In this document: positions 1 through 32,554 of the stretch, one piece after another
Position numbering within the stretch: position 1 is the stretch's first letter
Layout: the number at the start of each line of letters is the position of its first letter
Assembly: GCA_016935915.1 (NCBI GenBank)
Contig: JAFGQB010000116.1
Span: 1-32,554, forward strand
Direction of reading: 5' to 3'
From: Spirochaetota bacterium
GTDB taxonomy: Bacteria > Spirochaetota > GWE2-31-10 > JAFGQB01
DNA length: 32,554 nucleotides
The notes under the pieces: generated by a model
What the model saw: only the letters and a program-made list of their open reading frames with translations
Database searches by the model: none
What the model was told of the DNA's origin: nothing
Made by a program: the position numbers and the translations under genes

Positions 1-303
1 GTGCAGAAGTGAACTTCCGTTAGAATTTATTACTTTTAGATCAGCGCCTGATTTTATCAGAAATTCATAAACCTCTTTTTTGCCAGGCGTATCTTCACCC
101 GAAAGTGCTCTGGAGAGGGGAGTGGAACCAAAATTTGAAGAACTTGCATTAATATCTGCTCCCTTTTCTATAAGTTTTTTAACTTCATCCAAATTCCCCT
201 TTTCAGCAGCTTTAATTAAAGCTTTGTTAAGACTTTCGTTATTTGCCGAATAAGATGAAAATAAAACAAATAAAAACATAATAATAAAAATAGATCTTTT
301 CAT
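1..303 (-). CDS. Ankyrin-repeat protein with N-terminal signal peptide; the gene's 3' end is cut by the window edge
   Basis: Reverse-strand ORF starts at the ATG (cat at 301-303) preceded by a GGAGGA RBS (tcctcc 306-311). Translation begins MKRSIFIIMFLFVLFSSYSANNESLNKALIKAAEKGNLDEVKKLIEKGADINASSSNFGSTPL..., a hydrophobic signal peptide followed by canonical ANK repeat signatures (GxLxxVKxLIxxGADINA, TPL). Confidence 0.7.
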   Translation of the reverse strand, partial: MKRSIFIIMFLFVLFSSYSANNESLNKALIKAAEKGNLDEVKKLIEKGADINASSSNFGSTPLSRALSGEDTPGKKEVYEFLIKSGADLKVINSNGSSLLH

Positions 304-439
304 ATTTCCTCCTGTCTATTGCTTTAAGTCATTGTTATACTTATATATTAATAAAAAAAATCAAGAATTTTTAAGATTATTATTGATGATAACCTATATT
401 CTTGATTTTTTAAATATTTATTTTTTTAATTATATAAAT

Positions 440-1288
440 TTATTTTTTTGAAATCATTTCTGTTATATCCATTAAGGTCGTTCCCTGTCCCATTACAGTA
501 GGCAGTATTCCATTCCATTTCTCTATCCATAGTTTTTGAATAAGCTGTGGTGTTATAGTGGTTCTTTGAAGCTCCTGTTCTCTTGCCTGTCCCTCTGCCT
601 GGGTAATCCTTGCTTCTTTCTGATATTTTGCCTGTTCAGCCTTGTTTTTTTCAGCCTCGATTTTTACCGCTTCGATCTGCTTTGCTTCAATTGCTTTTAC
701 ATATTCTTCAGCAAATTTAATCTCACGAATTCCTACACTATCCAGGATTATACCATTATCATTATATACTGGACTTAATTTATCTTCAATCCTTATTTGT
801 ACTTCTTGAACATTACCTGTATAAAGCTGTTCTGCATTAAATTCTCTTGGAATATTTCTAATCCAGATTCTTGATTCGGTTTTAACAATTCTTTCTACAA
901 TATCATCAAGTCTTCCGATATTATTGGCAATCCATGTTACTTTATTCGAATCAACACTAAATCTTACAGTATAATAAATATTTACCTGCTGTCCATCTTT
1001 AGTATTTGTATCTACAGGGAAATCTATATAATCAGCTCTACTATTTCCCTGTCTAGCTTCTGCAGTAGTTTCATAGATTATTTTTTTAGTGTTATAAGAT
1101 ATTGTATTATTGATAAACGGAAGAATAAAATTTAAACCAGGATACAGTACTTTTCCGGTAACCTTGCCAAACCTTGTCAATACATGAACGCTGCCGGCTG
1201 GAATAATTCTTATCATAGAGCCGACAACAAATATAGAAATAATGATAATAATGATAATTACAATAATTGTTTTTTTTAAATTAGCCAT
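440..1288 (-). CDS. SPFH/Band-7 family protein, prohibitin-like (HflC/HflK-type), with a single N-terminal TM anchor
   Basis: 282 aa. The N-terminal hydrophobic anchor is IIVIIIIIIISIFVV. The SPFH core reads RFGKV...LNFILPFI...VD..T.D.Q.V.I...V.F.V, followed by a C-terminal coiled-coil rich in EA/KQ (AKQIEAVKIEAEKNKAEQAKYQKEARITQAEGQAREQE) that is typical of prohibitin/HflK. AGGAG RBS 7 nt upstream. Confidence 0.8.
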   Translation of the reverse strand: MANLKKTIIVIIIIIIISIFVVGSMIRIIPAGSVHVLTRFGKVTGKVLYPGLNFILPFINNTISYNTKKIIYETTAEARQGNSRADYIDFPVDTNTKDGQQVNIYYTVRFSVDSNKVTWIANNIGRLDDIVERIVKTESRIWIRNIPREFNAEQLYTGNVQEVQIRIEDKLSPVYNDNGIILDSVGIREIKFAEEYVKAIEAKQIEAVKIEAEKNKAEQAKYQKEARITQAEGQAREQELQRTTITPQLIQKLWIEKWNGILPTVMGQGTTLMDITEMISKK

Positions 1289-1453
1289 ATTTTCTCCTTT
1301 AATTAAATGAAATATTATATAGTATTAATTTTCGTAATAGTAAGATTATAAACTTTAAATTTATTTATATTATTTAGATTTATTTAAATGCTATATTGTT
1401 TATACTTATAGGATGATATAATTATTTTTTATTCATCAATAATTAAAAACTTA

Positions 1454-1488
1454 AATAAAAAAACCTCTCTCGCATGATTTGAGAGAGG
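1454..1488 (-). terminator. Rho-independent terminator downstream of asnA (minus strand)
   Basis: Hairpin cctctctc (1464-1471) / gagagagg (1481-1488) with a 9-nt loop. On the minus-strand transcript it is followed directly by a U-run (plus-strand A-run 1454-1463). Confidence 0.7.
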
Positions 1489-1514
1489 TGATAAGGATAT
1501 TCAATAAATTCATA

Positions 1515-2672
1515 TTACTCTAATACATGTATATTTTTTTTGGAACATATATCTTTTAACTCTTGAGGCCATATAGATACTGTTACTTCGCCCAGATGAG
1601 CTGTTCTTAAAAGGTACATAAATGTACGTGCCTGACCGATACCGCCGCCTATGGATAATGGTATCTGGTCATTTAAAATAGCTTTATGATAAGGCAGTTT
1701 CAAGAAGTCAGTCTGACCGGTAATTTCAAGCTGTTTTCTTAATGTATCCTTTGTAACACGAATGCCCATGGAAGTTAATTCATGCCTTCGTCTTGTTACA
1801 GGATTCCATACTAAGATATCTCCATTAATGCCGTGCATTGGTTTACCATCATCAGAAACTGTTTCTGTTACCCAGTCATCATAATCAGCAGCCCTCATTT
1901 CATGAGGATAACCGTCTTTCAATGTCCAGCCGATACCGATTATAAATACTGCTTTATATTTTTGAACAACTAAGGTTTCCCTTTGTTTGCGGGGTAGATC
2001 TGGATACATATCAAGAATCTCCTCTGCATGAAAGAATGTGAGTTCTTCAGGAATTTCTGTATATTTATCGGTTTTAAGTTCAGGCCAGTTTTCAATCACC
2101 AGCTTGCCTGCACCGTATATTACCTTCCAGATTTTCTGAACAACTTCTTTTAAAAATTTTAAGTTTCGCTGATCTTTTGTGATTGCTCTTTCCCAATCCC
2201 ACTGATCCACATAACAGCTGTGATCATGATCAAGAAAATAATCTTTTCTTATTGCGCGCATGTCAGTGCATATACCTTCTCCGACTTTGCAGTCAAACTG
2301 CTTTAAAGCCATTCGCTTCCATTTGGTAGCTGCCTGAACGACCTGAGCATGGATTGGTTTATCGAGTCCTAAGCCGCAATTAAACTCAATGGGAGTTCTT
2401 GAACCATCCCTGTCAAGATAGTCGTTTACACCACTTTCACGTGATACCATGAGAGGCACCTGTACCATTGTGAGATTTAATTCTTTGCACAAGTTTTTTT
2501 CAATATAGTCTTTGATTACATAAACTGCTTTCATTCTCTCAAGCGGAGGAAGAAGCGGTTTATAGTCGTTTGGTAGAATTTTATCGACCTCTTCATAAGT
2601 GCTTACTCCCGGTCCTGCCAGATCTGCTTCTTTGCCTAAATTTTTCATCTCTTCATTTACTTTTTTATTCAT
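1515..2672 (-). CDS. asnA: Aspartate--ammonia ligase (asparagine synthetase A) with a ~46-aa N-terminal extension
   Basis: 385 aa. Contains AsnA hallmark blocks VDQWDWER, GDILVWNPV, SSMGIRV and GGGIGQAR, and is collinear with E. coli AsnA from M47 onward (MKAVYVIKDY vs MKTAYIAKQ). A strong GGAGGT RBS 5 nt before the 2672 ATG supports the long form; the internal M47 has no RBS. Confidence 0.85.
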   Translation of the reverse strand: MNKKVNEEMKNLGKEADLAGPGVSTYEEVDKILPNDYKPLLPPLERMKAVYVIKDYIEKNLCKELNLTMVQVPLMVSRESGVNDYLDRDGSRTPIEFNCGLGLDKPIHAQVVQAATKWKRMALKQFDCKVGEGICTDMRAIRKDYFLDHDHSCYVDQWDWERAITKDQRNLKFLKEVVQKIWKVIYGAGKLVIENWPELKTDKYTEIPEELTFFHAEEILDMYPDLPRKQRETLVVQKYKAVFIIGIGWTLKDGYPHEMRAADYDDWVTETVSDDGKPMHGINGDILVWNPVTRRRHELTSMGIRVTKDTLRKQLEITGQTDFLKLPYHKAILNDQIPLSIGGGIGQARTFMYLLRTAHLGEVTVSIWPQELKDICSKKNIHVLE

Positions 2673-2745
2673 TTTTACCTCCAGTAAAAATTACAGATAA
2701 ACTTCTGGATAATTTATACAATTAAATATATAAAAAAGTCAATTA

Positions 2746-4140
2746 TTAAAACTTTACCTTGCCGCTTATCTTATACTTCTGAATATAACCAGAGTTTGTT
2801 GAGCCGAACTCTCCGGGATACCATGTATTATTGACGATTTCCCAGCCGAGAGGGTAGCTTGCAGAAATAGCAATGCTGAACGCCTGAAATGGCTCTATGT
2901 CAATGATAAAAGATAAAAGGGCGGACTGGTCATCAATGCCGAACAGATAACTTGCACTCAATGAAACATATGTATTAATGATGTATTTTACAAGACCGAA
3001 AATATAGTTATGCCTCAGGAAATAGAGAGGTTTTTTACTTTCGTCAAAAAGAGATAACCTGTTATAAGTATCTGTCTTTTTCCAGTCATTGCTTATATAT
3101 AATTCCCCTATGTCCTTTTCATCAAAGTCTAGCATACCGCTTCCATAAAAGAGATATTCTATTAATAGGTAGAATTTTGAATCTGTATTTGCTACAGGTA
3201 TCGTATAGTCTAATCCGATACTTGCCTCCAGTCCTCGGAAAAAGTATAGCTCTTTTCCATAATAGTTTTTTTCGCGTATTGTTTTCTGATCAAGCCTGTA
3301 TAAAATTTCAGTAAAAAGACCGATCTCAACATCAGCTTTCATGCTGAAACCGAATATATGCGAATAATCATTATTTACTGAGTCTGCAAGACCTATATCT
3401 GATGGTTTTTGCAGATATGATATTTCGGGCAGAAATAGAGAATATAAAAATTCAAAATTAAATCTGTCAACTGTAAAGTTTGTTGCACTCCCGAACTTAA
3501 ATCCCCAGCCGTTCTGCTGAATAGGATCATCCGGTGCTATTGCAAACAGTTCAATGCTCCATAAATCCGCAGGATAAAACGTTGTTTTCAGGGCTATCTT
3601 GCCTTGAGGTCTTGCATTGGGATTGAACGGATCAACAGGATTAAATATATCCATTGGCTTGAAAAAATAACTGTAGCCTCTGGCTATTCTAATCAATCCG
3701 GTCTCAATGTCGACTTCAGTTGTGCTAACTTTAAAAAATAACCTTTCGAGATCTAATGACCCTACATATGTTGATTTGTAATAAAAAGGAATCGAAAAAT
3801 AATTATTACGTATCAGTTTGTATTCAACAGGATCGATCAGCATTGAGATCGCTGTTTGTGCATAAAAAATTTTATATTGATCCGTATAATTTCCTGAAAA
3901 AGTATTGACGTTGAATGCTATACCAAAAGATATGAAATCATTGATTCTGCTTGTTATCTTAAGGTTTGCATAATTGTTAACACCCCAGCTGTATAACCCT
4001 ATGTCATTATATTTATATTCCCTCTTGTGAGTTGAGTCAAATGTTGATTCAAGTTCCCCGTAAAAGTTAACCGATGATTTTGCTGAAATATTAATTAAAC
4101 AAAATAAAGTGATTGATATTGTCAGAATTTTTTTTATCAT
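2746..4140 (-). CDS. Outer-membrane beta-barrel protein (hypothetical) with signal peptide
   Basis: 464 aa. N-terminal signal peptide MIKKILTISITLFCLINISA. The sequence is rich in alternating aromatic/hydrophobic beta-strand patterns (Y/F/W/G rich) and ends with the C-terminal residues ...GKVKF, a terminal Phe typical of OMP barrels. It sits 27 nt downstream of the LolA-like gene on the same strand. Confidence 0.55.
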   Translation of the reverse strand: MIKKILTISITLFCLINISAKSSVNFYGELESTFDSTHKREYKYNDIGLYSWGVNNYANLKITSRINDFISFGIAFNVNTFSGNYTDQYKIFYAQTAISMLIDPVEYKLIRNNYFSIPFYYKSTYVGSLDLERLFFKVSTTEVDIETGLIRIARGYSYFFKPMDIFNPVDPFNPNARPQGKIALKTTFYPADLWSIELFAIAPDDPIQQNGWGFKFGSATNFTVDRFNFEFLYSLFLPEISYLQKPSDIGLADSVNNDYSHIFGFSMKADVEIGLFTEILYRLDQKTIREKNYYGKELYFFRGLEASIGLDYTIPVANTDSKFYLLIEYLFYGSGMLDFDEKDIGELYISNDWKKTDTYNRLSLFDESKKPLYFLRHNYIFGLVKYIINTYVSLSASYLFGIDDQSALLSFIIDIEPFQAFSIAISASYPLGWEIVNNTWYPGEFGSTNSGYIQKYKISGKVKF

Positions 4141-4167
4141 GATAATTTTTCCGTTATTTAACTATAT

Positions 4168-4920
4168 TTATCTGCTTAATCTTTTTAAACTGAACGCATC
4201 ATCGGGTATTTGTACATTCATTTTAATATTTTTCATTTTAAATAATGTTCTTGAATCTTTTCTTAATAGATCCTTTATCTGCATTTCTGTGGCAAAATAT
4301 TTATTGCCTATCCATTCAGCATCAAGCAGAAGAAATTCTTTTAATTTTGCACCTGATAAAGCAAATCTTTCAATTTTCAATGCAGCAAAGGTTTCCTTGT
4401 CAACCCAGATAAGCTCTTTGGGATATGATACTGTTTTCTTTTTTGCGTTGAGTTCCAGAAGCCAAACATCTTTACCTTTGAATTTAGTGTCTGAGTCAAA
4501 TTTTATCTGATCGATAATTTTTGCATTATACTGACTTTCCAGTGTTTCATTTTCAATGGCATCTTCATAAGAAAGATCTGACCCCATCATTGACTCTCTG
4601 AGCATATGACCTGTAATGGGGATGACTTTTTCTGTATCATCGGAATAATAAAACAGATTACCATCTTTCTTCATATATTTTGTCCCAAGATCATCAGGAT
4701 TTGTAAACTCGATATAATAGTTTAATCTTCCCTTTGCATATGATGTAAATGTCTTTATTATTTTTTTCCCCGTTATGAATATTGTCATGTCTCCTTCATA
4801 CTGAATGGCATTGAAAACTTCATTGTTATCAAGTTTTCTGATTATTGTCAATGCATCCTGTGAAAAAGCATTTTGCAGTATAAATAGCGCCCAAAAAAAT
4901 ATCATTGATTTTAATTTCAT
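4168..4920 (-). CDS. LolA-like outer-membrane lipoprotein-sorting protein (periplasmic, signal peptide)
   Basis: 250 aa. Signal peptide MKLKSMIFFWALFILQNAFSQ. The size, the aromatic-rich composition and the position immediately downstream of a MacB/FtsX-type ABC transporter match the 'outer membrane lipoprotein-sorting protein' (LolA-like) family that is usually encoded with such transporters. AAGGAGA RBS. Confidence 0.5.
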   Translation of the reverse strand: MKLKSMIFFWALFILQNAFSQDALTIIRKLDNNEVFNAIQYEGDMTIFITGKKIIKTFTSYAKGRLNYYIEFTNPDDLGTKYMKKDGNLFYYSDDTEKVIPITGHMLRESMMGSDLSYEDAIENETLESQYNAKIIDQIKFDSDTKFKGKDVWLLELNAKKKTVSYPKELIWVDKETFAALKIERFALSGAKLKEFLLLDAEWIGNKYFATEMQIKDLLRKDSRTLFKMKNIKMNVQIPDDAFSLKRLSR

Positions 4921-4941
4921 TCTTTTCTCCTTATTAATTAT

Positions 4942-6627
4942 TTATCTTCTTAATGCTTCAACCGGTTCAATAAACGCCGATTTTAATGACGGTATTATAG
5001 TACATGCTGAGGTCAGTAGTGAACCGAACAAAAAGCTGGAAAGAAGTATCATAAATGAAAATTTTACAAAAATTGTATTGGTAACAGGGAACTCTATTCC
5101 TCCCATCATTGCTTCCATGCTTACAGGCATATAGGATAGGATAAGTGTTGTAATACCTCCGATAAATGTTCCGAAAAAAGCACCTATAACACTTAAAAAG
5201 AAAGCTTCAAGAAAGAATACTATGATTATTTCGTGTCTTTTCATTCCGAGAGCTCCCATCATACCGATTTCTTTGATCCTCTCATGTATTACCATTAATA
5301 CTGTGTTTATTATAAGAAATGAAGCTACAATTAAAAACACTGCATAAATTATATAATACATCAATTCAAATGAATTAAACATAGCTAAAAATGGAAATTG
5401 AGTCCAGTCTTTAATAACAAGCTCAGGATTGTTAAATTTTAAAGATATTTCCTGTTTAATATTTCCTATGTCTTTTAAATTTTCCGCAAATACAAATATG
5501 CTTTGAGTTTTATTTCTTAATGATGCTAATTTCTGCATTCTTTCATATGGTATGATGAGCATGGATTCATCTATTGTTATATAATCATATTCAAAAACTC
5601 CAGTAATTCTTGGGTCTGAGTATTTATCCGAATACTGGCTTGATAAGATTTTAAAAGGGATTCTGAGTTCCAGAGCGGATTTAATGTATGAAAGCAGTTC
5701 CTCATTTTTTTTTAAATCATTTTTAATATTATAAACTTCATTGTCTGCATCATATTGATAAGATTTTAAAAATGTTTCCTTCATATAATCAAATATTAAT
5801 AGATATTCAACAGTATTGGCAAAATTACCTATTCTTTCCGGTAGACTTTTTACATCAATGTTCATGAACAAGTTTATGAGGTCCAAATATTTTATTTTTT
5901 CAATTTTATTTAATCTTTTCACCTCTTTTTTTGGAAGGTTTTGATAATTGAAAAGAGTGAGCTTATATGATTTTAATGACTCGTCATATTTATAGCAGTC
6001 TTTCATCAATGTTGCTTCTTCCTTATCGATATTGTTGATAAGCCATTCAAATTCATACTTGTCAATTACTGTCCATATGATTTCCATCTTTTTTGCCAGC
6101 CTGTAACCTATGGCGCATTCATTTTCATTTTTATCGGGATATCTTCCGATTAAAAGACCATTGCTTTTTCTTGTAAAATTGTAATATCCGTATTTAATTT
6201 TATCATCTACTGATTGCAGAATATCATCGATTTTTACACCTGCGATTATCCCGTGTTTTACTTTACTGTTTGTAAAAGTCCCGTATGACAGTATCCTCGG
6301 AGTGACTCTTTTTACTCCTTTGATTTTTTTTATTTCATCAATATAGTAATCCGGATTTTCAACAGGATACCATACAGGCATAAAATTTTCTTCCTTTTCA
6401 TAATCCTTTGTCGTTATTTTAATATGACCTGATTCAAATGTTGTTGCAATAAGCTTCATGCTGTCCATCATGCCTTCCACAAAAGCCATAAAGAAAACTA
6501 TCAACAAGACAGCCAGACCTACTGCAGCCATGCTTAATATTGATCTTCTTGTGTTTCTGAATATATTCCTATATGCAATTTTAATCAAATAAATAAAACT
6601 GGTTAAAATATTGTTCCCCTTATTCAT
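4942..6627 (-). CDS. ABC transporter permease, FtsX/MacB-type, with a large periplasmic domain
   Basis: N-terminal TM after the Arg-rich AYRNIFRNTRRS. Large extracytoplasmic domain (~400 aa). C-terminal FtsX 3-TM module (FLIINTVLMVIHERIKEIGMMGALGMKRHEIIIVFFLEAFFLSVIGAFFGTFIGG). The start is set at the ATG at 6627 (MNKGNN...) because a GGAGGA RBS lies 5 nt upstream; the longer ORF (to 6660) would overlap the upstream gene and has no RBS. Confidence 0.8.
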   Translation of the reverse strand: MNKGNNILTSFIYLIKIAYRNIFRNTRRSILSMAAVGLAVLLIVFFMAFVEGMMDSMKLIATTFESGHIKITTKDYEKEENFMPVWYPVENPDYYIDEIKKIKGVKRVTPRILSYGTFTNSKVKHGIIAGVKIDDILQSVDDKIKYGYYNFTRKSNGLLIGRYPDKNENECAIGYRLAKKMEIIWTVIDKYEFEWLINNIDKEEATLMKDCYKYDESLKSYKLTLFNYQNLPKKEVKRLNKIEKIKYLDLINLFMNIDVKSLPERIGNFANTVEYLLIFDYMKETFLKSYQYDADNEVYNIKNDLKKNEELLSYIKSALELRIPFKILSSQYSDKYSDPRITGVFEYDYITIDESMLIIPYERMQKLASLRNKTQSIFVFAENLKDIGNIKQEISLKFNNPELVIKDWTQFPFLAMFNSFELMYYIIYAVFLIVASFLIINTVLMVIHERIKEIGMMGALGMKRHEIIIVFFLEAFFLSVIGAFFGTFIGGITTLILSYMPVSMEAMMGGIEFPVTNTIFVKFSFMILLSSFLFGSLLTSACTIIPSLKSAFIEPVEALRR

Positions 6628-6652
6628 AGTTTCCTCCGATACGGTTTCTTTA

Positions 6653-8419
6653 TCACTCAAATCTTAAAGCATCTACTATGGACATTTTTACTGCTTTTAA
6701 AGCAGGGAAAAAAGCAGTAAATGCGGCAATTATTGTCGCAATAATTGGTGAAGCTATTATTGTGTGAAAATTCCATGCTCCTCTGAAAATACCTACTACT
6801 CTGTAACCGAAATTTTCCATATTAGTTTCTGCAAGTATATTGGTATAGTCGATTCCGTAATAAATGATCCAATAGTCCAATACCAGTCCTAAAATTATTC
6901 CGATAAAGGAACCTATAAAACCTATTAGTCCGGCTTCATATAAGAATAACTTTATTATATCGAAATCCCTCATACCGTTGGCTCTAAGCATTCCTATCTC
7001 TTTGGTTCTTTCAAAAATAGCCATGAGCATTGTATTTGCAATACCCATAATTGCAAGTAAAAATAGTATGCCTATCATGATATTTGTTGTTACTATATCT
7101 CCTGCCGATGCAGCAAGGTAATCTTTTGCAACATCCTGCCAGTTAACCACAGTTAAATTATCAGGAAGTTTATTGCCCAGAATATTTTTAATATATTTTG
7201 CAGTTTCATCCTTGCCCGGCAGGGAGTATTCGCTGAAACCTTTTTTTCTTATGCATATCTCTGTAATTGCTCCTTCAAGCATAATACCTTTATTATCCTG
7301 CAAAATATCCAGCGGTAGATATGCAACATTACCGTTAATGGCTGGATTTGGGGAATTAATAATGCCGGCAACGGTTATATCAATTAATTGATGAATGTGT
7401 TTGATTCTGCCTTTTTCATCCTTTTTATCTATTGTCACAGAGCATCTTACAACATCACCTATTTTTACTTTTAGGTCTTTTGCTCCCCTGACTCCAAGCA
7501 GACAAGCGAAACTTCCATTTTCAATGAAATTGTAATAATCTGCTGATTTTAATGCATCTATAATATTATTCGTATAATCTCTTTCCAAAACCCTTTTTAT
7601 GGATCTGAATTTTAAATTTGCCTTATCAAGCTTTTTTTCATATGACTTAAGCTTATTAATGGAAATAAATTTTTTATAATTGTTTAAAGTATTATTGAAA
7701 TTTTTTATTATATATTTATTTATAAAATCTGGTTTATCATAGTTTTTATCTGTTTTTTTTATCAATCCATTGGTAAGTCCGTTTTCTTTTATATAACTGA
7801 TTTTATTGTTCAATTCTTCAATTTTTAATTTTATGTTTTGTATTTTATCATTCTCATCAGTATTGATGTTTTTATAATAATAAGTATCATTTTTAAAATT
7901 CAATTCATAAGCATTCATCAAATTCTTTTTTAAATTTAAATTGTTGATTTCAGGAAGTATCTTGTTTTCAAATATATATTTTGATAATTTGTAAGGGGGT
8001 TCAGAGTATTTATAGTATTTAAATACTTTTTTTTCCATTTCAGGATCAGCACCTATGAACATAAAAGGAAGTTCTATTTCCGGGCTAAGAAGTGATCCGG
8101 TAAAAACAGCTCTCGGAGCTCCAACATAACCTGCTTCATCAAGAGCTTTTAGGATTTTTTCATAATCATTAAAAGTTTCATACATGGGAAGTTCATCTCT
8201 TTTTTCAAAATATGATTTTGAGTAAATTTTTGAACTTCCGGTTTCATAATTTACAAGATTTCTTTTTGAATCAAGATTCATGCCTAAAAGCCATGAATCC
8301 ATCCAGATATAAATGGAAAGACCGATTGTAATTGCAATGGCTGTAAGTATTGTCTTTACTCTGTGTCTTCCAAGGTTTTTAAAAGCAATTACAAGAAGAT
8401 TTATCTTTTCACCTTTCAT
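6653..8419 (-). CDS. ABC transporter permease, FtsX/MacB-type, with a large periplasmic domain containing a coiled-coil
   Basis: 588 aa. N-terminal TM (ILTAIAITIGLSIYIWM). A ~400-aa periplasmic region contains a heptad coiled-coil (NDKIQNIKLKIEELNNKISYIKENG). C-terminal FtsX module (ILFLLAIMGIANTMLMAIFERTKEIGMLRANGMRDFDIIKLFLYEAGLIGFIGSFIG). AGGAGG RBS. The start overlaps the ATPase stop (ATGA). Confidence 0.8.
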   Translation of the reverse strand: MKGEKINLLVIAFKNLGRHRVKTILTAIAITIGLSIYIWMDSWLLGMNLDSKRNLVNYETGSSKIYSKSYFEKRDELPMYETFNDYEKILKALDEAGYVGAPRAVFTGSLLSPEIELPFMFIGADPEMEKKVFKYYKYSEPPYKLSKYIFENKILPEINNLNLKKNLMNAYELNFKNDTYYYKNINTDENDKIQNIKLKIEELNNKISYIKENGLTNGLIKKTDKNYDKPDFINKYIIKNFNNTLNNYKKFISINKLKSYEKKLDKANLKFRSIKRVLERDYTNNIIDALKSADYYNFIENGSFACLLGVRGAKDLKVKIGDVVRCSVTIDKKDEKGRIKHIHQLIDITVAGIINSPNPAINGNVAYLPLDILQDNKGIMLEGAITEICIRKKGFSEYSLPGKDETAKYIKNILGNKLPDNLTVVNWQDVAKDYLAASAGDIVTTNIMIGILFLLAIMGIANTMLMAIFERTKEIGMLRANGMRDFDIIKLFLYEAGLIGFIGSFIGIILGLVLDYWIIYYGIDYTNILAETNMENFGYRVVGIFRGAWNFHTIIASPIIATIIAAFTAFFPALKAVKMSIVDALRFE

Positions 8420-9102
8420 TTTTTTACATCCTCCTGGATTTTACCATCTCTTAATTTTATTATTCGATTTGCAAAATCCATGACCAGCTTATCGTGAGTT
8501 GAAAATAAAAAGGTTACTTTTTTATCCTGATTTAACTTTTTCATTATTTCAAGAACTTCCGTTGCGGTTATAGAGTCCAGATTTGCCGTAGGTTCATCGG
8601 CAAGGATCAGTTTTGGCGCTTTGATCAGCGCTCTGGCTATTGCAACTCTCTGCTGCTGACCTCCTGACATTTCTGTCGGTCTTCTTTTTTCCATGCTTTC
8701 AAGCCCTACAACTTTTAGAGATTCATAGGATTTTTCTTTTATTTCTTCACTGTTATAACCTAAAAGCGTTAAAGGGAAAGCTACGTTTTCAAATGCAGTC
8801 AAAACAGGTATCAGGTTATATGCCTGAAAAATAAATCCCATTTTTTCTCTTCTAAGGTAAGCAAGTTCATCTTTTTTCATATTCCCAACAGATGTATTAT
8901 CAAATAATACTTCTCCGCTTGTCGGTGTATCCAGACAGCCTATAAGGTGCAGAAGTGTTGACTTACCGCTTCCTGAAGGTCCTACAATTGCGGTAAACTC
9001 GCTTTCATTTATTGTCATATCAATGCCTCTTAGAGCATTTACAGTGATTTTTTTTATCTGATAATCCTTAATCAGTTTTTTTGTTTCAACTATTTTACTC
9101 AT
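8416..9102 (-). CDS. ABC transporter ATP-binding protein (MacB/LolD-type ATPase)
   Basis: Walker A GPSGSGKST, Q-loop, ABC signature MSGGQQQRVAIARAL and Walker B LILADEPTANLD are all present. The start is set at MSKIVETKKL (9102) because AGGAGG lies 5 nt upstream; the ORF-track start at 9126 lacks an RBS. Confidence 0.9.
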   Translation of the reverse strand: MSKIVETKKLIKDYQIKKITVNALRGIDMTINESEFTAIVGPSGSGKSTLLHLIGCLDTPTSGEVLFDNTSVGNMKKDELAYLRREKMGFIFQAYNLIPVLTAFENVAFPLTLLGYNSEEIKEKSYESLKVVGLESMEKRRPTEMSGGQQQRVAIARALIKAPKLILADEPTANLDSITATEVLEIMKKLNQDKKVTFLFSTHDKLVMDFANRIIKLRDGKIQEDVKK

Positions 9103-9160
9103 TTTATCCTCCTGTAATATTTGCATGCATGGAACAGCCGTGCATGTTCCTTACAATTGT

Positions 9161-10249
9161 TTATTTTTTATTTTTTTTACTCTTCTTAACCTCTGATAAA
9201 GCCTGAATACCTGCAAAGTTGCCGAGGTTCATATTGTCAAGTATAGTTGCAGGGACCATCATTGTCGAGTTGCCTGCCTTTAAACCTTCAAATAATATGT
9301 TCATGCTCCTTAATTTTAAGGCGGTATCATTATTTTTATATATTTTTGCCGCTTCTTCGAATTTTTTGGCAAGTTCTATTTCCGATTCTCCAAGCACTAT
9401 TCTTGACTCTTTTTCTCTTTCTGCCTGTGCTTTTTTGCTCATTGTGTCCTGAAGGTGCTGAGGAATGATAATTTCCGTAATGTCAATAGATTGTATGGTT
9501 ATACCCCACTCATTTGTTCTTTTATCAACGATTTTTCTGATCTCTTCTTCGGCTTCCTCTCTTTTTTCCAGAAGTTTTGTCAAGGTTGTTTTCCCGATTG
9601 CATCTCTAAGCGCAGCCTGAGAGCTCAAAACAACGGCATCTGTATAATTTTCAACTTCCAAAATAGCTTTTTCAGGATCCCATATCATCCAGAAAGCCAG
9701 AGCATCTACTGTGACTGCAACAGAATCCTTGGTAAGGGTTGTTTCTGCCACAAAATCAGTTGCACGTATTCTTAAGTCTACTATTTTATTCACAATATCA
9801 GTGAACGGCAATATTAAGAACAAACCAGGACCTTTTATCTTGTTGAATTTCCCGAATCTCAAGATCACTGCTCTTTCCCATTCTTTGGTCTGCTGGAATA
9901 TCGGTGCTAAAAAAACTCCGAAAGATACAGGAACAATGAAATAAAATGAATTGAAACCCTTCCACCAGAAAAAAGCCAATACTCCGATAAAATTTATTTT
10001 TACAATCATTTCCCATTTACCGATCATAATACCCAAAATTCCAAATATAGGGAATAATAGAAAAATTACAAACTCTTCACTGTTCGTTATTCTTTCGCAA
10101 TAATAGAAATATAATATAAATCCAATTGTACTGAAAAAAAGAAATATGAAAGAATTGATCGGATTTATACTGAAATCCTTTTCAAAGAAACTTTTTTTAC
10201 TGATATTCTTTATTAAATAATCTTTTTTTTCCTTAAAAAAATCAAACAT
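9161..10249 (-). CDS. SPFH/Band-7 (stomatin/YqiK-like) protein with an unusual ~110-aa polytopic N-terminal membrane region (about 4 predicted TM helices)
   Basis: 362 aa. Four hydrophobic segments (SFIFLFFSTIGFILYFYY, FVIFLLFPIFGILGIMIG, INFIGVLAFFWW, FYFIVPVSFGVFLAPIF) precede a canonical SPFH core (ERAVILRFGKF...GPGLFLILPF...DLRIRATDF...TKDSVAVTVDALAFW...) and a C-terminal coiled-coil. GGAGGA RBS. The start lies 4 nt after the GntR stop, so the two are co-transcribed. Confidence 0.8.
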   Translation of the reverse strand: MFDFFKEKKDYLIKNISKKSFFEKDFSINPINSFIFLFFSTIGFILYFYYCERITNSEEFVIFLLFPIFGILGIMIGKWEMIVKINFIGVLAFFWWKGFNSFYFIVPVSFGVFLAPIFQQTKEWERAVILRFGKFNKIKGPGLFLILPFTDIVNKIVDLRIRATDFVAETTLTKDSVAVTVDALAFWMIWDPEKAILEVENYTDAVVLSSQAALRDAIGKTTLTKLLEKREEAEEEIRKIVDKRTNEWGITIQSIDITEIIIPQHLQDTMSKKAQAEREKESRIVLGESEIELAKKFEEAAKIYKNNDTALKLRSMNILFEGLKAGNSTMMVPATILDNMNLGNFAGIQALSEVKKSKKNKK

Positions 10250-10252
10250 ATA

Positions 10253-10630
10253 TTATTCCTCCATAAAATTAAAATTTTTAAGTATTCTGATGCAATCTTC
10301 TTTATTAAATCCAATTTCATTCATTTGAATTAAGAATTGTGCGCTGATCTTTTCTGCTTTCTGTATTTTTTCAATAGAACTAATATCGATTTTTTTTTCC
10401 GATATAAAAGTGCCGTATCCTACTTGAGTATTTACAAATCCCCTTATTTCAAGTTCATTATATGCCTTGGCTACTGTATTTGGATTTATTTTTAGGTCCA
10501 CAGCTAATTGTCTTACAGTAGGTAGTTTTTGTCCTGGTTTAAATTTTCCTATGCTCATATTATATTCTACCCATTGAATTATCTGTCTATACACCGGTAT
10601 TCCGCTTTTTGTATCAATCGTTAAAATCAT
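10253..10630 (-). CDS. GntR-family transcriptional regulator, YtrA subfamily (short, wHTH only)
   Basis: 125 aa. GntR wHTH: IPVYRQIIQWVEYNMSIGKFKPGQKLPTVRQLAVDLKINPNTVAKAYNELEIRGFVNTQVGYGTFI. A ~50-aa C-terminal tail with no effector domain is the YtrA subfamily hallmark. It is the first gene of an ABC-transporter operon, as with B. subtilis ytrA. Confidence 0.85.
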   Translation of the reverse strand: MILTIDTKSGIPVYRQIIQWVEYNMSIGKFKPGQKLPTVRQLAVDLKINPNTVAKAYNELEIRGFVNTQVGYGTFISEKKIDISSIEKIQKAEKISAQFLIQMNEIGFNKEDCIRILKNFNFMEE

Positions 10631-10651
10631 TAATTTCCCTATATTTGTCTT

Positions 10652-10696
10652 ATTGTACTATTTATATAATACAATTATATGTGTATTAGTACAATT
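10652..10696. promoter_or_regulatory. Candidate YtrA/GntR operator: perfect 9-bp inverted repeat ATTGTACTA-N27-TAGTACAAT, nested around a 7-bp palindrome ATATAAT-ACA-ATTATAT
   Basis: Seen directly in sequence. attgtacta at 10652-10660 and tagtacaat at 10688-10696 are exact reverse complements. The inner palindrome is at 10664-10680. It lies 22-66 nt upstream of the GntR start codon, in the divergent region shared with the PilZ-Spt gene. Confidence 0.4.
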
Positions 10697-10782
10697 TGTC
10701 AAGTATTTTTTTAAAAAAAAAATTAATTTTTTTTTTAAAATTATTTATTTTTAAAAAATATTTTTTTTTAATGTTAAATCTG

Positions 10783-10791
10783 TGTTATAAT
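10783..10791 (+). promoter_or_regulatory. Extended -10 promoter element (TGnTATAAT) for the plus-strand lipid cluster
   Basis: tgttataat at 10783-10791 matches the extended -10 consensus exactly. It is about 38 nt upstream of the 10829 ATG. No good -35 was found, which is consistent with an extended -10 promoter. Confidence 0.35.
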
Positions 10792-10828
10792 TTATAAAAT
10801 ACCGGATTTAATAAAAATTGAGAAAAAA

Positions 10829-12436
10829 ATGATTGATATTAAAAGAAGAGTACCAAGATTTGACATTAAGTTCGAATTACTCAGTAATTTACTTAATGGC
10901 AAAGGTATAAATATAAGTCAGACAGGCATAGGATTTTTAACAGAGGAAGAAATTATTCCTGCAGATAATATTCCGTTTGAAACTGAAATAAAAGGCTACA
11001 TTTTCAGTGATAAAATTTACAAAATTAAAGGAACAGGAAATTTATTGTATTCGAAAAAACTTATAGGTCAGAATGAATTATACAGGAACGGATTAAAATT
11101 CGTAAATATGGATGATGATTCGAAAGAGGCGTTATTCAATCTTTTAAATGATATCAGACTATTTAAAAGTGATATAAAAGATGAGAATACCATCATGACA
11201 CTTGCCGATTTTTACTATTATCCCTCAGATGATTTATTTGCCAAGACCAGTATTTTCAGTGAATATATTGATAAGAATTTCCTGATAAATCATAAAATGT
11301 TTTCTTATTATCTTGATTCATCATGCAGTGCTGTAGGCAATATGATCAACAGAAAAACAAAAGACAAAAAAGAGATGATAATGTTGGGGTCAAATAATTA
11401 TCTGGGACTTGCGACTCATCCCGAGGTTATAAAAGCAGGCATTGAAGCACTAAAAAAATATGGCGCTGGAAACGGCGCTGGTGCAATGGTTGGAGGAACT
11501 TTAGGCATACATAAACAGCTTGAAGAGGAGCTGGCTGATTTTATCGGAAAAGAAGAGGCAATGATATTTAATTCGGGATATTCTGCCAACATAGGAATAT
11601 TATCAGGAATATTAAGACCTAATGATGTGGTAATTAATGATCAATATAATCATGCGAGTATTTTTGACGGATGTCGTTTGAGTCAGTCAAAATTACTGGT
11701 TTTTAAACATAATGATATTAACAGTCTTGAAAAAATCGTTAAAAGAGCAAAATATTATTTTAACGGATGTATAATAGTTATTGATGGTATTTACAGTACA
11801 GACGGAAGTCTTTCTCCTCTGGATGAAATATACAGGATTGCCAGAACTTATGACTGCAAAATAATGGTCGATGAAGCCCATGCTCTAGGCATATTAGGTA
11901 AAAAAGGAAGGGGAACAACTGAATATTTTAATTTAACAGATAAAATTGATATTATCATGGGAACCTTAAGCAAATCTTTAGGATCTTCAGGAGGATTTGT
12001 AGCATCAAGTAAAAATGTTATAGAATATTTAAGATTTTATGCAAGGTCATATTTATTTTCAACAAGTTTTCCCCCTTCAGTTGCCGCAACTGTTTTAAAA
12101 GCATTGCATCTTATTAAAACTGACAACAGTATAAGAGAAAAACTTCATTTCAATATTAGTTATTTTATTAATGGATTAAAAAAGCTTAATTTGGATATAG
12201 GTGAACCAAAATCGGCAGTTGTACCTATTTTTATTTCTGATCAAAAATTACTTTTTAAGATTTCATCTTTATTATTTGATAATGGATTATTTCATAATGT
12301 CATGATATATCCTGCTGTACCTATGGGCGGATCATTGTTAAGATTCGGAATTACAACATCTTTAGATGAAAATATTTTAAAAAAAGCTCTTGTAATAATA
12401 GAAAAAGTTTTAAAAGAAGTCGGATTTTTAAAGTAA
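10829..12436 (+). CDS. Serine palmitoyltransferase-like alpha-oxoamine synthase (PLP-dependent, class II aminotransferase) with an N-terminal PilZ-like domain
   Basis: 535 aa. The C-terminal ~350 aa are an AONS/Spt core: LGSNNYLGLATHPEVIKAGIEALKKYGAGNGA, DEAHALGILGKKGRGT, and the PLP-lysine block GTLSKSLGSSGGFVASS (compare Sphingomonas Spt GTFSKSLASLGGFVAG). The N-terminal ~110 aa carry both PilZ signature motifs in the canonical order and spacing: RRVPR (RxxxR) at aa 6-10 and NISQTG ([D/N]xSxxG) at aa 28-33. Confidence 0.8.
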   Translation: MIDIKRRVPRFDIKFELLSNLLNGKGINISQTGIGFLTEEEIIPADNIPFETEIKGYIFSDKIYKIKGTGNLLYSKKLIGQNELYRNGLKFVNMDDDSKEALFNLLNDIRLFKSDIKDENTIMTLADFYYYPSDDLFAKTSIFSEYIDKNFLINHKMFSYYLDSSCSAVGNMINRKTKDKKEMIMLGSNNYLGLATHPEVIKAGIEALKKYGAGNGAGAMVGGTLGIHKQLEEELADFIGKEEAMIFNSGYSANIGILSGILRPNDVVINDQYNHASIFDGCRLSQSKLLVFKHNDINSLEKIVKRAKYYFNGCIIVIDGIYSTDGSLSPLDEIYRIARTYDCKIMVDEAHALGILGKKGRGTTEYFNLTDKIDIIMGTLSKSLGSSGGFVASSKNVIEYLRFYARSYLFSTSFPPSVAATVLKALHLIKTDNSIREKLHFNISYFINGLKKLNLDIGEPKSAVVPIFISDQKLLFKISSLLFDNGLFHNVMIYPAVPMGGSLLRFGITTSLDENILKKALVIIEKVLKEVGFLK

Positions 12437-12545
12437 GTAATTATCCATATGAATTATTTTTTTATAAGAAAAAGAAATAGATTATTATTTTAATAAATAA
12501 ATATTTCTTAACAATAAAATTTAAATTGATGCATGATAAAACAAG

Positions 12546-13991
12546 ATGGATATTATAGATTTTTTAGAAAAGAATTTATGCCGTTATTCTGACAAGAGAG
12601 CATTGGTTGATGTTGATAATAATATTTGTTTAACTTATAAAAATTTATATGATAATATTTTATATTATGCAGATTATTTAAAAAAAAGCGGCATAAGGGA
12701 AAATCAGAAAGTCGGTTTATACCTTAATAATTCTATCATACATATAATTTTATTATATAGCTTGTTATATTTAAAAGCAGTACCGGTTCTAATTGATTCA
12801 AGAAACACATTAAGGGAAATAAAAGAATGTCTGATAAGTTCAGATACAAAGGTAATAATTTATGAAAATGCTAACTTTGAAATAAATGAATTATACAGTA
12901 CAGCAGATAAGATTTTTGTCATAAAAGAAAGTATAGAAGATTTTAATATCAAAGATAATAAAATAAGCTGTATAATAAAAAATTTCAATAATGATTATAA
13001 TAATAAAAAATTAAAAAAGAGTAAAAAATTAACTTACTTTATACTTTTTACCTATCGAGGAACAGGACAAGTTCTGCCTGTTATACTTTCAGAAAGCGCA
13101 ATAATAAACAGTCTATTCAGTAATTTTTATTTGAATAAAAATATTAAAGATATTATTTTATTGTTGATTTTACCGATTCATCATATTTTTGCATTAACAT
13201 GCAATTTACTTAGCCCTTTATCGCTTGGAGTAACAATAATATTGACCAATAAAATACAGCCTTATAAAATTTTAAATATTATTGAAGAATATAGGATTAC
13301 TTATTTAATATTAGTACCGACTTTAGTTTATGTCCTTTTAAATTCAATAAAAAAAAATAAATATAATCTTATGAGCTTAAGAAACGGAATTGTAGGCGGA
13401 AACAAATTTCAGAATGATCTTTATAAAGATTGGCATGAAGCATTAAATTGTATCCTGCTGCAGGGATACGGCTTGACAGAAACATGTCCTGTAATCTGTA
13501 ATCAATGGAATAACAATAAACCAGGTTCAATCGGGAAATTAATGAAAGGTGTAAAAGCCAGATTAATTGATAAAAATGGTAATTATAATGATAAGGAAGG
13601 TGTTTTATGGATCAAATCTAAAATGATATTATCTAAATATTTAAATAATGAAAAAGAAAATAAAGAATATATTGATAATGGATGGTTTAATACAGGCGAT
13701 ATTATTGCAAAAGATAGTGATGATTTTTATTATTTTATAAAAACAATTAAAAACATTGCAAAAGTAGGAGGATCAACAGTAGATTTAAAAGAAGTTAAAA
13801 CTATTATTCAAAAGTTTAATTTTGTACATTCCTGTTTGTTATCAGTAGAACATGATAAATTATGGAATGATAAGATAATTTGTCATTTAACTTTAAGGGA
13901 AAATATAGATAAAGTTGATATATATAATTATTTTAAATCTGTTTTAGCATCATTTAAACTGCCCGGTAATATTATTATTAATTCAATTTAA
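12546..13991 (+). CDS. ANL-superfamily adenylate-forming enzyme (acyl-ACP synthetase / fatty-acyl-AMP ligase-like), with degenerate motifs
   Basis: 481 aa. Clear ANL motifs are YGLTET (A5, YGxTE) and GWFNTGD (A7, GWxxTGD), with the hinge region IAKVGGSTVDLKEV. However, the P-loop A3 reads TYRGTGQVLPV instead of TSGTTGxPKG (no Lys), and the C-terminus ends ...FKLPGNIIINSI where A10 PKTxSGK is expected (no catalytic Lys). Confidence 0.65.
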   Translation: MDIIDFLEKNLCRYSDKRALVDVDNNICLTYKNLYDNILYYADYLKKSGIRENQKVGLYLNNSIIHIILLYSLLYLKAVPVLIDSRNTLREIKECLISSDTKVIIYENANFEINELYSTADKIFVIKESIEDFNIKDNKISCIIKNFNNDYNNKKLKKSKKLTYFILFTYRGTGQVLPVILSESAIINSLFSNFYLNKNIKDIILLLILPIHHIFALTCNLLSPLSLGVTIILTNKIQPYKILNIIEEYRITYLILVPTLVYVLLNSIKKNKYNLMSLRNGIVGGNKFQNDLYKDWHEALNCILLQGYGLTETCPVICNQWNNNKPGSIGKLMKGVKARLIDKNGNYNDKEGVLWIKSKMILSKYLNNEKENKEYIDNGWFNTGDIIAKDSDDFYYFIKTIKNIAKVGGSTVDLKEVKTIIQKFNFVHSCLLSVEHDKLWNDKIICHLTLRENIDKVDIYNYFKSVLASFKLPGNIIINSI

Positions 13992-14018
13992 CATTAATTA
14001 ATAAATAATTGACATGAC

Positions 14019-14047
14019 AATAATTAAGTAATAGAATTTAATTAGAT
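14019..14047 (+). promoter_or_regulatory. Near-consensus sigma-70 promoter: TTGACA-N17-TAGAAT
   Basis: ttgaca, then a 17-nt spacer (tgacaataattaagtaa), then tagaat. Read directly in the 247-nt intergenic region between the ANL gene and the 444-aa ORF. It would give a leader of about 185 nt before the 14239 ATG. Confidence 0.45.
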
Positions 14048-14238
14048 TTAGGAGATTAATAATTAATATAATTAATTTATATAATGACATCAAAAAAAAT
14101 TATGTAATTAAATATCCATCTTTTAAAAAAAACATAGAAAAGTCTGGTTTTTTAGAATATTTTTTTATTGAAAAAAGAAAAATATTTGCGTGGAATAAAA
14201 CGGTAAATTTACTGGATTTTACTTTTTTCAAGTTTACA

Positions 14239-15573
14239 ATGAGATTATCAAAAAATTTTAAAAAAAAATTTGATGATATTTTTTTATATAATGTTTATCC
14301 AGCCGGTAAATTTTTGAAAGATATAATAAAGAACGGATGGAAATCAGGGGTTTTATCAATAAAAGAATATAATATAATCGTTCAATTTTCTGACTTATAT
14401 AATAAAATGTCAGCTGTAAATAAAAAGCCTGTATTAATCTATAATGATTTTATCAAATTTGAAGATTCTTTTTATAAAGTTATCAGCAATGATATTTATC
14501 TTAAAAATTTATTGGAAGGATTAAATAAAATATTTACATATTATAAGGAAAGTTTTTTTAATAATAATGAAAAAATAATTAAACAGCTTATAAATTTATT
14601 AGAATCTTTTTTTAGTTTCAATTTTATAATGCCTTCAATCTATGATATTATTTTAGCTTTTAATATTATTAATGCCAGAAGATTTTTAAACTGGGATGAA
14701 CTTTATGAAAAAACAAAAGAAGATTTTATACAATCAAATTTTTTTGACTGTTCGGTTGAAGTATTTGAACAAATTGTAAAATCTATTAAAAGTTCATTGT
14801 CAGAAATTGAAATTATTGAAAAGGATATTGCCAGGATAGAATGGCTTAAAAATTATTCATCATTATCAAATAACACTAACCCTGATAAAATAATTTGTTT
14901 TTATATAGAGATTTTAAAAAAAGATTGGCATAAAGATTCAGATGATCTTTTTCTTTTATTATTGTCGTTATTTAACGGAATAATTGAAAAGATGAATGAA
15001 CTATTAAGTAAAGATTTTGTATTGATGAATGAAAAAGAAGAGTTGATTAAGAAAAGGATTTTCAGTAATATGGAACTTGAAGAGCTTTTTAATAATTTGA
15101 AAGAACAATATACATCTGCAAAAGACAGGCACTTATCAGTTACTCCTTCTAAAATACCGTTAGAATTTTATATAAGTCAGATAAATCCGGAATTTATATT
15201 TACTGATATAAATCAGAAATTTATTTTTGAAAAGATATATAATGTATTTTATTTTTTAAGACAAATGGCATTTAAATTATATTATATCATAAATGATGAA
15301 AAAGAACTTAATAAAATGAATTTTATTAAATTTATGATTGTTAAACCTGAAGAATGGAAAGGTAAAATATTAATATCTTTAATTAATTTTTATATTGAAC
15401 TTTTTTTACAGATATGCGGATATTTTAAAGAAAAAAATTTAATATTAGAATTAAATAAATTAAATAAATTGATTTTGGATAGAGATAAATCTTTAAAAAA
15501 AATTGAAATGATTTCAGACAGTAATAAAATTATTGAAAGATTTTTAAAAAATGATAAAATAATTTTATTATGA
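14239..15573 (+). CDS. Hypothetical protein (444 aa, predicted all-alpha, no recognisable motifs), translationally coupled to the downstream receiver-domain gene
   Basis: Long ORF in an otherwise densely coding region. It is Lys/Ile/Phe/Glu-rich. Its stop overlaps the next gene's start (ATGA at 15570-15573). No catalytic or binding motif was recognised by eye. Confidence 0.5.
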   Translation: MRLSKNFKKKFDDIFLYNVYPAGKFLKDIIKNGWKSGVLSIKEYNIIVQFSDLYNKMSAVNKKPVLIYNDFIKFEDSFYKVISNDIYLKNLLEGLNKIFTYYKESFFNNNEKIIKQLINLLESFFSFNFIMPSIYDIILAFNIINARRFLNWDELYEKTKEDFIQSNFFDCSVEVFEQIVKSIKSSLSEIEIIEKDIARIEWLKNYSSLSNNTNPDKIICFYIEILKKDWHKDSDDLFLLLLSLFNGIIEKMNELLSKDFVLMNEKEELIKKRIFSNMELEELFNNLKEQYTSAKDRHLSVTPSKIPLEFYISQINPEFIFTDINQKFIFEKIYNVFYFLRQMAFKLYYIINDEKELNKMNFIKFMIVKPEEWKGKILISLINFYIELFLQICGYFKEKNLILELNKLNKLILDRDKSLKKIEMISDSNKIIERFLKNDKIILL

Positions 15574-16055
15574 TAGAAAATAAAGAAAATAATGGATTCA
15601 GCAAAAATAATGAAGTTATTGATGATGCAGTAGTTGCTCAGGAAGAAAATCTAGAAGAAGTTAAAGATGATAATTTAAAATTTGCAGGAAAAATTGTTTT
15701 AGTTGTTGATGATATATTATATGTGGTAAAGTCAATATCAAAAATTTTAAGGGATGAAGGCTTTTTTGTTTTAACTGCACAAACGGGTCTTGACGCTATT
15801 AAAAAAGTTGAGCAATATTCGCCTGATTTAGTTACAATAGATCAGAAACTTCCTGATATGATGGGTACAAAATTAGTGGAAGAAATAAGAAAAATAGAGA
15901 CAGGAAAAAAGACAAAGATTATATTTATATCTGCACTTTATGATAAAGATAAAATAAAATCGATACTTCATCTTGGTGTTGATAATTATTTATTAAAACC
16001 TTTTAAGAAATCTGTTCTGGTAAATACAATTAAAAAGATTTTTAATGAAGAATAA
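15570..16055 (+). CDS. Single-domain response regulator (CheY-like receiver) with a ~40-aa acidic N-terminal extension
   Basis: Receiver signatures: KIVLVVDD (acidic pocket), phospho-acceptor Asp in LVTIDQKLPDM, T/S in IFISA, and the conserved Lys in LLKPF. There is no output domain. Confidence 0.8.
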   Translation: MIENKENNGFSKNNEVIDDAVVAQEENLEEVKDDNLKFAGKIVLVVDDILYVVKSISKILRDEGFFVLTAQTGLDAIKKVEQYSPDLVTIDQKLPDMMGTKLVEEIRKIETGKKTKIIFISALYDKDKIKSILHLGVDNYLLKPFKKSVLVNTIKKIFNEE

Positions 16056-16058
16056 TAA

Positions 16059-17210
16059 TCAATTTTTAAATGGATGTCTGTATTTTAATTTAGTTTTTGG
16101 TAATACTAAATTTTTAAAGATTTTTAAGAAAAAATGAATTATTTTATTATTATGAAATAAATAAATATAATTTGAAATAATGACGCCGCCTAATTTTATT
16201 TTAAATTCATAAGTTGTAACTCCAAGCTCAAGGTTTTTAAATTTATTTTCAATGGCAAATTTCAATCCCTGGTAAAATATATTGAAATAAATGTTATATT
16301 TTTCTTTTTTTTTATAGTCCATGCCAACATATAATAATCTAGCAGTGAAATCATCAAGAACAATAAATGCAAATCCCAGAATATGATTGTTTTTTTTTAA
16401 CAACAAAACCAATGATTTTTTATATAGATATTTGTTCATACTTTTGAAAAAATTTTCAGTTAAAATTTCTCTTCTGTATTCTTTGGCATGCTCATAGCAA
16501 TTTAAGTATAATTTTAATAATTCTGGAATTATTTCGGAATAATTATAGCAATATTCTATTTTTAAATTACTTTGATTTATAATGTTATTGCATTTTTTAA
16601 CAAATCTTCTGTAATTATAACGCAAATCATTTATATAATCATTAAAATTCTTCCATTTTATTTTTATTTCTACATTAGGCATGTTACTTGCCTCTATAAA
16701 TTTAAAACTTTTTATTTCATTGGATATTTTATAATCTTTTTTATAAAAGTCTCTGATCGCCAATAAGTTTGCATTGTTTTCTTTTGCTATTTTTTTCATT
16801 TCATTTATAATCAATTCAATGATTTTTAATCTGCTGTATTCTTTTTGAGTATTTATTGCAAAAGTATTGCCCAGAGATATGGGAGAACCGCATTCGGTTA
16901 ATTTTATAATACAAAAATTCGGGATAATCTTTCTAGTGAATTTTATGATTTTCAGGAAAAATCCTTTTAAGAAAATAAATAAATCTACACTTATTGTATA
17001 AACGCATGCATGTCCAACAATTTGATTTGCATTGTTATAAACCACGAGATAATAAAATTTACAGTCATTGATTTTGCTTTCTTCAACAGCTTTTAAAAAA
17101 TCAAATTTATTTATTATATTATCGCTTTCTACTATTGAATCCCAGCTCTTTTTATCTATTTCATTGATATTTTTAAAAATTTTTATTTGATACATAAAAA
17201 AATATTCCAA
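16059..17210 (-). CDS. GNAT-fold acyltransferase of the BioF2-like / FemAB-like (DUF482-type) family
   Basis: 383 aa. The N-terminal signature KSWDSIVES...FDFLKAVEESKINDCKFYYLVVY matches the characteristic W...F(L)..FL.A.EES... opening of PF04339/PF13480 proteins. The size (~380 aa) and the presence of two GNAT-like halves are consistent with that family. Confidence 0.5.
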   Translation of the reverse strand: MEYFFMYQIKIFKNINEIDKKSWDSIVESDNIINKFDFLKAVEESKINDCKFYYLVVYNNANQIVGHACVYTISVDLFIFLKGFFLKIIKFTRKIIPNFCIIKLTECGSPISLGNTFAINTQKEYSRLKIIELIINEMKKIAKENNANLLAIRDFYKKDYKISNEIKSFKFIEASNMPNVEIKIKWKNFNDYINDLRYNYRRFVKKCNNIINQSNLKIEYCYNYSEIIPELLKLYLNCYEHAKEYRREILTENFFKSMNKYLYKKSLVLLLKKNNHILGFAFIVLDDFTARLLYVGMDYKKKEKYNIYFNIFYQGLKFAIENKFKNLELGVTTYEFKIKLGGVIISNYIYLFHNNKIIHFFLKIFKNLVLPKTKLKYRHPFKN

Positions 17211-17447
17211 AATGATTAAATTTATAGTATAATAATATTCAAAGAAATTAAATATTATTTTAAAAAGTAAAAAAATTTTGCTGTTTTTTTAAAATTTCTA
17301 TTTTGTATTATATCAAAACAGCAAGGATCGCTGGTTTTATTATTGCTGAGTTAAACAAACGGTCATTTTTTTTACGATTTTTATAGATAAAATCAACATT
17401 GATTTTAAATTTATTTTAATTTAATAAAAAGATTTCTGGAAATTATT

Positions 17448-17681
17448 ATGATTAAAAAAGAAGTTATTGATATAATAAGTACCGTTACAAGAATTGATAA
17501 GGAAAAGATAAAAGATAATTCTTCTTTGAGAGATGATCTTTTTGTTGATTCACTTCAGGCTGTTCAAATTGTAAATCTGATTCAGGATAAATATAATATA
17601 AAAATCGATGAAATAGAAATATTTAATGTTGATAATCTTACAGATATTGTTGCTATAGTTAATGAATATTTAGAGAAATAA
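17448..17681 (+). CDS. Acyl carrier protein
   Basis: 77 aa with the phosphopantetheine attachment motif LRDDLFVDSLQAVQIV (DSL serine), acidic helix II and ACP-typical length. Confidence 0.85.
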   Translation: MIKKEVIDIISTVTRIDKEKIKDNSSLRDDLFVDSLQAVQIVNLIQDKYNIKIDEIEIFNVDNLTDIVAIVNEYLEK

Positions 17682-17727
17682 CATTTTTATTAATATTATC
17701 ATATTGATTAAAGTAATTTCATAAAAT

Positions 17728-19392
17728 TTATAGTTCGGGAATTAAAATTTCATTTATAAATTTTTCATCCGGAATGCTATCAGGAAAACCCATTGTTTTT
17801 GCAATTTTATTTAGTGTAACTTTTATTTGATCAATGCTTTTTTTTTCCATTAGCTGAACAGTCAGAATATTTCTGAATTTAAATATTTCTTTTAATGTAT
17901 CCTTATTGAATCTTCTGTTGAAATAAACACTTTCATCATTATAGTGATATGATTTATTAATATTTTTAAATATATAGTAAGAATACTTAATACTTTTTTT
18001 ATAATCCATGGTTTTATGCTTCCATTTTTTAAACATACCATTTAATTCCCATTTTTTCCTTATTTCCGACAGAGATAGGTAGCTTAATGGAAGAACTATT
18101 AATGGATAAAGCTGAACAGAAGGGGAGGATTGTGCGATTTCAAGCTTATTGATAAATTGAATTGTATTTTCTATTGTTTTGTTGTTTTCACCGGGGTATC
18201 CGATCAGAAACGTCATTAAAACTGTAATACCGAATTTATCCAATAATTCAATACCCTTTTTTATATCATGTAAATCCTGTTTTTTATTCATTCGATTCAA
18301 TTGTCCTTTATCGCCGGATTCGACGCCAATATACGAATAAAAAAGACCGGAATTTTTAATGTTTTTTATATTATTTTCAGTTATGGATGATGCTCTCATG
18401 AAACCTGCCCAGGCTGTTACTTTACATTCAATAAATGTATCAGTGATTTCATCTATTCTTTTTTTATTAAAAAACACGTTGTCATCAACAACATGAATCA
18501 AAGGCATTATGTTTTTTTTTCTTGATACATTATTTATCAGATTCAGCTCTTTTTTTATGCTTTTTTTTGATCTTAAGAATAATTTTGGATAGAGATAGCA
18601 AAAATTGCAATATCCGCATTTATATGGACAACCTATTGAAGTTCTGATAGGAATTCTATCAGGTATTTCATCCAGTAATTCCCAATTGGTAAAATCTTCA
18701 TTATAATTGATATTTTCAGTAATGAATTTATTAATTATAAAATCTCCTTTTTCATTTGGTATCGCTATATTATAAAAACTGCTAAAATCCCTTTTGCTTT
18801 TATCCAGTTCGATTAATAGATTTAAAAGAATATTTAAGCCATGCTGGGAAATAATTAAAAAATCCAATTTTATATCTTTATAATTCAGAGGAAATAGGGA
18901 ATAATTTTGATCAATTTTATAATTTAAGTTGTTGTATTTTAATATTGAATTATAATGATTGTTCCATAAAAAACTGTTATAGATAAAAATACCTCCGGCT
19001 ATTATATATGTTTCCGGAAATTTTTCTTTAAGTAAGTTCACTGTATTCTTTAGAGTTTCTCTTTTAAATATCATTGTAGTAGAAATGCAGATAGCAAAAG
19101 GATTTATTTTAATTATTTTTTCTATTGTATATTCAGAAAGATTATTTATTAAAATTGCATTATAGCCTTTTTCTTTTAATTTACTCGTTAAATAATAGCC
19201 TGATGCCGGCATGGTAACAGTAGAATAATTTTTAATTTTTCTTAATTCATTTAAATTATATTTGAATTTAATTATTTCATAAAGGTTTTGTAATGTAAGT
19301 TCTCTTTCATCTGATTTTAATTTTAATATAAGATCAAGATCATTATTTTTATCTATTGTTATTGGTGCAAATATAATTATGGTTTTTTTCAT
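17728..19392 (-). CDS. B12-binding-domain radical SAM protein (class B rSAM)
   Basis: 554 aa. Radical-SAM cysteine triad CPYKCGYCNF (CxxxCxxC) at about aa 255. It is preceded by a ~240-aa N-terminal region with a Rossmann-like cobalamin-binding-domain pattern (IIIFAPIT..., TMPASGYYLTSKLKEKGYNAILINN). The long C-terminal extension is typical of class B methyltransferase-like rSAMs. Confidence 0.7.
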   Translation of the reverse strand: MKKTIIIFAPITIDKNNDLDLILKLKSDERELTLQNLYEIIKFKYNLNELRKIKNYSTVTMPASGYYLTSKLKEKGYNAILINNLSEYTIEKIIKINPFAICISTTMIFKRETLKNTVNLLKEKFPETYIIAGGIFIYNSFLWNNHYNSILKYNNLNYKIDQNYSLFPLNYKDIKLDFLIISQHGLNILLNLLIELDKSKRDFSSFYNIAIPNEKGDFIINKFITENINYNEDFTNWELLDEIPDRIPIRTSIGCPYKCGYCNFCYLYPKLFLRSKKSIKKELNLINNVSRKKNIMPLIHVVDDNVFFNKKRIDEITDTFIECKVTAWAGFMRASSITENNIKNIKNSGLFYSYIGVESGDKGQLNRMNKKQDLHDIKKGIELLDKFGITVLMTFLIGYPGENNKTIENTIQFINKLEIAQSSPSVQLYPLIVLPLSYLSLSEIRKKWELNGMFKKWKHKTMDYKKSIKYSYYIFKNINKSYHYNDESVYFNRRFNKDTLKEIFKFRNILTVQLMEKKSIDQIKVTLNKIAKTMGFPDSIPDEKFINEILIPEL

Positions 19393-19559
19393 AATTTATT
19401 TCTTATTTATCTTATATTATAATTAATTTTTTTAAAATAATAAATATTTATTAAATATTATATTAATGGAAAATAAAAATTTGAAATTATTTAAAATATT
19501 TACTATATTATATTATATAAATTATTTTTTTCATTACAAAGATAATATATTTTTTTAAT

Positions 19560-22061
19560 ATGCAAAAAAATGAGAATAAGATTTCTATAAAAAGTTCAAT
19601 GAAATTCAATGAATTTGAAGCTAAAAAACAGGAATTAAATTGCGGCGTCAATATTATTCCTGTTATTAGGTTTTTAGAAAAAAATTTCGGGATGAATAAA
19701 ACAATAAATATTGTTGAATCTCTCGGATTGCCTTTAAGTTTTTTATCTAATAAGCGAAATTGGGTATCGTATAGCTATTATTCTTCATTGCTTGACAAGC
19801 TGGTAGAGGTAACAGAAGATAAAAGAGCTCCTTTTAAGATTGCCTCTGTTTTACGTCCTGAGTCAATTTTCGATGATATAATGTATGCAGGATATGCTTC
19901 AATATTTTTCAGTAATCCTAAAATTATGTATAAGTCAATAATCAGTAAAAATATATATAAGACTTATCAGAAAATCGGGGATTTTAATCTTTTAAATGAA
20001 ACAAAGAATTCTATTTCATTTGAATATATTTTAAAGAATAACTATAAACATAAAAATAATAATTGTATTGCTATTGAGGGGTATTTATCATTTGGAGCCT
20101 TAATATGCGGGTATCCGCCTGCCTCTACTTCCTATCAGATAACTTCGGACAACAGATGTATATTCACTGTATCATGGGAAAAGAAGTCCAAATTATTTGA
20201 AATTGTTTTTTTTACATTATTTTCAATAGTTTTTGTTTCAGAAATTCTTCTATATAAGAAAATATTTTTGTTAAAAGATATAATGTTAAGCACCTTTATT
20301 TTTTTTGCAATATATTTTTTTGTAAAAAACATGCAATTTAAGAAAAAAATCACTCATGAAGAAATTTTTAATTTTGACCGAAATAATTCAATTTTAAATG
20401 CATTATCGAAGATTGAAAAGGATTATAATGATTTACTTGAAAAAGAAATAAAAATAATGGAAAGAAATACATATTTGACTATTATGAGTGAGGCTAGGAA
20501 ATTGATTTATTATGCATTATACTTCACTCCTGTTCTTTTTAATATTACAAAACTGCTACTGGATAATTTAAATTTCGTTAAATGCGTATATTTTGAATTC
20601 AGTTTGAAAAAAAGGTCTTATGAATACCTGTTTGATTTAAATAATGAAAAAATAGTAACAGAGGATATAAAAGCTGTAAGTTTTATTAATTTTATTATGT
20701 CCGGTGAAATAATTGAATATATTCAAAAAAGTAATAATTATATGAATATTGAAACCAATGATTTAAAAAAATATATTATAGATAAACCGATAAATTTTAA
20801 TTTAGATTTATTCAATAAATATTACGCTAATATTCTGTTCATAGATATGCCTTCAACATACAGCGGCTTTTTTTTATTTTTTTCCTTAAAAAAAAGCAAT
20901 TTCAGCCGAGAAATCATAAAGATGTTATTTGAAGATATTTCTGATCAGTTAAAAATTTGTTATGAAAATATTTCAACAAGGTACACTATTGAAAATATTT
21001 TATCTAGCATACCAAGTTATGTAATTATTTTCAATACTGAAGATTATACGATAAAATTTATTAATAATTTATTTTTAACATCATTCCCGTTGATAGAGAA
21101 AAAGATAGATAAGCTTGATGTAATCGGCAAGAAATTATTTACTGTTTTACATTTTAATCAGGATGTCATTGATAATATTCAAAATTATATAAATGAAATT
21201 ACTATTAATAATATTGAGGATTTAAAATCTGAAGTTTATGAAACCATGATTAATAATTTTGTTTTTGAATACAGTTTATTCAGAATACCCAGATTTAAAA
21301 ACCAGGAAAAATTATTAGGGCTAATAATGAATGATATTACTGAAGCAAAATATTTTCAGAAAAATATTATTGTAAATGAGAAATTATTGGCATTAGGTAA
21401 GGTCGCTAGCGGCATAGCACATGAAATAAATAATCCACTTTATGCTGTTTTAGCCAGTGCAGAAGAAATATCAGAAAATGAAAGCATAGACAATGAGACA
21501 AGAGATTATGCGGAAGAAATAATTAATCATGTTATTAGTGTTTCAAATATTATTAAAGATTTATCTTCATTTTCAAAGACTTTAAGAAAAGAAGAAACTT
21601 ATGAAGTTGATCTTAATAATGTTATAGAGGAGTCATTAAAATTGGTTAAATACAGCTCGAATTATCTTGAAATAAATATCATTAAAAATTTAGGTGAAAT
21701 ACCTTTAATTAAAACGACTAAAGGTGAGATGCAGCAGGTATTTATTAATATATTTAATAATGCAGTACAGGCAATGAATGGAAGAGGTACGTTAAATGTT
21801 GAGACAAAAAATAAAAGCAATAGGATTATAATTGTAATTAAAGATACGGGATCAGGGATATCAAAAGAGAATTTACCTTTTATTTTTGATTTGTATTTTA
21901 CTACAAAAAATCTTGAAGAAGGTTCTGGTCAGGGATTACATATTGTTAAAAAAATAATTACAAAATACAATGGGGATATAAAAGTCACAAGTAAAATCGG
22001 TAAAGGCTCGGTTTTTCATATAACATTTTATTTGGATAGAATGGGAGTATTTAATGAATAA
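19560..22061 (+). CDS. Sensor histidine kinase with an unrecognised ~200-aa N-terminal cytoplasmic domain, two TM helices and a C-terminal HisKA + HATPase_c
   Basis: 833 aa. H-box LALGKVASGIAHEINNPLYAV. N-box FINIFNNAVQAM. G1 IKDTGSGIS. G2 GSGQGLHIVKKII. TM pair around aa 210-260 (IVFFTLFSIVFVSEILLY / LSTFIFFAIYFFV). The N-terminal 200 aa match no domain recognised by eye. Confidence 0.85.
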   Translation: MQKNENKISIKSSMKFNEFEAKKQELNCGVNIIPVIRFLEKNFGMNKTINIVESLGLPLSFLSNKRNWVSYSYYSSLLDKLVEVTEDKRAPFKIASVLRPESIFDDIMYAGYASIFFSNPKIMYKSIISKNIYKTYQKIGDFNLLNETKNSISFEYILKNNYKHKNNNCIAIEGYLSFGALICGYPPASTSYQITSDNRCIFTVSWEKKSKLFEIVFFTLFSIVFVSEILLYKKIFLLKDIMLSTFIFFAIYFFVKNMQFKKKITHEEIFNFDRNNSILNALSKIEKDYNDLLEKEIKIMERNTYLTIMSEARKLIYYALYFTPVLFNITKLLLDNLNFVKCVYFEFSLKKRSYEYLFDLNNEKIVTEDIKAVSFINFIMSGEIIEYIQKSNNYMNIETNDLKKYIIDKPINFNLDLFNKYYANILFIDMPSTYSGFFLFFSLKKSNFSREIIKMLFEDISDQLKICYENISTRYTIENILSSIPSYVIIFNTEDYTIKFINNLFLTSFPLIEKKIDKLDVIGKKLFTVLHFNQDVIDNIQNYINEITINNIEDLKSEVYETMINNFVFEYSLFRIPRFKNQEKLLGLIMNDITEAKYFQKNIIVNEKLLALGKVASGIAHEINNPLYAVLASAEEISENESIDNETRDYAEEIINHVISVSNIIKDLSSFSKTLRKEETYEVDLNNVIEESLKLVKYSSNYLEINIIKNLGEIPLIKTTKGEMQQVFINIFNNAVQAMNGRGTLNVETKNKSNRIIIVIKDTGSGISKENLPFIFDLYFTTKNLEEGSGQGLHIVKKIITKYNGDIKVTSKIGKGSVFHITFYLDRMGVFNE

Positions 22062-22425
22062 TTTATTTAAAAGTATATTGGTCATTGATGATGATCAGTT
22101 AATATTAAAAAGTATAAAAAAACAGCTTAAAGATGAGAATTTTGATGTTGATTTTATTGATGATCCTTTGGAAGGGATGAAAATGATCGACAATAAAAAA
22201 TATGATTTGATATTAAGCGATATTAAGATGAAGCCAATCTTGGGAATAGAAGTACTTGAAAAGGTTAAAAAAAGATATCCTCATTTGCCTATAATAATAA
22301 TAACCGGATATGTTGATGATAAACTAATGAAAAAAGCTAAGGAATTAGGCTGCAATGATTATTTAATTAAACCAATTAGAAAGAATGATCTTATTAATTC
22401 TTTAAATAATATTTTAAATAATTAG
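22054..22425 (+). CDS. Single-domain response regulator (CheY-like), translationally coupled to the kinase
   Basis: 123 aa. ILVIDDD, phospho-acceptor Asp in LILSDIKM, T in IIIITG, K in YLIKP. The start overlaps the kinase stop by 8 nt. Confidence 0.85.
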   Translation: MNNLFKSILVIDDDQLILKSIKKQLKDENFDVDFIDDPLEGMKMIDNKKYDLILSDIKMKPILGIEVLEKVKKRYPHLPIIIITGYVDDKLMKKAKELGCNDYLIKPIRKNDLINSLNNILNN

Positions 22426-22488
22426 CTTTCCGATTATTTTTTAGTTATAAATATAGACAAAAAATTATTTATTAATCAGAAATGTTTT

Positions 22489-23274
22489 TTATTTCAGTAA
22501 TTCATCTAATTCAATAGCTTTATATTTTTTGAATTTCCAGAGAAATTTAAAGCTTATTGCATTTTCTGGGCAATATATCATACATCTCTGGCACAGCTGA
22601 CATTTATCAAGATATATTGGGTAATCATTCATAATTATATTTTGAACAGGGCAAAGATTTATACAAATACCGCACTTTGTACATCTGTTTTTATCGATTT
22701 TATATCTTTTACCTAATTCATTAGATTTTTTTAATAAAAAGGAAGAAGATGATACTTTATGAAGCATATAAGGTAATAATGGTATATTAATCCATTTTGA
22801 TTTATTATTTATTAATTCATAGGTATATTTTTCGGCTTTTTTTAAACCTTTTGCAATTTTAATTTTATTTTTTTTGACATTTATTTTTTGCGGATAAAGA
22901 TTGTTCGGCATAATAATTTCTTTTGCACCAATAGTATTATAACCTTTGTTTTTAAATATTTGTTTTAAAGGGCCTACAATACCACCTGAAAATAAATGCA
23001 GAGTATCAACCATAAAAATTATTGTTTTTTTCCTTGTTGCAGGCATCTTATATATAAAATCCCATATAAATTTATATGTTGATTGAAAAGCAACAGGGAA
23101 AGCTAAACCAATTGTGTTTTTTAAATTTATTTTTTCTGGATTAGATTTTTCAATTTTATAAAGATTGGTTTTAAAATTATTTGCATTAAAGCAATCCTTC
23201 ATTTTATCCACAATTAATTTTGTATTGCCTGTACCGGAAAAGTAATAAATATCAATATTTGTCATCTTATACAT
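22489..23274 (-). CDS. EFR1-family ferredoxin (flavodoxin-like domain + 2x[4Fe-4S] ferredoxin domain)
   Basis: The N-terminus IYYFSGTGNTKLIV is a flavodoxin-like FMN-site motif. The C-terminus has two CxxCxxCxxxCP clusters: CTKCGICINLCP and CQLCQRCMIYCP. Confidence 0.75.
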   Translation of the reverse strand: MYKMTNIDIYYFSGTGNTKLIVDKMKDCFNANNFKTNLYKIEKSNPEKINLKNTIGLAFPVAFQSTYKFIWDFIYKMPATRKKTIIFMVDTLHLFSGGIVGPLKQIFKNKGYNTIGAKEIIMPNNLYPQKINVKKNKIKIAKGLKKAEKYTYELINNKSKWINIPLLPYMLHKVSSSSFLLKKSNELGKRYKIDKNRCTKCGICINLCPVQNIIMNDYPIYLDKCQLCQRCMIYCPENAISFKFLWKFKKYKAIELDELLK

Positions 23275-23294
23275 AAATATAATAAATCATTATA

Positions 23295-23618
23295 TTAAAT
23301 TTTAAATCTATCTGTTTTAGCATTTATGATTTTTTTAATAAAAATTATTTGTTCTGGATTTATATCGTTAAATTTTACCCCAGTTTTAAAATTTTTTGAA
23401 TTCATAACTTCACAATTTAATATTATTTCTTCAGAATTTAATATAATTTTTAATTGAATTATTTCATTATTTTGGAAATTATGATTTGTATTTAAACCAG
23501 CTCCATCTAAATTTATATCAATTACATAACATTGTTCCCAATTTTCATGATAAAAATATGATCCCTCAATATTTATAAGAAATCTAGGTTTTTTACGTTG
23601 TGCTTCTGTAAATGACAT
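23295..23618 (-). CDS. Stand-alone PilZ-domain protein (putative c-di-GMP receptor)
   Basis: 107 aa. RKKPR (RxxxR) at aa 8-12 and DINLDGAG (D/N-x-[S/N]-x-x-G-like) about 22 aa downstream. The N-terminal pattern QRKKPRFLINIE parallels KRRVPRFDIKFE in the PilZ-like domain of the Spt-like protein at 10829. The third motif position is N rather than the canonical S. Confidence 0.45.
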   Translation of the reverse strand: MSFTEAQRKKPRFLINIEGSYFYHENWEQCYVIDINLDGAGLNTNHNFQNNEIIQLKIILNSEEIILNCEVMNSKNFKTGVKFNDINPEQIIFIKKIINAKTDRFKI

Positions 23619-24226
23619 TATTGCTCCTGATTATCAATTTTAAAAATTAACTTAATATTTTCCTTTGTGATATTTCCAGCTTGAGGTTTATTCATATCAT
23701 TTCTTGAAAAATAACTGATCCAGTAAAATATATCATATTCTATCAAAATTTTGTCGTCAAAAGAAACTTTAATTAATTTTATCTTATTTTCTGAAATAAT
23801 TCTATTAAAATTATCAATAAGTTCATATGGAAAAACAAATATTAGATTTTTATTACTGTATAGTTTATTAAATAATATAAAAGTTTCAATAATACTGTCT
23901 ATTCTATATTTGACCATTTTTAAATAACCTGAATAGGCGTCATCAACAGCATTATCAAATTCATAGTAGTTAAAATTGATGATGGTTTTTGTCAATATTA
24001 TTGAGTCATTGACTTTATCGTGTGTATAAACAGGTTCAATATTTTCAAATAATTTTTTTAAAACCTGATTTGATATTATTGATTTATTAAAATGAAGGTC
24101 TTTGTTATGAAAGAAAAAAAGGTGGAATATTTCTTTTTTTTCTTTTGTATAAAGTTCTTTATCTATATCATTTAAATTAAGTTCATTAATTGAATAAAAA
24201 ATAATTAGTATTTCTTTATTTTGCAT
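23618..24226 (-). CDS. Hypothetical protein (202 aa), stop/start-overlapped with the PilZ gene
   Basis: ORF in an operon-like arrangement between the Fe-ADH-like gene and the PilZ gene. No motifs recognised. Confidence 0.45.
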   Translation of the reverse strand: MQNKEILIIFYSINELNLNDIDKELYTKEKKEIFHLFFFHNKDLHFNKSIISNQVLKKLFENIEPVYTHDKVNDSIILTKTIINFNYYEFDNAVDDAYSGYLKMVKYRIDSIIETFILFNKLYSNKNLIFVFPYELIDNFNRIISENKIKLIKVSFDDKILIEYDIFYWISYFSRNDMNKPQAGNITKENIKLIFKIDNQEQ

Positions 24227-24238
24227 TATTTTTTACTA

Positions 24239-25390
24239 TTAATATGAGGACAGTAATATTTCATATAACTCTTCTGAACTGCAGGTTCTTGGAATATAAT
24301 TGAACATTTCTAATTGTCTCGCATCATCGGCAATTGAAATTAAATCATCCTTTTTTAATCCAAACTCCTCTAATCTTGTGGGAAGTTGCAATTCTATGAT
24401 CATTTTTCTTATTTTTTCAACTGCTTTTATTGATGCTTCAACTGTACTTAAATTGGAAATATCCTGCCCTAAATTTTCTGCAATTTTAACTAATTTAACC
24501 GGGACAGACGTAATATTATAATCCATTATATGCGGTAATAAAACTGAGATTGAAAGGGATTTATGTATCCTGTATTTACCGCTTAAAACAAATGAAACTG
24601 CTGCTGCTATTCCTGTACTTGCCATATTCAAGCCCAAACAGGTTAATAATCCACCTAATCCCAGATTTGCTCTTGAATTAATATCTTCAGCCATGTTTAC
24701 TGCATTGAAAATGTTTTCATTAAACAATTTTATAGCAGTTAAAAATAATGTATCAGATAAAAAATTTGATTTTGTGGAAATATAACCTTCTATCGCATTT
24801 GCAAGTGCATATATAATTGTTGTTGCCGTAAATCTTCTTGGAAGGGTAGTTGTTATCATTGGATCAAATAAAACATATTTAGTAGTACCTTCTTTAACAT
24901 TTAAAATAACGCTATTTCTGTCTTTAGCATTTACTAAATATAATTGATCCTTAAACATAAAAGGATTTCTTGGAGTAGATGGTATTTCAATGTAAGGCAA
25001 TGAATCTGCACTAGGAGTTCTTGATTTGTCTATATAATCATTTATTGATCCTTTATTGGCTGAGAGCATGGCAATTGCTTTTGCTATCGACAGCGTTCTT
25101 ATTCCGCCAATTCCAACGATAACGTTGGCATAAGATGATCGTGCAAGTTCGCTGCCATAATCAACGATATCGCTCATTGCATTTGGAACAACTTCATCAA
25201 AAATCAATACCTGACAATCTTTTTTTTCAATAAGTTCAGAAACTCTTTTGATGGTTCCGGACTCATGCAGTATTCCTTCTGTTACAATGATTGCTTTACT
25301 GCCGAATTCTGAAACAAGATTGCCAATCCTATTGATTACATCAACACCGAATTTTAAAGCTGCTTGAATTGAATAATCAAAACTTGTCAA
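24239..25390 (-). CDS. Iron-containing alcohol dehydrogenase (Fe-ADH/DHQS-like) family protein with degenerate metal and NAD sites
   Basis: 383 aa, collinear with Fe-ADHs: GIGGIRTLSIAKAIA (compare GGGSxxDxxK), YALANAIEGYIS (compare FucO DALTHAIEGYIT, where both the Asp and His metal ligands are replaced by Y and N), and VLLPHIMDYN (one His retained). The HG..H block is absent. Confidence 0.6.
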   Translation of the reverse strand: MTSFDYSIQAALKFGVDVINRIGNLVSEFGSKAIIVTEGILHESGTIKRVSELIEKKDCQVLIFDEVVPNAMSDIVDYGSELARSSYANVIVGIGGIRTLSIAKAIAMLSANKGSINDYIDKSRTPSADSLPYIEIPSTPRNPFMFKDQLYLVNAKDRNSVILNVKEGTTKYVLFDPMITTTLPRRFTATTIIYALANAIEGYISTKSNFLSDTLFLTAIKLFNENIFNAVNMAEDINSRANLGLGGLLTCLGLNMASTGIAAAVSFVLSGKYRIHKSLSISVLLPHIMDYNITSVPVKLVKIAENLGQDISNLSTVEASIKAVEKIRKMIIELQLPTRLEEFGLKKDDLISIADDARQLEMFNYIPRTCSSEELYEILLSSY

Positions 25391-25410
25391 AATCTTCCCC
25401 TTTTTTTAAG

Positions 25411-25440
25411 AAAAAAAAACGGAGTTATAAATACTCCGTT
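25411..25440 (-). terminator. Rho-independent terminator downstream of flgM (minus strand)
   Basis: Hairpin aacggagt-tataaat-actccgtt (25419-25440). On the minus strand it is followed by a 9-nt U-run (plus-strand A9 at 25411-25419). It sits between the flgM stop (25464) and the Fe-ADH-like start (25390). Confidence 0.7.
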
Positions 25441-25463
25441 TTAAAAATTTATTATTTAATAAT

Positions 25464-25748
25464 TCATAATTTAAAAAAGTCTATTAATTTATCAGCAACT
25501 GCACCAGTTACTGTTTCATTTATATAATCAGGATCATTGATTTTTTCTTTCAACATTTTAATCTTATCTGCTCTAACGTCCGGAGTATTATTTAATATTT
25601 CAATAATTTTATTGGTTTCAGCCATATTTAATGCTTCTTTTGAAATATTAACAGAATCTGACGATGTTGATTTATCTATTGGGCTTTTTTTATTAATTTT
25701 TTCATATCTGTTATAGTTGTTAATAGGACCAATTTTATCTATTCCCAT
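25464..25748 (-). CDS. flgM: Anti-sigma-28 factor FlgM
   Basis: 94 aa. Disordered Ser-rich N-terminus. The conserved C-terminal FlgM block is RADKIKMLKEKINDPDYINETVTGAVADKLIDFF (V/R..K....K..I..G.Y.vd...iA.kl). Confidence 0.75.
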   Translation of the reverse strand: MGIDKIGPINNYNRYEKINKKSPIDKSTSSDSVNISKEALNMAETNKIIEILNNTPDVRADKIKMLKEKINDPDYINETVTGAVADKLIDFFKL

Positions 25749-25816
25749 AATCTACCACCTTCCTCTAATATTATCGGTTTACTAAATATTAACTTGATAA
25801 TATTTTAATATTTTTT

Positions 25817-26503
25817 TTAATAATTGGCAATCAATATTACAAATTCACCTGAAATTTTTTTTTCTTTTAATTTGTTTAAAGTATTTTCTGGTAAATCTAT
25901 TATTATATTTTCGTTAATTTTTGTTAATTCTTTACCTAAACATATCATTTTATCCGGAAATATTTCTTTGATATTTTCCAATATTTTTAAAATTCTATGA
26001 GGACTTTCATAAATTATATGAGTGGCTTCTATTCCTTTCATTTCTGATAATTTTTTTTTCTGTTTATTTACTTTTGGTGAAATAAAACCATGAAAAAAAA
26101 ATTTATCACACCTGAAACCGGATATTGTAAGAAGATTTAAAAATGCAGAAATACCTGTTATTCCGATAACGTCTAAACCTTTTAATCTGCATTCTTTTAC
26201 TATCAGATAACCGGGATCTGATATGCAGGGTGTACCTCCGTCTGTTATCAGTGCAACTGATTTATGACTTTCTAATAATTTAAGTATGCCGGCACAGGAA
26301 TATTTTTCATTATAGCTGTGATAGGTGATTAACTTTTTTTTAATATCATAAAAATTCAATAACTTTATTGAATGTCTTGTATCTTCACATGCGATGATGT
26401 CTACCGATTTTAATATATTTAAAGCTCTAATTGTAATATCTTCCAGGTTGCCTATAGGTGTTGAAACAATATATAAAGTTGATGGCTGTACTTTTTCGGA
26501 CAT
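25817..26503 (-). CDS. rsmI: 16S rRNA (cytidine1402-2'-O)-methyltransferase RsmI (tetrapyrrole-methylase fold)
   Basis: LYIVSTPIGNLEDITIRALNILKSVDIIACEDTRHSIKLL...ITDGGTPCISDPGYLIV are canonical RsmI blocks. 228 aa, somewhat short at the C-terminus. Confidence 0.8.
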   Translation of the reverse strand: MSEKVQPSTLYIVSTPIGNLEDITIRALNILKSVDIIACEDTRHSIKLLNFYDIKKKLITYHSYNEKYSCAGILKLLESHKSVALITDGGTPCISDPGYLIVKECRLKGLDVIGITGISAFLNLLTISGFRCDKFFFHGFISPKVNKQKKKLSEMKGIEATHIIYESPHRILKILENIKEIFPDKMICLGKELTKINENIIIDLPENTLNKLKEKKISGEFVILIANY

Positions 26504-26724
26504 TTTTATAATTTTATAATTTAAATTAGATTTTAATTATTTGAATATATTATAATAATTAAAAAATGTCCATAATATTAATAATTATATAATTTGTAAA
26601 ATTTAATTTTAATCAAAATGAATTTGATATTTAATCTTTATTATGATTATATAAATATATAAGGTAAATGTGGTTTGTATTAGATATTTATAAATCAAGT
26701 TGTTTATCATAGGAGATATTGAAT

Positions 26725-27618
26725 ATGATAAAGAGTAGTAATTCTTTAAGAAGGAAGTTTTTATTAATAATATTTTTATATATCATTGTTTTTTTTATTG
26801 CAGTAACAGTTATGTTTTTTTTATCTCAAAAATCAAATCTTAATTCTTTTATAATTTTTATTATTTATATATTTATTCTTAATGTATCACTAGTTGCAGT
26901 AATTTATTTATTCATTTCGATACATATATTAAAACCTATTAAACATTTAATAAATGATGTTAAAAATATTACAGATCAGGATGATTTTTCTATTAAATTG
27001 GATGTCAATAGAAAAGATGAAATAGGTGAATTGAAATATGAATTCAGCTCAATCTTAAAACAGCTTGATTTTTCAAGGAAAAAGTTTTCAGGTGCATTAT
27101 CAGAATTGTCTGAAATTGATTGGCTGACAAATGTTGGAAATAAACAGGGATTTGATAAGAAAATAATTGAGGAATTAAACAGGGCATCAAGACTCAGGAT
27201 ACCTTTTTCTTTAATGTTGATAGATATTGATAATTTTAAATATTTTATTGATAAGTACGGGCTGCAAAAAGGTGATCAATGCTTGATTTTTATTTCCAAA
27301 GCAATAAGAGAAACCTTTAAAAGGGCAGGGGATTATATTGCCAGATATGGTGGAGAAAAATTTGCTGTTATTTTGCCTAATACTGATACAAAAGGTGCAT
27401 TAATTGTTGCTGAGAAATTACAGAGGAAAGTATATGAGTTGAATTTGTCCGGTGAAACTTTGACTGTTTCTGAAAGAATAACCATAAGCATTGGAGTAAG
27501 TTCAACAATTTCAAAAATTAATTCCAGCCAGAAAGAATTAATACAAAATGCTGAAGAAGCACTTATGGATGCTAAAAATGATGGAAAAAACAGGATACGT
27601 TTAGTTAAAATTGATTGA
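26725..27618 (+). CDS. Membrane-anchored GGDEF-domain protein with a degenerate active site (GGEKF) and an intact RxxD I-site
   Basis: Two N-terminal TM helices. GGDEF-domain blocks: DWLTNVGNKQGFD, FSLMLIDIDNFKYFIDKYG, KRAGDYIARYGGEKFAVILPNTD (RAGD I-site exactly 5 aa before GGEKF, the same spacing as PleD RESD...GGEEF), and SIGVSS. Start placed at the ATG at 26725 (AGGAGA 8 nt upstream) rather than the TTG at 26719. Confidence 0.8.
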   Translation: MIKSSNSLRRKFLLIIFLYIIVFFIAVTVMFFLSQKSNLNSFIIFIIYIFILNVSLVAVIYLFISIHILKPIKHLINDVKNITDQDDFSIKLDVNRKDEIGELKYEFSSILKQLDFSRKKFSGALSELSEIDWLTNVGNKQGFDKKIIEELNRASRLRIPFSLMLIDIDNFKYFIDKYGLQKGDQCLIFISKAIRETFKRAGDYIARYGGEKFAVILPNTDTKGALIVAEKLQRKVYELNLSGETLTVSERITISIGVSSTISKINSSQKELIQNAEEALMDAKNDGKNRIRLVKID

Positions 27619-27625
27619 TTTAGAG

Positions 27626-27961
27626 TCAATCGATTATAATCCTATAGCAATTATCTTTAACGGATATTTTCATTTCATAATAGTTGTATAAATCAAATTC
27701 ATAACTTTCATTAGTGATAAATGAATGATTATTATCATTTCTTATAATAGTTATTTTGCCTTGTAATTTTTTATAGAACCAATAGTCTGTTTTTTTGTAG
27801 CTGTTCAAAAAAAATGCGATTTTTGTGCCGTTTATGGCAACGCTTTTAAAATCCCTCTCTGTATTATTATAAACTGAAATTATTCCAGTTGTTTCATTTA
27901 CAGTACAATTAAATAAGAAGATCAATAATGATATTAGTAAATAATATATAATTTTGAACAT
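27626..27961 (-). CDS. Small secreted/lipoprotein-like hypothetical protein
   Basis: 111 aa. N-terminal signal peptide MFKIIYYLLISLLIFLFNC with a Cys at a lipobox-like position (LFNC). No other motifs. Confidence 0.45.
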   Translation of the reverse strand: MFKIIYYLLISLLIFLFNCTVNETTGIISVYNNTERDFKSVAINGTKIAFFLNSYKKTDYWFYKKLQGKITIIRNDNNHSFITNESYEFDLYNYYEMKISVKDNCYRIIID

Positions 27962-28195
27962 AATAATTTAATTTATATTATTAATTATACAGCATTTTTT
28001 TAAAAATAAATATTATATAGGTCAAATTTCGAATAAATGTATAATAAACAGATAGTTTTTTAGACATTAAGTTTTTCTGTCATTGCGAAGGCTGAATGCC
28101 TGAAGCAATGACTTGTAATTTCAATGAATGAGGCGGCATCTCATGAAATTTCTTAGGTTAATCACTTATTCGACATTCGACCTATATAACAAATA

Positions 28196-28224
28196 TTTGC
28201 ATATAAAAAATTCTATTTATAGAC
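28196..28224 (+). promoter_or_regulatory. Candidate sigma-70 promoter (TTGCAT-N17-TAGACT) for the glycosyltransferase operon
   Basis: Read directly: ttgcat, 17-nt spacer, tagact. About 50 nt upstream of the 28275 start codon. Confidence 0.3.
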
Positions 28225-28274
28225 TCAATACATTATTTATGATATAAAATTTTGTAAAAAAGTCAGGTAATTTT

Positions 28275-29417
28275 ATGACAGTATTGGCTATTCACAATTA
28301 TTATAAACTAAGAGGCGGTGAGGATGCTGTTTTTGAAAATGAGACTTTATTGCTGGAGAAAAGCGGGCATAGAGTAATAAAATATATAAAAAATAATTCA
28401 GAAATTGACAATTATACTTTTTTGAAGAAAATTAAATTTTTATTTAAATGTATCTATAACAGTGAAACAATATGTGAGTTAAAAAAGATTGTAAAAGAGA
28501 ATAAAATTGATATTGTACATGTGCATAATGTTTTTCCTTTGATTTCTCCTTCGATATATGCTTTTTTTCATAAAAATAAAATAAGAGTGGTTCAAACTGT
28601 TCACAATTACAGGTTTATATGCCCTAACGGGTTGTTTTTTACGCACAAAGAAAAATGCACTCGATGTATTAAAGGCAACTTTCTAAATTGCATTATATTA
28701 AGATGCTATAAGGATTCTATAGTTTTTTCGATTTTATATGCGCTGATTATATTTTTAAATCAGGTAACTTTCAGGGAAAAGATTGCCAAATATATAGTTT
28801 TAACACAATTTGTAAAAGATATTTTTATTCAGGCAGGTTTTGATGCAAAAAAGATCTATATCAAGGATAACGGTTTAATTGATAAAAAAATTAAAAGAAA
28901 TAAAAACAAGGATTATTTTTTATTTTTAGGAAGAATTTCATTTGAAAAGGGTATTGACTTTTTAATGGAGAGTTTTTTAAAAATGCCTGAATATAATTTA
29001 ATGATTGCCGGAACCGGTGATAATCTGGAATATTATAAATCAAAATATAATTACCAAAATATTAAATTTAAGGGTTTTGTTAAAGATGAAGAGAAAATTG
29101 AGCTGTTAAGACAAGCCTCTGCTTTAATTGTTCCTTCAATATGGTATGAAAATTATCCTGTAACAGTTATTGAAGCCTTTAGCTGCGGTATACCGGTAAT
29201 TGCTTCAAATATCGGCGGATTGTCTTATATAATAGAGGATGGAGTAGATGGATTATTGTTCAAAATGCTTGATTATGATTCATTAAAAAAAAACATTGAG
29301 TTAATAAATAATAATGATTTTAGAAAAAAAATCGGGGACAATGCCAGAAATACTTTTTTAAAAAAAATGGAAATGTCGGAAAATATAAAAAGACTGATTG
29401 AAATATATGAGGATTGA
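28275..29417 (+). CDS. Glycosyltransferase family 4 (GT-B, retaining) protein
   Basis: 380 aa. The C-terminal GT4 donor-binding region is LFLGRISFEKGIDFL...GTGDNLEYY...SIWYENYPVTVIEAFSCGIPVIASNIGG (EX7E motif ENYPVTVIEA). Confidence 0.85.
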   Translation: MTVLAIHNYYKLRGGEDAVFENETLLLEKSGHRVIKYIKNNSEIDNYTFLKKIKFLFKCIYNSETICELKKIVKENKIDIVHVHNVFPLISPSIYAFFHKNKIRVVQTVHNYRFICPNGLFFTHKEKCTRCIKGNFLNCIILRCYKDSIVFSILYALIIFLNQVTFREKIAKYIVLTQFVKDIFIQAGFDAKKIYIKDNGLIDKKIKRNKNKDYFLFLGRISFEKGIDFLMESFLKMPEYNLMIAGTGDNLEYYKSKYNYQNIKFKGFVKDEEKIELLRQASALIVPSIWYENYPVTVIEAFSCGIPVIASNIGGLSYIIEDGVDGLLFKMLDYDSLKKNIELINNNDFRKKIGDNARNTFLKKMEMSENIKRLIEIYED

Positions 29418-29420
29418 CAG

Positions 29421-30188
29421 ATGAATAGGATTATTATAGGCGGACTGTTATTTAACAAACTAAGTTACTCTGATGCATTAAATGAACTTGATGAGCTAAT
29501 AAAAAATTATGACAAAAAAAAGACTAAATTAATCTGTTTTGCCAATCAGGATGTTGTAGCAAGATTTAATAAATTAGATCAAAAATTCATTAATGATTTG
29601 AATGATTTTTCTATAATTTTACCTGACGGTCAATCTATAATATTAGCTTCAAGATTATTAGGCAATAAATTAATAGAAAGGGTAACAGGTCCTGATTTTA
29701 TGAAAAAGTTCATGGAGCATAGTGCAGAGAGGGGGTATAAAAATTTTTTTCTTGGCGCAAAAGATGGTGTGGCAAAAAGGATGTCTGATAACTTTTTAAA
29801 AATATATCCGGATTTAAAAGTCTGCGGAATTTACTCGCCTCCATTCGGAGATTTTAGCGGGGAAGAAAATGATAAGATTATTAAAATGGTCAATAACAGC
29901 AAAGCCGATGTGTTGTGGATTTCCTTTGGCTGTCCGAAACAGGAAAAATGGGCATTACAAAATATTGATAAATTAAAAGTTCCTGTTTCCGCATGTGTAG
30001 GTGCTGCTTTTAACCTTCATGCAGGTATTGTAAAAAGGGCGCCATTATTTTTACAGAAGCTTGGATTTGAATGGCTTTACAGACTTTTTCAGGAACCCGG
30101 CAGATTATGGAAAAGATATCTGGTAGGTGGTATGGAATTTGTTTTTATTATACTAAAACAGATAATATATAAAAAAAATAAATTATGA
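29421..30188 (+). CDS. WecB/TagA/CpsF-family glycosyltransferase (GT26)
   Basis: 255 aa. The collinear blocks ILPDGQSII, GPDFMKKFMEHSAERGYKNFFLGAKDGVAKRM, VCGIYSPPFGDFSGEENDKII, ADVLWISFGCPKQEKWA and FEWLYRLFQEPGRLWKRYLV are typical of TagA/WecG. Confidence 0.85.
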   Translation: MNRIIIGGLLFNKLSYSDALNELDELIKNYDKKKTKLICFANQDVVARFNKLDQKFINDLNDFSIILPDGQSIILASRLLGNKLIERVTGPDFMKKFMEHSAERGYKNFFLGAKDGVAKRMSDNFLKIYPDLKVCGIYSPPFGDFSGEENDKIIKMVNNSKADVLWISFGCPKQEKWALQNIDKLKVPVSACVGAAFNLHAGIVKRAPLFLQKLGFEWLYRLFQEPGRLWKRYLVGGMEFVFIILKQIIYKKNKL

Positions 30189-30772
30189 AAATATTAACCA
30201 ATGAAACTGAAAATTCAATAATTGAAAAGAAATCAAAATTCATAACCAGAATTTTCAGAGTTAATAATGAAGATGATATAAAAGTCATTTTAAAGGATAT
30301 TAAAAAAAATGAAAAAGGTGCTGCGCATAACTGTTATGCCTATAGAATCATGCTCAATAATCAGATAATAGAGAGAAAAAACGATGACGGTGAACCTGGA
30401 GGAACTGCTGGAGCTCCTATGCTTGGAGTATTGACAGGTGAGAACTTAATCAATGTTTTGGTTGTCACAACAAGGTATTTTGGAGGGATCAAATTAGGTA
30501 CAGGGGGTTTGGTTAATGTTTATATAAAAGGTATCAGAGAAATTATAAAAAAATGTAATTTAGTTGACTTTGAGCAATATTCGGTATATAAATTAACCTT
30601 TCCGATAAATCAAACTGGTCACATTGAATATTTTATTAACAAATATAATATAAAAGTTAAGAATAAAATATTTAATAATGAAGTCTGCTTTAATTTGGAA
30701 TTAACTGAAAAACAAATAGAATTATTAAAGAAATTAATTTTAAATAAAGATTCAAGATTGGAAAAGCTTTAA
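30185..30772 (+). CDS. yigZ: YigZ/IMPACT-family protein
   Basis: 195 aa. The IMPACT N-domain signature is KSKFITRIF...NEKGAAHNCYAYRI...DDGEPGGTAGAPMLGVL...VVVTRYFGGIKLGTGGLVNVY. Confidence 0.8.
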   Translation: MKILTNETENSIIEKKSKFITRIFRVNNEDDIKVILKDIKKNEKGAAHNCYAYRIMLNNQIIERKNDDGEPGGTAGAPMLGVLTGENLINVLVVTTRYFGGIKLGTGGLVNVYIKGIREIIKKCNLVDFEQYSVYKLTFPINQTGHIEYFINKYNIKVKNKIFNNEVCFNLELTEKQIELLKKLILNKDSRLEKL

Positions 30773-30812
30773 TATATCTATATTTTAAATATAATCATTA
30801 ATATGAGGTTTT

Positions 30813-31544
30813 ATGAATATTTTACTTACAAATGATGACGGTTATCAAGCCGAGGGATTAAATTTTTTATTAAATTATTTTAGCAATAAAAAACATAAAG
30901 TCTTTACCGTAGCTCCTGACATTGAAAAAAGCGGTTGTTCTCATTCTTTGACTTTCAGTGATACGATCAGATTGGTTGAACATAAGCAAAATCTTTGGGC
31001 ATTAAAGGGCACACCTGTCGATTGCGTCATATTAGGTTTGCTTGGATTAGTTCCTGAAAAGATTGATATTGTAATATCCGGAATAAATCACGGTCCAAAT
31101 ATCGGGAGGGATATATTGTATTCCGGTACTGCAGCTGCGGCAAGACAGGCTGGACTCAGCGGGATGCCTGCCATTGCATTATCAATAAATGCCTGGCGTC
31201 CAAAATTTATTTTTGACACCATTGCAGTTTTTTTAGATAAATATTTCAATAAATTATTAAATGCAGATTTTAAGAATTATTTTTTCAACATTAACTTTCC
31301 AAATATTTCTTTTGATAAGATAAAAGGGGTAAAAAAGACTATACCCTGTATTAATCACTATTATCAGGACGAATTAATTCATTTTGACTCACCATATCAG
31401 GGAAGGTATTACTGGGTAAAAGGAAGTAACCCTGTTTATAAACTTGAAGAAGGTACTGATGCATATGCTGTAAAAAATGATTTTATATCAGTCAGTGCTG
31501 TCAAAATATTCCCTGAAGCAGTGGATTTTGATATTGAATTTTAA
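30813..31544 (+). CDS. surE: 5'/3'-nucleotidase SurE
   Basis: MNILLTNDDGYQAEGL (metal-binding DDG), SGINHGPNIGRDILYSGTAAAARQA and the overall length of 243 aa are canonical for SurE. Confidence 0.85.
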   Translation: MNILLTNDDGYQAEGLNFLLNYFSNKKHKVFTVAPDIEKSGCSHSLTFSDTIRLVEHKQNLWALKGTPVDCVILGLLGLVPEKIDIVISGINHGPNIGRDILYSGTAAAARQAGLSGMPAIALSINAWRPKFIFDTIAVFLDKYFNKLLNADFKNYFFNINFPNISFDKIKGVKKTIPCINHYYQDELIHFDSPYQGRYYWVKGSNPVYKLEEGTDAYAVKNDFISVSAVKIFPEAVDFDIEF

Positions 31545-32554
31545 AAAACAAATTTCAGATCAGCTCCAACGCAGACTTCTTTAGCACCAAAATTGCTAAT
31601 TAAGGCTTCCAATCCTTTAACTCCTATATCCATTTCAACAGGACCTAAATATAAGCCTATACCGAATGAAAAAGATGGGAAATTTGCCTGGGTATTATAG
31701 CTGAATGCAGCTCTTAAGGGTATTGCAAACCAGTTATAACCCGGCAGGATTTCTATGCCAGTGGAAACATTAAATGTCGGGTATCCGATTAAACTGATAT
31801 TATTCATATCGGAAATTGAAATGTCAGTAGACCATGTAAAAATGTTTTTTTTGAATGGTGTTACAGCTACTCCAAGTCTGAATGCTGTTGGAGCCATTAT
31901 CCATTCAATGTTTCCTCTTGTAATTTCTTCATTATATAAATCATTTCGCAGATTTGAGATGAATTGATCGAAAAAATTAAAGGCATTGCTTGTTTCCAGT
32001 TCAAAATCCACATCAAAGTTGACCTTACCTGCAGAAGGGAACACCATAAAACCTACATCAGTTGCTGCAAATCCAAGTTTAATGAATCTGTTGAACTGAA
32101 GAATAAATCCCAAATCAACACCCAAACCGAATGCTACAGTATTTGAATAATTTAAAACTTCTACCAAATATTTGAGTGAATCATGCTGTACTGAATCACT
32201 GTCAAAATTTGAAGATACAAGATCAAAGGAAGTTTGATATGAATTGGTTAAACTTCCATTTGTTGCGGCAATTAAATCACCGCGCATTCTTATGTCATAG
32301 CTGTCATAAAAACCAGATGAAGTATTTAATTTACCCGGTCCAATTCTTGTTGCTGCTTTTGATCTTAAGTATAAAGTCGGAAGATAAAAATGAACTGACA
32401 TGCCTGTAAAAATTTTTTCAATAGGCAGGCGTTTTTCTAAAAATTTTGCTCTTGTACTTAATGATAAATTGAAATCAATATAATTTAATGCATAAAATTT
32501 TATATCATAATAATTTTCTTTAGTTAAATCTAACTTTTGAAAAATCGTTCTGAA
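31541..32554 (-). CDS. Outer-membrane beta-barrel-like hypothetical protein, 5'-partial (the ORF continues past the window end)
   Basis: The reverse-strand ORF has no in-frame stop from 32554 down to 31541; the ORF-track M at 32401 is internal. It shows an amphipathic beta-strand pattern and ends with the C-terminal residues ...GADLKFVF (terminal Phe). Confidence 0.5.
   Translation of the reverse strand, partial: FRTIFQKLDLTKENYYDIKFYALNYIDFNLSLSTRAKFLEKRLPIEKIFTGMSVHFYLPTLYLRSKAATRIGPGKLNTSSGFYDSYDIRMRGDLIAATNGSLTNSYQTSFDLVSSNFDSDSVQHDSLKYLVEVLNYSNTVAFGLGVDLGFILQFNRFIKLGFAATDVGFMVFPSAGKVNFDVDFELETSNAFNFFDQFISNLRNDLYNEEITRGNIEWIMAPTAFRLGVAVTPFKKNIFTWSTDISISDMNNISLIGYPTFNVSTGIEILPGYNWFAIPLRAAFSYNTQANFPSFSFGIGLYLGPVEMDIGVKGLEALISNFGAKEVCVGADLKFVF

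Follow-up and report, generated by a model that had tools for sequence, protein, structure and literature searches.

What function would bring together, in a single spirochaetal locus, a short GntR repressor, a stomatin with a multi-pass anchor and the parts of an ABC transport route reaching the outer membrane, and does the stomatin belong to the transporter? In the window, the whole stretch of 32,554 nucleotides analyzed here, seven closely packed minus-strand genes (2746-10630) encode in turn a GntR regulator, an SPFH protein, an ABC ATPase, two FtsX permeases, a LolA-like protein and a barrel (Table 1). Every gene lies where the original prediction had placed it, and the tight, often overlapping junctions that it described correspond to gaps of 3, 34, -4, -8, 21 and 27 nt from the head to the tail of the cluster (range -8 to 34 nt). 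No terminator-like match was found in the intergenic spaces of the cluster, and none was predicted in the 73-nt gap between the cluster and asnA. As had been proposed, the set looks like one operon, because a single consensus promoter and a putative operator lie upstream and internal signals have no room; this layout suggests that the seven genes would be co-transcribed. The reading that we favor, whose chances we judge to be about even, is that of a single autorepressed operon of two modules, which would provide an accessory Lol-like route by which cargo that is hydrophobic or lipid-anchored reaches the outer membrane.

Table 1. Features of the seven-gene cluster and of its surroundings, in window coordinates.
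Feature	Position	Strand	Evidence
Second SPFH protein	440-1288		Band_7, E 2.7e-25; one N-terminal TM
Predicted outer-membrane beta-barrel, 464 aa	2746..4140	-	models as 18-strand porin-like barrel
Soluble periplasmic LolA-like protein, 250 aa	4168..4920	-	PF17131 (TP_0789-like), E 1.2e-41
FtsX-type permease 2, 572 aa (TTG start as listed)	4942..6660	-	FtsX, E 4.8e-16; MacB_PCD and FtsX domains
FtsX-type (type VII ABC) permease 1, 588 aa	6653..8419	-	FtsX, E 2.8e-19
ABC ATPase (LolD/MacB/FtsE group), 236 aa	8416..9126	-	ABC_tran, E 2.9e-35
Stomatin-type SPFH protein, 362 aa	9161..10249	-	Band_7, E 4.8e-35
YtrA-type GntR regulator, 125 aa	10253..10630	-	PF00392, E 2.8e-13, residues 14-76
Larger imperfect dyad	10641..10706	.	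20-nt arms, 80% complementary, 26 nt apart
Promoter-like site (sigma-70), TTGACA-17 nt-TATAAT	10674..10702	-	12/12 consensus positions
12-bp palindrome TGTACTAATACA	10682..10693	.	spacer between -35 and -10; putative operator of the YtrA-type repressor

The regulator combines a winged helix-turn-helix GntR domain with a C-terminal part of ~50 aa devoid of a ligand-binding domain, within the total length of ~120-135 aa typical of the YtrA subfamily. The YtrA-type structures 3neu, 4r1h and 4ham of Listeria (125-134 aa) gave full-length matches over residues 2-120, in agreement with the predicted YtrA type, and the best NCBIfam matches were the Rv1152 and PmtR types, both under cut-off. The promoter-like site, which precedes the GntR start codon by 44 nt, obtained the top score within positions 1-11200, and the palindrome TGTACTAATACA in its spacer is the sole perfect match in the window. 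Of 78 related loci, 52 carry this palindrome ahead of the GntR gene with at most one mismatch, compared to 0.7% of control windows, and it was perfect in 7 of 8 independently collected GntR-bearing loci. Its distance to the start codon is almost fixed in many loci, including those of Phycisphaerae and Acidobacteriota. L103 and L116, two loci without GntR for which the upstream sequence was available, lack it in front of the ABC gene. In addition, each arm of the larger dyad carries the half-site TTGTACTA, and the arms bracket the -10 box. We infer from this arrangement that the repressor, lacking a ligand-binding domain, would bind TGTAyTAnTACA in the -35/-10 spacer of the promoter from which it is transcribed, and thereby repress its own operon.

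The SPFH protein is composed of a conserved basic N-tail, four hydrophobic segments (~30-50, 58-76, 81-96 and 102-118), the SPFH domain and a long wall helix. The atypical multi-pass N-terminus announced by the original prediction was recovered by Kyte-Doolittle analysis, which flagged hydrophobic segments in this region, by the conservation of all four segments in 93 homologues, and by the AlphaFold2 helices 30-50, 57-76 and 79-117 (pLDDT 95-97). Residues 1-127 gave no Pfam match. The SPFH domain and long helix come nearest to stomatin, ahead of HflK/C, prohibitin and flotillin. The closest solved relatives are PH1511, QmcA and human stomatin, the last with an E value of 2e-37, compared to 1e-11 for HflK and 8e-4 for prohibitin; human stomatin also ranked first with Foldseek (E 6e-20). 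The same domain and wall helix are found in the stomatin/slipin cages (human stomatin, PH1511 of P. horikoshii, QmcA-YbbJ of E. coli) and in HflK/C-FtsH, and a cage-forming oligomer is expected. By analogy with other stomatins, the protein would probably form a ring-shaped cage on the inner membrane. However, known cages are anchored by one hairpin or one TM, while here four hydrophobic segments follow the conserved basic N-tail and the stomatin anchor aligns with the last of them only. Across the family, the net charge is ~+3.5 for the N-tail and ~+3.9 for the stretch past segment 4, and the third loop is of variable length (5 to 11 aa). Most likely, both the SPFH domain and the basic N-tail lie in the cytoplasm; the single AlphaFold2 helix 79-117, if right, would instead imply three membrane passes and a periplasmic SPFH domain. 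Prokaryotic stomatins usually have an NfeD partner gene in the same operon. Neither the window nor the Gracilinema and Sediminispirochaeta loci showed an NfeD domain in any neighboring gene, and the constant genomic partner of this stomatin is instead the GntR repressor.

The full order, from GntR to barrel, was retrieved in the cultivable Gracilinema caldarium, Sediminispirochaeta bajacaliforniensis and Treponema primitia, in Brucepastera and in many MAGs. It is complete in 22 of 28 testable spirochaete loci and in 8 of the 11 loci anchored on the barrel gene, and the arrangement is not due to chance, since the same order recurs in dozens of independent genomes. The GntR-SPFH pair reaches beyond Spirochaetota to Planctomycetota, Gemmatimonadota and Acidobacteriota and occurs in about 77 of 80 loci, including 26 that are non-spirochaete and devoid of the transporter. 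An adjacent ABC gene was present in none of the 20 testable non-spirochaete loci, and the pair also stands without the transporter in 12 of 48 spirochaete loci, some Treponema among them. It is then followed by DUF3352 proteins in Phycisphaerales, and by MurG and other unrelated genes in a termite-gut Treponema. The ABC-to-barrel module was found without the pair in L103 and L116, preceded in L116 by an XRE regulator. The cluster is thus made of two separable modules, GntR plus stomatin and ABC-to-barrel, and because each of them occurs alone, the conserved partner of the stomatin is the repressor and not the transporter. A full-text literature search returned no description of YtrA with SPFH and incidental mentions only of SPFH with GntR; we found no published account of either the repressor-stomatin pair or the seven-gene cluster.

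This distribution bears on the proposal, already part of the original prediction, that the stomatin organizes the transporter in a membrane microdomain. The multi-pass stomatin would be an integral scaffold whose cage encloses the ABC complex, as HflK/C does for FtsH, and the seven proteins would form one trans-envelope machine. Stomatin-family cages around membrane clients have indeed been solved (HflK/C-FtsH, QmcA-YbbJ, stomatin-aquaporin), the SPFH gene directly precedes the ATPase gene with a gap of 34 nt, and most spirochaete loci keep the seven genes together in the same order. But the transporter-less pairs, the unrelated genes downstream of them and the modules of L103 and L116 that have no pair leave the microdomain unsupported, and we regard this scaffold as unlikely.

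Regarding the transporter, permease 1 displays a first TM (21-42), a periplasmic domain of ~395 aa and three C-terminal TMs, and the periplasmic domain of permease 2 reaches ~360 aa, close to the ~400 aa that had been announced. The extra periplasmic length corresponds to lineage-specific insertions of ~150 aa (permease 1) and ~140 aa (permease 2). Two dissimilar four-TM FtsX-type permeases with the periplasmic domain between TM1 and TM2, together with a separate ATPase, reproduce the layout of LolCDE, also seen in the relatives. The best NCBIfam and PDB matches of the transporter parts are LolD, LolC/E, LolE, LolF and YtrF of B. subtilis, the latter (9o9x) being one of the solved structures that lie closest to the two permeases. 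The ATPase scored 239 bits with the NCBIfam LolD model, below the equivalog cut-off of 307.75, and the two permeases 87.3 and 72.7 bits with the lolCE model, whose cut-off is 362.45. Since these scores are far under the cut-offs, the suggested analogy with Lol is one of architecture and not of orthology. The earlier label "MacB-like" pointed to the right superfamily: MacAB-TolC shares the MacB_PCD and FtsX permease domains and a MacB-like ATPase. "LolCDE-like" is nevertheless more apt, because the ATPase is unfused and encoded by a separate gene, the two permeases differ, and there is neither a MacA-type adaptor nor a TolC-type duct; orthologous clusters, like this one, showed no adaptor or TolC domain. 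A permease coiled coil had also been proposed but received no support: in a crude test, heptad periodicity was no higher than that of shuffled sequence.

The LolA-like periplasmic protein was identified as predicted, with 142.8 bits for a PF17131 gathering cut-off of 30 and a match covering profile positions 4-184 of 184. In Pfam it matches this family only, not LolA proper, and its PDB relatives are 3bk5, 4z48, 3buu and 9tp6. Its leader is of the signal peptidase I type with no lipobox, and 51 of 57 orthologues show a leader end near AFAQ/AFSQ that contains no cysteine. TP0789 of the spirochaete T. pallidum, which gave its name to PF17131, belongs to the same LolA-like family, and its gene also lies beside that of an inner-membrane exporter. 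However, TP0789 is a predicted lipoprotein (PMC5015957), whereas the present carrier is soluble, and the neighboring TP0790 is an RND/AcrB-like pump and not an ABC system (PMC8407342); neither a GntR nor a stomatin nor a dedicated barrel is mentioned for the TP0789 locus in these reports.

The last gene of the cluster encodes a predicted beta-barrel and not a LolB-like lipoprotein. No Pfam or NCBIfam match was obtained for this 464-aa protein, which represents a small family without a Pfam model. The outer-membrane barrel that had been proposed was recovered as a predicted 18-strand, OprD/AlgE-like model, most similar to the substrate-specific channels Occ/OprD, chitoporin and maltoporin; OprD/Occ-type porins are recognized by their Pfam family model as well as by this fold, and the present protein shares only the predicted fold. 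To judge from the model, it resembles substrate-specific diffusion porins as much as exporters. The encoded products span the inner membrane, the periplasm and the outer membrane, as had been claimed.

In type VII ABC transporters, which work as mechanotransducers, substrates are drawn out on the periplasmic side, and LolCDE passes lipoproteins to LolA. In the accessory Lol-like route that we favor, the first module, consisting of the YtrA-type repressor and the stomatin with its four-segment anchor, would be devoted to regulation and membrane state. Because the stomatin gene is so regularly paired with the repressor gene (~77/80 loci), we infer that the protein acts with the repressor and not as a transporter subunit. 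It may sense or buffer the state of the membrane jointly with the repressor, as a co-regulated sensor or scaffold with no obligate or fixed place in the transporter. In the second module, a LolCDE-like machine of two ATPase copies and two dissimilar FtsX permeases would spend ATP to pull a hydrophobic or lipid-anchored molecule from the outer leaflet of the inner membrane. The extracted cargo would be passed to the soluble LolA-like carrier, and from there to the dedicated 18-strand barrel, which would insert it into the outer membrane or let it pass across. Transport of a greasy cargo from the inner membrane to the outer one is thus the probable role of the cluster. No conserved cargo gene adjoins it, and its downstream neighbors vary among the genomes compared.

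The cargo could instead be a membrane-active toxin, such as an antimicrobial peptide, a bile-like detergent or a lipophilic antibiotic, which would release the repressor and be expelled by the type VII pump, with the LolA-like protein binding it in the periplasm and the barrel serving as exit duct. The release of PmtR by phenol-soluble modulins is a model for such a repressor, PmtR is among the best NCBIfam matches of the regulator, and MacB-type pumps confer resistance to peptides and macrolides. An accessory, patchy system under predicted repressor control is also in keeping with detoxification, and ABC exporters that are induced by envelope-active compounds are common targets of YtrA-type regulators, as in the ytr operon of B. 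subtilis (PMC12772383). Efflux nevertheless appears improbable, given that neither a membrane-fusion adaptor nor a TolC-type duct was found in or near the cluster, that the barrel is porin-like and not TolC-like, and that a soluble carrier with a LolA-type hydrophobic cavity is better suited to the hand-over of lipid-like cargo.

A divergent spirochaetal form of the housekeeping Lol pathway (LolCDE and LolA) would account for the LolD, LolC/E and LolE matches, for one ATPase with two dissimilar permeases and for a soluble carrier of the LolA superfamily. We consider it very unlikely: the scores remain far under the equivalog cut-offs, the carrier is a PF17131 protein, and the system appears to be placed behind a repressor. 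Moreover, many Treponema have the GntR-SPFH pair with no such module beside it, and the barrel belongs to a tiny family, which makes the system a poor fit to an essential pathway. Separate canonical Lol genes are described for Borrelia and T. pallidum in two reports (PMC11326224, PMC13078400).

Uptake of a hydrophobic nutrient, for instance fatty acids or sterols, through a porin, a periplasmic binding protein and an ABC importer, is hardly credible, although the barrel most resembles substrate-specific uptake channels (Occ/OprD, chitoporin, maltoporin) and many spirochaetes rely on external lipids, since permeases of the FtsX/MacB type (type VII) offer substrates no path through the membrane, none is known to us to import, and the periplasmic protein is LolA-like and without a substrate-binding-protein fold.

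The accessory Lol-like route can be compared with three described systems. The LolCDE-LolA-LolB pathway of E. coli shares the ATPase gene, the two dissimilar four-TM FtsX-type permeases and a soluble carrier of the LolA superfamily, but its outer-membrane partner is the lipoprotein LolB, whereas the present cluster has an 18-strand barrel, a PF17131 carrier, permease insertions of 140-150 aa, predicted repressor control and a patchy distribution. The nearest published analogue is the BBJ23-BBJ29 cluster of Borrelia, described computationally in 2026 and read in the same way by its authors (PMC13078400). That system associates a type VII ABC transporter and a LolA-like protein with an Omp85-type barrel domain, one permease acting as a homodimer and two TPR chaperones, while the present cluster type has two or three different permeases, an OprD/AlgE-like 18-strand barrel, no TPR proteins, and a YtrA-type repressor with a multi-pass stomatin at its head. 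Finally, ytrGABCDEF of B. subtilis likewise combines a short YtrA-type repressor with an FtsX-type permease, an ATPase and YtrG, a membrane protein of undefined role. It differs by a second, unrelated ABC unit (YtrBCD) and by the absence of an SPFH protein, and its monoderm host implies neither a periplasmic carrier nor an outer-membrane barrel; the transport function of this YtrA-controlled FtsX-type system is not proven (PMC12772383).

This conserved and presumably inducible cluster is a concrete candidate for a system that brings lipoproteins and lipids to the outer membrane of spirochaetes and across it. The repressor-stomatin pair with its conserved putative operator offers a handle on how YtrA-type regulators sense signals without a ligand-binding domain, and on the role of bacterial stomatins that have no NfeD partner. 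A bolder proposal, which we hold to be a long shot, is that GntR and the four-segment stomatin constitute a membrane-state switch shared by several phyla, gating in spirochaetes an accessory Lol-like route whose 18-strand barrel delivers lipid-anchored cargo into the outer membrane or onto its surface. In this switch, the repressor would be under the control of the stomatin cage, which might for example tether it to the membrane via the conserved basic N-tail, a logic comparable to that of PspA/PspF. Spirochaetes to our knowledge lack LolB, and if the proposal is true, the switch and barrel route might supply the step that their lipoprotein or glycolipid export is missing at the outer membrane.

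Lastly, the original prediction had drawn attention to another SPFH gene next to asnA. Neither gene proved to be a conserved part of the cluster, but the SPFH assignment itself is sound, with a clear Band_7 domain behind a single N-terminal TM.

The seven minus-strand ORFs at 2746-10630 of this 32.5 kb contig, from an uncultured Spirochaetes bacterium (GC about 28%), follow one another at spacings of 3, 34, -4, -8, 21 and 27 nt, gaps so small that they leave no room for internal promoters. No terminator-like match was found in the spaces between these genes and none was predicted in the 73-nt gap from the operon to asnA, while an Rfam search of the window returned no match and thus no structured RNA leader. 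Profile searches against Pfam and NCBIfam identified six of the seven products.

Features of the operon and its surroundings, in window coordinates
Feature	Position	Strand	Product	Assignment
Second SPFH gene	440-1288	-		Band_7, E 2.7e-25; single TM
asnA	1515-2672	-		
Barrel	2746-4140	-	464 aa	no match among Pfam or NCBIfam models; modelled with 18 strands
LolA-like protein		-	250 aa	PF17131 (LolA_like, TP_0789-like), E 1.2e-41
FtsX-type permease 2	4942-6660	-		top models LolC/E, scores far under cut-offs
FtsX-type permease 1	6653-8419	-		top models LolC/E, scores far under cut-offs
ABC ATPase		-		top models LolD and MacB
Band 7/SPFH protein (stomatin)	9161-10249	-	362 aa	profile match
GntR regulator	10253-10630	-	125 aa	profile match
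Promoter-like site	10702-10674			TTGACA-17-TATAAT
Palindrome TGTACTAATACA	10682-10693			putative operator
32-nt A/T palindrome	10709-10740			TTTTAAAAAAAAAATT / AATTTTTTTTTTAAAA
Alpha-oxoamine synthase	10829-12436	+		serine palmitoyltransferase/KBL/BioF group
Acyl ligase	12546-13991	+		AMP-binding
Response regulator	15570-16055			
FemAB-like protein	16059-17210			
Radical SAM enzyme	17728-19392			B12-binding
Histidine kinase	19560-22061		833 aa	
Response regulator	22054-22425			
PilZ protein	23295-23618			
FlgM	25464-25748			
HAMP-GGDEF cyclase	26719-27618			
Glycosyltransferases	28275-30188			

Comparison with related loci revealed that the cluster is a fusion of two separable modules, since the GntR-stomatin pair and the ABC-to-barrel genes each occur separately. 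The same GntR-SPFH-ABC-FtsX-FtsX-LolA-like-barrel order was found, from precomputed Pfam labels, in Gracilinema caldarium and Sediminispirochaeta bajacaliforniensis, and also in Treponema primitia, Brucepastera parasyntrophica and many MAGs. Among the 80 genome loci for which the stomatin served as anchor, an ABC gene is adjacent in 36 of the 48 testable spirochaete loci and the full set is present in 22 of 28 testable ones, three more being without a detectable barrel only; the corresponding counts outside the spirochaetes are 0/20 and 0/13. These non-spirochaete loci, from Phycisphaerae, Planctomycetales, Gemmatimonadota, Acidobacteriota and others, nearly all carry the GntR gene directly 5′ of the stomatin gene with no ABC neighbour. 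Downstream of the pair, Phycisphaerales encode DUF3352 proteins and termite-gut Treponema MAGs have unrelated genes, for example those for MurG and a DNA polymerase III subunit (locus L034) or an AIR-synthase-related protein (L030). The second set, 50 metagenome loci anchored on the barrel, has the LolA-like gene directly 5′ of the barrel gene in 35 cases; most of the remainder end at a contig edge, but in at least L087, L088 and L097 the sequence continues 5′ of the barrel gene and gives no LolA-like match. The full set was found in 8 of the 11 barrel-anchored loci with sufficient upstream sequence. Of the other three, L103 and L116 have the ABC-to-barrel genes but lack the pair, in place of which L116 has an XRE-type helix-turn-helix regulator (4635-4979; HTH_3, E 7e-11), and L087 has the barrel gene alone.

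Several variations on the pair were observed. The DUF3352 proteins that follow it are about 610-630 aa long (L016 11019-12905, L063 11081-12913, probably L023 2231-4084); they belong to a family of no assigned function, and a solved relative was not found for them. Some Phycisphaerae have the GntR and stomatin genes separated by an additional ORF of about 170 aa that matches no Pfam model (L032 9408-9917, L060 9420-9935), and the distance between the pair is 0.9-1.6 kb in L058, L062 and L072.

The top-scoring promoter-like site of the first 11 kb is a perfect consensus site located 44 nt 5′ of the GntR start codon. Its -35/-10 spacer contains a palindrome enclosed in a larger dyad, whose arms flank the -10 box. 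With zero or one mismatch, TGTAnTAnTACA (consensus TGTACTAGTACA) occurs in 52 of 78 regions upstream of GntR orthologues, compared to 0.7% of random windows drawn from the same loci, and many of these regions, some of them assigned to Phycisphaerae and Acidobacteriota, have it at a nearly constant distance from the start codon. The perfect palindrome was also present in 7/8 GntR-bearing loci of a second, independently gathered set; L103 and L116, whose sequence extends 5′ of the ABC gene but includes no GntR gene, lack it there. No further repressor site above chance was detected elsewhere in the window. A repressor site within the promoter spacer is a classical autorepression layout, and the conservation pattern suggests that the palindrome is the operator to which the GntR protein would bind as an autorepressor. 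Just 5′ of the -35 box, in a strongly A/T-rich divergent intergenic region, lies a second, perfect 32-nt palindrome, which may be an UP-element, bent DNA or mere low-complexity sequence.

The SPFH protein is nearest to human stomatin (E 2e-37 by sequence, 6e-20 by Foldseek), P. horikoshii PH1511 and E. coli QmcA; HflK/C, prohibitin and flotillin are farther away by both sequence and fold comparison. The alignment to stomatin starts at residue 101, the first 100 residues being extra, and this N-terminus contains no Pfam domain at E values up to 0.05. Four hydrophobic segments were found across 93 homologues (mean Kyte-Doolittle 1.8-2.2), and AlphaFold2, run on the 93-sequence alignment, predicted helices at residues 30-50, 57-76 and 79-117 (pLDDT 95-97). 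Both the four-segment architecture and a D-F-x-hydrophobic-x-P-hydrophobic-N motif right before segment 1 are kept in orthologues of other phyla. The atypical polytopic N-terminus of the original prediction is thus supported, with three or four predicted passes. Given the positive-inside rule, the basic character of the N-tail (6.7 K/R versus 3.2 D/E in the 93 homologues) and of the stretch after segment 4 (5.8 versus 1.9) favors an N-in, C-in orientation that would leave the SPFH domain in the cytoplasm, where other stomatins have it. Segments 3 and 4 are separated in these homologues by a turn of 5 to 11 residues. Because AlphaFold2 joins these two segments into a single helix, the protein may instead make three membrane passes and place its SPFH domain in the periplasm.

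Regarding the transporter, in each permease a single N-terminal TM precedes a long periplasmic domain (about 395 aa in permease 1 and 360 aa in permease 2), which is followed by three C-terminal TMs, and the nearest solved relatives of both are LolF, B. subtilis YtrF, MacB and LolC/E. Their unusual length stems from insertions of about 150 aa in permease 1 and 140 aa in permease 2, which are missing or placed elsewhere in most orthologues. These periplasmic insertions are K/N/I-rich (residues ~145-300 and ~205-345, respectively), and Treponema-type orthologues carry a different one at another position of permease 1. A coiled coil had been announced in permease 1 but was not confirmed, since, by a crude measure, the heptad periodicity of the insertions is no higher than that of shuffled sequence. 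LolCDE-like is a better description than "MacB-like" because neither a membrane-fusion adaptor nor a TolC-type protein was found in the cluster or in the Gracilinema and Sediminispirochaeta loci. Several relatives, including the clade nearest to this contig, have three permease genes rather than two, either in the order ABC-FtsX-FtsX-FtsX-LolA-like-barrel (L005, L006, L086, L091) or with the third FtsX gene placed after the LolA-like gene and before the barrel gene (L007, L089). The LolA-like protein and 51/57 orthologues possess a leader of the signal peptidase I type, which ends near AFAQ/AFSQ, and no lipobox Cys, so that a soluble periplasmic protein is predicted, like LolA and unlike LolB.

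Taken together, we propose that the operon is autorepressed and encodes a LolCDE-like extractor, which would hand a hydrophobic or lipid-anchored cargo to the soluble LolA-like carrier, which would then pass it to a dedicated outer-membrane barrel. This relay rests on the established behavior of type VII ABC transporters and of the Lol pathway. The analogous BBJ23-29 cluster of Borrelia has been given the same reading (PMC13078400). The main alternative function to cargo relay would be the efflux of toxic compounds. The stomatin more likely senses or buffers the membrane state together with the repressor than acts as an obligate scaffold, since its constant partner is the repressor and not the transporter; in spirochaetes it may still be a scaffold of the pump, as originally proposed. 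An anti-phage defence role was rejected, as PADLOC returned generic ATPase/permease similarity only, leaving the stomatin, repressor, carrier and barrel unmatched. The system looks accessory, given its control by a repressor, its patchy distribution, permease and ATPase scores far short of the Lol equivalog cut-offs, and its tiny barrel family.

All components are members of known families or resemble them. [quoted passage not shown] The PF17131 protein TP0789 of T. pallidum is a predicted lipoprotein (PMC5015957), in contrast to the LolA-like protein described here, and its neighbourhood was rejected as the same system because it comprises an RND pump, the adjacent TP0790, and the Lpt proteins TP0784-0786 (PMC8407342). 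The literature searched, which covers part of all journals, contained nothing relevant on YtrA with SPFH or SPFH with GntR, and no published description of the seven-gene spirochaete operon, the porin-like barrel family, the multi-pass stomatin or the pairing of repressor and stomatin, with a conserved putative operator, across phyla.

Divergent from the operon, the alpha-oxoamine synthase, whose extra N-terminal part of about 170 aa gives a weak PilZ match under the cut-off (E 0.0012), is followed by the acyl ligase. The two may form a c-di-GMP-responsive pair for amino-lipid or sphingolipid-like synthesis. They were rejected as a conserved source of cargo because neither recurs beside the cluster in 130 related loci, except for weak ligase matches in L012 and L068. 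On the other side, asnA and the second SPFH gene just downstream of it, correctly noted in the original prediction, were rejected as conserved parts, the downstream genes being different in Gracilinema and Sediminispirochaeta. Among barrel-anchored loci, only L085, the closest relative, has a counterpart of the second SPFH gene, a close homologue (5536-6390) about 2 kb 3′ of the barrel gene; none was found in more distant relatives. The remainder of the window (14239-32401) is rich in signalling genes.

Follow-up and report, generated by a model that had tools for sequence, protein, structure and literature searches.

A PilZ domain joined to an alpha-oxoamine synthase in Spirochaetota: candidate c-di-GMP control of a ceramide-like lipid pathway

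A Spirochaetota gene whose product is annotated in NCBI as an aminotransferase class I/II-fold PLP enzyme and nothing more (MBN2545476.1, from a metagenome-assembled genome) encodes, judging from its sequence, a two-domain enzyme in which a PilZ N-domain precedes a complete PLP-dependent alpha-oxoamine synthase (AOS). We refer to it as PilZ-AOS. Domain identities, motif conservation, the surrounding gene cluster, and natural fusions were established in silico, and the features are listed in Table 1 by their positions in the window (the whole stretch of 32,554 nucleotides that was analyzed). The likeliest role for the protein is one in which c-di-GMP would allosterically gate the first committed step in synthesis of an N-acylated long-chain aminoketone (i.e., a ceramide-like lipid or lipid signal). 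Taken as a whole, the explanation that a PilZ receptor switches the AOS step of a ceramide-like lipid pathway is, in our judgment, reasonably probable.

Table 1. Positions in the window of PilZ-AOS, its domains and motifs, and the neighboring genes
Feature	Coordinates	Strand	Details and basis
PilZ-AOS fusion gene	10829..12436	+	535 aa; MBN2545476.1; ORF reading, Pfam, homologues
PilZ domain	10841..11179	+	aa ~5-117; six beta-strands (11-94) and C-terminal helix (96-117)
RxxxR motif, predicted c-di-GMP-binding	10844..10858	+	R6-R-V-P-R10; DNA reading, conservation
[D/N]hSxxG motif	10910..10927	+	N28-I-S-Q-T-G33; AAT ATA AGT CAG ACA GGC; conservation
Alpha-oxoamine synthase domain	11201..12433	+	aa ~125-535; Pfam, NCBIfam, PDB alignments
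AMP-binding fatty-acid-activating enzyme, acyl-CoA/ACP ligase type	12546..13991	+	Pfam, NCBIfam, locus comparison
Conserved 444-aa protein, no known family	14239..15573	+	Adjoins PilZ-AOS in four other loci
Receiver-only response regulator	15570..16055	+	Domain search, locus comparison
FemAB_like (PF04339, COG3146) GNAT-fold acyltransferase	16059..17210	-	Domain search, P0126 fusion
Acyl carrier protein (ACP)	17448..17681	+	77 aa, DSL phosphopantetheine site; ACP in same place in L001, L003, L007
B12-binding radical-SAM enzyme, PhpK-like class B	17728..19392	-	Domain search, locus comparison
Membrane histidine kinase	19560..22061	+	833 aa; orthologous across the cluster
Receiver-only response regulator	22054..22425	+	Domain search, locus comparison
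EFR1-family ferredoxin	22489..23274	-	142.5 bits (cut-off 75); same position in L003, L007
Stand-alone PilZ protein	23295..23618	-	107 aa; PilZ 49.6 bits; peripheral, not conserved in other loci
HAMP-GGDEF protein	26719..27618	+	Degenerate active site GGEKF, intact RxxD I-site; peripheral

The ATG of the fusion gene is the first start 3' of the upstream stop, and the DNA that follows (ATG ATT GAT ATT AAA AGA AGA GTA CCA AGA TTT) reads MIDIKRRVPRF. This start codon is well supported because the homologues all begin with a common M-I/L-D-I-K/R-R. PilZ-AOS is no isolated case, and belongs to a family present in Spirochaetota and in Thermodesulfobacteriota/Deltaproteobacteria. A profile search of genome contigs with the family alignment confirmed the PilZ region in none of 80 loci among the matches listed; these were generic AOS genes at ~40% identity (from Acidobacteriota, Bacteroides, Prevotella, and others), and one match, in L045, begins at residue 49. 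A word-indexed search with the N-terminus of the delta-type proteins returned three fragments only, and thus gives no census of the family. A neighbor-joining tree of AOS domains is too rough to separate a single from a multiple origin of the fusion.

The preliminary description of this DNA had read RRVPR, followed by NISQTG about 20 aa later, as PilZ signatures; both are found in the DNA, at aa 6-10 and 28-33. The first lies directly ahead of beta-strand 1, where RxxxR is expected, and the second falls within the expected distance of it (about 17-25 residues downstream). Across 44 aligned family members R6, R10, and G33 are invariant and S30 is present in at least 90%, and the two motifs recur at constant spacing in ~60 relatives from distant lineages. 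On this comparative evidence, the PilZ motifs of PilZ-AOS are beyond chance. In an AF2 model, the N-domain folds like PilZ, as a beta-barrel of six strands with an alpha-helix at its C-terminal end; from this helix a short linker modeled at low confidence (aa ~113-124) leads into the AOS.

A Pfam search gave a divided answer. Aminotran_1_2 is clearly recognized (residues 182-473, E=7e-48), whereas PilZ (PF07238, residues 18-106) scores 19.6 bits in the whole protein and 22.3 bits with residues 1-180 alone (E=1.7e-4), marginally under the gathering threshold of 22.5 bits. The spirochaete-type PilZ is divergent, given this sub-threshold score. Full-length homologues do exceed the threshold (P0038, 45.5 bits; P0061, 44.2; P0031, 40.1; P0128, 23.9), and those with scores of 40-45 bits are 36-41% identical to PilZ-AOS. 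Another reading of the N-terminal region, as a common leader of serine palmitoyltransferases (Spt), fails: the alignment with structures solved for Spt, KBL, and BioF covers residue ~179 onward only, and the nearest relatives without PilZ (415-440 aa, adjoining lipid A genes) begin at about residue 120. Motifs, predicted fold, and family conservation together show that a true PilZ domain makes up the N-terminal ~115 aa.

It should be noted that a PilZ fold need not be a c-di-GMP switch. The domain could be a module for protein-protein interaction or membrane localization, or bind some other ligand, with the enzyme regulated otherwise. PilZ domains that do not bind c-di-GMP exist, and the C-terminal helix of PilZ is a recognized protein-interaction surface (10.1101/814665); the Pfam score below threshold points the same way. 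However, non-binders typically lose RxxxR and/or [D/N]xSxxG, whereas both are kept throughout the ~60 sequences, including paralogues in which the catalytic site is dead (Lys-to-Glu, P0128-type). Retention of the motifs in dead enzymes argues for selection on ligand binding itself. In addition, the RxxxR of PilZ-AOS sits at a free N-terminus, like that of stand-alone binders. We therefore consider a PilZ fold that is no c-di-GMP switch decidedly improbable.

Two further genes in the window touch on c-di-GMP. The first encodes a stand-alone PilZ protein (motifs RKKPR and DINLDG, the latter with Asn for Ser), in which a pattern like that of the PilZ-AOS N-terminus had been noted. The protein is indeed a PilZ protein with these motifs, but paralogy with the N-domain was rejected (BLASTP E=0.5), so the two share the generic PilZ motif rather than a close relationship. 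The second is a GGDEF protein with GGEKF where GG(D/E)EF is expected and, five residues upstream of this, the I-site RAGD, which bears out its earlier description as degenerate and I-site-only. An Rfam scan of the window had no match, hence no c-di-GMP riboswitch.

The catalytic half carries the full AOS signature: the GT(L/F)SK(S/A) lysine, the His-stack, the Asp and His of D-E/D-A-H, and the C-terminal Arg. The lysine block reported earlier, GTLSKSLGSSGGFVASS, is present and its lysine is K382 (nt 11972-11974). The catalytic set H275, D348, H351, T379, S381, K382, and R505 is invariant across the family; K382, H275, D348, H351, and R505 align with the Spt of Sphingobacterium multivorum (3a2b) and with Thermus BioF/KBL. 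At least 50 solved AOS sequences match (E=1e-84 to 1e-41), with the S. multivorum Spt ranked first (288 bits), then Thermus BioF/KBL (267) and Coxiella KBL (255); the weakest AOS matches in PDB are CAI-1 synthase structures (144 bits).

Which subfamily this represents is less clear-cut, and the earlier label of "unambiguous Spt" was too strong. None of the three types of NCBIfam Spt equivalog model reaches its cut-off (CFB-type, 380.8 bits against 640; beta-proteobacterial, 348.8 against 500; alpha-proteobacterial, 283.8 against 670), and the BioF/Kbl-related (372 bits), KBL (370), and BioF (362) models also fall short, the last two trailing the best Spt model by less than 20 bits, which is a small margin. 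The CqsA/LqsA-type equivalog (PRK07179, cut-off 428) scores 244 bits. Because no AOS-subfamily cut-off is reached, the models do not fix the amino-acid substrate. Nor does the specificity loop discriminate between substrates: YPAVP here, SPAVP in S. multivorum Spt, FPTVP in Thermus BioF/KBL, and YPVVP in Coxiella KBL. For the amino acid, serine stands as the foremost candidate. From the preliminary description there thus stand the fusion of a PilZ domain to an Spt/AONS-like enzyme, with motifs, predicted fold, and conservation in agreement and the AOS otherwise complete, and the lack of a shared Spt leader; the firm Spt assignment and the stand-alone PilZ protein as a close relative do not.

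The similar scores of the KBL, BioF, and BioF/Kbl-related models, and the automatic JGI annotation of homologues as glycine C-acetyltransferase or 8-amino-7-oxononanoate synthase, would suit a housekeeping enzyme of biotin or threonine metabolism with a chance N-terminal extension. We regard this as very improbable. Besides the failure of each of those models at its own cut-off, there are no bio or tdh genes nearby, the genes conserved beside it encode a long-chain acyl ligase, an ACP, and an acyltransferase, and what would be the chance extension is a PilZ domain, folded and conserved.

The neighborhood of PilZ-AOS was compared with that of other family loci. The AMP-binding gene lies directly downstream in all five spirochaete-type loci that are readable there (L090 left out), and a scan found no convincing terminator between the AOS and ligase genes, in DNA of ~25% GC where promoter and terminator scans are uninformative. 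The 444-aa protein is 30-39% identical to neighbors in L001, L003, L090, and L091, and has no Pfam, NCBIfam, or PDB match. Genes for the ACP, FemAB_like protein, radical-SAM enzyme, histidine kinase, response regulator, and ferredoxin are kept in L001, L003, and L007 as well as in the window; the radical-SAM enzyme of the window occupies the same slot as that of the other loci, yet is non-orthologous to it. In the delta-type loci L004 and L006, PilZ-AOS(-GNAT) is followed directly by a GAF-histidine kinase and a hybrid histidine kinase, and in the delta-type loci an HpnA-like epimerase lies two genes upstream of PilZ-AOS.

Fusions tie some of these genes more closely to PilZ-AOS. P0126 is a natural three-domain protein, PilZ-AOS-FemAB_like, whose C-terminal part matches PF04339 and PF13480; the FemAB_like protein of the window is 32% identical to its residues 551-919 (E=1e-53). 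The FemAB_like protein is thus a functional partner of PilZ-AOS, as judged by this fusion. It has no PDB sequence match, and a literature search found no characterized function for COG3146/DUF482. FemABX-type enzymes are able to transfer aminoacyl instead of fatty acyl groups. Other natural fusions are PilZ-AOS-GNAT proteins of 917-929 aa and an ACP-AOS protein (P0113). Because the FemAB-like protein of the window and the GNAT domain of P0038 have no detectable similarity, the two kinds of acyltransferase fusion are independent. BioF2-type proteins of Mycobacterium resemble P0126 in that a FemAB-like/Acetyltransf_6 GNAT domain is fused to an AOS; their domain order is another, they have no PilZ, and they too are not known to have a characterized function. 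Overall, the gene context supports a putative long-chain lipid pathway.

The predicted steps, from c-di-GMP binding and allostery to substrates and product, may be outlined as follows. The co-operonic acyl-AMP ligase and the ACP would provide a long-chain acyl thioester, which the AOS half would condense with an amino acid, yielding a long-chain, sphingoid-base-like alpha-amino ketone. The amine would next be acylated by the FemAB-like GNAT acyltransferase, and the chain is probably modified by the B12 radical-SAM enzyme, for which the EFR1 ferredoxin is the likely electron donor; the pathway would thus end in a ceramide-like lipid. Binding of c-di-GMP by R6/R10 and N28/S30/G33 would shift the PilZ barrel, together with the helix C-terminal to it, relative to the AOS dimer, and so act as a switch on the first committed step (turning it on and turning it off are both conceivable), on the model of BcsA and Alg44, which are gated by PilZ.

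Sensor kinases adjoin the gene in both lineages, and this bears on what the product is for. PilZ-AOS might instead be a signal synthase, like CqsA/LqsA, that makes a lipid-derived signal of the alpha-aminoketone or alpha-hydroxyketone type (possibly N-acylated) for the adjacent histidine kinase and receivers, with c-di-GMP gating its output. A kinase and receiver-only regulators adjoin it across Spirochaetota (the 833-aa kinase is 45% identical to that of L007 over 822 aa), and the kinases of L004 and L006 follow it directly. The cqsA-cqsS and lqsA-lqsR-lqsS arrangements likewise place autoinducer synthases of the AOS family beside sensor kinases and response regulators. Adjacency by itself is no proof of cognate sensing, however, and the kinases could merely control the operon. 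Sequence similarity to CqsA/LqsA is far weaker than to Spt, KBL, and BioF (244 bits for the CqsA/LqsA-type model against 381 for CFB-type Spt), CAI-1 synthases are at the bottom of the structural ranking, and CqsA/LqsA lack PilZ and work without a dedicated ACP, ligase, or GNAT partner. A CqsA/LqsA-like signal synthase therefore seems unlikely to us. The conserved kinase association nevertheless speaks for a signal molecule no less than for a bulk membrane lipid, and leaves a lipid-signal synthase open beside membrane-lipid synthesis.

Returning to the c-di-GMP-gated lipid pathway, its most far-reaching reading is that c-di-GMP is a direct gate on the AOS. In a bolder version of this reading, the adjacent conserved kinase would detect the lipid product as a signal; the Lys-to-Glu paralogues, which retain PilZ, would be regulatory subunits of heterodimers. 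The last would resemble the eukaryotic Spt heterodimer, in which LCB1 is the regulatory subunit. We hold this far-reaching reading tentatively, and stop a little short of endorsing it.

Bacterial Spts with solved structures (S. multivorum, 3a2b, the closest; Sphingomonas paucimobilis, 2jg2) have the same catalytic residues as PilZ-AOS, but described Spts have no PilZ, and PilZ-AOS lies below all Spt equivalog cut-offs. Its context of ACP, acyl-activating enzyme, and N-acyltransferase parallels bacterial ceramide synthesis, a three-enzyme pathway (PMC11087976). Relative to the Spt/ACP/ACP-synthetase/bCerS/CerR pathway of Caulobacter, no CerR-type epimerase/reductase was found within the window, the acyltransferase is FemAB_like or GNAT (a counterpart of bCerS in its predicted pathway role), and there are additional radical-SAM, ferredoxin, and two-component genes. 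Among PilZ-gated biosynthetic machines, BcsA cellulose synthase and Alg44 have PilZ at the C-terminus or on a separate subunit, and their partner is a membrane glycosyltransferase or polysaccharide co-polymerase. In PilZ-AOS the domain is N-terminal and the partner is a soluble PLP enzyme that forms C-C bonds in the metabolism of lipids or amino ketones.

Exopolysaccharide synthases, flagellar brakes, chemotaxis components, and transcription factors make up most of the enzymatic outputs known for PilZ receptors. A survey of PilZ domain architectures names no PLP-enzyme or lipid-synthesis partner (10.1101/814665). In line with what had been suspected, our literature search found no description of PilZ joined directly to an oxoamine synthase or Spt, and the literature consulted on bacterial sphingolipid-like synthesis reported nothing on its regulation. 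If the proposed mechanism is true, it would be the first c-di-GMP control of lipid or sphingoid-base-type synthesis through a receptor domain inside the committing enzyme, and would bring envelope-lipid or lipid-signal chemistry within the reach of c-di-GMP; in the bolder version, a lipid signal outside the cell or in its envelope would be made out of intracellular c-di-GMP levels. PilZ-AOS, as one soluble protein with one predicted ligand, offers a testable handle on how bacteria control the synthesis of sphingolipid-like molecules. The conserved cluster, with its ligase, ACP, FemAB-like acyltransferase, radical-SAM enzyme, 444-aa protein, and two-component system, delineates an uncharacterized pathway in uncultured Spirochaetota and lineages related to sulfate reducers.

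The PilZ-AOS gene, which encodes an N-terminal PilZ domain joined to an alpha-oxoamine synthase (AOS) domain, lies on a contig from a Spirochaetota MAG. The ORF and both motifs named in the preliminary description can be read in the DNA: the protein begins M-I-D-I-K-R-R-V-P-R-F (including RRVPR), and codons 28–33 encode N-I-S-Q-T-G. The protein sequence is the same as that of NCBI MBN2545476.1, which carries no annotation beyond aminotransferase class I/II-fold PLP enzyme. The Pfam check proposed earlier recovered Aminotran_1_2 (residues 182–473, E=7e-48), whereas the PilZ match (residues 18–106) falls just below the gathering score of 22.5 bits, reaching 19.6 bits with the entire sequence and 22.3 bits when residues 1–180 are taken alone. 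The full-length model has a pLDDT of 83.6 and a pTM of 0.76.

Several independent lines indicate that the N-terminus is a real PilZ domain, namely motif conservation, the Pfam scores of distant relatives, and the predicted layout. Spirochaetota MAGs and metagenomes supply about 25 close full-length relatives (50%–63% identity), and about 30 more distant ones (36%–41% identity) can be aligned end to end. R6, R10, and G33 are invariant in a 44-sequence alignment (S30 is kept in at least 90%), and a motif scan found RxxxR followed at constant spacing by [D/N/E]x[S/T]xxG in 61 sequences. The Pfam PilZ threshold is clearly passed by distant full-length relatives (P0038, 45.5 bits; P0061, 44.2; P0031, 40.1). 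The fold test suggested earlier also favors PilZ: AlphaFold2, given the 44-sequence alignment, predicts for residues 1–180 six strands (11–94) and a long helix (96–117), with block-averaged pLDDT of about 76–94 across residues 11–110. Six strands plus a C-terminal helix is the canonical PilZ layout (10.1101/814665). The alternative that this region is a common Spt leader is refuted, as solved Spt, KBL, and BioF chains (AOS subfamilies) align only from residue ~179. The nearest relatives lacking PilZ (415–440 aa) begin at about residue 120 of PilZ-AOS, and have genes for lipid A synthesis (LpxC, LpxI, LpxK, lipid A acyltransferases) as neighbors in SASP-encoding Firmicutes.

Residues 1–180 matched only 16 proteins in a phmmer search of 1.84 billion cluster representatives, so the spirochaete version of the domain is rare and divergent. 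Single-domain PilZ proteins of 106–115 aa, with 37%–53% identity to it, were found. The window's own stand-alone PilZ was considered as their relative and rejected (BLASTP E=0.5 against the N-domain); the second PilZ protein named in the preliminary description is present, but on the minus strand. Its start and the stop of the 202-aa ORF in that run overlap, and it has no counterpart in the same place in L003 or L007 (other Spirochaetota loci with PilZ-AOS). At the locus of the homolog P0014, a stand-alone PilZ lies about 5 kb upstream of PilZ-AOS. The degenerate I-site GGDEF protein described earlier is indeed present; it probably lacks cyclase activity and could serve as a c-di-GMP receptor. 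The run at 4168–10630, which adjoins the cluster, has a theme of export of envelope lipids or lipoproteins and does not recur upstream of PilZ-AOS in the other loci.

The enzyme half is a complete AOS. Its family-invariant residues (H275, D348, H351, T379, S381, K382, R505) align with the residues used in catalysis by S. multivorum Spt and Thermus BioF/KBL. Among solved structures, S. multivorum Spt comes closest (288 bits), with Thermus BioF/KBL (267) and Coxiella KBL (255) not far behind. In NCBIfam, the CFB-type Spt model gives 381 bits (cut-off 640); scores for the BioF/Kbl-related, KBL, and BioF models are 372, 370, and 362 bits, each below its own cut-off. Comparison of the substrate loop (YPAVP) did not discriminate substrates. 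Given near-equal scores and no cut-off reached, the amino-acid substrate is not assignable from sequence, and “unambiguous Spt,” as first proposed, is too strong: a complete AOS with Spt as best solved relative stands, with strict Spt no more than a candidate.

Three further Spirochaetota loci (L001, L003, L007) have a conserved cluster that begins with PilZ-AOS, and the window carries every component (Table). The histidine kinase is orthologous across loci (45% identity over 822 aa). The window's 444-aa protein has no match in Pfam, NCBIfam, or PDB; its family adjoins PilZ-AOS in L001, L003, and the loci of P0128 (L090) and P0126 (L091), and is absent from L007. The window's radical-SAM enzyme shares only 29% identity, in the core only, with the 438-aa radical-SAM protein that follows the ACP in L007, and looks like a non-orthologous replacement in an otherwise syntenic cluster.

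Table. Features of the window and members of the conserved cluster
Feature	Coordinates	Strand	Remarks
GntR regulator, SPFH/Band-7, ABC ATPase, two FtsX/MacB-type permeases, LolA-like protein	4168–10630	−	Divergent run
PilZ-AOS	10829–12436	+	535 aa
AMP-binding acyl ligase			Cluster; directly downstream of PilZ-AOS, also in window
440–510-aa conserved protein	14239–15573	+	Cluster, usually present; no known family; 444 aa in window; 30%–39% identity between loci
Receiver-only response regulator			Cluster
FemAB_like (PF04339/COG3146) GNAT-fold acyltransferase		opposite	Cluster
ACP	17448–17681		Cluster; 77 aa in window
B12-binding radical-SAM enzyme	17728–19392	− (opposite)	Cluster; in window PhpK-like (195 bits), 554 aa
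Histidine kinase			Cluster; about 820 aa
Second receiver			Cluster
EFR1-type ferredoxin			Cluster
Run of Fe-ADH, 202-aa unknown, PilZ, EFR1 ferredoxin	includes 22489–23274, 23295–23618, 23618–25390	−	
Stand-alone PilZ	23295–23618	−	RKKPR; DINLDG, Asn in Ser position
HAMP-GGDEF protein	26719–27618	+	GGEKF for GG(D/E)EF; RAGD I-site intact

Three natural fusions tie parts of the cluster together. P0126 (1027 aa) is PilZ-AOS-FemAB_like, with the ligase gene next, as in the cluster; its residues 551–919 match the window's FemAB-like protein (32% identity, E=1e-53), and about 100 extra C-terminal residues (~920–1027) have no Pfam match. Thermodesulfobacteriota/Deltaproteobacteria (delta-type) relatives are PilZ-AOS-GNAT (Acetyltransf_1; 917–929 aa). 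The third, P0113 (537 aa), is an ACP (PF00550)-AOS fusion within the same AOS neighborhood, and fits acyl-ACP as the substrate type of this branch. Two delta-type loci (L004, L006) have an HpnA-like NAD-dependent epimerase or reductase (335 bits; cut-off 368) and chorismate synthase just upstream; L006 lacks the fused GNAT domain and has a 615-aa no-family protein directly upstream instead. An NJ tree points to two or three distinct lineages of PilZ-AOS but does not separate single from multiple fusion events. The genome-contig scan gave no cultured host among the matches listed, mostly generic AOS genes.

In two independent delta-type genomes, a GAF histidine kinase and a hybrid kinase directly follow the gene. 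CqsA and LqsA are AOS enzymes whose own sensor kinases are encoded alongside, and this kinase adjacency, conserved in two phyla, makes a lipid-derived signal a serious rival as the PilZ-AOS product, although similarity to CqsA/LqsA is much weaker (NCBIfam model, 244 bits with the cut-off at 428; CAI-1 synthase structures, 144 bits). In a second rival reading, the PilZ fold was kept and c-di-GMP binding lost. The strict conservation of both motifs speaks against it, even in the paralogs P0128 (L090:86–1687) and P0135, in which the PLP lysine is Glu (SLSETFG, SLNETFG) and HASI and DEAH are degraded, with RxxxR and NISLKG intact. These two resemble pseudo-enzymes that have lost catalysis but still sense ligand, and recall LCB1 of eukaryotic Spt heterodimers.

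Domain identities, conservation, and gene linkage are established; beyond these, we infer a mechanism. The ligase and ACP would supply a long-chain acyl thioester, to which the AOS would join an amino acid (serine being the leading candidate); the FemAB-like/GNAT partner would then acylate the amine of the aminoketone, and the radical-SAM enzyme and ferredoxin would modify it further. Bacterial ceramide synthesis has been proposed to run in a parallel order, from Spt to bCerS to CerR (PMC11087976). The PilZ domain would bind c-di-GMP via R6/R10 and N28/S30/G33, and the signal would pass to the AOS dimer, switching it up or down, through the PilZ C-terminal helix, the usual interaction surface (10.1101/814665). 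Overall, the preliminary proposal is partly supported: PilZ and AOS are indeed fused, strict Spt is unproven as an assignment, and the product may be a membrane lipid or a signal.

Neither full-text literature searches nor 10.1101/814665 yielded a description of this architecture, as first suspected, or a link of PilZ to sphingolipid or AOS enzymes. Public pipelines already flag PF07238 with PF00155 on some homologs, so the architecture has been sitting unnoticed in databases. PilZ-AOS is functionally akin to the PilZ-gated biosynthetic enzymes BcsA and Alg44 but, unlike them, carries its PilZ at the N-terminus, joined to a soluble PLP-dependent partner that forms C–C bonds. It would belong to the PilZ-regulated enzymes, adding a new class of output, rather than being something categorically new.

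Follow-up and report, generated by a model that had tools for sequence, protein, structure and literature searches.

Cellulose synthase BcsA and the alginate protein Alg44 are PilZ-gated biosynthetic enzymes, and CqsA and LqsA are alpha-oxoamine synthases (AONS) whose genes adjoin those of their sensor kinases, receptors of the CqsS/LqsS type having six transmembrane helices. In the Caulobacter-type ceramide locus (Spt, AcpR, AasR, bCerS and CerR), the order of reactions has been described as acyl-ACP, amino-ketone and then N-acylation (PMC11324152, PMC11087976). Here we compare with these systems a gene cluster from an uncultured Spirochaetota lineage, carried on a 32,554-nucleotide stretch of DNA (the window), which a first-pass annotation had read as a candidate ceramide-like cluster. 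Our preferred reading, to which we give a probability of about one half, is that it is a conserved, signal-controlled locus for the synthesis of an N-substituted, long-chain alpha-amino-ketone of keto-sphingoid-like type.

All seven genes placed in the cluster by the first-pass annotation were found where it had put them, but the limits of 10829-19392 are too narrow: the conserved unit runs on to ~23274, with a histidine kinase at 19560-22061, a further receiver at 22054-22425 and, at 22489-23274, an EFR1 ferredoxin. Independent Spirochaetota metagenome contigs (L044, the closest relative among the compared loci, L003, L001+L017 and L013) carry these genes with order and orientation unchanged, at 45–63% protein identity to the window cluster. 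The cluster genes thus co-occur in related genomes, as a check suggested earlier had asked, and this conserved order identifies a real cluster whose arrangement is not due to chance. The individual parts would not all be obligatory, since the gene for a predicted all-helical protein, present in most relatives, is missing from L044, and the radical SAM enzyme is replaced in relatives by a different, non-orthologous B12-binding-type one (23% identity) in the same slot on the opposite strand.

The window resembles the Caulobacter-type locus, for which the loci of Roseomonas mucosa p1-HV1 and of the E. coli yghO region stand here, in that its AONS has a dedicated ACP and an ANL ligase as neighbours and shares the locus with an N-transferase, and in that the reactions likely follow the same order. 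The nearest alternative to our reading is therefore a true sphingolipid pathway, in which the AONS is an Spt, the Fem-like transferase a non-homologous ceramide synthase and the reductase is encoded elsewhere, the product being a (dihydro)ceramide. We consider this unlikely, in view of the following differences: (i) The AONS, a 535-aa protein (10829..12436, + strand; Pfam Aminotran_1_2, E 7e-48), falls outside the known Spt families. Its catalytic residues are intact (His275, Asp348/His351, the PLP-binding Lys382 and Arg505) and its best single matches are indeed Spts (the SptCFB model, 381 bits; the S. multivorum Spt, 288 bits and 41% identity), but its other NCBIfam scores are near-equal (BioF/Kbl-related 372, KBL 370, BioF 362) and it passes no Spt, KBL or BioF cut-off, whereas control Spts score 600–613 bits against a cut-off of 500. 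In a neighbour-joining tree it forms a separate clade (bootstrap 98) outside every Spt clade, and it does not join KBL/BioF either. Missing the cut-off does not in itself exclude Spt activity, since an Ignavibacteriales AONS from a canonical SDR/AONS/bCerS-like trio also falls below it (479 vs 640); that control, however, clearly favours the Spt model (479 vs 365), which the window AONS does not. (ii) The transferase, a 383-aa tandem-GNAT protein (16059..17210, − strand, with ATG at 17195 as its likely start), is a PF04339 FemAB_like enzyme (E 7e-20; 71.9 bits vs cut-off 27; matched by 16/16 homologues) rather than a YghO-like GNAT. It gave no BLASTP alignment with the YghO/Roseomonas GNAT family of bona fide sphingolipid loci and an hhalign probability of 0.6%, that is, no detectable relation, and the bCerS-like assignment given to it is not supported, the YghO-type GNAT being taken here as bCerS via synteny and one preprint rather than by direct comparison with CCNA_01212. 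(iii) The ligase (481 aa; 12546..13991, + strand) belongs to the ANL superfamily (AMP-binding, E 8e-56), as had been proposed, but is a short, atypical member and not FAAL/AasR-like: it shares 20–23% identity, over short stretches only, with the FAALs of reference sphingolipid loci, and its best NCBIfam match lies far under the cut-off. In all orthologues the P-loop is divergent and the A10 lysine absent; all stop just past a K(L/I)P motif and have FTYRGTGxxLPV in common. (iv) The window has no SDR at all, the absence of a CerR-type one having been recognised by the first-pass annotation, nor LptF/G paralogues or a ceramide kinase, although published surveys indicate that Spt, bCerS and CerR can be encoded apart and need not be co-localised (PMC11334938). 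(v) It adds a PilZ domain, a histidine kinase, two receivers, the helical protein, a B12-type radical SAM enzyme and a ferredoxin, and known ceramide synthesis has no role for a B12-dependent radical SAM enzyme. What holds of the ceramide reading is that the genes co-occur and that the enzyme classes fit; the AONS, the GNAT and the ligase are not of the reference sphingolipid types.

That these classes fit a succession of acyl-ACP formation, AONS condensation and N-acyl transfer is supported by relatives in Candidatus Dadabacteria / Thermodesulfobacteriota MAGs, where PilZ-AONS-bCerS-like triple fusions of ~919 aa occur, of which we found no description in the literature. Their succession of PilZ, linker and AONS is homologous to that of the window protein (E 4e-7), with conserved c-di-GMP motifs, and over their C-terminal 370 aa they align, from one end to the other, with E. 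coli YghO (E 3e-36) and the Roseomonas GNAT (4e-25). Such fusions tie the AONS family to subsequent N-acyl transfer, and they also count in favour of the sphingolipid alternative. Without exception, genes for two histidine kinases (a GAF-HK and a hybrid HK) come directly after the fusion gene, which makes the link with two-component signalling a family trait. In contrast to the window, the N-transferase is here the fused bCerS-like module, an SDR lies ~1.6 kb upstream, and there is no ANL, ACP, Fem-like protein, radical SAM enzyme or helical protein without family match. Both the window AONS clade (bootstrap 98) and the Dadabacteria clade (99) are robust, but the neighbour-joining tree does not resolve whether they are sisters.

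The first-pass annotation described the AONS without its N-terminal PilZ domain. The protein consists of PilZ (~1-107), a conserved linker (~108-150) and the PLP-dependent AONS (~150-535), and the N-terminal domain scanned by itself scores 23.0 bits with PF07238 (cut-off 22.5). RxxxR and [D/N]xSxxG are the defining motifs of c-di-GMP-binding PilZ domains (bioRxiv 10.1101/814665); both are intact here (RRVPR at 6-10, NISQTG at 28-33) and are kept, correctly spaced, in nearly all of ~45 PilZ-AONS proteins. No paper describing a PilZ-AONS fusion was found. As in BcsA and Alg44, a canonical PilZ domain is attached to a pathway-committing enzyme, and the analogy suggests that c-di-GMP may activate PilZ-AONS allosterically; the window enzyme differs from them in being a soluble, PLP-dependent, C-C bond-forming acyltransferase and not a membrane exopolysaccharide glycosyltransferase. 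A GGDEF cyclase gene and stand-alone PilZ genes lie in the vicinity. One of the latter, in the ferredoxin operon (107 aa; 23295..23618, − strand; PilZ, E 5e-13), is possibly associated with the cluster, its membership being uncertain; its product shows no similarity to the AONS PilZ domain. Stand-alone PilZ genes also adjoin the AONS gene in L001 and lie near it in the P0014 locus. In two relatives of the Fem-like protein from other Spirochaetales (P0137 and P0138), a PilZ domain is fused at the C-terminus.

In the pathway that we propose, the ANL enzyme would activate a carboxylic (fatty) acid and load it onto the dedicated ACP (77 aa; 17448..17681, + strand; PP-binding, E 7e-13), which has its DSL serine at residue 35 and shares 52% identity with the L003 ACP. 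This loading is presumed, and with the A10 lysine absent and an odd P-loop the step may fail to work as proposed. The AONS domain would then join the acyl-ACP to an amino acid to give a 2-amino-3-keto compound, and binding of c-di-GMP to the fused PilZ domain, predicted from its motifs, would gate flux at this committed step. The free amine would be capped by the Fem-like tandem-GNAT, which presumably transfers an acyl or an aminoacyl group to the nitrogen of the AONS product; its confident model matches both N-acyl and N-aminoacyl transferases, and aminoacyl-tRNA donors would be equally compatible with the fold. The presumed tailoring enzyme, a C-methylase or other radical enzyme, is the 554-aa B12-binding-type radical SAM protein (17728..19392, − strand; Radical_SAM, E 2e-15; CPYKCGYC at residue 255), whose gene is convergent with that of the ACP, as first described. 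The B12-binding domain of this protein is weak (24.6 bits, under the cut-off of 32.1), and its top NCBIfam match, the PhpK family, stops at 195 bits where 600 is the cut-off. It could methylate or otherwise modify the chain, with electrons likely donated by the adjacent EFR1-family ferredoxin (22489..23274, − strand; NF038196, 142.5 bits vs cut-off 75), a role we infer for this flavodoxin-like, 2x[4Fe-4S] protein, for which both L003 and L044 have a homologue in the equivalent place. As there is no reductase, the 3-keto group may persist.

The histidine kinase, the second receiver and the ferredoxin had likewise been overlooked, as had the general association of the PilZ-AONS family with two-component signalling: PilZ-AONS genes adjoin histidine kinases in every lineage examined. 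In the window, the sensor kinase (833 aa; 19560..22061, + strand; HisKA and HATPase_c) comprises a 210-aa N-terminal domain without family match, a membrane hairpin (~212-253), a PAS-like region, HisKA (H-box HEINNP at residue 621) and HATPase; it has a full-length orthologue in L003 (720 bits), and in L044 and L017 it stands at the corresponding place. Its gene end is overlapped by that of the second stand-alone receiver, REC2 (123 aa; 22054..22425, + strand; Response_reg, E 1e-28), whose receiver residues are intact and which is kept downstream of the kinase in L003 and L044. The first receiver, REC1 (161 aa; 15570..16055, + strand; Response_reg, E 2e-24), has an acidic N-terminal extension and the receiver residues DD, D, S and K, and is kept in every related locus of sufficient length. 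Its gene is translationally coupled, through an ATGA overlap, to that of the helical protein, as had been proposed. The latter protein, previously given as 444 aa from the first ATG (14239), is ~500 aa long instead, since a conserved N-terminus lies in frame upstream, back to ~14059-14062, where only ATA/ATT codons occur; with ATT 14062 as start it is ~503 aa (14062..15573, + strand). The segment 14239-15573 has no sequence match in Pfam, NCBIfam or the PDB, and its AF2 model is helical but has a pLDDT of 43. In its family, 173 representatives reach E<=1e-3 and 40 of them E<=1e-30, the typical length being ~500 aa. Ahead of the gene stands a sigma-70-like promoter match (TTGACA-17-TAGAAT; 14009..14037, + strand; 11/12 consensus positions, among the region's three best, though no more than a consensus match, and the DNA here is very AT-rich), followed by AGGAG at 14050-14054. 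The hairpin kinase, the two receivers and the helical protein may form a phosphorelay that acts as a second control layer or as a product sensor.

In the CqsA/CqsS and LqsA/LqsR/LqsS systems, too, the gene of an AONS-family synthase has those of a sensor kinase and a receiver protein as neighbours, and the AONS could accordingly make a diffusible amino- or hydroxy-ketone autoinducer which the kinase and receivers sense and relay. Kinases beside PilZ-AONS in the spirochaete loci, in L015 and in all Dadabacteria loci favour this, as does the kinase hydropathy profile, a two-helix hairpin with almost no periplasmic loop, like membrane- or lipid-sensing kinases. We nonetheless judge it improbable, on a par with the sphingolipid pathway: the AONS is well under the cut-off of the autoinducer-synthase model NF005526 (244 vs 428 bits), in the PDB no bacterial AONS matches it more weakly than the CqsA structures (144 bits), the kinase has two transmembrane helices and not the six of CqsS/LqsS, and a dedicated ACP, a ligase, an N-transferase and a radical SAM enzyme exceed the needs of known autoinducer synthases. 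The synthase here also differs in carrying a PilZ domain.

The fold of the Fem-like protein raises the further idea of a lipo-amino-acid or lipopeptide-like specialised metabolite, and not a membrane lipid, in which an amino acid would be added via aminoacyl-tRNA to the amino-ketone or another amine, with tailoring by the radical SAM enzyme; B12-type radical SAM tailoring enzymes are common in natural-product clusters. Its AF2 model (pLDDT 88.5) shares the tandem-GNAT fold with FemX, FemA, VipF, N-myristoyltransferase, aminoacyl-tRNA peptide synthases and MprF (Foldseek E 2e-13 to 1e-9, TM 0.5-0.58). The top folds are aminoacyl-tRNA-dependent (FemX, FemA, the Sbb17/Sba18 peptide synthases, MprF/aa-PG synthases), and one homologue matches PF02388 FemAB. 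However, the acyl-CoA-using tandem GNATs (N-myristoyltransferase, VipF) match almost equally, TM scores are only 0.5–0.6, identity to the FemX/FemA/FemB, MprF-type and N-myristoyltransferase proteins is 8–13% and the window offers no peptidoglycan or phospholipid context; the cluster genes include no exporter, peptidase, NRPS or PKS, and in related genomes the locus occupies a fixed chromosomal position alongside housekeeping genes. We hold this origin to be quite unlikely. Finally, that the genes share one MAG contig by mere chance, or were brought together by a chimeric assembly, as use of both strands, at least four transcription units and a GC content of 23.8% in the cluster vs 32.2% in the upstream flank might suggest, is highly improbable, being already contradicted by synteny on contigs from different samples and by the domain fusions that join AONS, PilZ and transferases.

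A variant of the locus that counts against our reading occurs in L015, where a hybrid HK and an Hpt lie beside PilZ-AONS: PilZ-AONS and ACP are both retained there with their catalytic residues destroyed, which hints at a non-enzymatic, signalling role for the two proteins.

The window contig, 32.5 kb long and from a 'Spirochaetes bacterium' MAG, carries a real gene cluster, and all seven genes that the first-pass annotation had placed there were found in position: an alpha-oxoamine synthase (AONS, 10829-12436), a ligase of the ANL superfamily (12546-13991), a protein without family match (first ATG at 14239, end at 15573), a receiver whose gene overlaps the preceding one at an ATGA (15570-16055), a minus-strand FemAB_like (PF04339) protein (16059-17210), an ACP (17448-17681) and a radical SAM enzyme with a weak B12-binding domain (17728-19392), convergent with the ACP gene as had been described. 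The genes thus stand, but the end drawn at 19392 does not, and beyond it the conserved unit adds a histidine kinase of 833 aa, another stand-alone receiver and a ferredoxin of the EFR1 family. Co-occurrence of the genes in related genomes is confirmed, since the same order (PilZ-AONS, ANL ligase, optionally the unmatched protein, receiver, Fem-like protein on the opposite strand, ACP, B12 radical SAM enzyme, histidine kinase, receiver, ferredoxin) recurs at 45-63% protein identity on Spirochaetota contigs from other samples (L003, L044, L001 with L017, and the fragment L013). In the closest relative the gene for the unmatched protein is missing, and at a further locus (P0014) only the AONS and the ANL ligase remain. 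All the carriers found are uncultured MAGs, and the lineage seems absent from species-representative genomes, because no relative came up when their contigs were scanned with a profile of the Fem-like alignment. The cluster region (10829-23618) has a GC content of 23.8%, against 32.2% in the upstream flank (1-10630), with the lowest value (19.6%) in the gene for the unmatched protein; no Rfam family, riboswitches included, and no tRNA was found in the window.

Residues 1-107 of the AONS correspond to a PilZ domain. Scanned alone they score 23.0 bits on the Pfam model (cut-off 22.5), and within the full protein 19.6 bits, just under the cut-off; the PilZ motifs are present as RRVPR (residues 6-10) and NISQTG (28-33), and almost all PilZ-AONS proteins keep both at the correct spacing. 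By motif and profile, the N-terminus is therefore a predicted c-di-GMP receptor domain. Stand-alone PilZ genes adjoin the cluster in the window and in L001, and a HAMP-GGDEF diguanylate cyclase (26719-27618, plus strand), encoded 4 kb downstream from the cluster and adjoining the RsmI-FlgM-FeADH block, may supply c-di-GMP locally. Relatives of the Fem-like protein in other Spirochaetales have a PilZ domain fused at their C-terminus; two of these PF04339 proteins (P0137 and P0138, locus L007, 2810-4303), with the motifs RYFER and NISESG, have no adjoining AONS, and beside a third homologue (P0136, locus L008) lies a hybrid kinase. Most of the enzymes known to be controlled by PilZ are polysaccharide synthases or motility proteins, and bacterial sphingolipid synthesis has been elucidated only recently. 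In the literature we found no description of PilZ fused to AONS or Spt, or of PilZ with sphingolipid, and, in the publications consulted, no account of post-translational regulation of bacterial sphingolipid synthesis.

The catalytic residues of the AONS are intact: the PLP-binding lysine (Lys382, in GTLSK), the histidine stacking on PLP (His275, NHAS), the Asp and His of the DxxH motif (Asp348/His351, VDEAH) and the carboxylate-binding arginine (Arg505) all align with those of the reference Spt. Together with matches to all AONS-family models at E below 1e-70, this predicts a member of the alpha-oxoamine synthase family (PLP fold type I, AONS/CoA-dependent acyltransferase). The AONS part of the label given at first pass, an Spt-like AONS, is borne out by this. 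For Spt we required a score above the curated cut-off of one of the NCBIfam equivalogs NF047599, NF047600 or NF047603, and the window protein passed none of them (380.8, 348.8 and 283.8 bits on the Spt models, against 640, 500 and 670), whereas positive controls from Roseomonas mucosa p1-HV1 and from the E. coli yghO region, both taken from a plasmid collection, reached 613 and 600 bits on the model with a cut-off of 500. Nor are the Spt models preferred: scores are 381 bits on the SptCFB model (cut-off 640), 372 on a BioF/Kbl-related model (535), 370 on KBL (460) and 362 on BioF (426), and no NCBIfam cut-off is passed. These cut-offs do miss likely Spt enzymes outside the clades on which they were trained, since the AONS of an Ignavibacteriales MAG (L040) clearly prefers the Spt-CFB model (479 versus 365) and yet stays below 640. 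In a neighbour-joining tree with bootstraps (52 sequences, 390 columns), the PilZ-AONS proteins of spirochaetes are grouped in a separate clade (bootstrap 98), distinct from KBL (100), BioF, the Thermus type and proteobacterial Spt (100), with support below 50 at the deep nodes. The window AONS is 41% identical to Spt of S. multivorum (its best PDB match, 288 bits), 39% to the BioF/KBL of Thermus, which comes slightly behind, and 33% to Roseomonas Spt. On these data, the enzyme cannot be assigned to Spt or to any of the other families compared.

What follows the condensation is indicated by MAGs of Candidatus Dadabacteria and Thermodesulfobacteriota, in which the PilZ-AONS is a protein of about 919 aa that fuses PilZ, AONS and a bCerS-like (YghO-like GNAT) module. 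Its N-terminal PilZ and linker are colinear with the window protein (E 4e-7), and its C-terminal 370 residues align end to end with YghO (E 3e-36) and with the Roseomonas GNAT (E 4e-25); a predicted c-di-GMP receptor, an AONS and a putative bCerS-like N-acyltransferase are joined here in one polypeptide. Because the AONS is fused to a bCerS-like module, this is strong evidence that the product of the PilZ-AONS is N-acylated in the next step. We found no paper on such triple fusions, which offer a compact construct for a test with purified protein. At these loci (L025-L039 and L004-L006), genes for an SDR and chorismate synthase lie before the fusion, and after it come a GAF histidine kinase, a hybrid kinase of REC-HK-REC type and two small ORFs. 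With a ligase and an ACP of its own and a transferase that is not homologous, the spirochaete cluster apparently follows the same logic. The mechanism that we consider most likely overall, with a probability of roughly 0.5, runs as follows: (i) the ANL ligase would put an acid onto the ACP; (ii) the AONS would join the acyl-ACP with an amino acid; (iii) the Fem-like enzyme would cap the amine; (iv) the B12-type radical SAM enzyme, with the EFR1 ferredoxin as reductant, would methylate or tailor the chain; and (v) the keto group may persist, since the cluster has no reductase. Binding of c-di-GMP to the PilZ domain would gate the first committed step, and the phosphorelay would regulate the pathway or sense its product.

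The dedicated ACP named at first pass is confirmed, with a PP-binding domain (49.1 bits on PF00550, cut-off 20.8) and the phosphopantetheine serine of a DSL motif at residue 35. As an alternative to the favoured mechanism, a genuine ceramide pathway whose reductase gene is unlinked seems unlikely to us. The absence of a CerR-type reductase from the cluster was correctly seen at first pass: no SDR/epimerase Pfam match was found in 40 ORFs scanned, including every window ORF longer than 111 aa, whereas the reference, Dadabacteria and Ignavibacteriales loci all have such a gene. The identification of the Fem-like protein as a bacterial ceramide synthase (bCerS), by contrast, found no support in the comparisons made. 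As a proxy we used the 380-385-aa GNAT (YghO in E. coli) that lies near LptF/G paralogues in both reference loci, a choice that rests on synteny with these paralogues and Spt and not on comparison with CCNA_01212, the Caulobacter bCerS, which itself adjoins LptG2 and LptF2. YghO and the Roseomonas GNAT are 46% identical and have an orthologue in the Ignavibacteriales trio. The Fem-like protein gave no BLASTP alignment with the Roseomonas GNAT at E<=100, and profile-profile comparison (hhalign) with YghO, the Roseomonas GNAT and the C-termini of 14 fusions gave a probability of 0.6% (E 0.1). The ligase, likewise, is not the AasR-type acyl-ACP synthetase that had been proposed, for which our criterion was a FAAL-type ANL enzyme (NF006624-like) adjoining Spt and ACP. 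The Roseomonas FAAL scores 807 on NF006624 (cut-off 600); the best NCBIfam match of the window ANL is a CoA-ligase subfamily (208 against a cut-off of 476), and with two FAALs it shares 20-23% identity over 78-227 residues only. The window ANL (12546-13991) and its orthologues in L001, L003, L013 and L044 have a common non-canonical P-loop, FTYRGTGxxLPV, and all end just past a K(L/I)P motif, and therefore are without the A10 catalytic lysine.

Two neighbouring genes were considered and set aside. An Fe-ADH (24239-25390) was a candidate for the missing reductase, and was rejected because its orthologue in L015, a variant locus, sits in the conserved FolD-RsmI-FlgM-FeADH housekeeping block flanking the cluster. 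The LolA-like/MacB-like ABC system (4168-9126), a candidate lipid exporter, was rejected because it does not adjoin the cluster in L001, L003 and L044. The minus-strand block to which it belongs (4168-10630) encodes a LolA-like protein, two MacB/FtsX-type permeases, an ABC ATPase, an SPFH/Band-7 protein and a small GntR regulator; it diverges from the cluster, and relatives do not keep it beside theirs.

In every lineage the PilZ-AONS is associated with two-component proteins: the main spirochaete form has two receivers and a kinase with a membrane hairpin, L015 has a hybrid kinase and Hpt, and all of the Dadabacteria loci (15 or more) have a GAF kinase with a hybrid kinase. Both receivers of the window have intact phospho-acceptor residues. 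An AONS in such company could also belong to a signal system like those of CqsA and LqsA, and this too we regard as improbable: the window AONS scores low on the autoinducer-synthase model NF005526 (244 bits against a cut-off of 428), matches CqsA structures with 144 bits only, and the kinase topology speaks against it. A lipo-amino-acid metabolite made with aminoacyl-tRNA is a third and doubtful alternative, which draws on the fold of the Fem-like protein. This protein scores 71.9 bits on PF04339 (cut-off 27), a model that all 16 homologues match as well, and its AlphaFold2 model (pLDDT 88.5) is a tandem GNAT most like FemX/FemA in a PDB fold search, with VipF, N-myristoyltransferases, aminoacyl-tRNA-dependent peptide synthases and MprF-type synthases among the further matches. 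It is thus a predicted FemAB_like tandem-GNAT transferase with a two-lobe fold, plausibly an N-transferase, which may use either an acyl thioester or an aminoacyl-tRNA as donor. Chance juxtaposition of the genes is contradicted by their synteny and is hardly credible.

The gated pathway that we favour is not the only use to which these proteins may be put. At the variant locus (L015, 8267-12000, and L016), a hybrid PAS-HK-REC-REC kinase, Hpt, PilZ-AONS, the unmatched protein, a receiver and an ACP are found without ANL, Fem-like or radical SAM genes. The PilZ motifs are intact, the PLP lysine is changed from K to E, the Asp and His of DEAH and the His of HAS are lost, and the ACP has lost its serine; as enzymes they look inactive. 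This suggests a further role of the proteins as a signalling assembly, or else decay of the locus.

The radical SAM enzyme has a CPYKCGYC motif at residue 255 and scores 57.8 bits on Radical_SAM (cut-off 29.5); its putative B12-binding domain, at 24.6 bits, is under the cut-off of 32.1, and its closest NCBIfam model is the PhpK family (195 bits, cut-off 600). The relatives (L003, 14297-15628; L017, 6935-9621; L044, 15323-16639) have a non-orthologous B12-type radical SAM enzyme from a different subfamily, 23% identical and on the opposite strand, and in L017 its gene is tandemly duplicated. As for the unmatched protein, its ATGA coupling to the receiver holds, but the length of 444 aa originally given does not: it belongs to a family of proteins of about 500 aa, whose conserved N-terminus extends in frame 5' of the ATG to about 14059-14062. 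The 60 conserved N-terminal residues encoded there (14059-14238) contain no ATG, GTG or TTG, and translation probably starts at ATT 14062 or ATA 14059, preceded by AGGAG (14050-14054) and a promoter match close to the consensus; in the NCBI annotation (419 aa) the start lies further downstream still. Sequence searches of PDB, Pfam and NCBIfam returned nothing for this protein, distant relatives of 580-650 aa from the representative search have no Pfam domain, and an AlphaFold2 model with four homologues (pLDDT 43) was too poor for a fold search.

The enzyme classes involved are all known; what the cluster would represent is a sphingolipid-type logic built from partly non-homologous parts under direct second-messenger and phosphorelay control. 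Since the acyl-ACP, AONS and N-transfer steps would be rebuilt non-homologously, searches for homologues of Spt, bCerS and CerR would miss such producers. Only tentatively do we join the two lineages in one proposal, namely that c-di-GMP directly gates a sphingolipid-type committed step through PilZ-AONS in at least two uncultured lineages, Spirochaetota and, as a bCerS-like fusion, Candidatus Dadabacteria, and that the spirochaete product may belong to a lipid class not seen before, as a keto-sphingoid that is methylated and N-(amino)acylated by the action of the Fem-like transferase and the B12-type radical SAM enzyme. If true, PilZ on a PLP-dependent enzyme committing lipid or amino-ketone synthesis would constitute a c-di-GMP effector of a new type and a first direct link of c-di-GMP to sphingolipid-like chemistry, and would couple a membrane-lipid or lipid-signal output to the motile-sessile switch and a dedicated phosphorelay.

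Two of the comparison loci deserve mention. The Ignavibacteriales MAG (L040, 4773-8293) has a canonical divergent trio of SDR, AONS and bCerS-like genes. The yghO region of E. coli PN43 (L012, 7450-15229), a sphingolipid-type locus mentioned for strain UTI89 in a 2026 preprint, encodes YghO, a FAAL, an SDR, an ACP, an Spt-scoring AONS and LptG/F paralogues, and its AONS is still annotated as a generic aminotransferase.

Follow-up and report, generated by a model that had tools for sequence, protein, structure and literature searches.

A MITE-like candidate element with a REP-like core hairpin in a divergent intergenic spacer of a Spirochaetota genome

Prokaryotic miniature inverted-repeat elements (MITEs) are 50–800 bp long, are bounded by terminal inverted repeats (TIRs) of at least 10–15 bp with target-site duplications (TSDs) of 2–10 bp, lie mostly between genes and are abundant in Spirochaetes (PMC11602168; PMC3184786), where they are especially numerous, with a mean of 145 per genome in the cluster described (PMC11602168). 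This abundance makes a MITE reading plausible a priori for the intergenic block described here, which belongs to a Spirochaetota bacterium. The block resembles the bacterial MITEs Correia of Neisseria, RUP of S. pneumoniae, Nezha and MITEAba12 in its length of 100–200 bp, its TIRs of about 25–30 bp and its lack of a transposase (PMC11602168, PMC3184786, PMC6382973), and also in its intergenic position near promoters, its long-stem fold as RNA or DNA, its short flanking direct repeats and its presence/absence polymorphism. By contrast, it is present as a single copy in its contig, no parent insertion sequence (IS) was found for it, its TIR has no exact-pattern relatives in three collections, its TSD is ambiguous, and its core bears a hairpin of a different, REP-like class. 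The first bases of the block, TATAG, recall the Correia TIR, a likeness too short to count as evidence.

For the core hairpin, and for that part of the block only, the closest known kind is the REP/REPIN/BIME group (RAYT, IS200/IS605-like Y1). REPs of Pseudomonas have a GA-[palindrome]-GAA layout and GT(A/G)G heads (PMC2817692), and REPINs are inverted REP doublets that form long hairpins (PMC3116915, PMC3337134). The motif to which the hairpin belongs has the same make-up, in that a short conserved head on the 5′ side precedes an imperfect GC-rich palindrome, with an intergenic location and the GA-[palindrome]-GAA layout of Pseudomonas, and its family shows the high copy number in some genomes, the inverted doublets and the arrays of REPINs. 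Despite these similarities, its head is GTC rather than GT(A/G)G, and its outer stem and internal loop are conserved around a hypervariable inner hairpin, whereas REPs conserve the whole palindrome within a species. Its outer sequence is near-identical across phyla and phages, whereas REPIN/RAYT systems are described as lineage-specific and vertically inherited. In addition, the single copy found here has no inverted partner, in contrast to a REPIN doublet. The motif works like a REP or REPIN, yet we do not file it as a member of that group.

A third comparison comes from Borrelia, in which solo terminal stem-loops of the IS200/IS605 type adjoin lipoprotein genes (Delihas 2009, summarised in PMC3184786). 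The two cases share a spirochaete host, a transposon-derived stem-loop without a transposase, an adjacent lipoprotein gene and compensatory base changes; the Borrelia stem-loops, however, sit at the 3′ ends of genes on plasmids and are unrelated in sequence, whereas the hairpin described here lies within a TIR-bounded block upstream.

The spacer and its inverted-repeat block

The window, by which we mean the whole 32,554-bp stretch of DNA analysed, is a contig with a GC content of 27.6% (mean 0.276), in which a 313-bp spacer (27962–28274) separates two divergent genes and holds the block. The GT4 protein encoded to the right of the spacer is 100% identical to MBN2545493.1, and a protein neighbouring it carries the locus tag JXB50_06830. 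An earlier note on this DNA had reported a GC island in the AT-rich spacer, and the profile bears this out, with a GC maximum of 0.43 at 28080–28139 against 0.05–0.15 in the flanks (27960–28059 and 28180–28259). Coding sequence nearby reaches up to 0.30–0.38 GC, and the island is GC-rich solely in relation to its extremely AT-rich intergenic surroundings. The features of the locus are given below by position.

27626–27961, minus strand: lipoprotein-like ORF of 111 aa bearing a signal peptide and a lipobox-like LFNC site, its ATG at 27961
27984–27989, minus strand: TATAAT, −10-like hexamer of the lipoprotein-like gene, a consensus match
28014–28044, plus strand: left TIR of 31 nt including TATATA, TATATAGGTCAAATTTCGAATAAATGTATAA, with the degenerate heptamer pair GTCAAAT-TTCGAAT
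28014–28019, no strand: left TATATA, a putative TSD or the outermost bases of the TIR, a palindrome that fits both
28020–28182, no strand: putative inserted core, GGTC...GACC, 163 bp without a credible ORF, missing in the related loci L005, L217 and L215
28076–28112, plus strand: hairpin 1, the GC-rich core of the block and one instance of a widespread motif, (Y)GTC-ATTGC-GA-[AGGC tgaat GCCT]-GAA-GCAAT-gac
28117–28150, plus strand: hairpin 2, AATTTCA..ATGAG-gcggcat-CTCAT-GAAATT, a weak stem-loop at chance level
28158–28188, minus strand: right TIR, 26 of whose 31 nt are complementary to the left arm, with the exact tandem ATTCGAC-ATTCGAC at 28168–28181
28220–28248, plus strand: promoter-like site of the GT4 operon, TAGACT at 28220–28225, 17 nt ending in TGa, and TATAAA at 28243–28248, a consensus match
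28275–29417, plus strand: GT4 glycosyltransferase gene, first gene of a GT4-WecG/TagA-Impact(YigZ)-SurE operon

The two TIR arms stand about 113 bp apart, and their match of 26/31 exceeds anything obtained from dinucleotide shuffles of the same spacer, in which the best 31-nt inverted repeat reached 20.2 ± 1.0 matches with a maximum of 22; a 23-nt TIR pattern had 0.00 matches expected in shuffles of the window. The pair is the longest inverted repeat of the 32.5-kb contig and holds G/C, the other listed pairs being largely A/T. In both arms a pair of GTCGAAT-like heptamers stands in tandem, its copies being exact on the right but degenerate on the left, and an identical TATATA hexamer is found on either side of the block. 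The imperfect inverted repeats of about 16 bp with which the earlier note had bracketed the island are therefore part of a longer structure: they are real, but the arms extend to 31 nt, and the right repeat lies one base further to the left, at 28163–28178. The short ATTCGAC tandem listed in the same place is present.

Folded as a whole, the block is far more stable than its shuffles, with z values of −5.9 as plus-strand RNA, −8.2 as minus-strand RNA and −6.0 as DNA, the minus strand folding better owing to G-U pairs. It has no coding capacity, with stops throughout all six frames, and the sole ORF that overlaps it (39 aa, 28128–28247) matched no Pfam family and, as a query padded to 40 aa, no homologue in a collection of 5.8 billion proteins.

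Empty sites in related genomes

Relatives of the locus were sought by protein searches with GT4 and the lipoprotein-like ORF, and among the matches the lipoprotein-GT4 arrangement is kept in just two related lineages. The first comprises two JGI contigs from different samples (L005, which equals L216, and L217), with GT4 72–75% and GGDEF 86% identical to the proteins of the window, and the second is contig JAEHDH010000724.1 of GCA_016880495.1 (L215), with the lipoprotein 65% and RsmI 89.5% identical. The synteny GGDEF-lipoprotein-GT4-WecG-Impact is retained in L005, and the lipoprotein-GT4 adjacency in L217 and L215. All three have a spacer of 145 bp, as against 313 bp in the window, and lack the TIR-bounded block in its entirety, while both flanks and the promoter-like blocks align; the aligned left flank runs ATTAATTATACAGCATTTTTT... 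and the aligned right flank ...AAAATTCTAATTATAGACTCA..TATTATTTATGATATAAAATTTT (window versus relatives).

When every possible excision was scored against both empty sites, the best-fitting ones removed 166–170 bp, starting at 28013–28020 and ending at 28182–28186, a length that corresponds to the 163-bp GGTC...GACC core plus about 5–6 bp of the flanking TATATA. One TATAT(G/A)A is found at each empty site. A pair of TATATA hexamers around the block and a single copy at the empty site together resemble the trace of a transposon that duplicated a short target site on insertion, and such a duplication is plausible for this block; a TA duplication combined with a longer TIR is another possible reading of the hexamer. 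Because TATATA is palindromic and of low complexity, neither its pairing nor its single empty-site copy can prove a target-site duplication. The two empty-site lineages are sisters relative to the window, so that a gain here and a loss there are equally parsimonious. Five loci with more distant GT4 homologues (L006 and L210–L213) contain neither the element nor the motif; they keep the GT4-WecG-Impact(-SurE) operon behind different upstream genes and are uninformative on polarity.

We hold with moderate confidence that the block is a small, non-autonomous, TIR-bounded DNA element of the MITE-like kind, bearing one copy of a REP-like hairpin. The size of about 165 bp (163 bp for the core), the 31-nt TIRs, the lack of coding capacity and of a transposase gene, the TATATA flanks and the absence from the orthologous site, that is, the presence/absence polymorphism, are traits by which MITEs are recognised, and they support the miniature-element alternative that the earlier note had mentioned beside a small RNA. 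The block probably represents a new MITE family, in a locus of an ordinary kind. It would have arrived by cut-and-paste transposition, or would have been excised later in the sister lineage, and a transposase acting in trans would bind the heptamer repeats of the TIRs and duplicate about 5–6 bp (or TA) of AT-rich target. No transposase was found among the ORFs of the contig, which is consistent with a non-autonomous element. Counting against the MITE reading, slippage between short direct repeats at its flanks can also remove a long palindrome with no transposase involved.

A second copy of the element was not found within the contig, either with hairpin and TIR patterns at up to three mismatches or with blastn-short, which returned self matches only. 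In the GTDB species genomes, among which the source MAG is not included, the TIR pattern TATAGGTCNAATNTCGAATAA gave four isolated chance matches; this pattern included the flanking TATA, possibly target sequence, which lowers its sensitivity. The TIR pattern GGTCRAATKTCGAATAARTG gave six chance matches in JGI metagenome contigs and none in IMG/VR. All these chance matches lacked a partner TIR and any likeness beyond the exact pattern. A combined TIR and hairpin pattern had no match in IMG/VR, blastn of PLSDB plasmids and INPHARED phages returned nothing meaningful, and exact-pattern scans of GTDB genomes, JGI metagenomes and IMG/VR revealed no IS-sized TIR pair that would mark a parent IS.

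The core hairpin and its family

Of the two hairpins that had been called stable, hairpin 1 (28079–28112) is exactly as first described, with a ΔG of −18.3 kcal/mol, a z of −6.2 and 0 of 200 shuffles equally stable. Hairpin 2 exists, but its 5-bp stem occupies 28128–28144 rather than starting at 28126, and its stability is ordinary, with a ΔG of −4.2 to −6.3 and a z of −0.8 to −0.9; the value of −6.3 (z −0.83) was equalled by 40 of 200 shuffles.

The sequence GTCATTGCGA...GAAGCAATGAC of hairpin 1 resembles a repeat that is often seen in the guise of spurious small ORFs. Among the matches listed, the pattern CATTGCGAG-N(3-30)-CGAAGCAATC occurs 186 times in at least 120 IMG/VR contigs, a single contig having as many as six instances, whereas a composition-matched scrambled control gave no match. 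A second pattern, GTCATTGCGA-H-N(3-28)-D-GAAGCAAT, which leaves out the common G..C closing pair, was found in 74 contigs versus 12 for a permuted-stem control, and in 60 of its 78 instances the two closing bases are complementary (A-T 31, C-G 18, T-A 11) versus 3 of 12 in the control. At least three nested Watson-Crick pairs are present in the variable insert of 58 of 167 unique instances, against 2.6 expected from shuffles, and the inner hairpins are unrelated to one another in sequence and length. The covariation around the invariant frame Y-GTC-ATTGC-GA-[hairpin]-GAA-GCAAT-C-Y is therefore genuine. In an alignment of 40 sequences, 96.8% of cells pair versus 80.5% after shuffling, and pairing collapses once the partners are slid against each other; this alignment was partly selected for inner stems, and the unbiased figures are those for the closing pairs (60/78) and the inserts (58/167).

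A covariance model, R1, built from 40 phage-contig instances and none from the window, finds positions 28076–28112 (+) of the window with 39.4 bits and an E value of 1.9e-6, and has no other significant match in the contig or the related loci; the motif pattern of the window had 0.00 matches expected in shuffles. With GA-A GGC tgaat GCC T-GAA, the window copy falls into the class closed by an A-T pair (31 of the 78 instances), and it has the Y-GTC head that is seen in 281 unique instances. It deviates solely on the 3′ side of the stem, where GAC takes the place of CYC, which gives an outer stem of 8 bp, as is likewise the case in three phage instances.

The outer 18–20 nt of the motif are nearly invariant over a range of 22% to 72% GC, while the inner helix covaries freely. 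Its hosts include phage contigs, Alphaproteobacteria, Cyanobacteria, Legionella, Helicobacter phages and the present Spirochaetota MAG; in annotated collections it was found in at least 40 places on plasmid pSA1 of Novosphingobium, with perfect REPIN-like doublets, and also in Methylobacterium, Methylosinus, Legionella lytica, Aulosira, Calothrix and Helicobacter canis phages. Doublets are inverted head to head, lie about 20–90 nt apart and form long hairpins whose arms may differ in subtype, and arrays occur as well. At orthologous intergenic sites of related phages the motif is present in some and absent from others. It lies mostly between co-directional genes, with 34 sense and 20 antisense instances in low-GC phage contigs with reliable ORF calls, and the use of both orientations argues for a role at the DNA level or one independent of orientation. 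Portal, capsid and tail genes are its neighbours in phage contigs, with no recurrent protein family and no recurrent nuclease or transposase.

The records examined carry no repeat or RNA feature at the motif matches, Rfam contains no family for the motif at the window or at the eight phage loci checked, and searches of the open-access literature for the literal sequence, in DNA and RNA spelling, returned unrelated primers only. Hammerhead core, K-turn, SRP domain IV, attC site and dif site were considered and set aside by sequence logic, since the motif does not have their defining nucleotides.

We propose, tentatively and with more doubt than conviction, that Y-GTC-ATTGC-GA-[hypervariable hairpin]-GAA-GCAAT-C may define a previously undescribed class of structured repeats that spans phyla and is recognised by a conserved and widely distributed protein, for example of a hairpin-binding HUH/Y1 transposase clade. 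A frame that is near-invariant across hosts, the doublets and arrays, and the gain and loss at orthologous sites imply a conserved, widespread recognising protein, and this pattern is not expected from lineage-specific REP/RAYT co-evolution. If the proposal were true, the window would be the first case of such a repeat nested inside a TIR-type element. The core hairpin ties the element to a very widespread repeat with textbook covariation that is unannotated in the records examined; should the repeat truly be uncharacterised, which protein recognises the GTC-ATTGC-GA/GAA-GCAAT frame across phyla would be a tractable question, and the repeat would account for many spurious small ORFs in metagenome annotation. 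Hairpin 1 would be a nested secondary insertion in the block or cargo captured by it; transposition by TIR and TSD and propagation of the REP type are different mechanisms.

The behaviour of the family also suits another view of the locus, in which the mobile or functional unit is the 34-nt REP-like hairpin (28079–28112) alone. The inverted repeats around it would then be a local palindrome with no relation to the hairpin, and the whole a composite of the REP/BIME type. In its favour, the family is gained and lost by itself at orthologous intergenic sites in phages, is frequent on the Novosphingobium replicon, and forms REPIN-like doublets and arrays. However, what distinguishes the window from its relatives is the whole block of 166–170 bp and not 34 nt, no other inspected instance of the family is embedded in similar TIRs, and the block has no second, inverted copy of the motif, and we regard this view as unlikely.

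Flanking promoters and the remaining explanations

The promoter-like site of the GT4 operon lies 32–38 nt to the right of the element, its hexamers and spacing are identical in L005, L217 and L215, and the first description of the island as lying upstream of the GT4 promoter is upheld. On the other side, the TATAAT of the lipoprotein-like gene is contained in the block ATTAATTATACAGCATTTTTT, which is conserved in all relatives, and a weak −35 predicted for the same gene (28007–28012) borders directly on the element's left end. The MITE-like element would accordingly sit outside both predicted promoter cores, with no gene interrupted. Its insertion would have moved the two promoter cores about 168 bp apart and replaced their upstream (UP-element/activator) DNA, and because of this replacement upstream of both promoters it may affect expression of the surface-polysaccharide (GT4/WecG) operon and of the lipoprotein gene. 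The consequence for the cell is likely small.

A position exactly between divergent promoters would also be that of an ancestral regulatory palindrome, composed of two inverted operator-like sites with tandem GTCGAAT heptamers, which a deletion between the TATATA repeats removed from the sister lineage. The arms do contain direct heptamer repeats, as many operators do, palindromes are prone to deletion, and the equal parsimony of gain and loss leaves room for an ancestral block. Nevertheless, two genomes that lack the block have conserved and apparently complete promoter blocks, the arms are about 113 bp apart with a repeat of the selfish type in the core between them, and the contig contains the TIR motif at no other place, all of which makes an operator palindrome improbable.

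The earlier note had put forward a small RNA as one candidate, on the rule that GC islands in AT-rich genomes are typically structured RNAs. Intergenic sRNAs of this kind do share with the block a local GC excess and a stable hairpin, and one can picture a small structured RNA gene or a 5′ leader that starts after the TATAAT at 28040–28045 and ends with hairpin 1 and the U-rich tail UUGUAAUUU, or reads on into GT4. The very high stability of hairpin 1, the T-rich stretch after it and the still better fold of the minus strand through G-U pairs would agree with such an RNA. However, the whole contig has no Rfam match at the gathering score, and at E ≤ 10 the region 27900–28320 gave three weak matches (sau-19, CRISPR-DR40 and DdR6; E 0.8–5.6), none of them over the hairpin, so that the Rfam scan that the note had proposed as a check offers the RNA no support; neither a tRNA nor a tmRNA was found. 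Terminator-like sites number 0 in 27800–28400, and hairpin 1 itself differs from an intrinsic terminator in its 18-nt interior (the criterion is a loop of 3–8 nt) and its merely weak T-rich tail. The promoter count is no higher than the shuffled expectation, no two-hexamer promoter lies inside the block, and the TATAAT at 28040 has no evidential weight, given that this hexamer occurs 160 times in the contig. Moreover, the block is not conserved in relatives that retain both genes and both promoters, and the hairpin family occurs in both orientations, as counted above. These results do not support the sRNA candidate, and we consider an RNA gene or leader here quite improbable. The rule behind it proved misleading in this instance, as the GC-rich core, and with it the GC excess of the block, is explained by the copy of a REP-like hairpin repeat. 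The locus calls for caution, in that what looks like a hairpin-bearing GC island of an AT-rich genome would here be mobile or selfish DNA and not regulatory RNA.

That the palindrome arose by chance in low-complexity AT-rich DNA, or that the assembly created it, is effectively excluded: the surroundings, at 5–15% GC, are indeed rich in imperfect inverted repeats (41 pairs listed), but shuffles never came near the observed TIR match or fold energies, the match is carried by G/C-containing parts, and an independent Logan assembly of SRR13394437 is identical to the window over 25909–28127, including the left TIR and hairpin 1, its contig stopping inside the element, so that the left two-thirds of the block are reproduced and do not stem from the assembly of the MAG.

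Distribution of the repeat

The hairpin in the window (28076-28112) is one copy of a structured, widespread repeat with further copies among loci L013-L209 and in L218, and its consensus reads Y-GTC-ATTGC-GA-(variable hairpin)-GAA-GCAAT-C, with strong covariation in the inner helix. At least 190 IMG/VR contigs, ranging in GC content from 22 to 72%, carry the repeat, as do plasmids or chromids of Novosphingobium, Methylobacterium, Methylosinus, Legionella, Aulosira and Calothrix, and phages of Helicobacter canis. Rfam holds no family for it, and the annotation at the repeat matches contains neither a repeat feature nor an RNA feature.

Inverted doublets and arrays

In several contigs, pairs of copies lie in inverted orientation, heads outward and ~20-90 nt apart, forming long hairpins whose two arms often differ in subtype (24-nt versus 30-34-nt forms). 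Such inverted doublets are REPIN/MITE-like. Tandem or mixed arrays, with periods of 33-64 nt, combined the repeat with truncated or variant units (e.g. gtcattgcgaacgtagcacaagaatc).

Repeat doublets and arrays by contig
L025, 10490-10560, doublet
L043, 2833-2916, doublet
L045, 4598-4672, doublet
L060, 8663-8738, doublet
L093, 8244-8375 and 9036-9165, doublets
L218, 4003-4076, doublet
L063, 2697-2818, array
L187, ~1370-1560 and ~7150-7330, arrays
L199, ~6000-6500 and ~7650-7900, arrays

Two related phage contigs, L076 (5267-5915) and L079 (10195-10844), carry a ~585-bp segment between two inverted copies whose heads point inward. The segment has no evident ORF, and contains near-consensus promoters (TTGACA-17-TATAAT). 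Within it, gtcattctga...tcagaatgac makes up a long-range stem, and the segment may represent a non-coding RNA cassette.

Long perfect hairpins also occur in the phage contig L093 (2401-2516 and 11274-11423), where they match plant miRNA-precursor families in Rfam with E values of 2e-5 to 0.1, probably as generic long, MITE-like hairpins rather than as miRNAs.

Copies beside or apparently within phage genes

Some copies, at ~5913 in L039 and within 3846-5330 in L052, apparently lie in frame within phage genes, for example ...FSKTVIASEAKQSVAEKT... within a lipoprotein-like ORF and ...IATPSARNDSPFVSLRGAEHRSNL... within a portal-like ORF, as judged from crude gene calls. With that limit on the gene calls, these in-gene copies recall the Rickettsia palindromic elements. 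One gene junction is orthologous among the related phage contigs L018 (4340-4395), L016 and L106; there, L018 contains ~45 nt extra, including the repeat, relative to the other two. This extra stretch sits between the stop/Shine-Dalgarno region of the upstream gene and the next ATG, where the hairpin would re-join the split Shine-Dalgarno sequence with the start codon.

Other observations in the window

The Logan assembly of run SRR13394437 (L214), made independently from this organism and equal to window 25909-28127, terminates within the MITE-like element, just past its GC-rich hairpin, at an ATGA-ATGA duplication. This end could mark a repeat or variant branch of the assembly graph, or could merely reflect low coverage. 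Elsewhere, the window of this spirochaete MAG encodes a lipid-type gene cluster (10829-19392).

Genes of the lipid-type cluster
10829-12436, serine-palmitoyltransferase/BioF-like PLP enzyme with a long N-terminal extension
12546-13991, acyl-CoA/AMP ligase
16059-17210, FemAB-like protein
17448-17681, acyl carrier protein (77 aa)
17728-19392, B12-binding radical SAM methyltransferase-like protein
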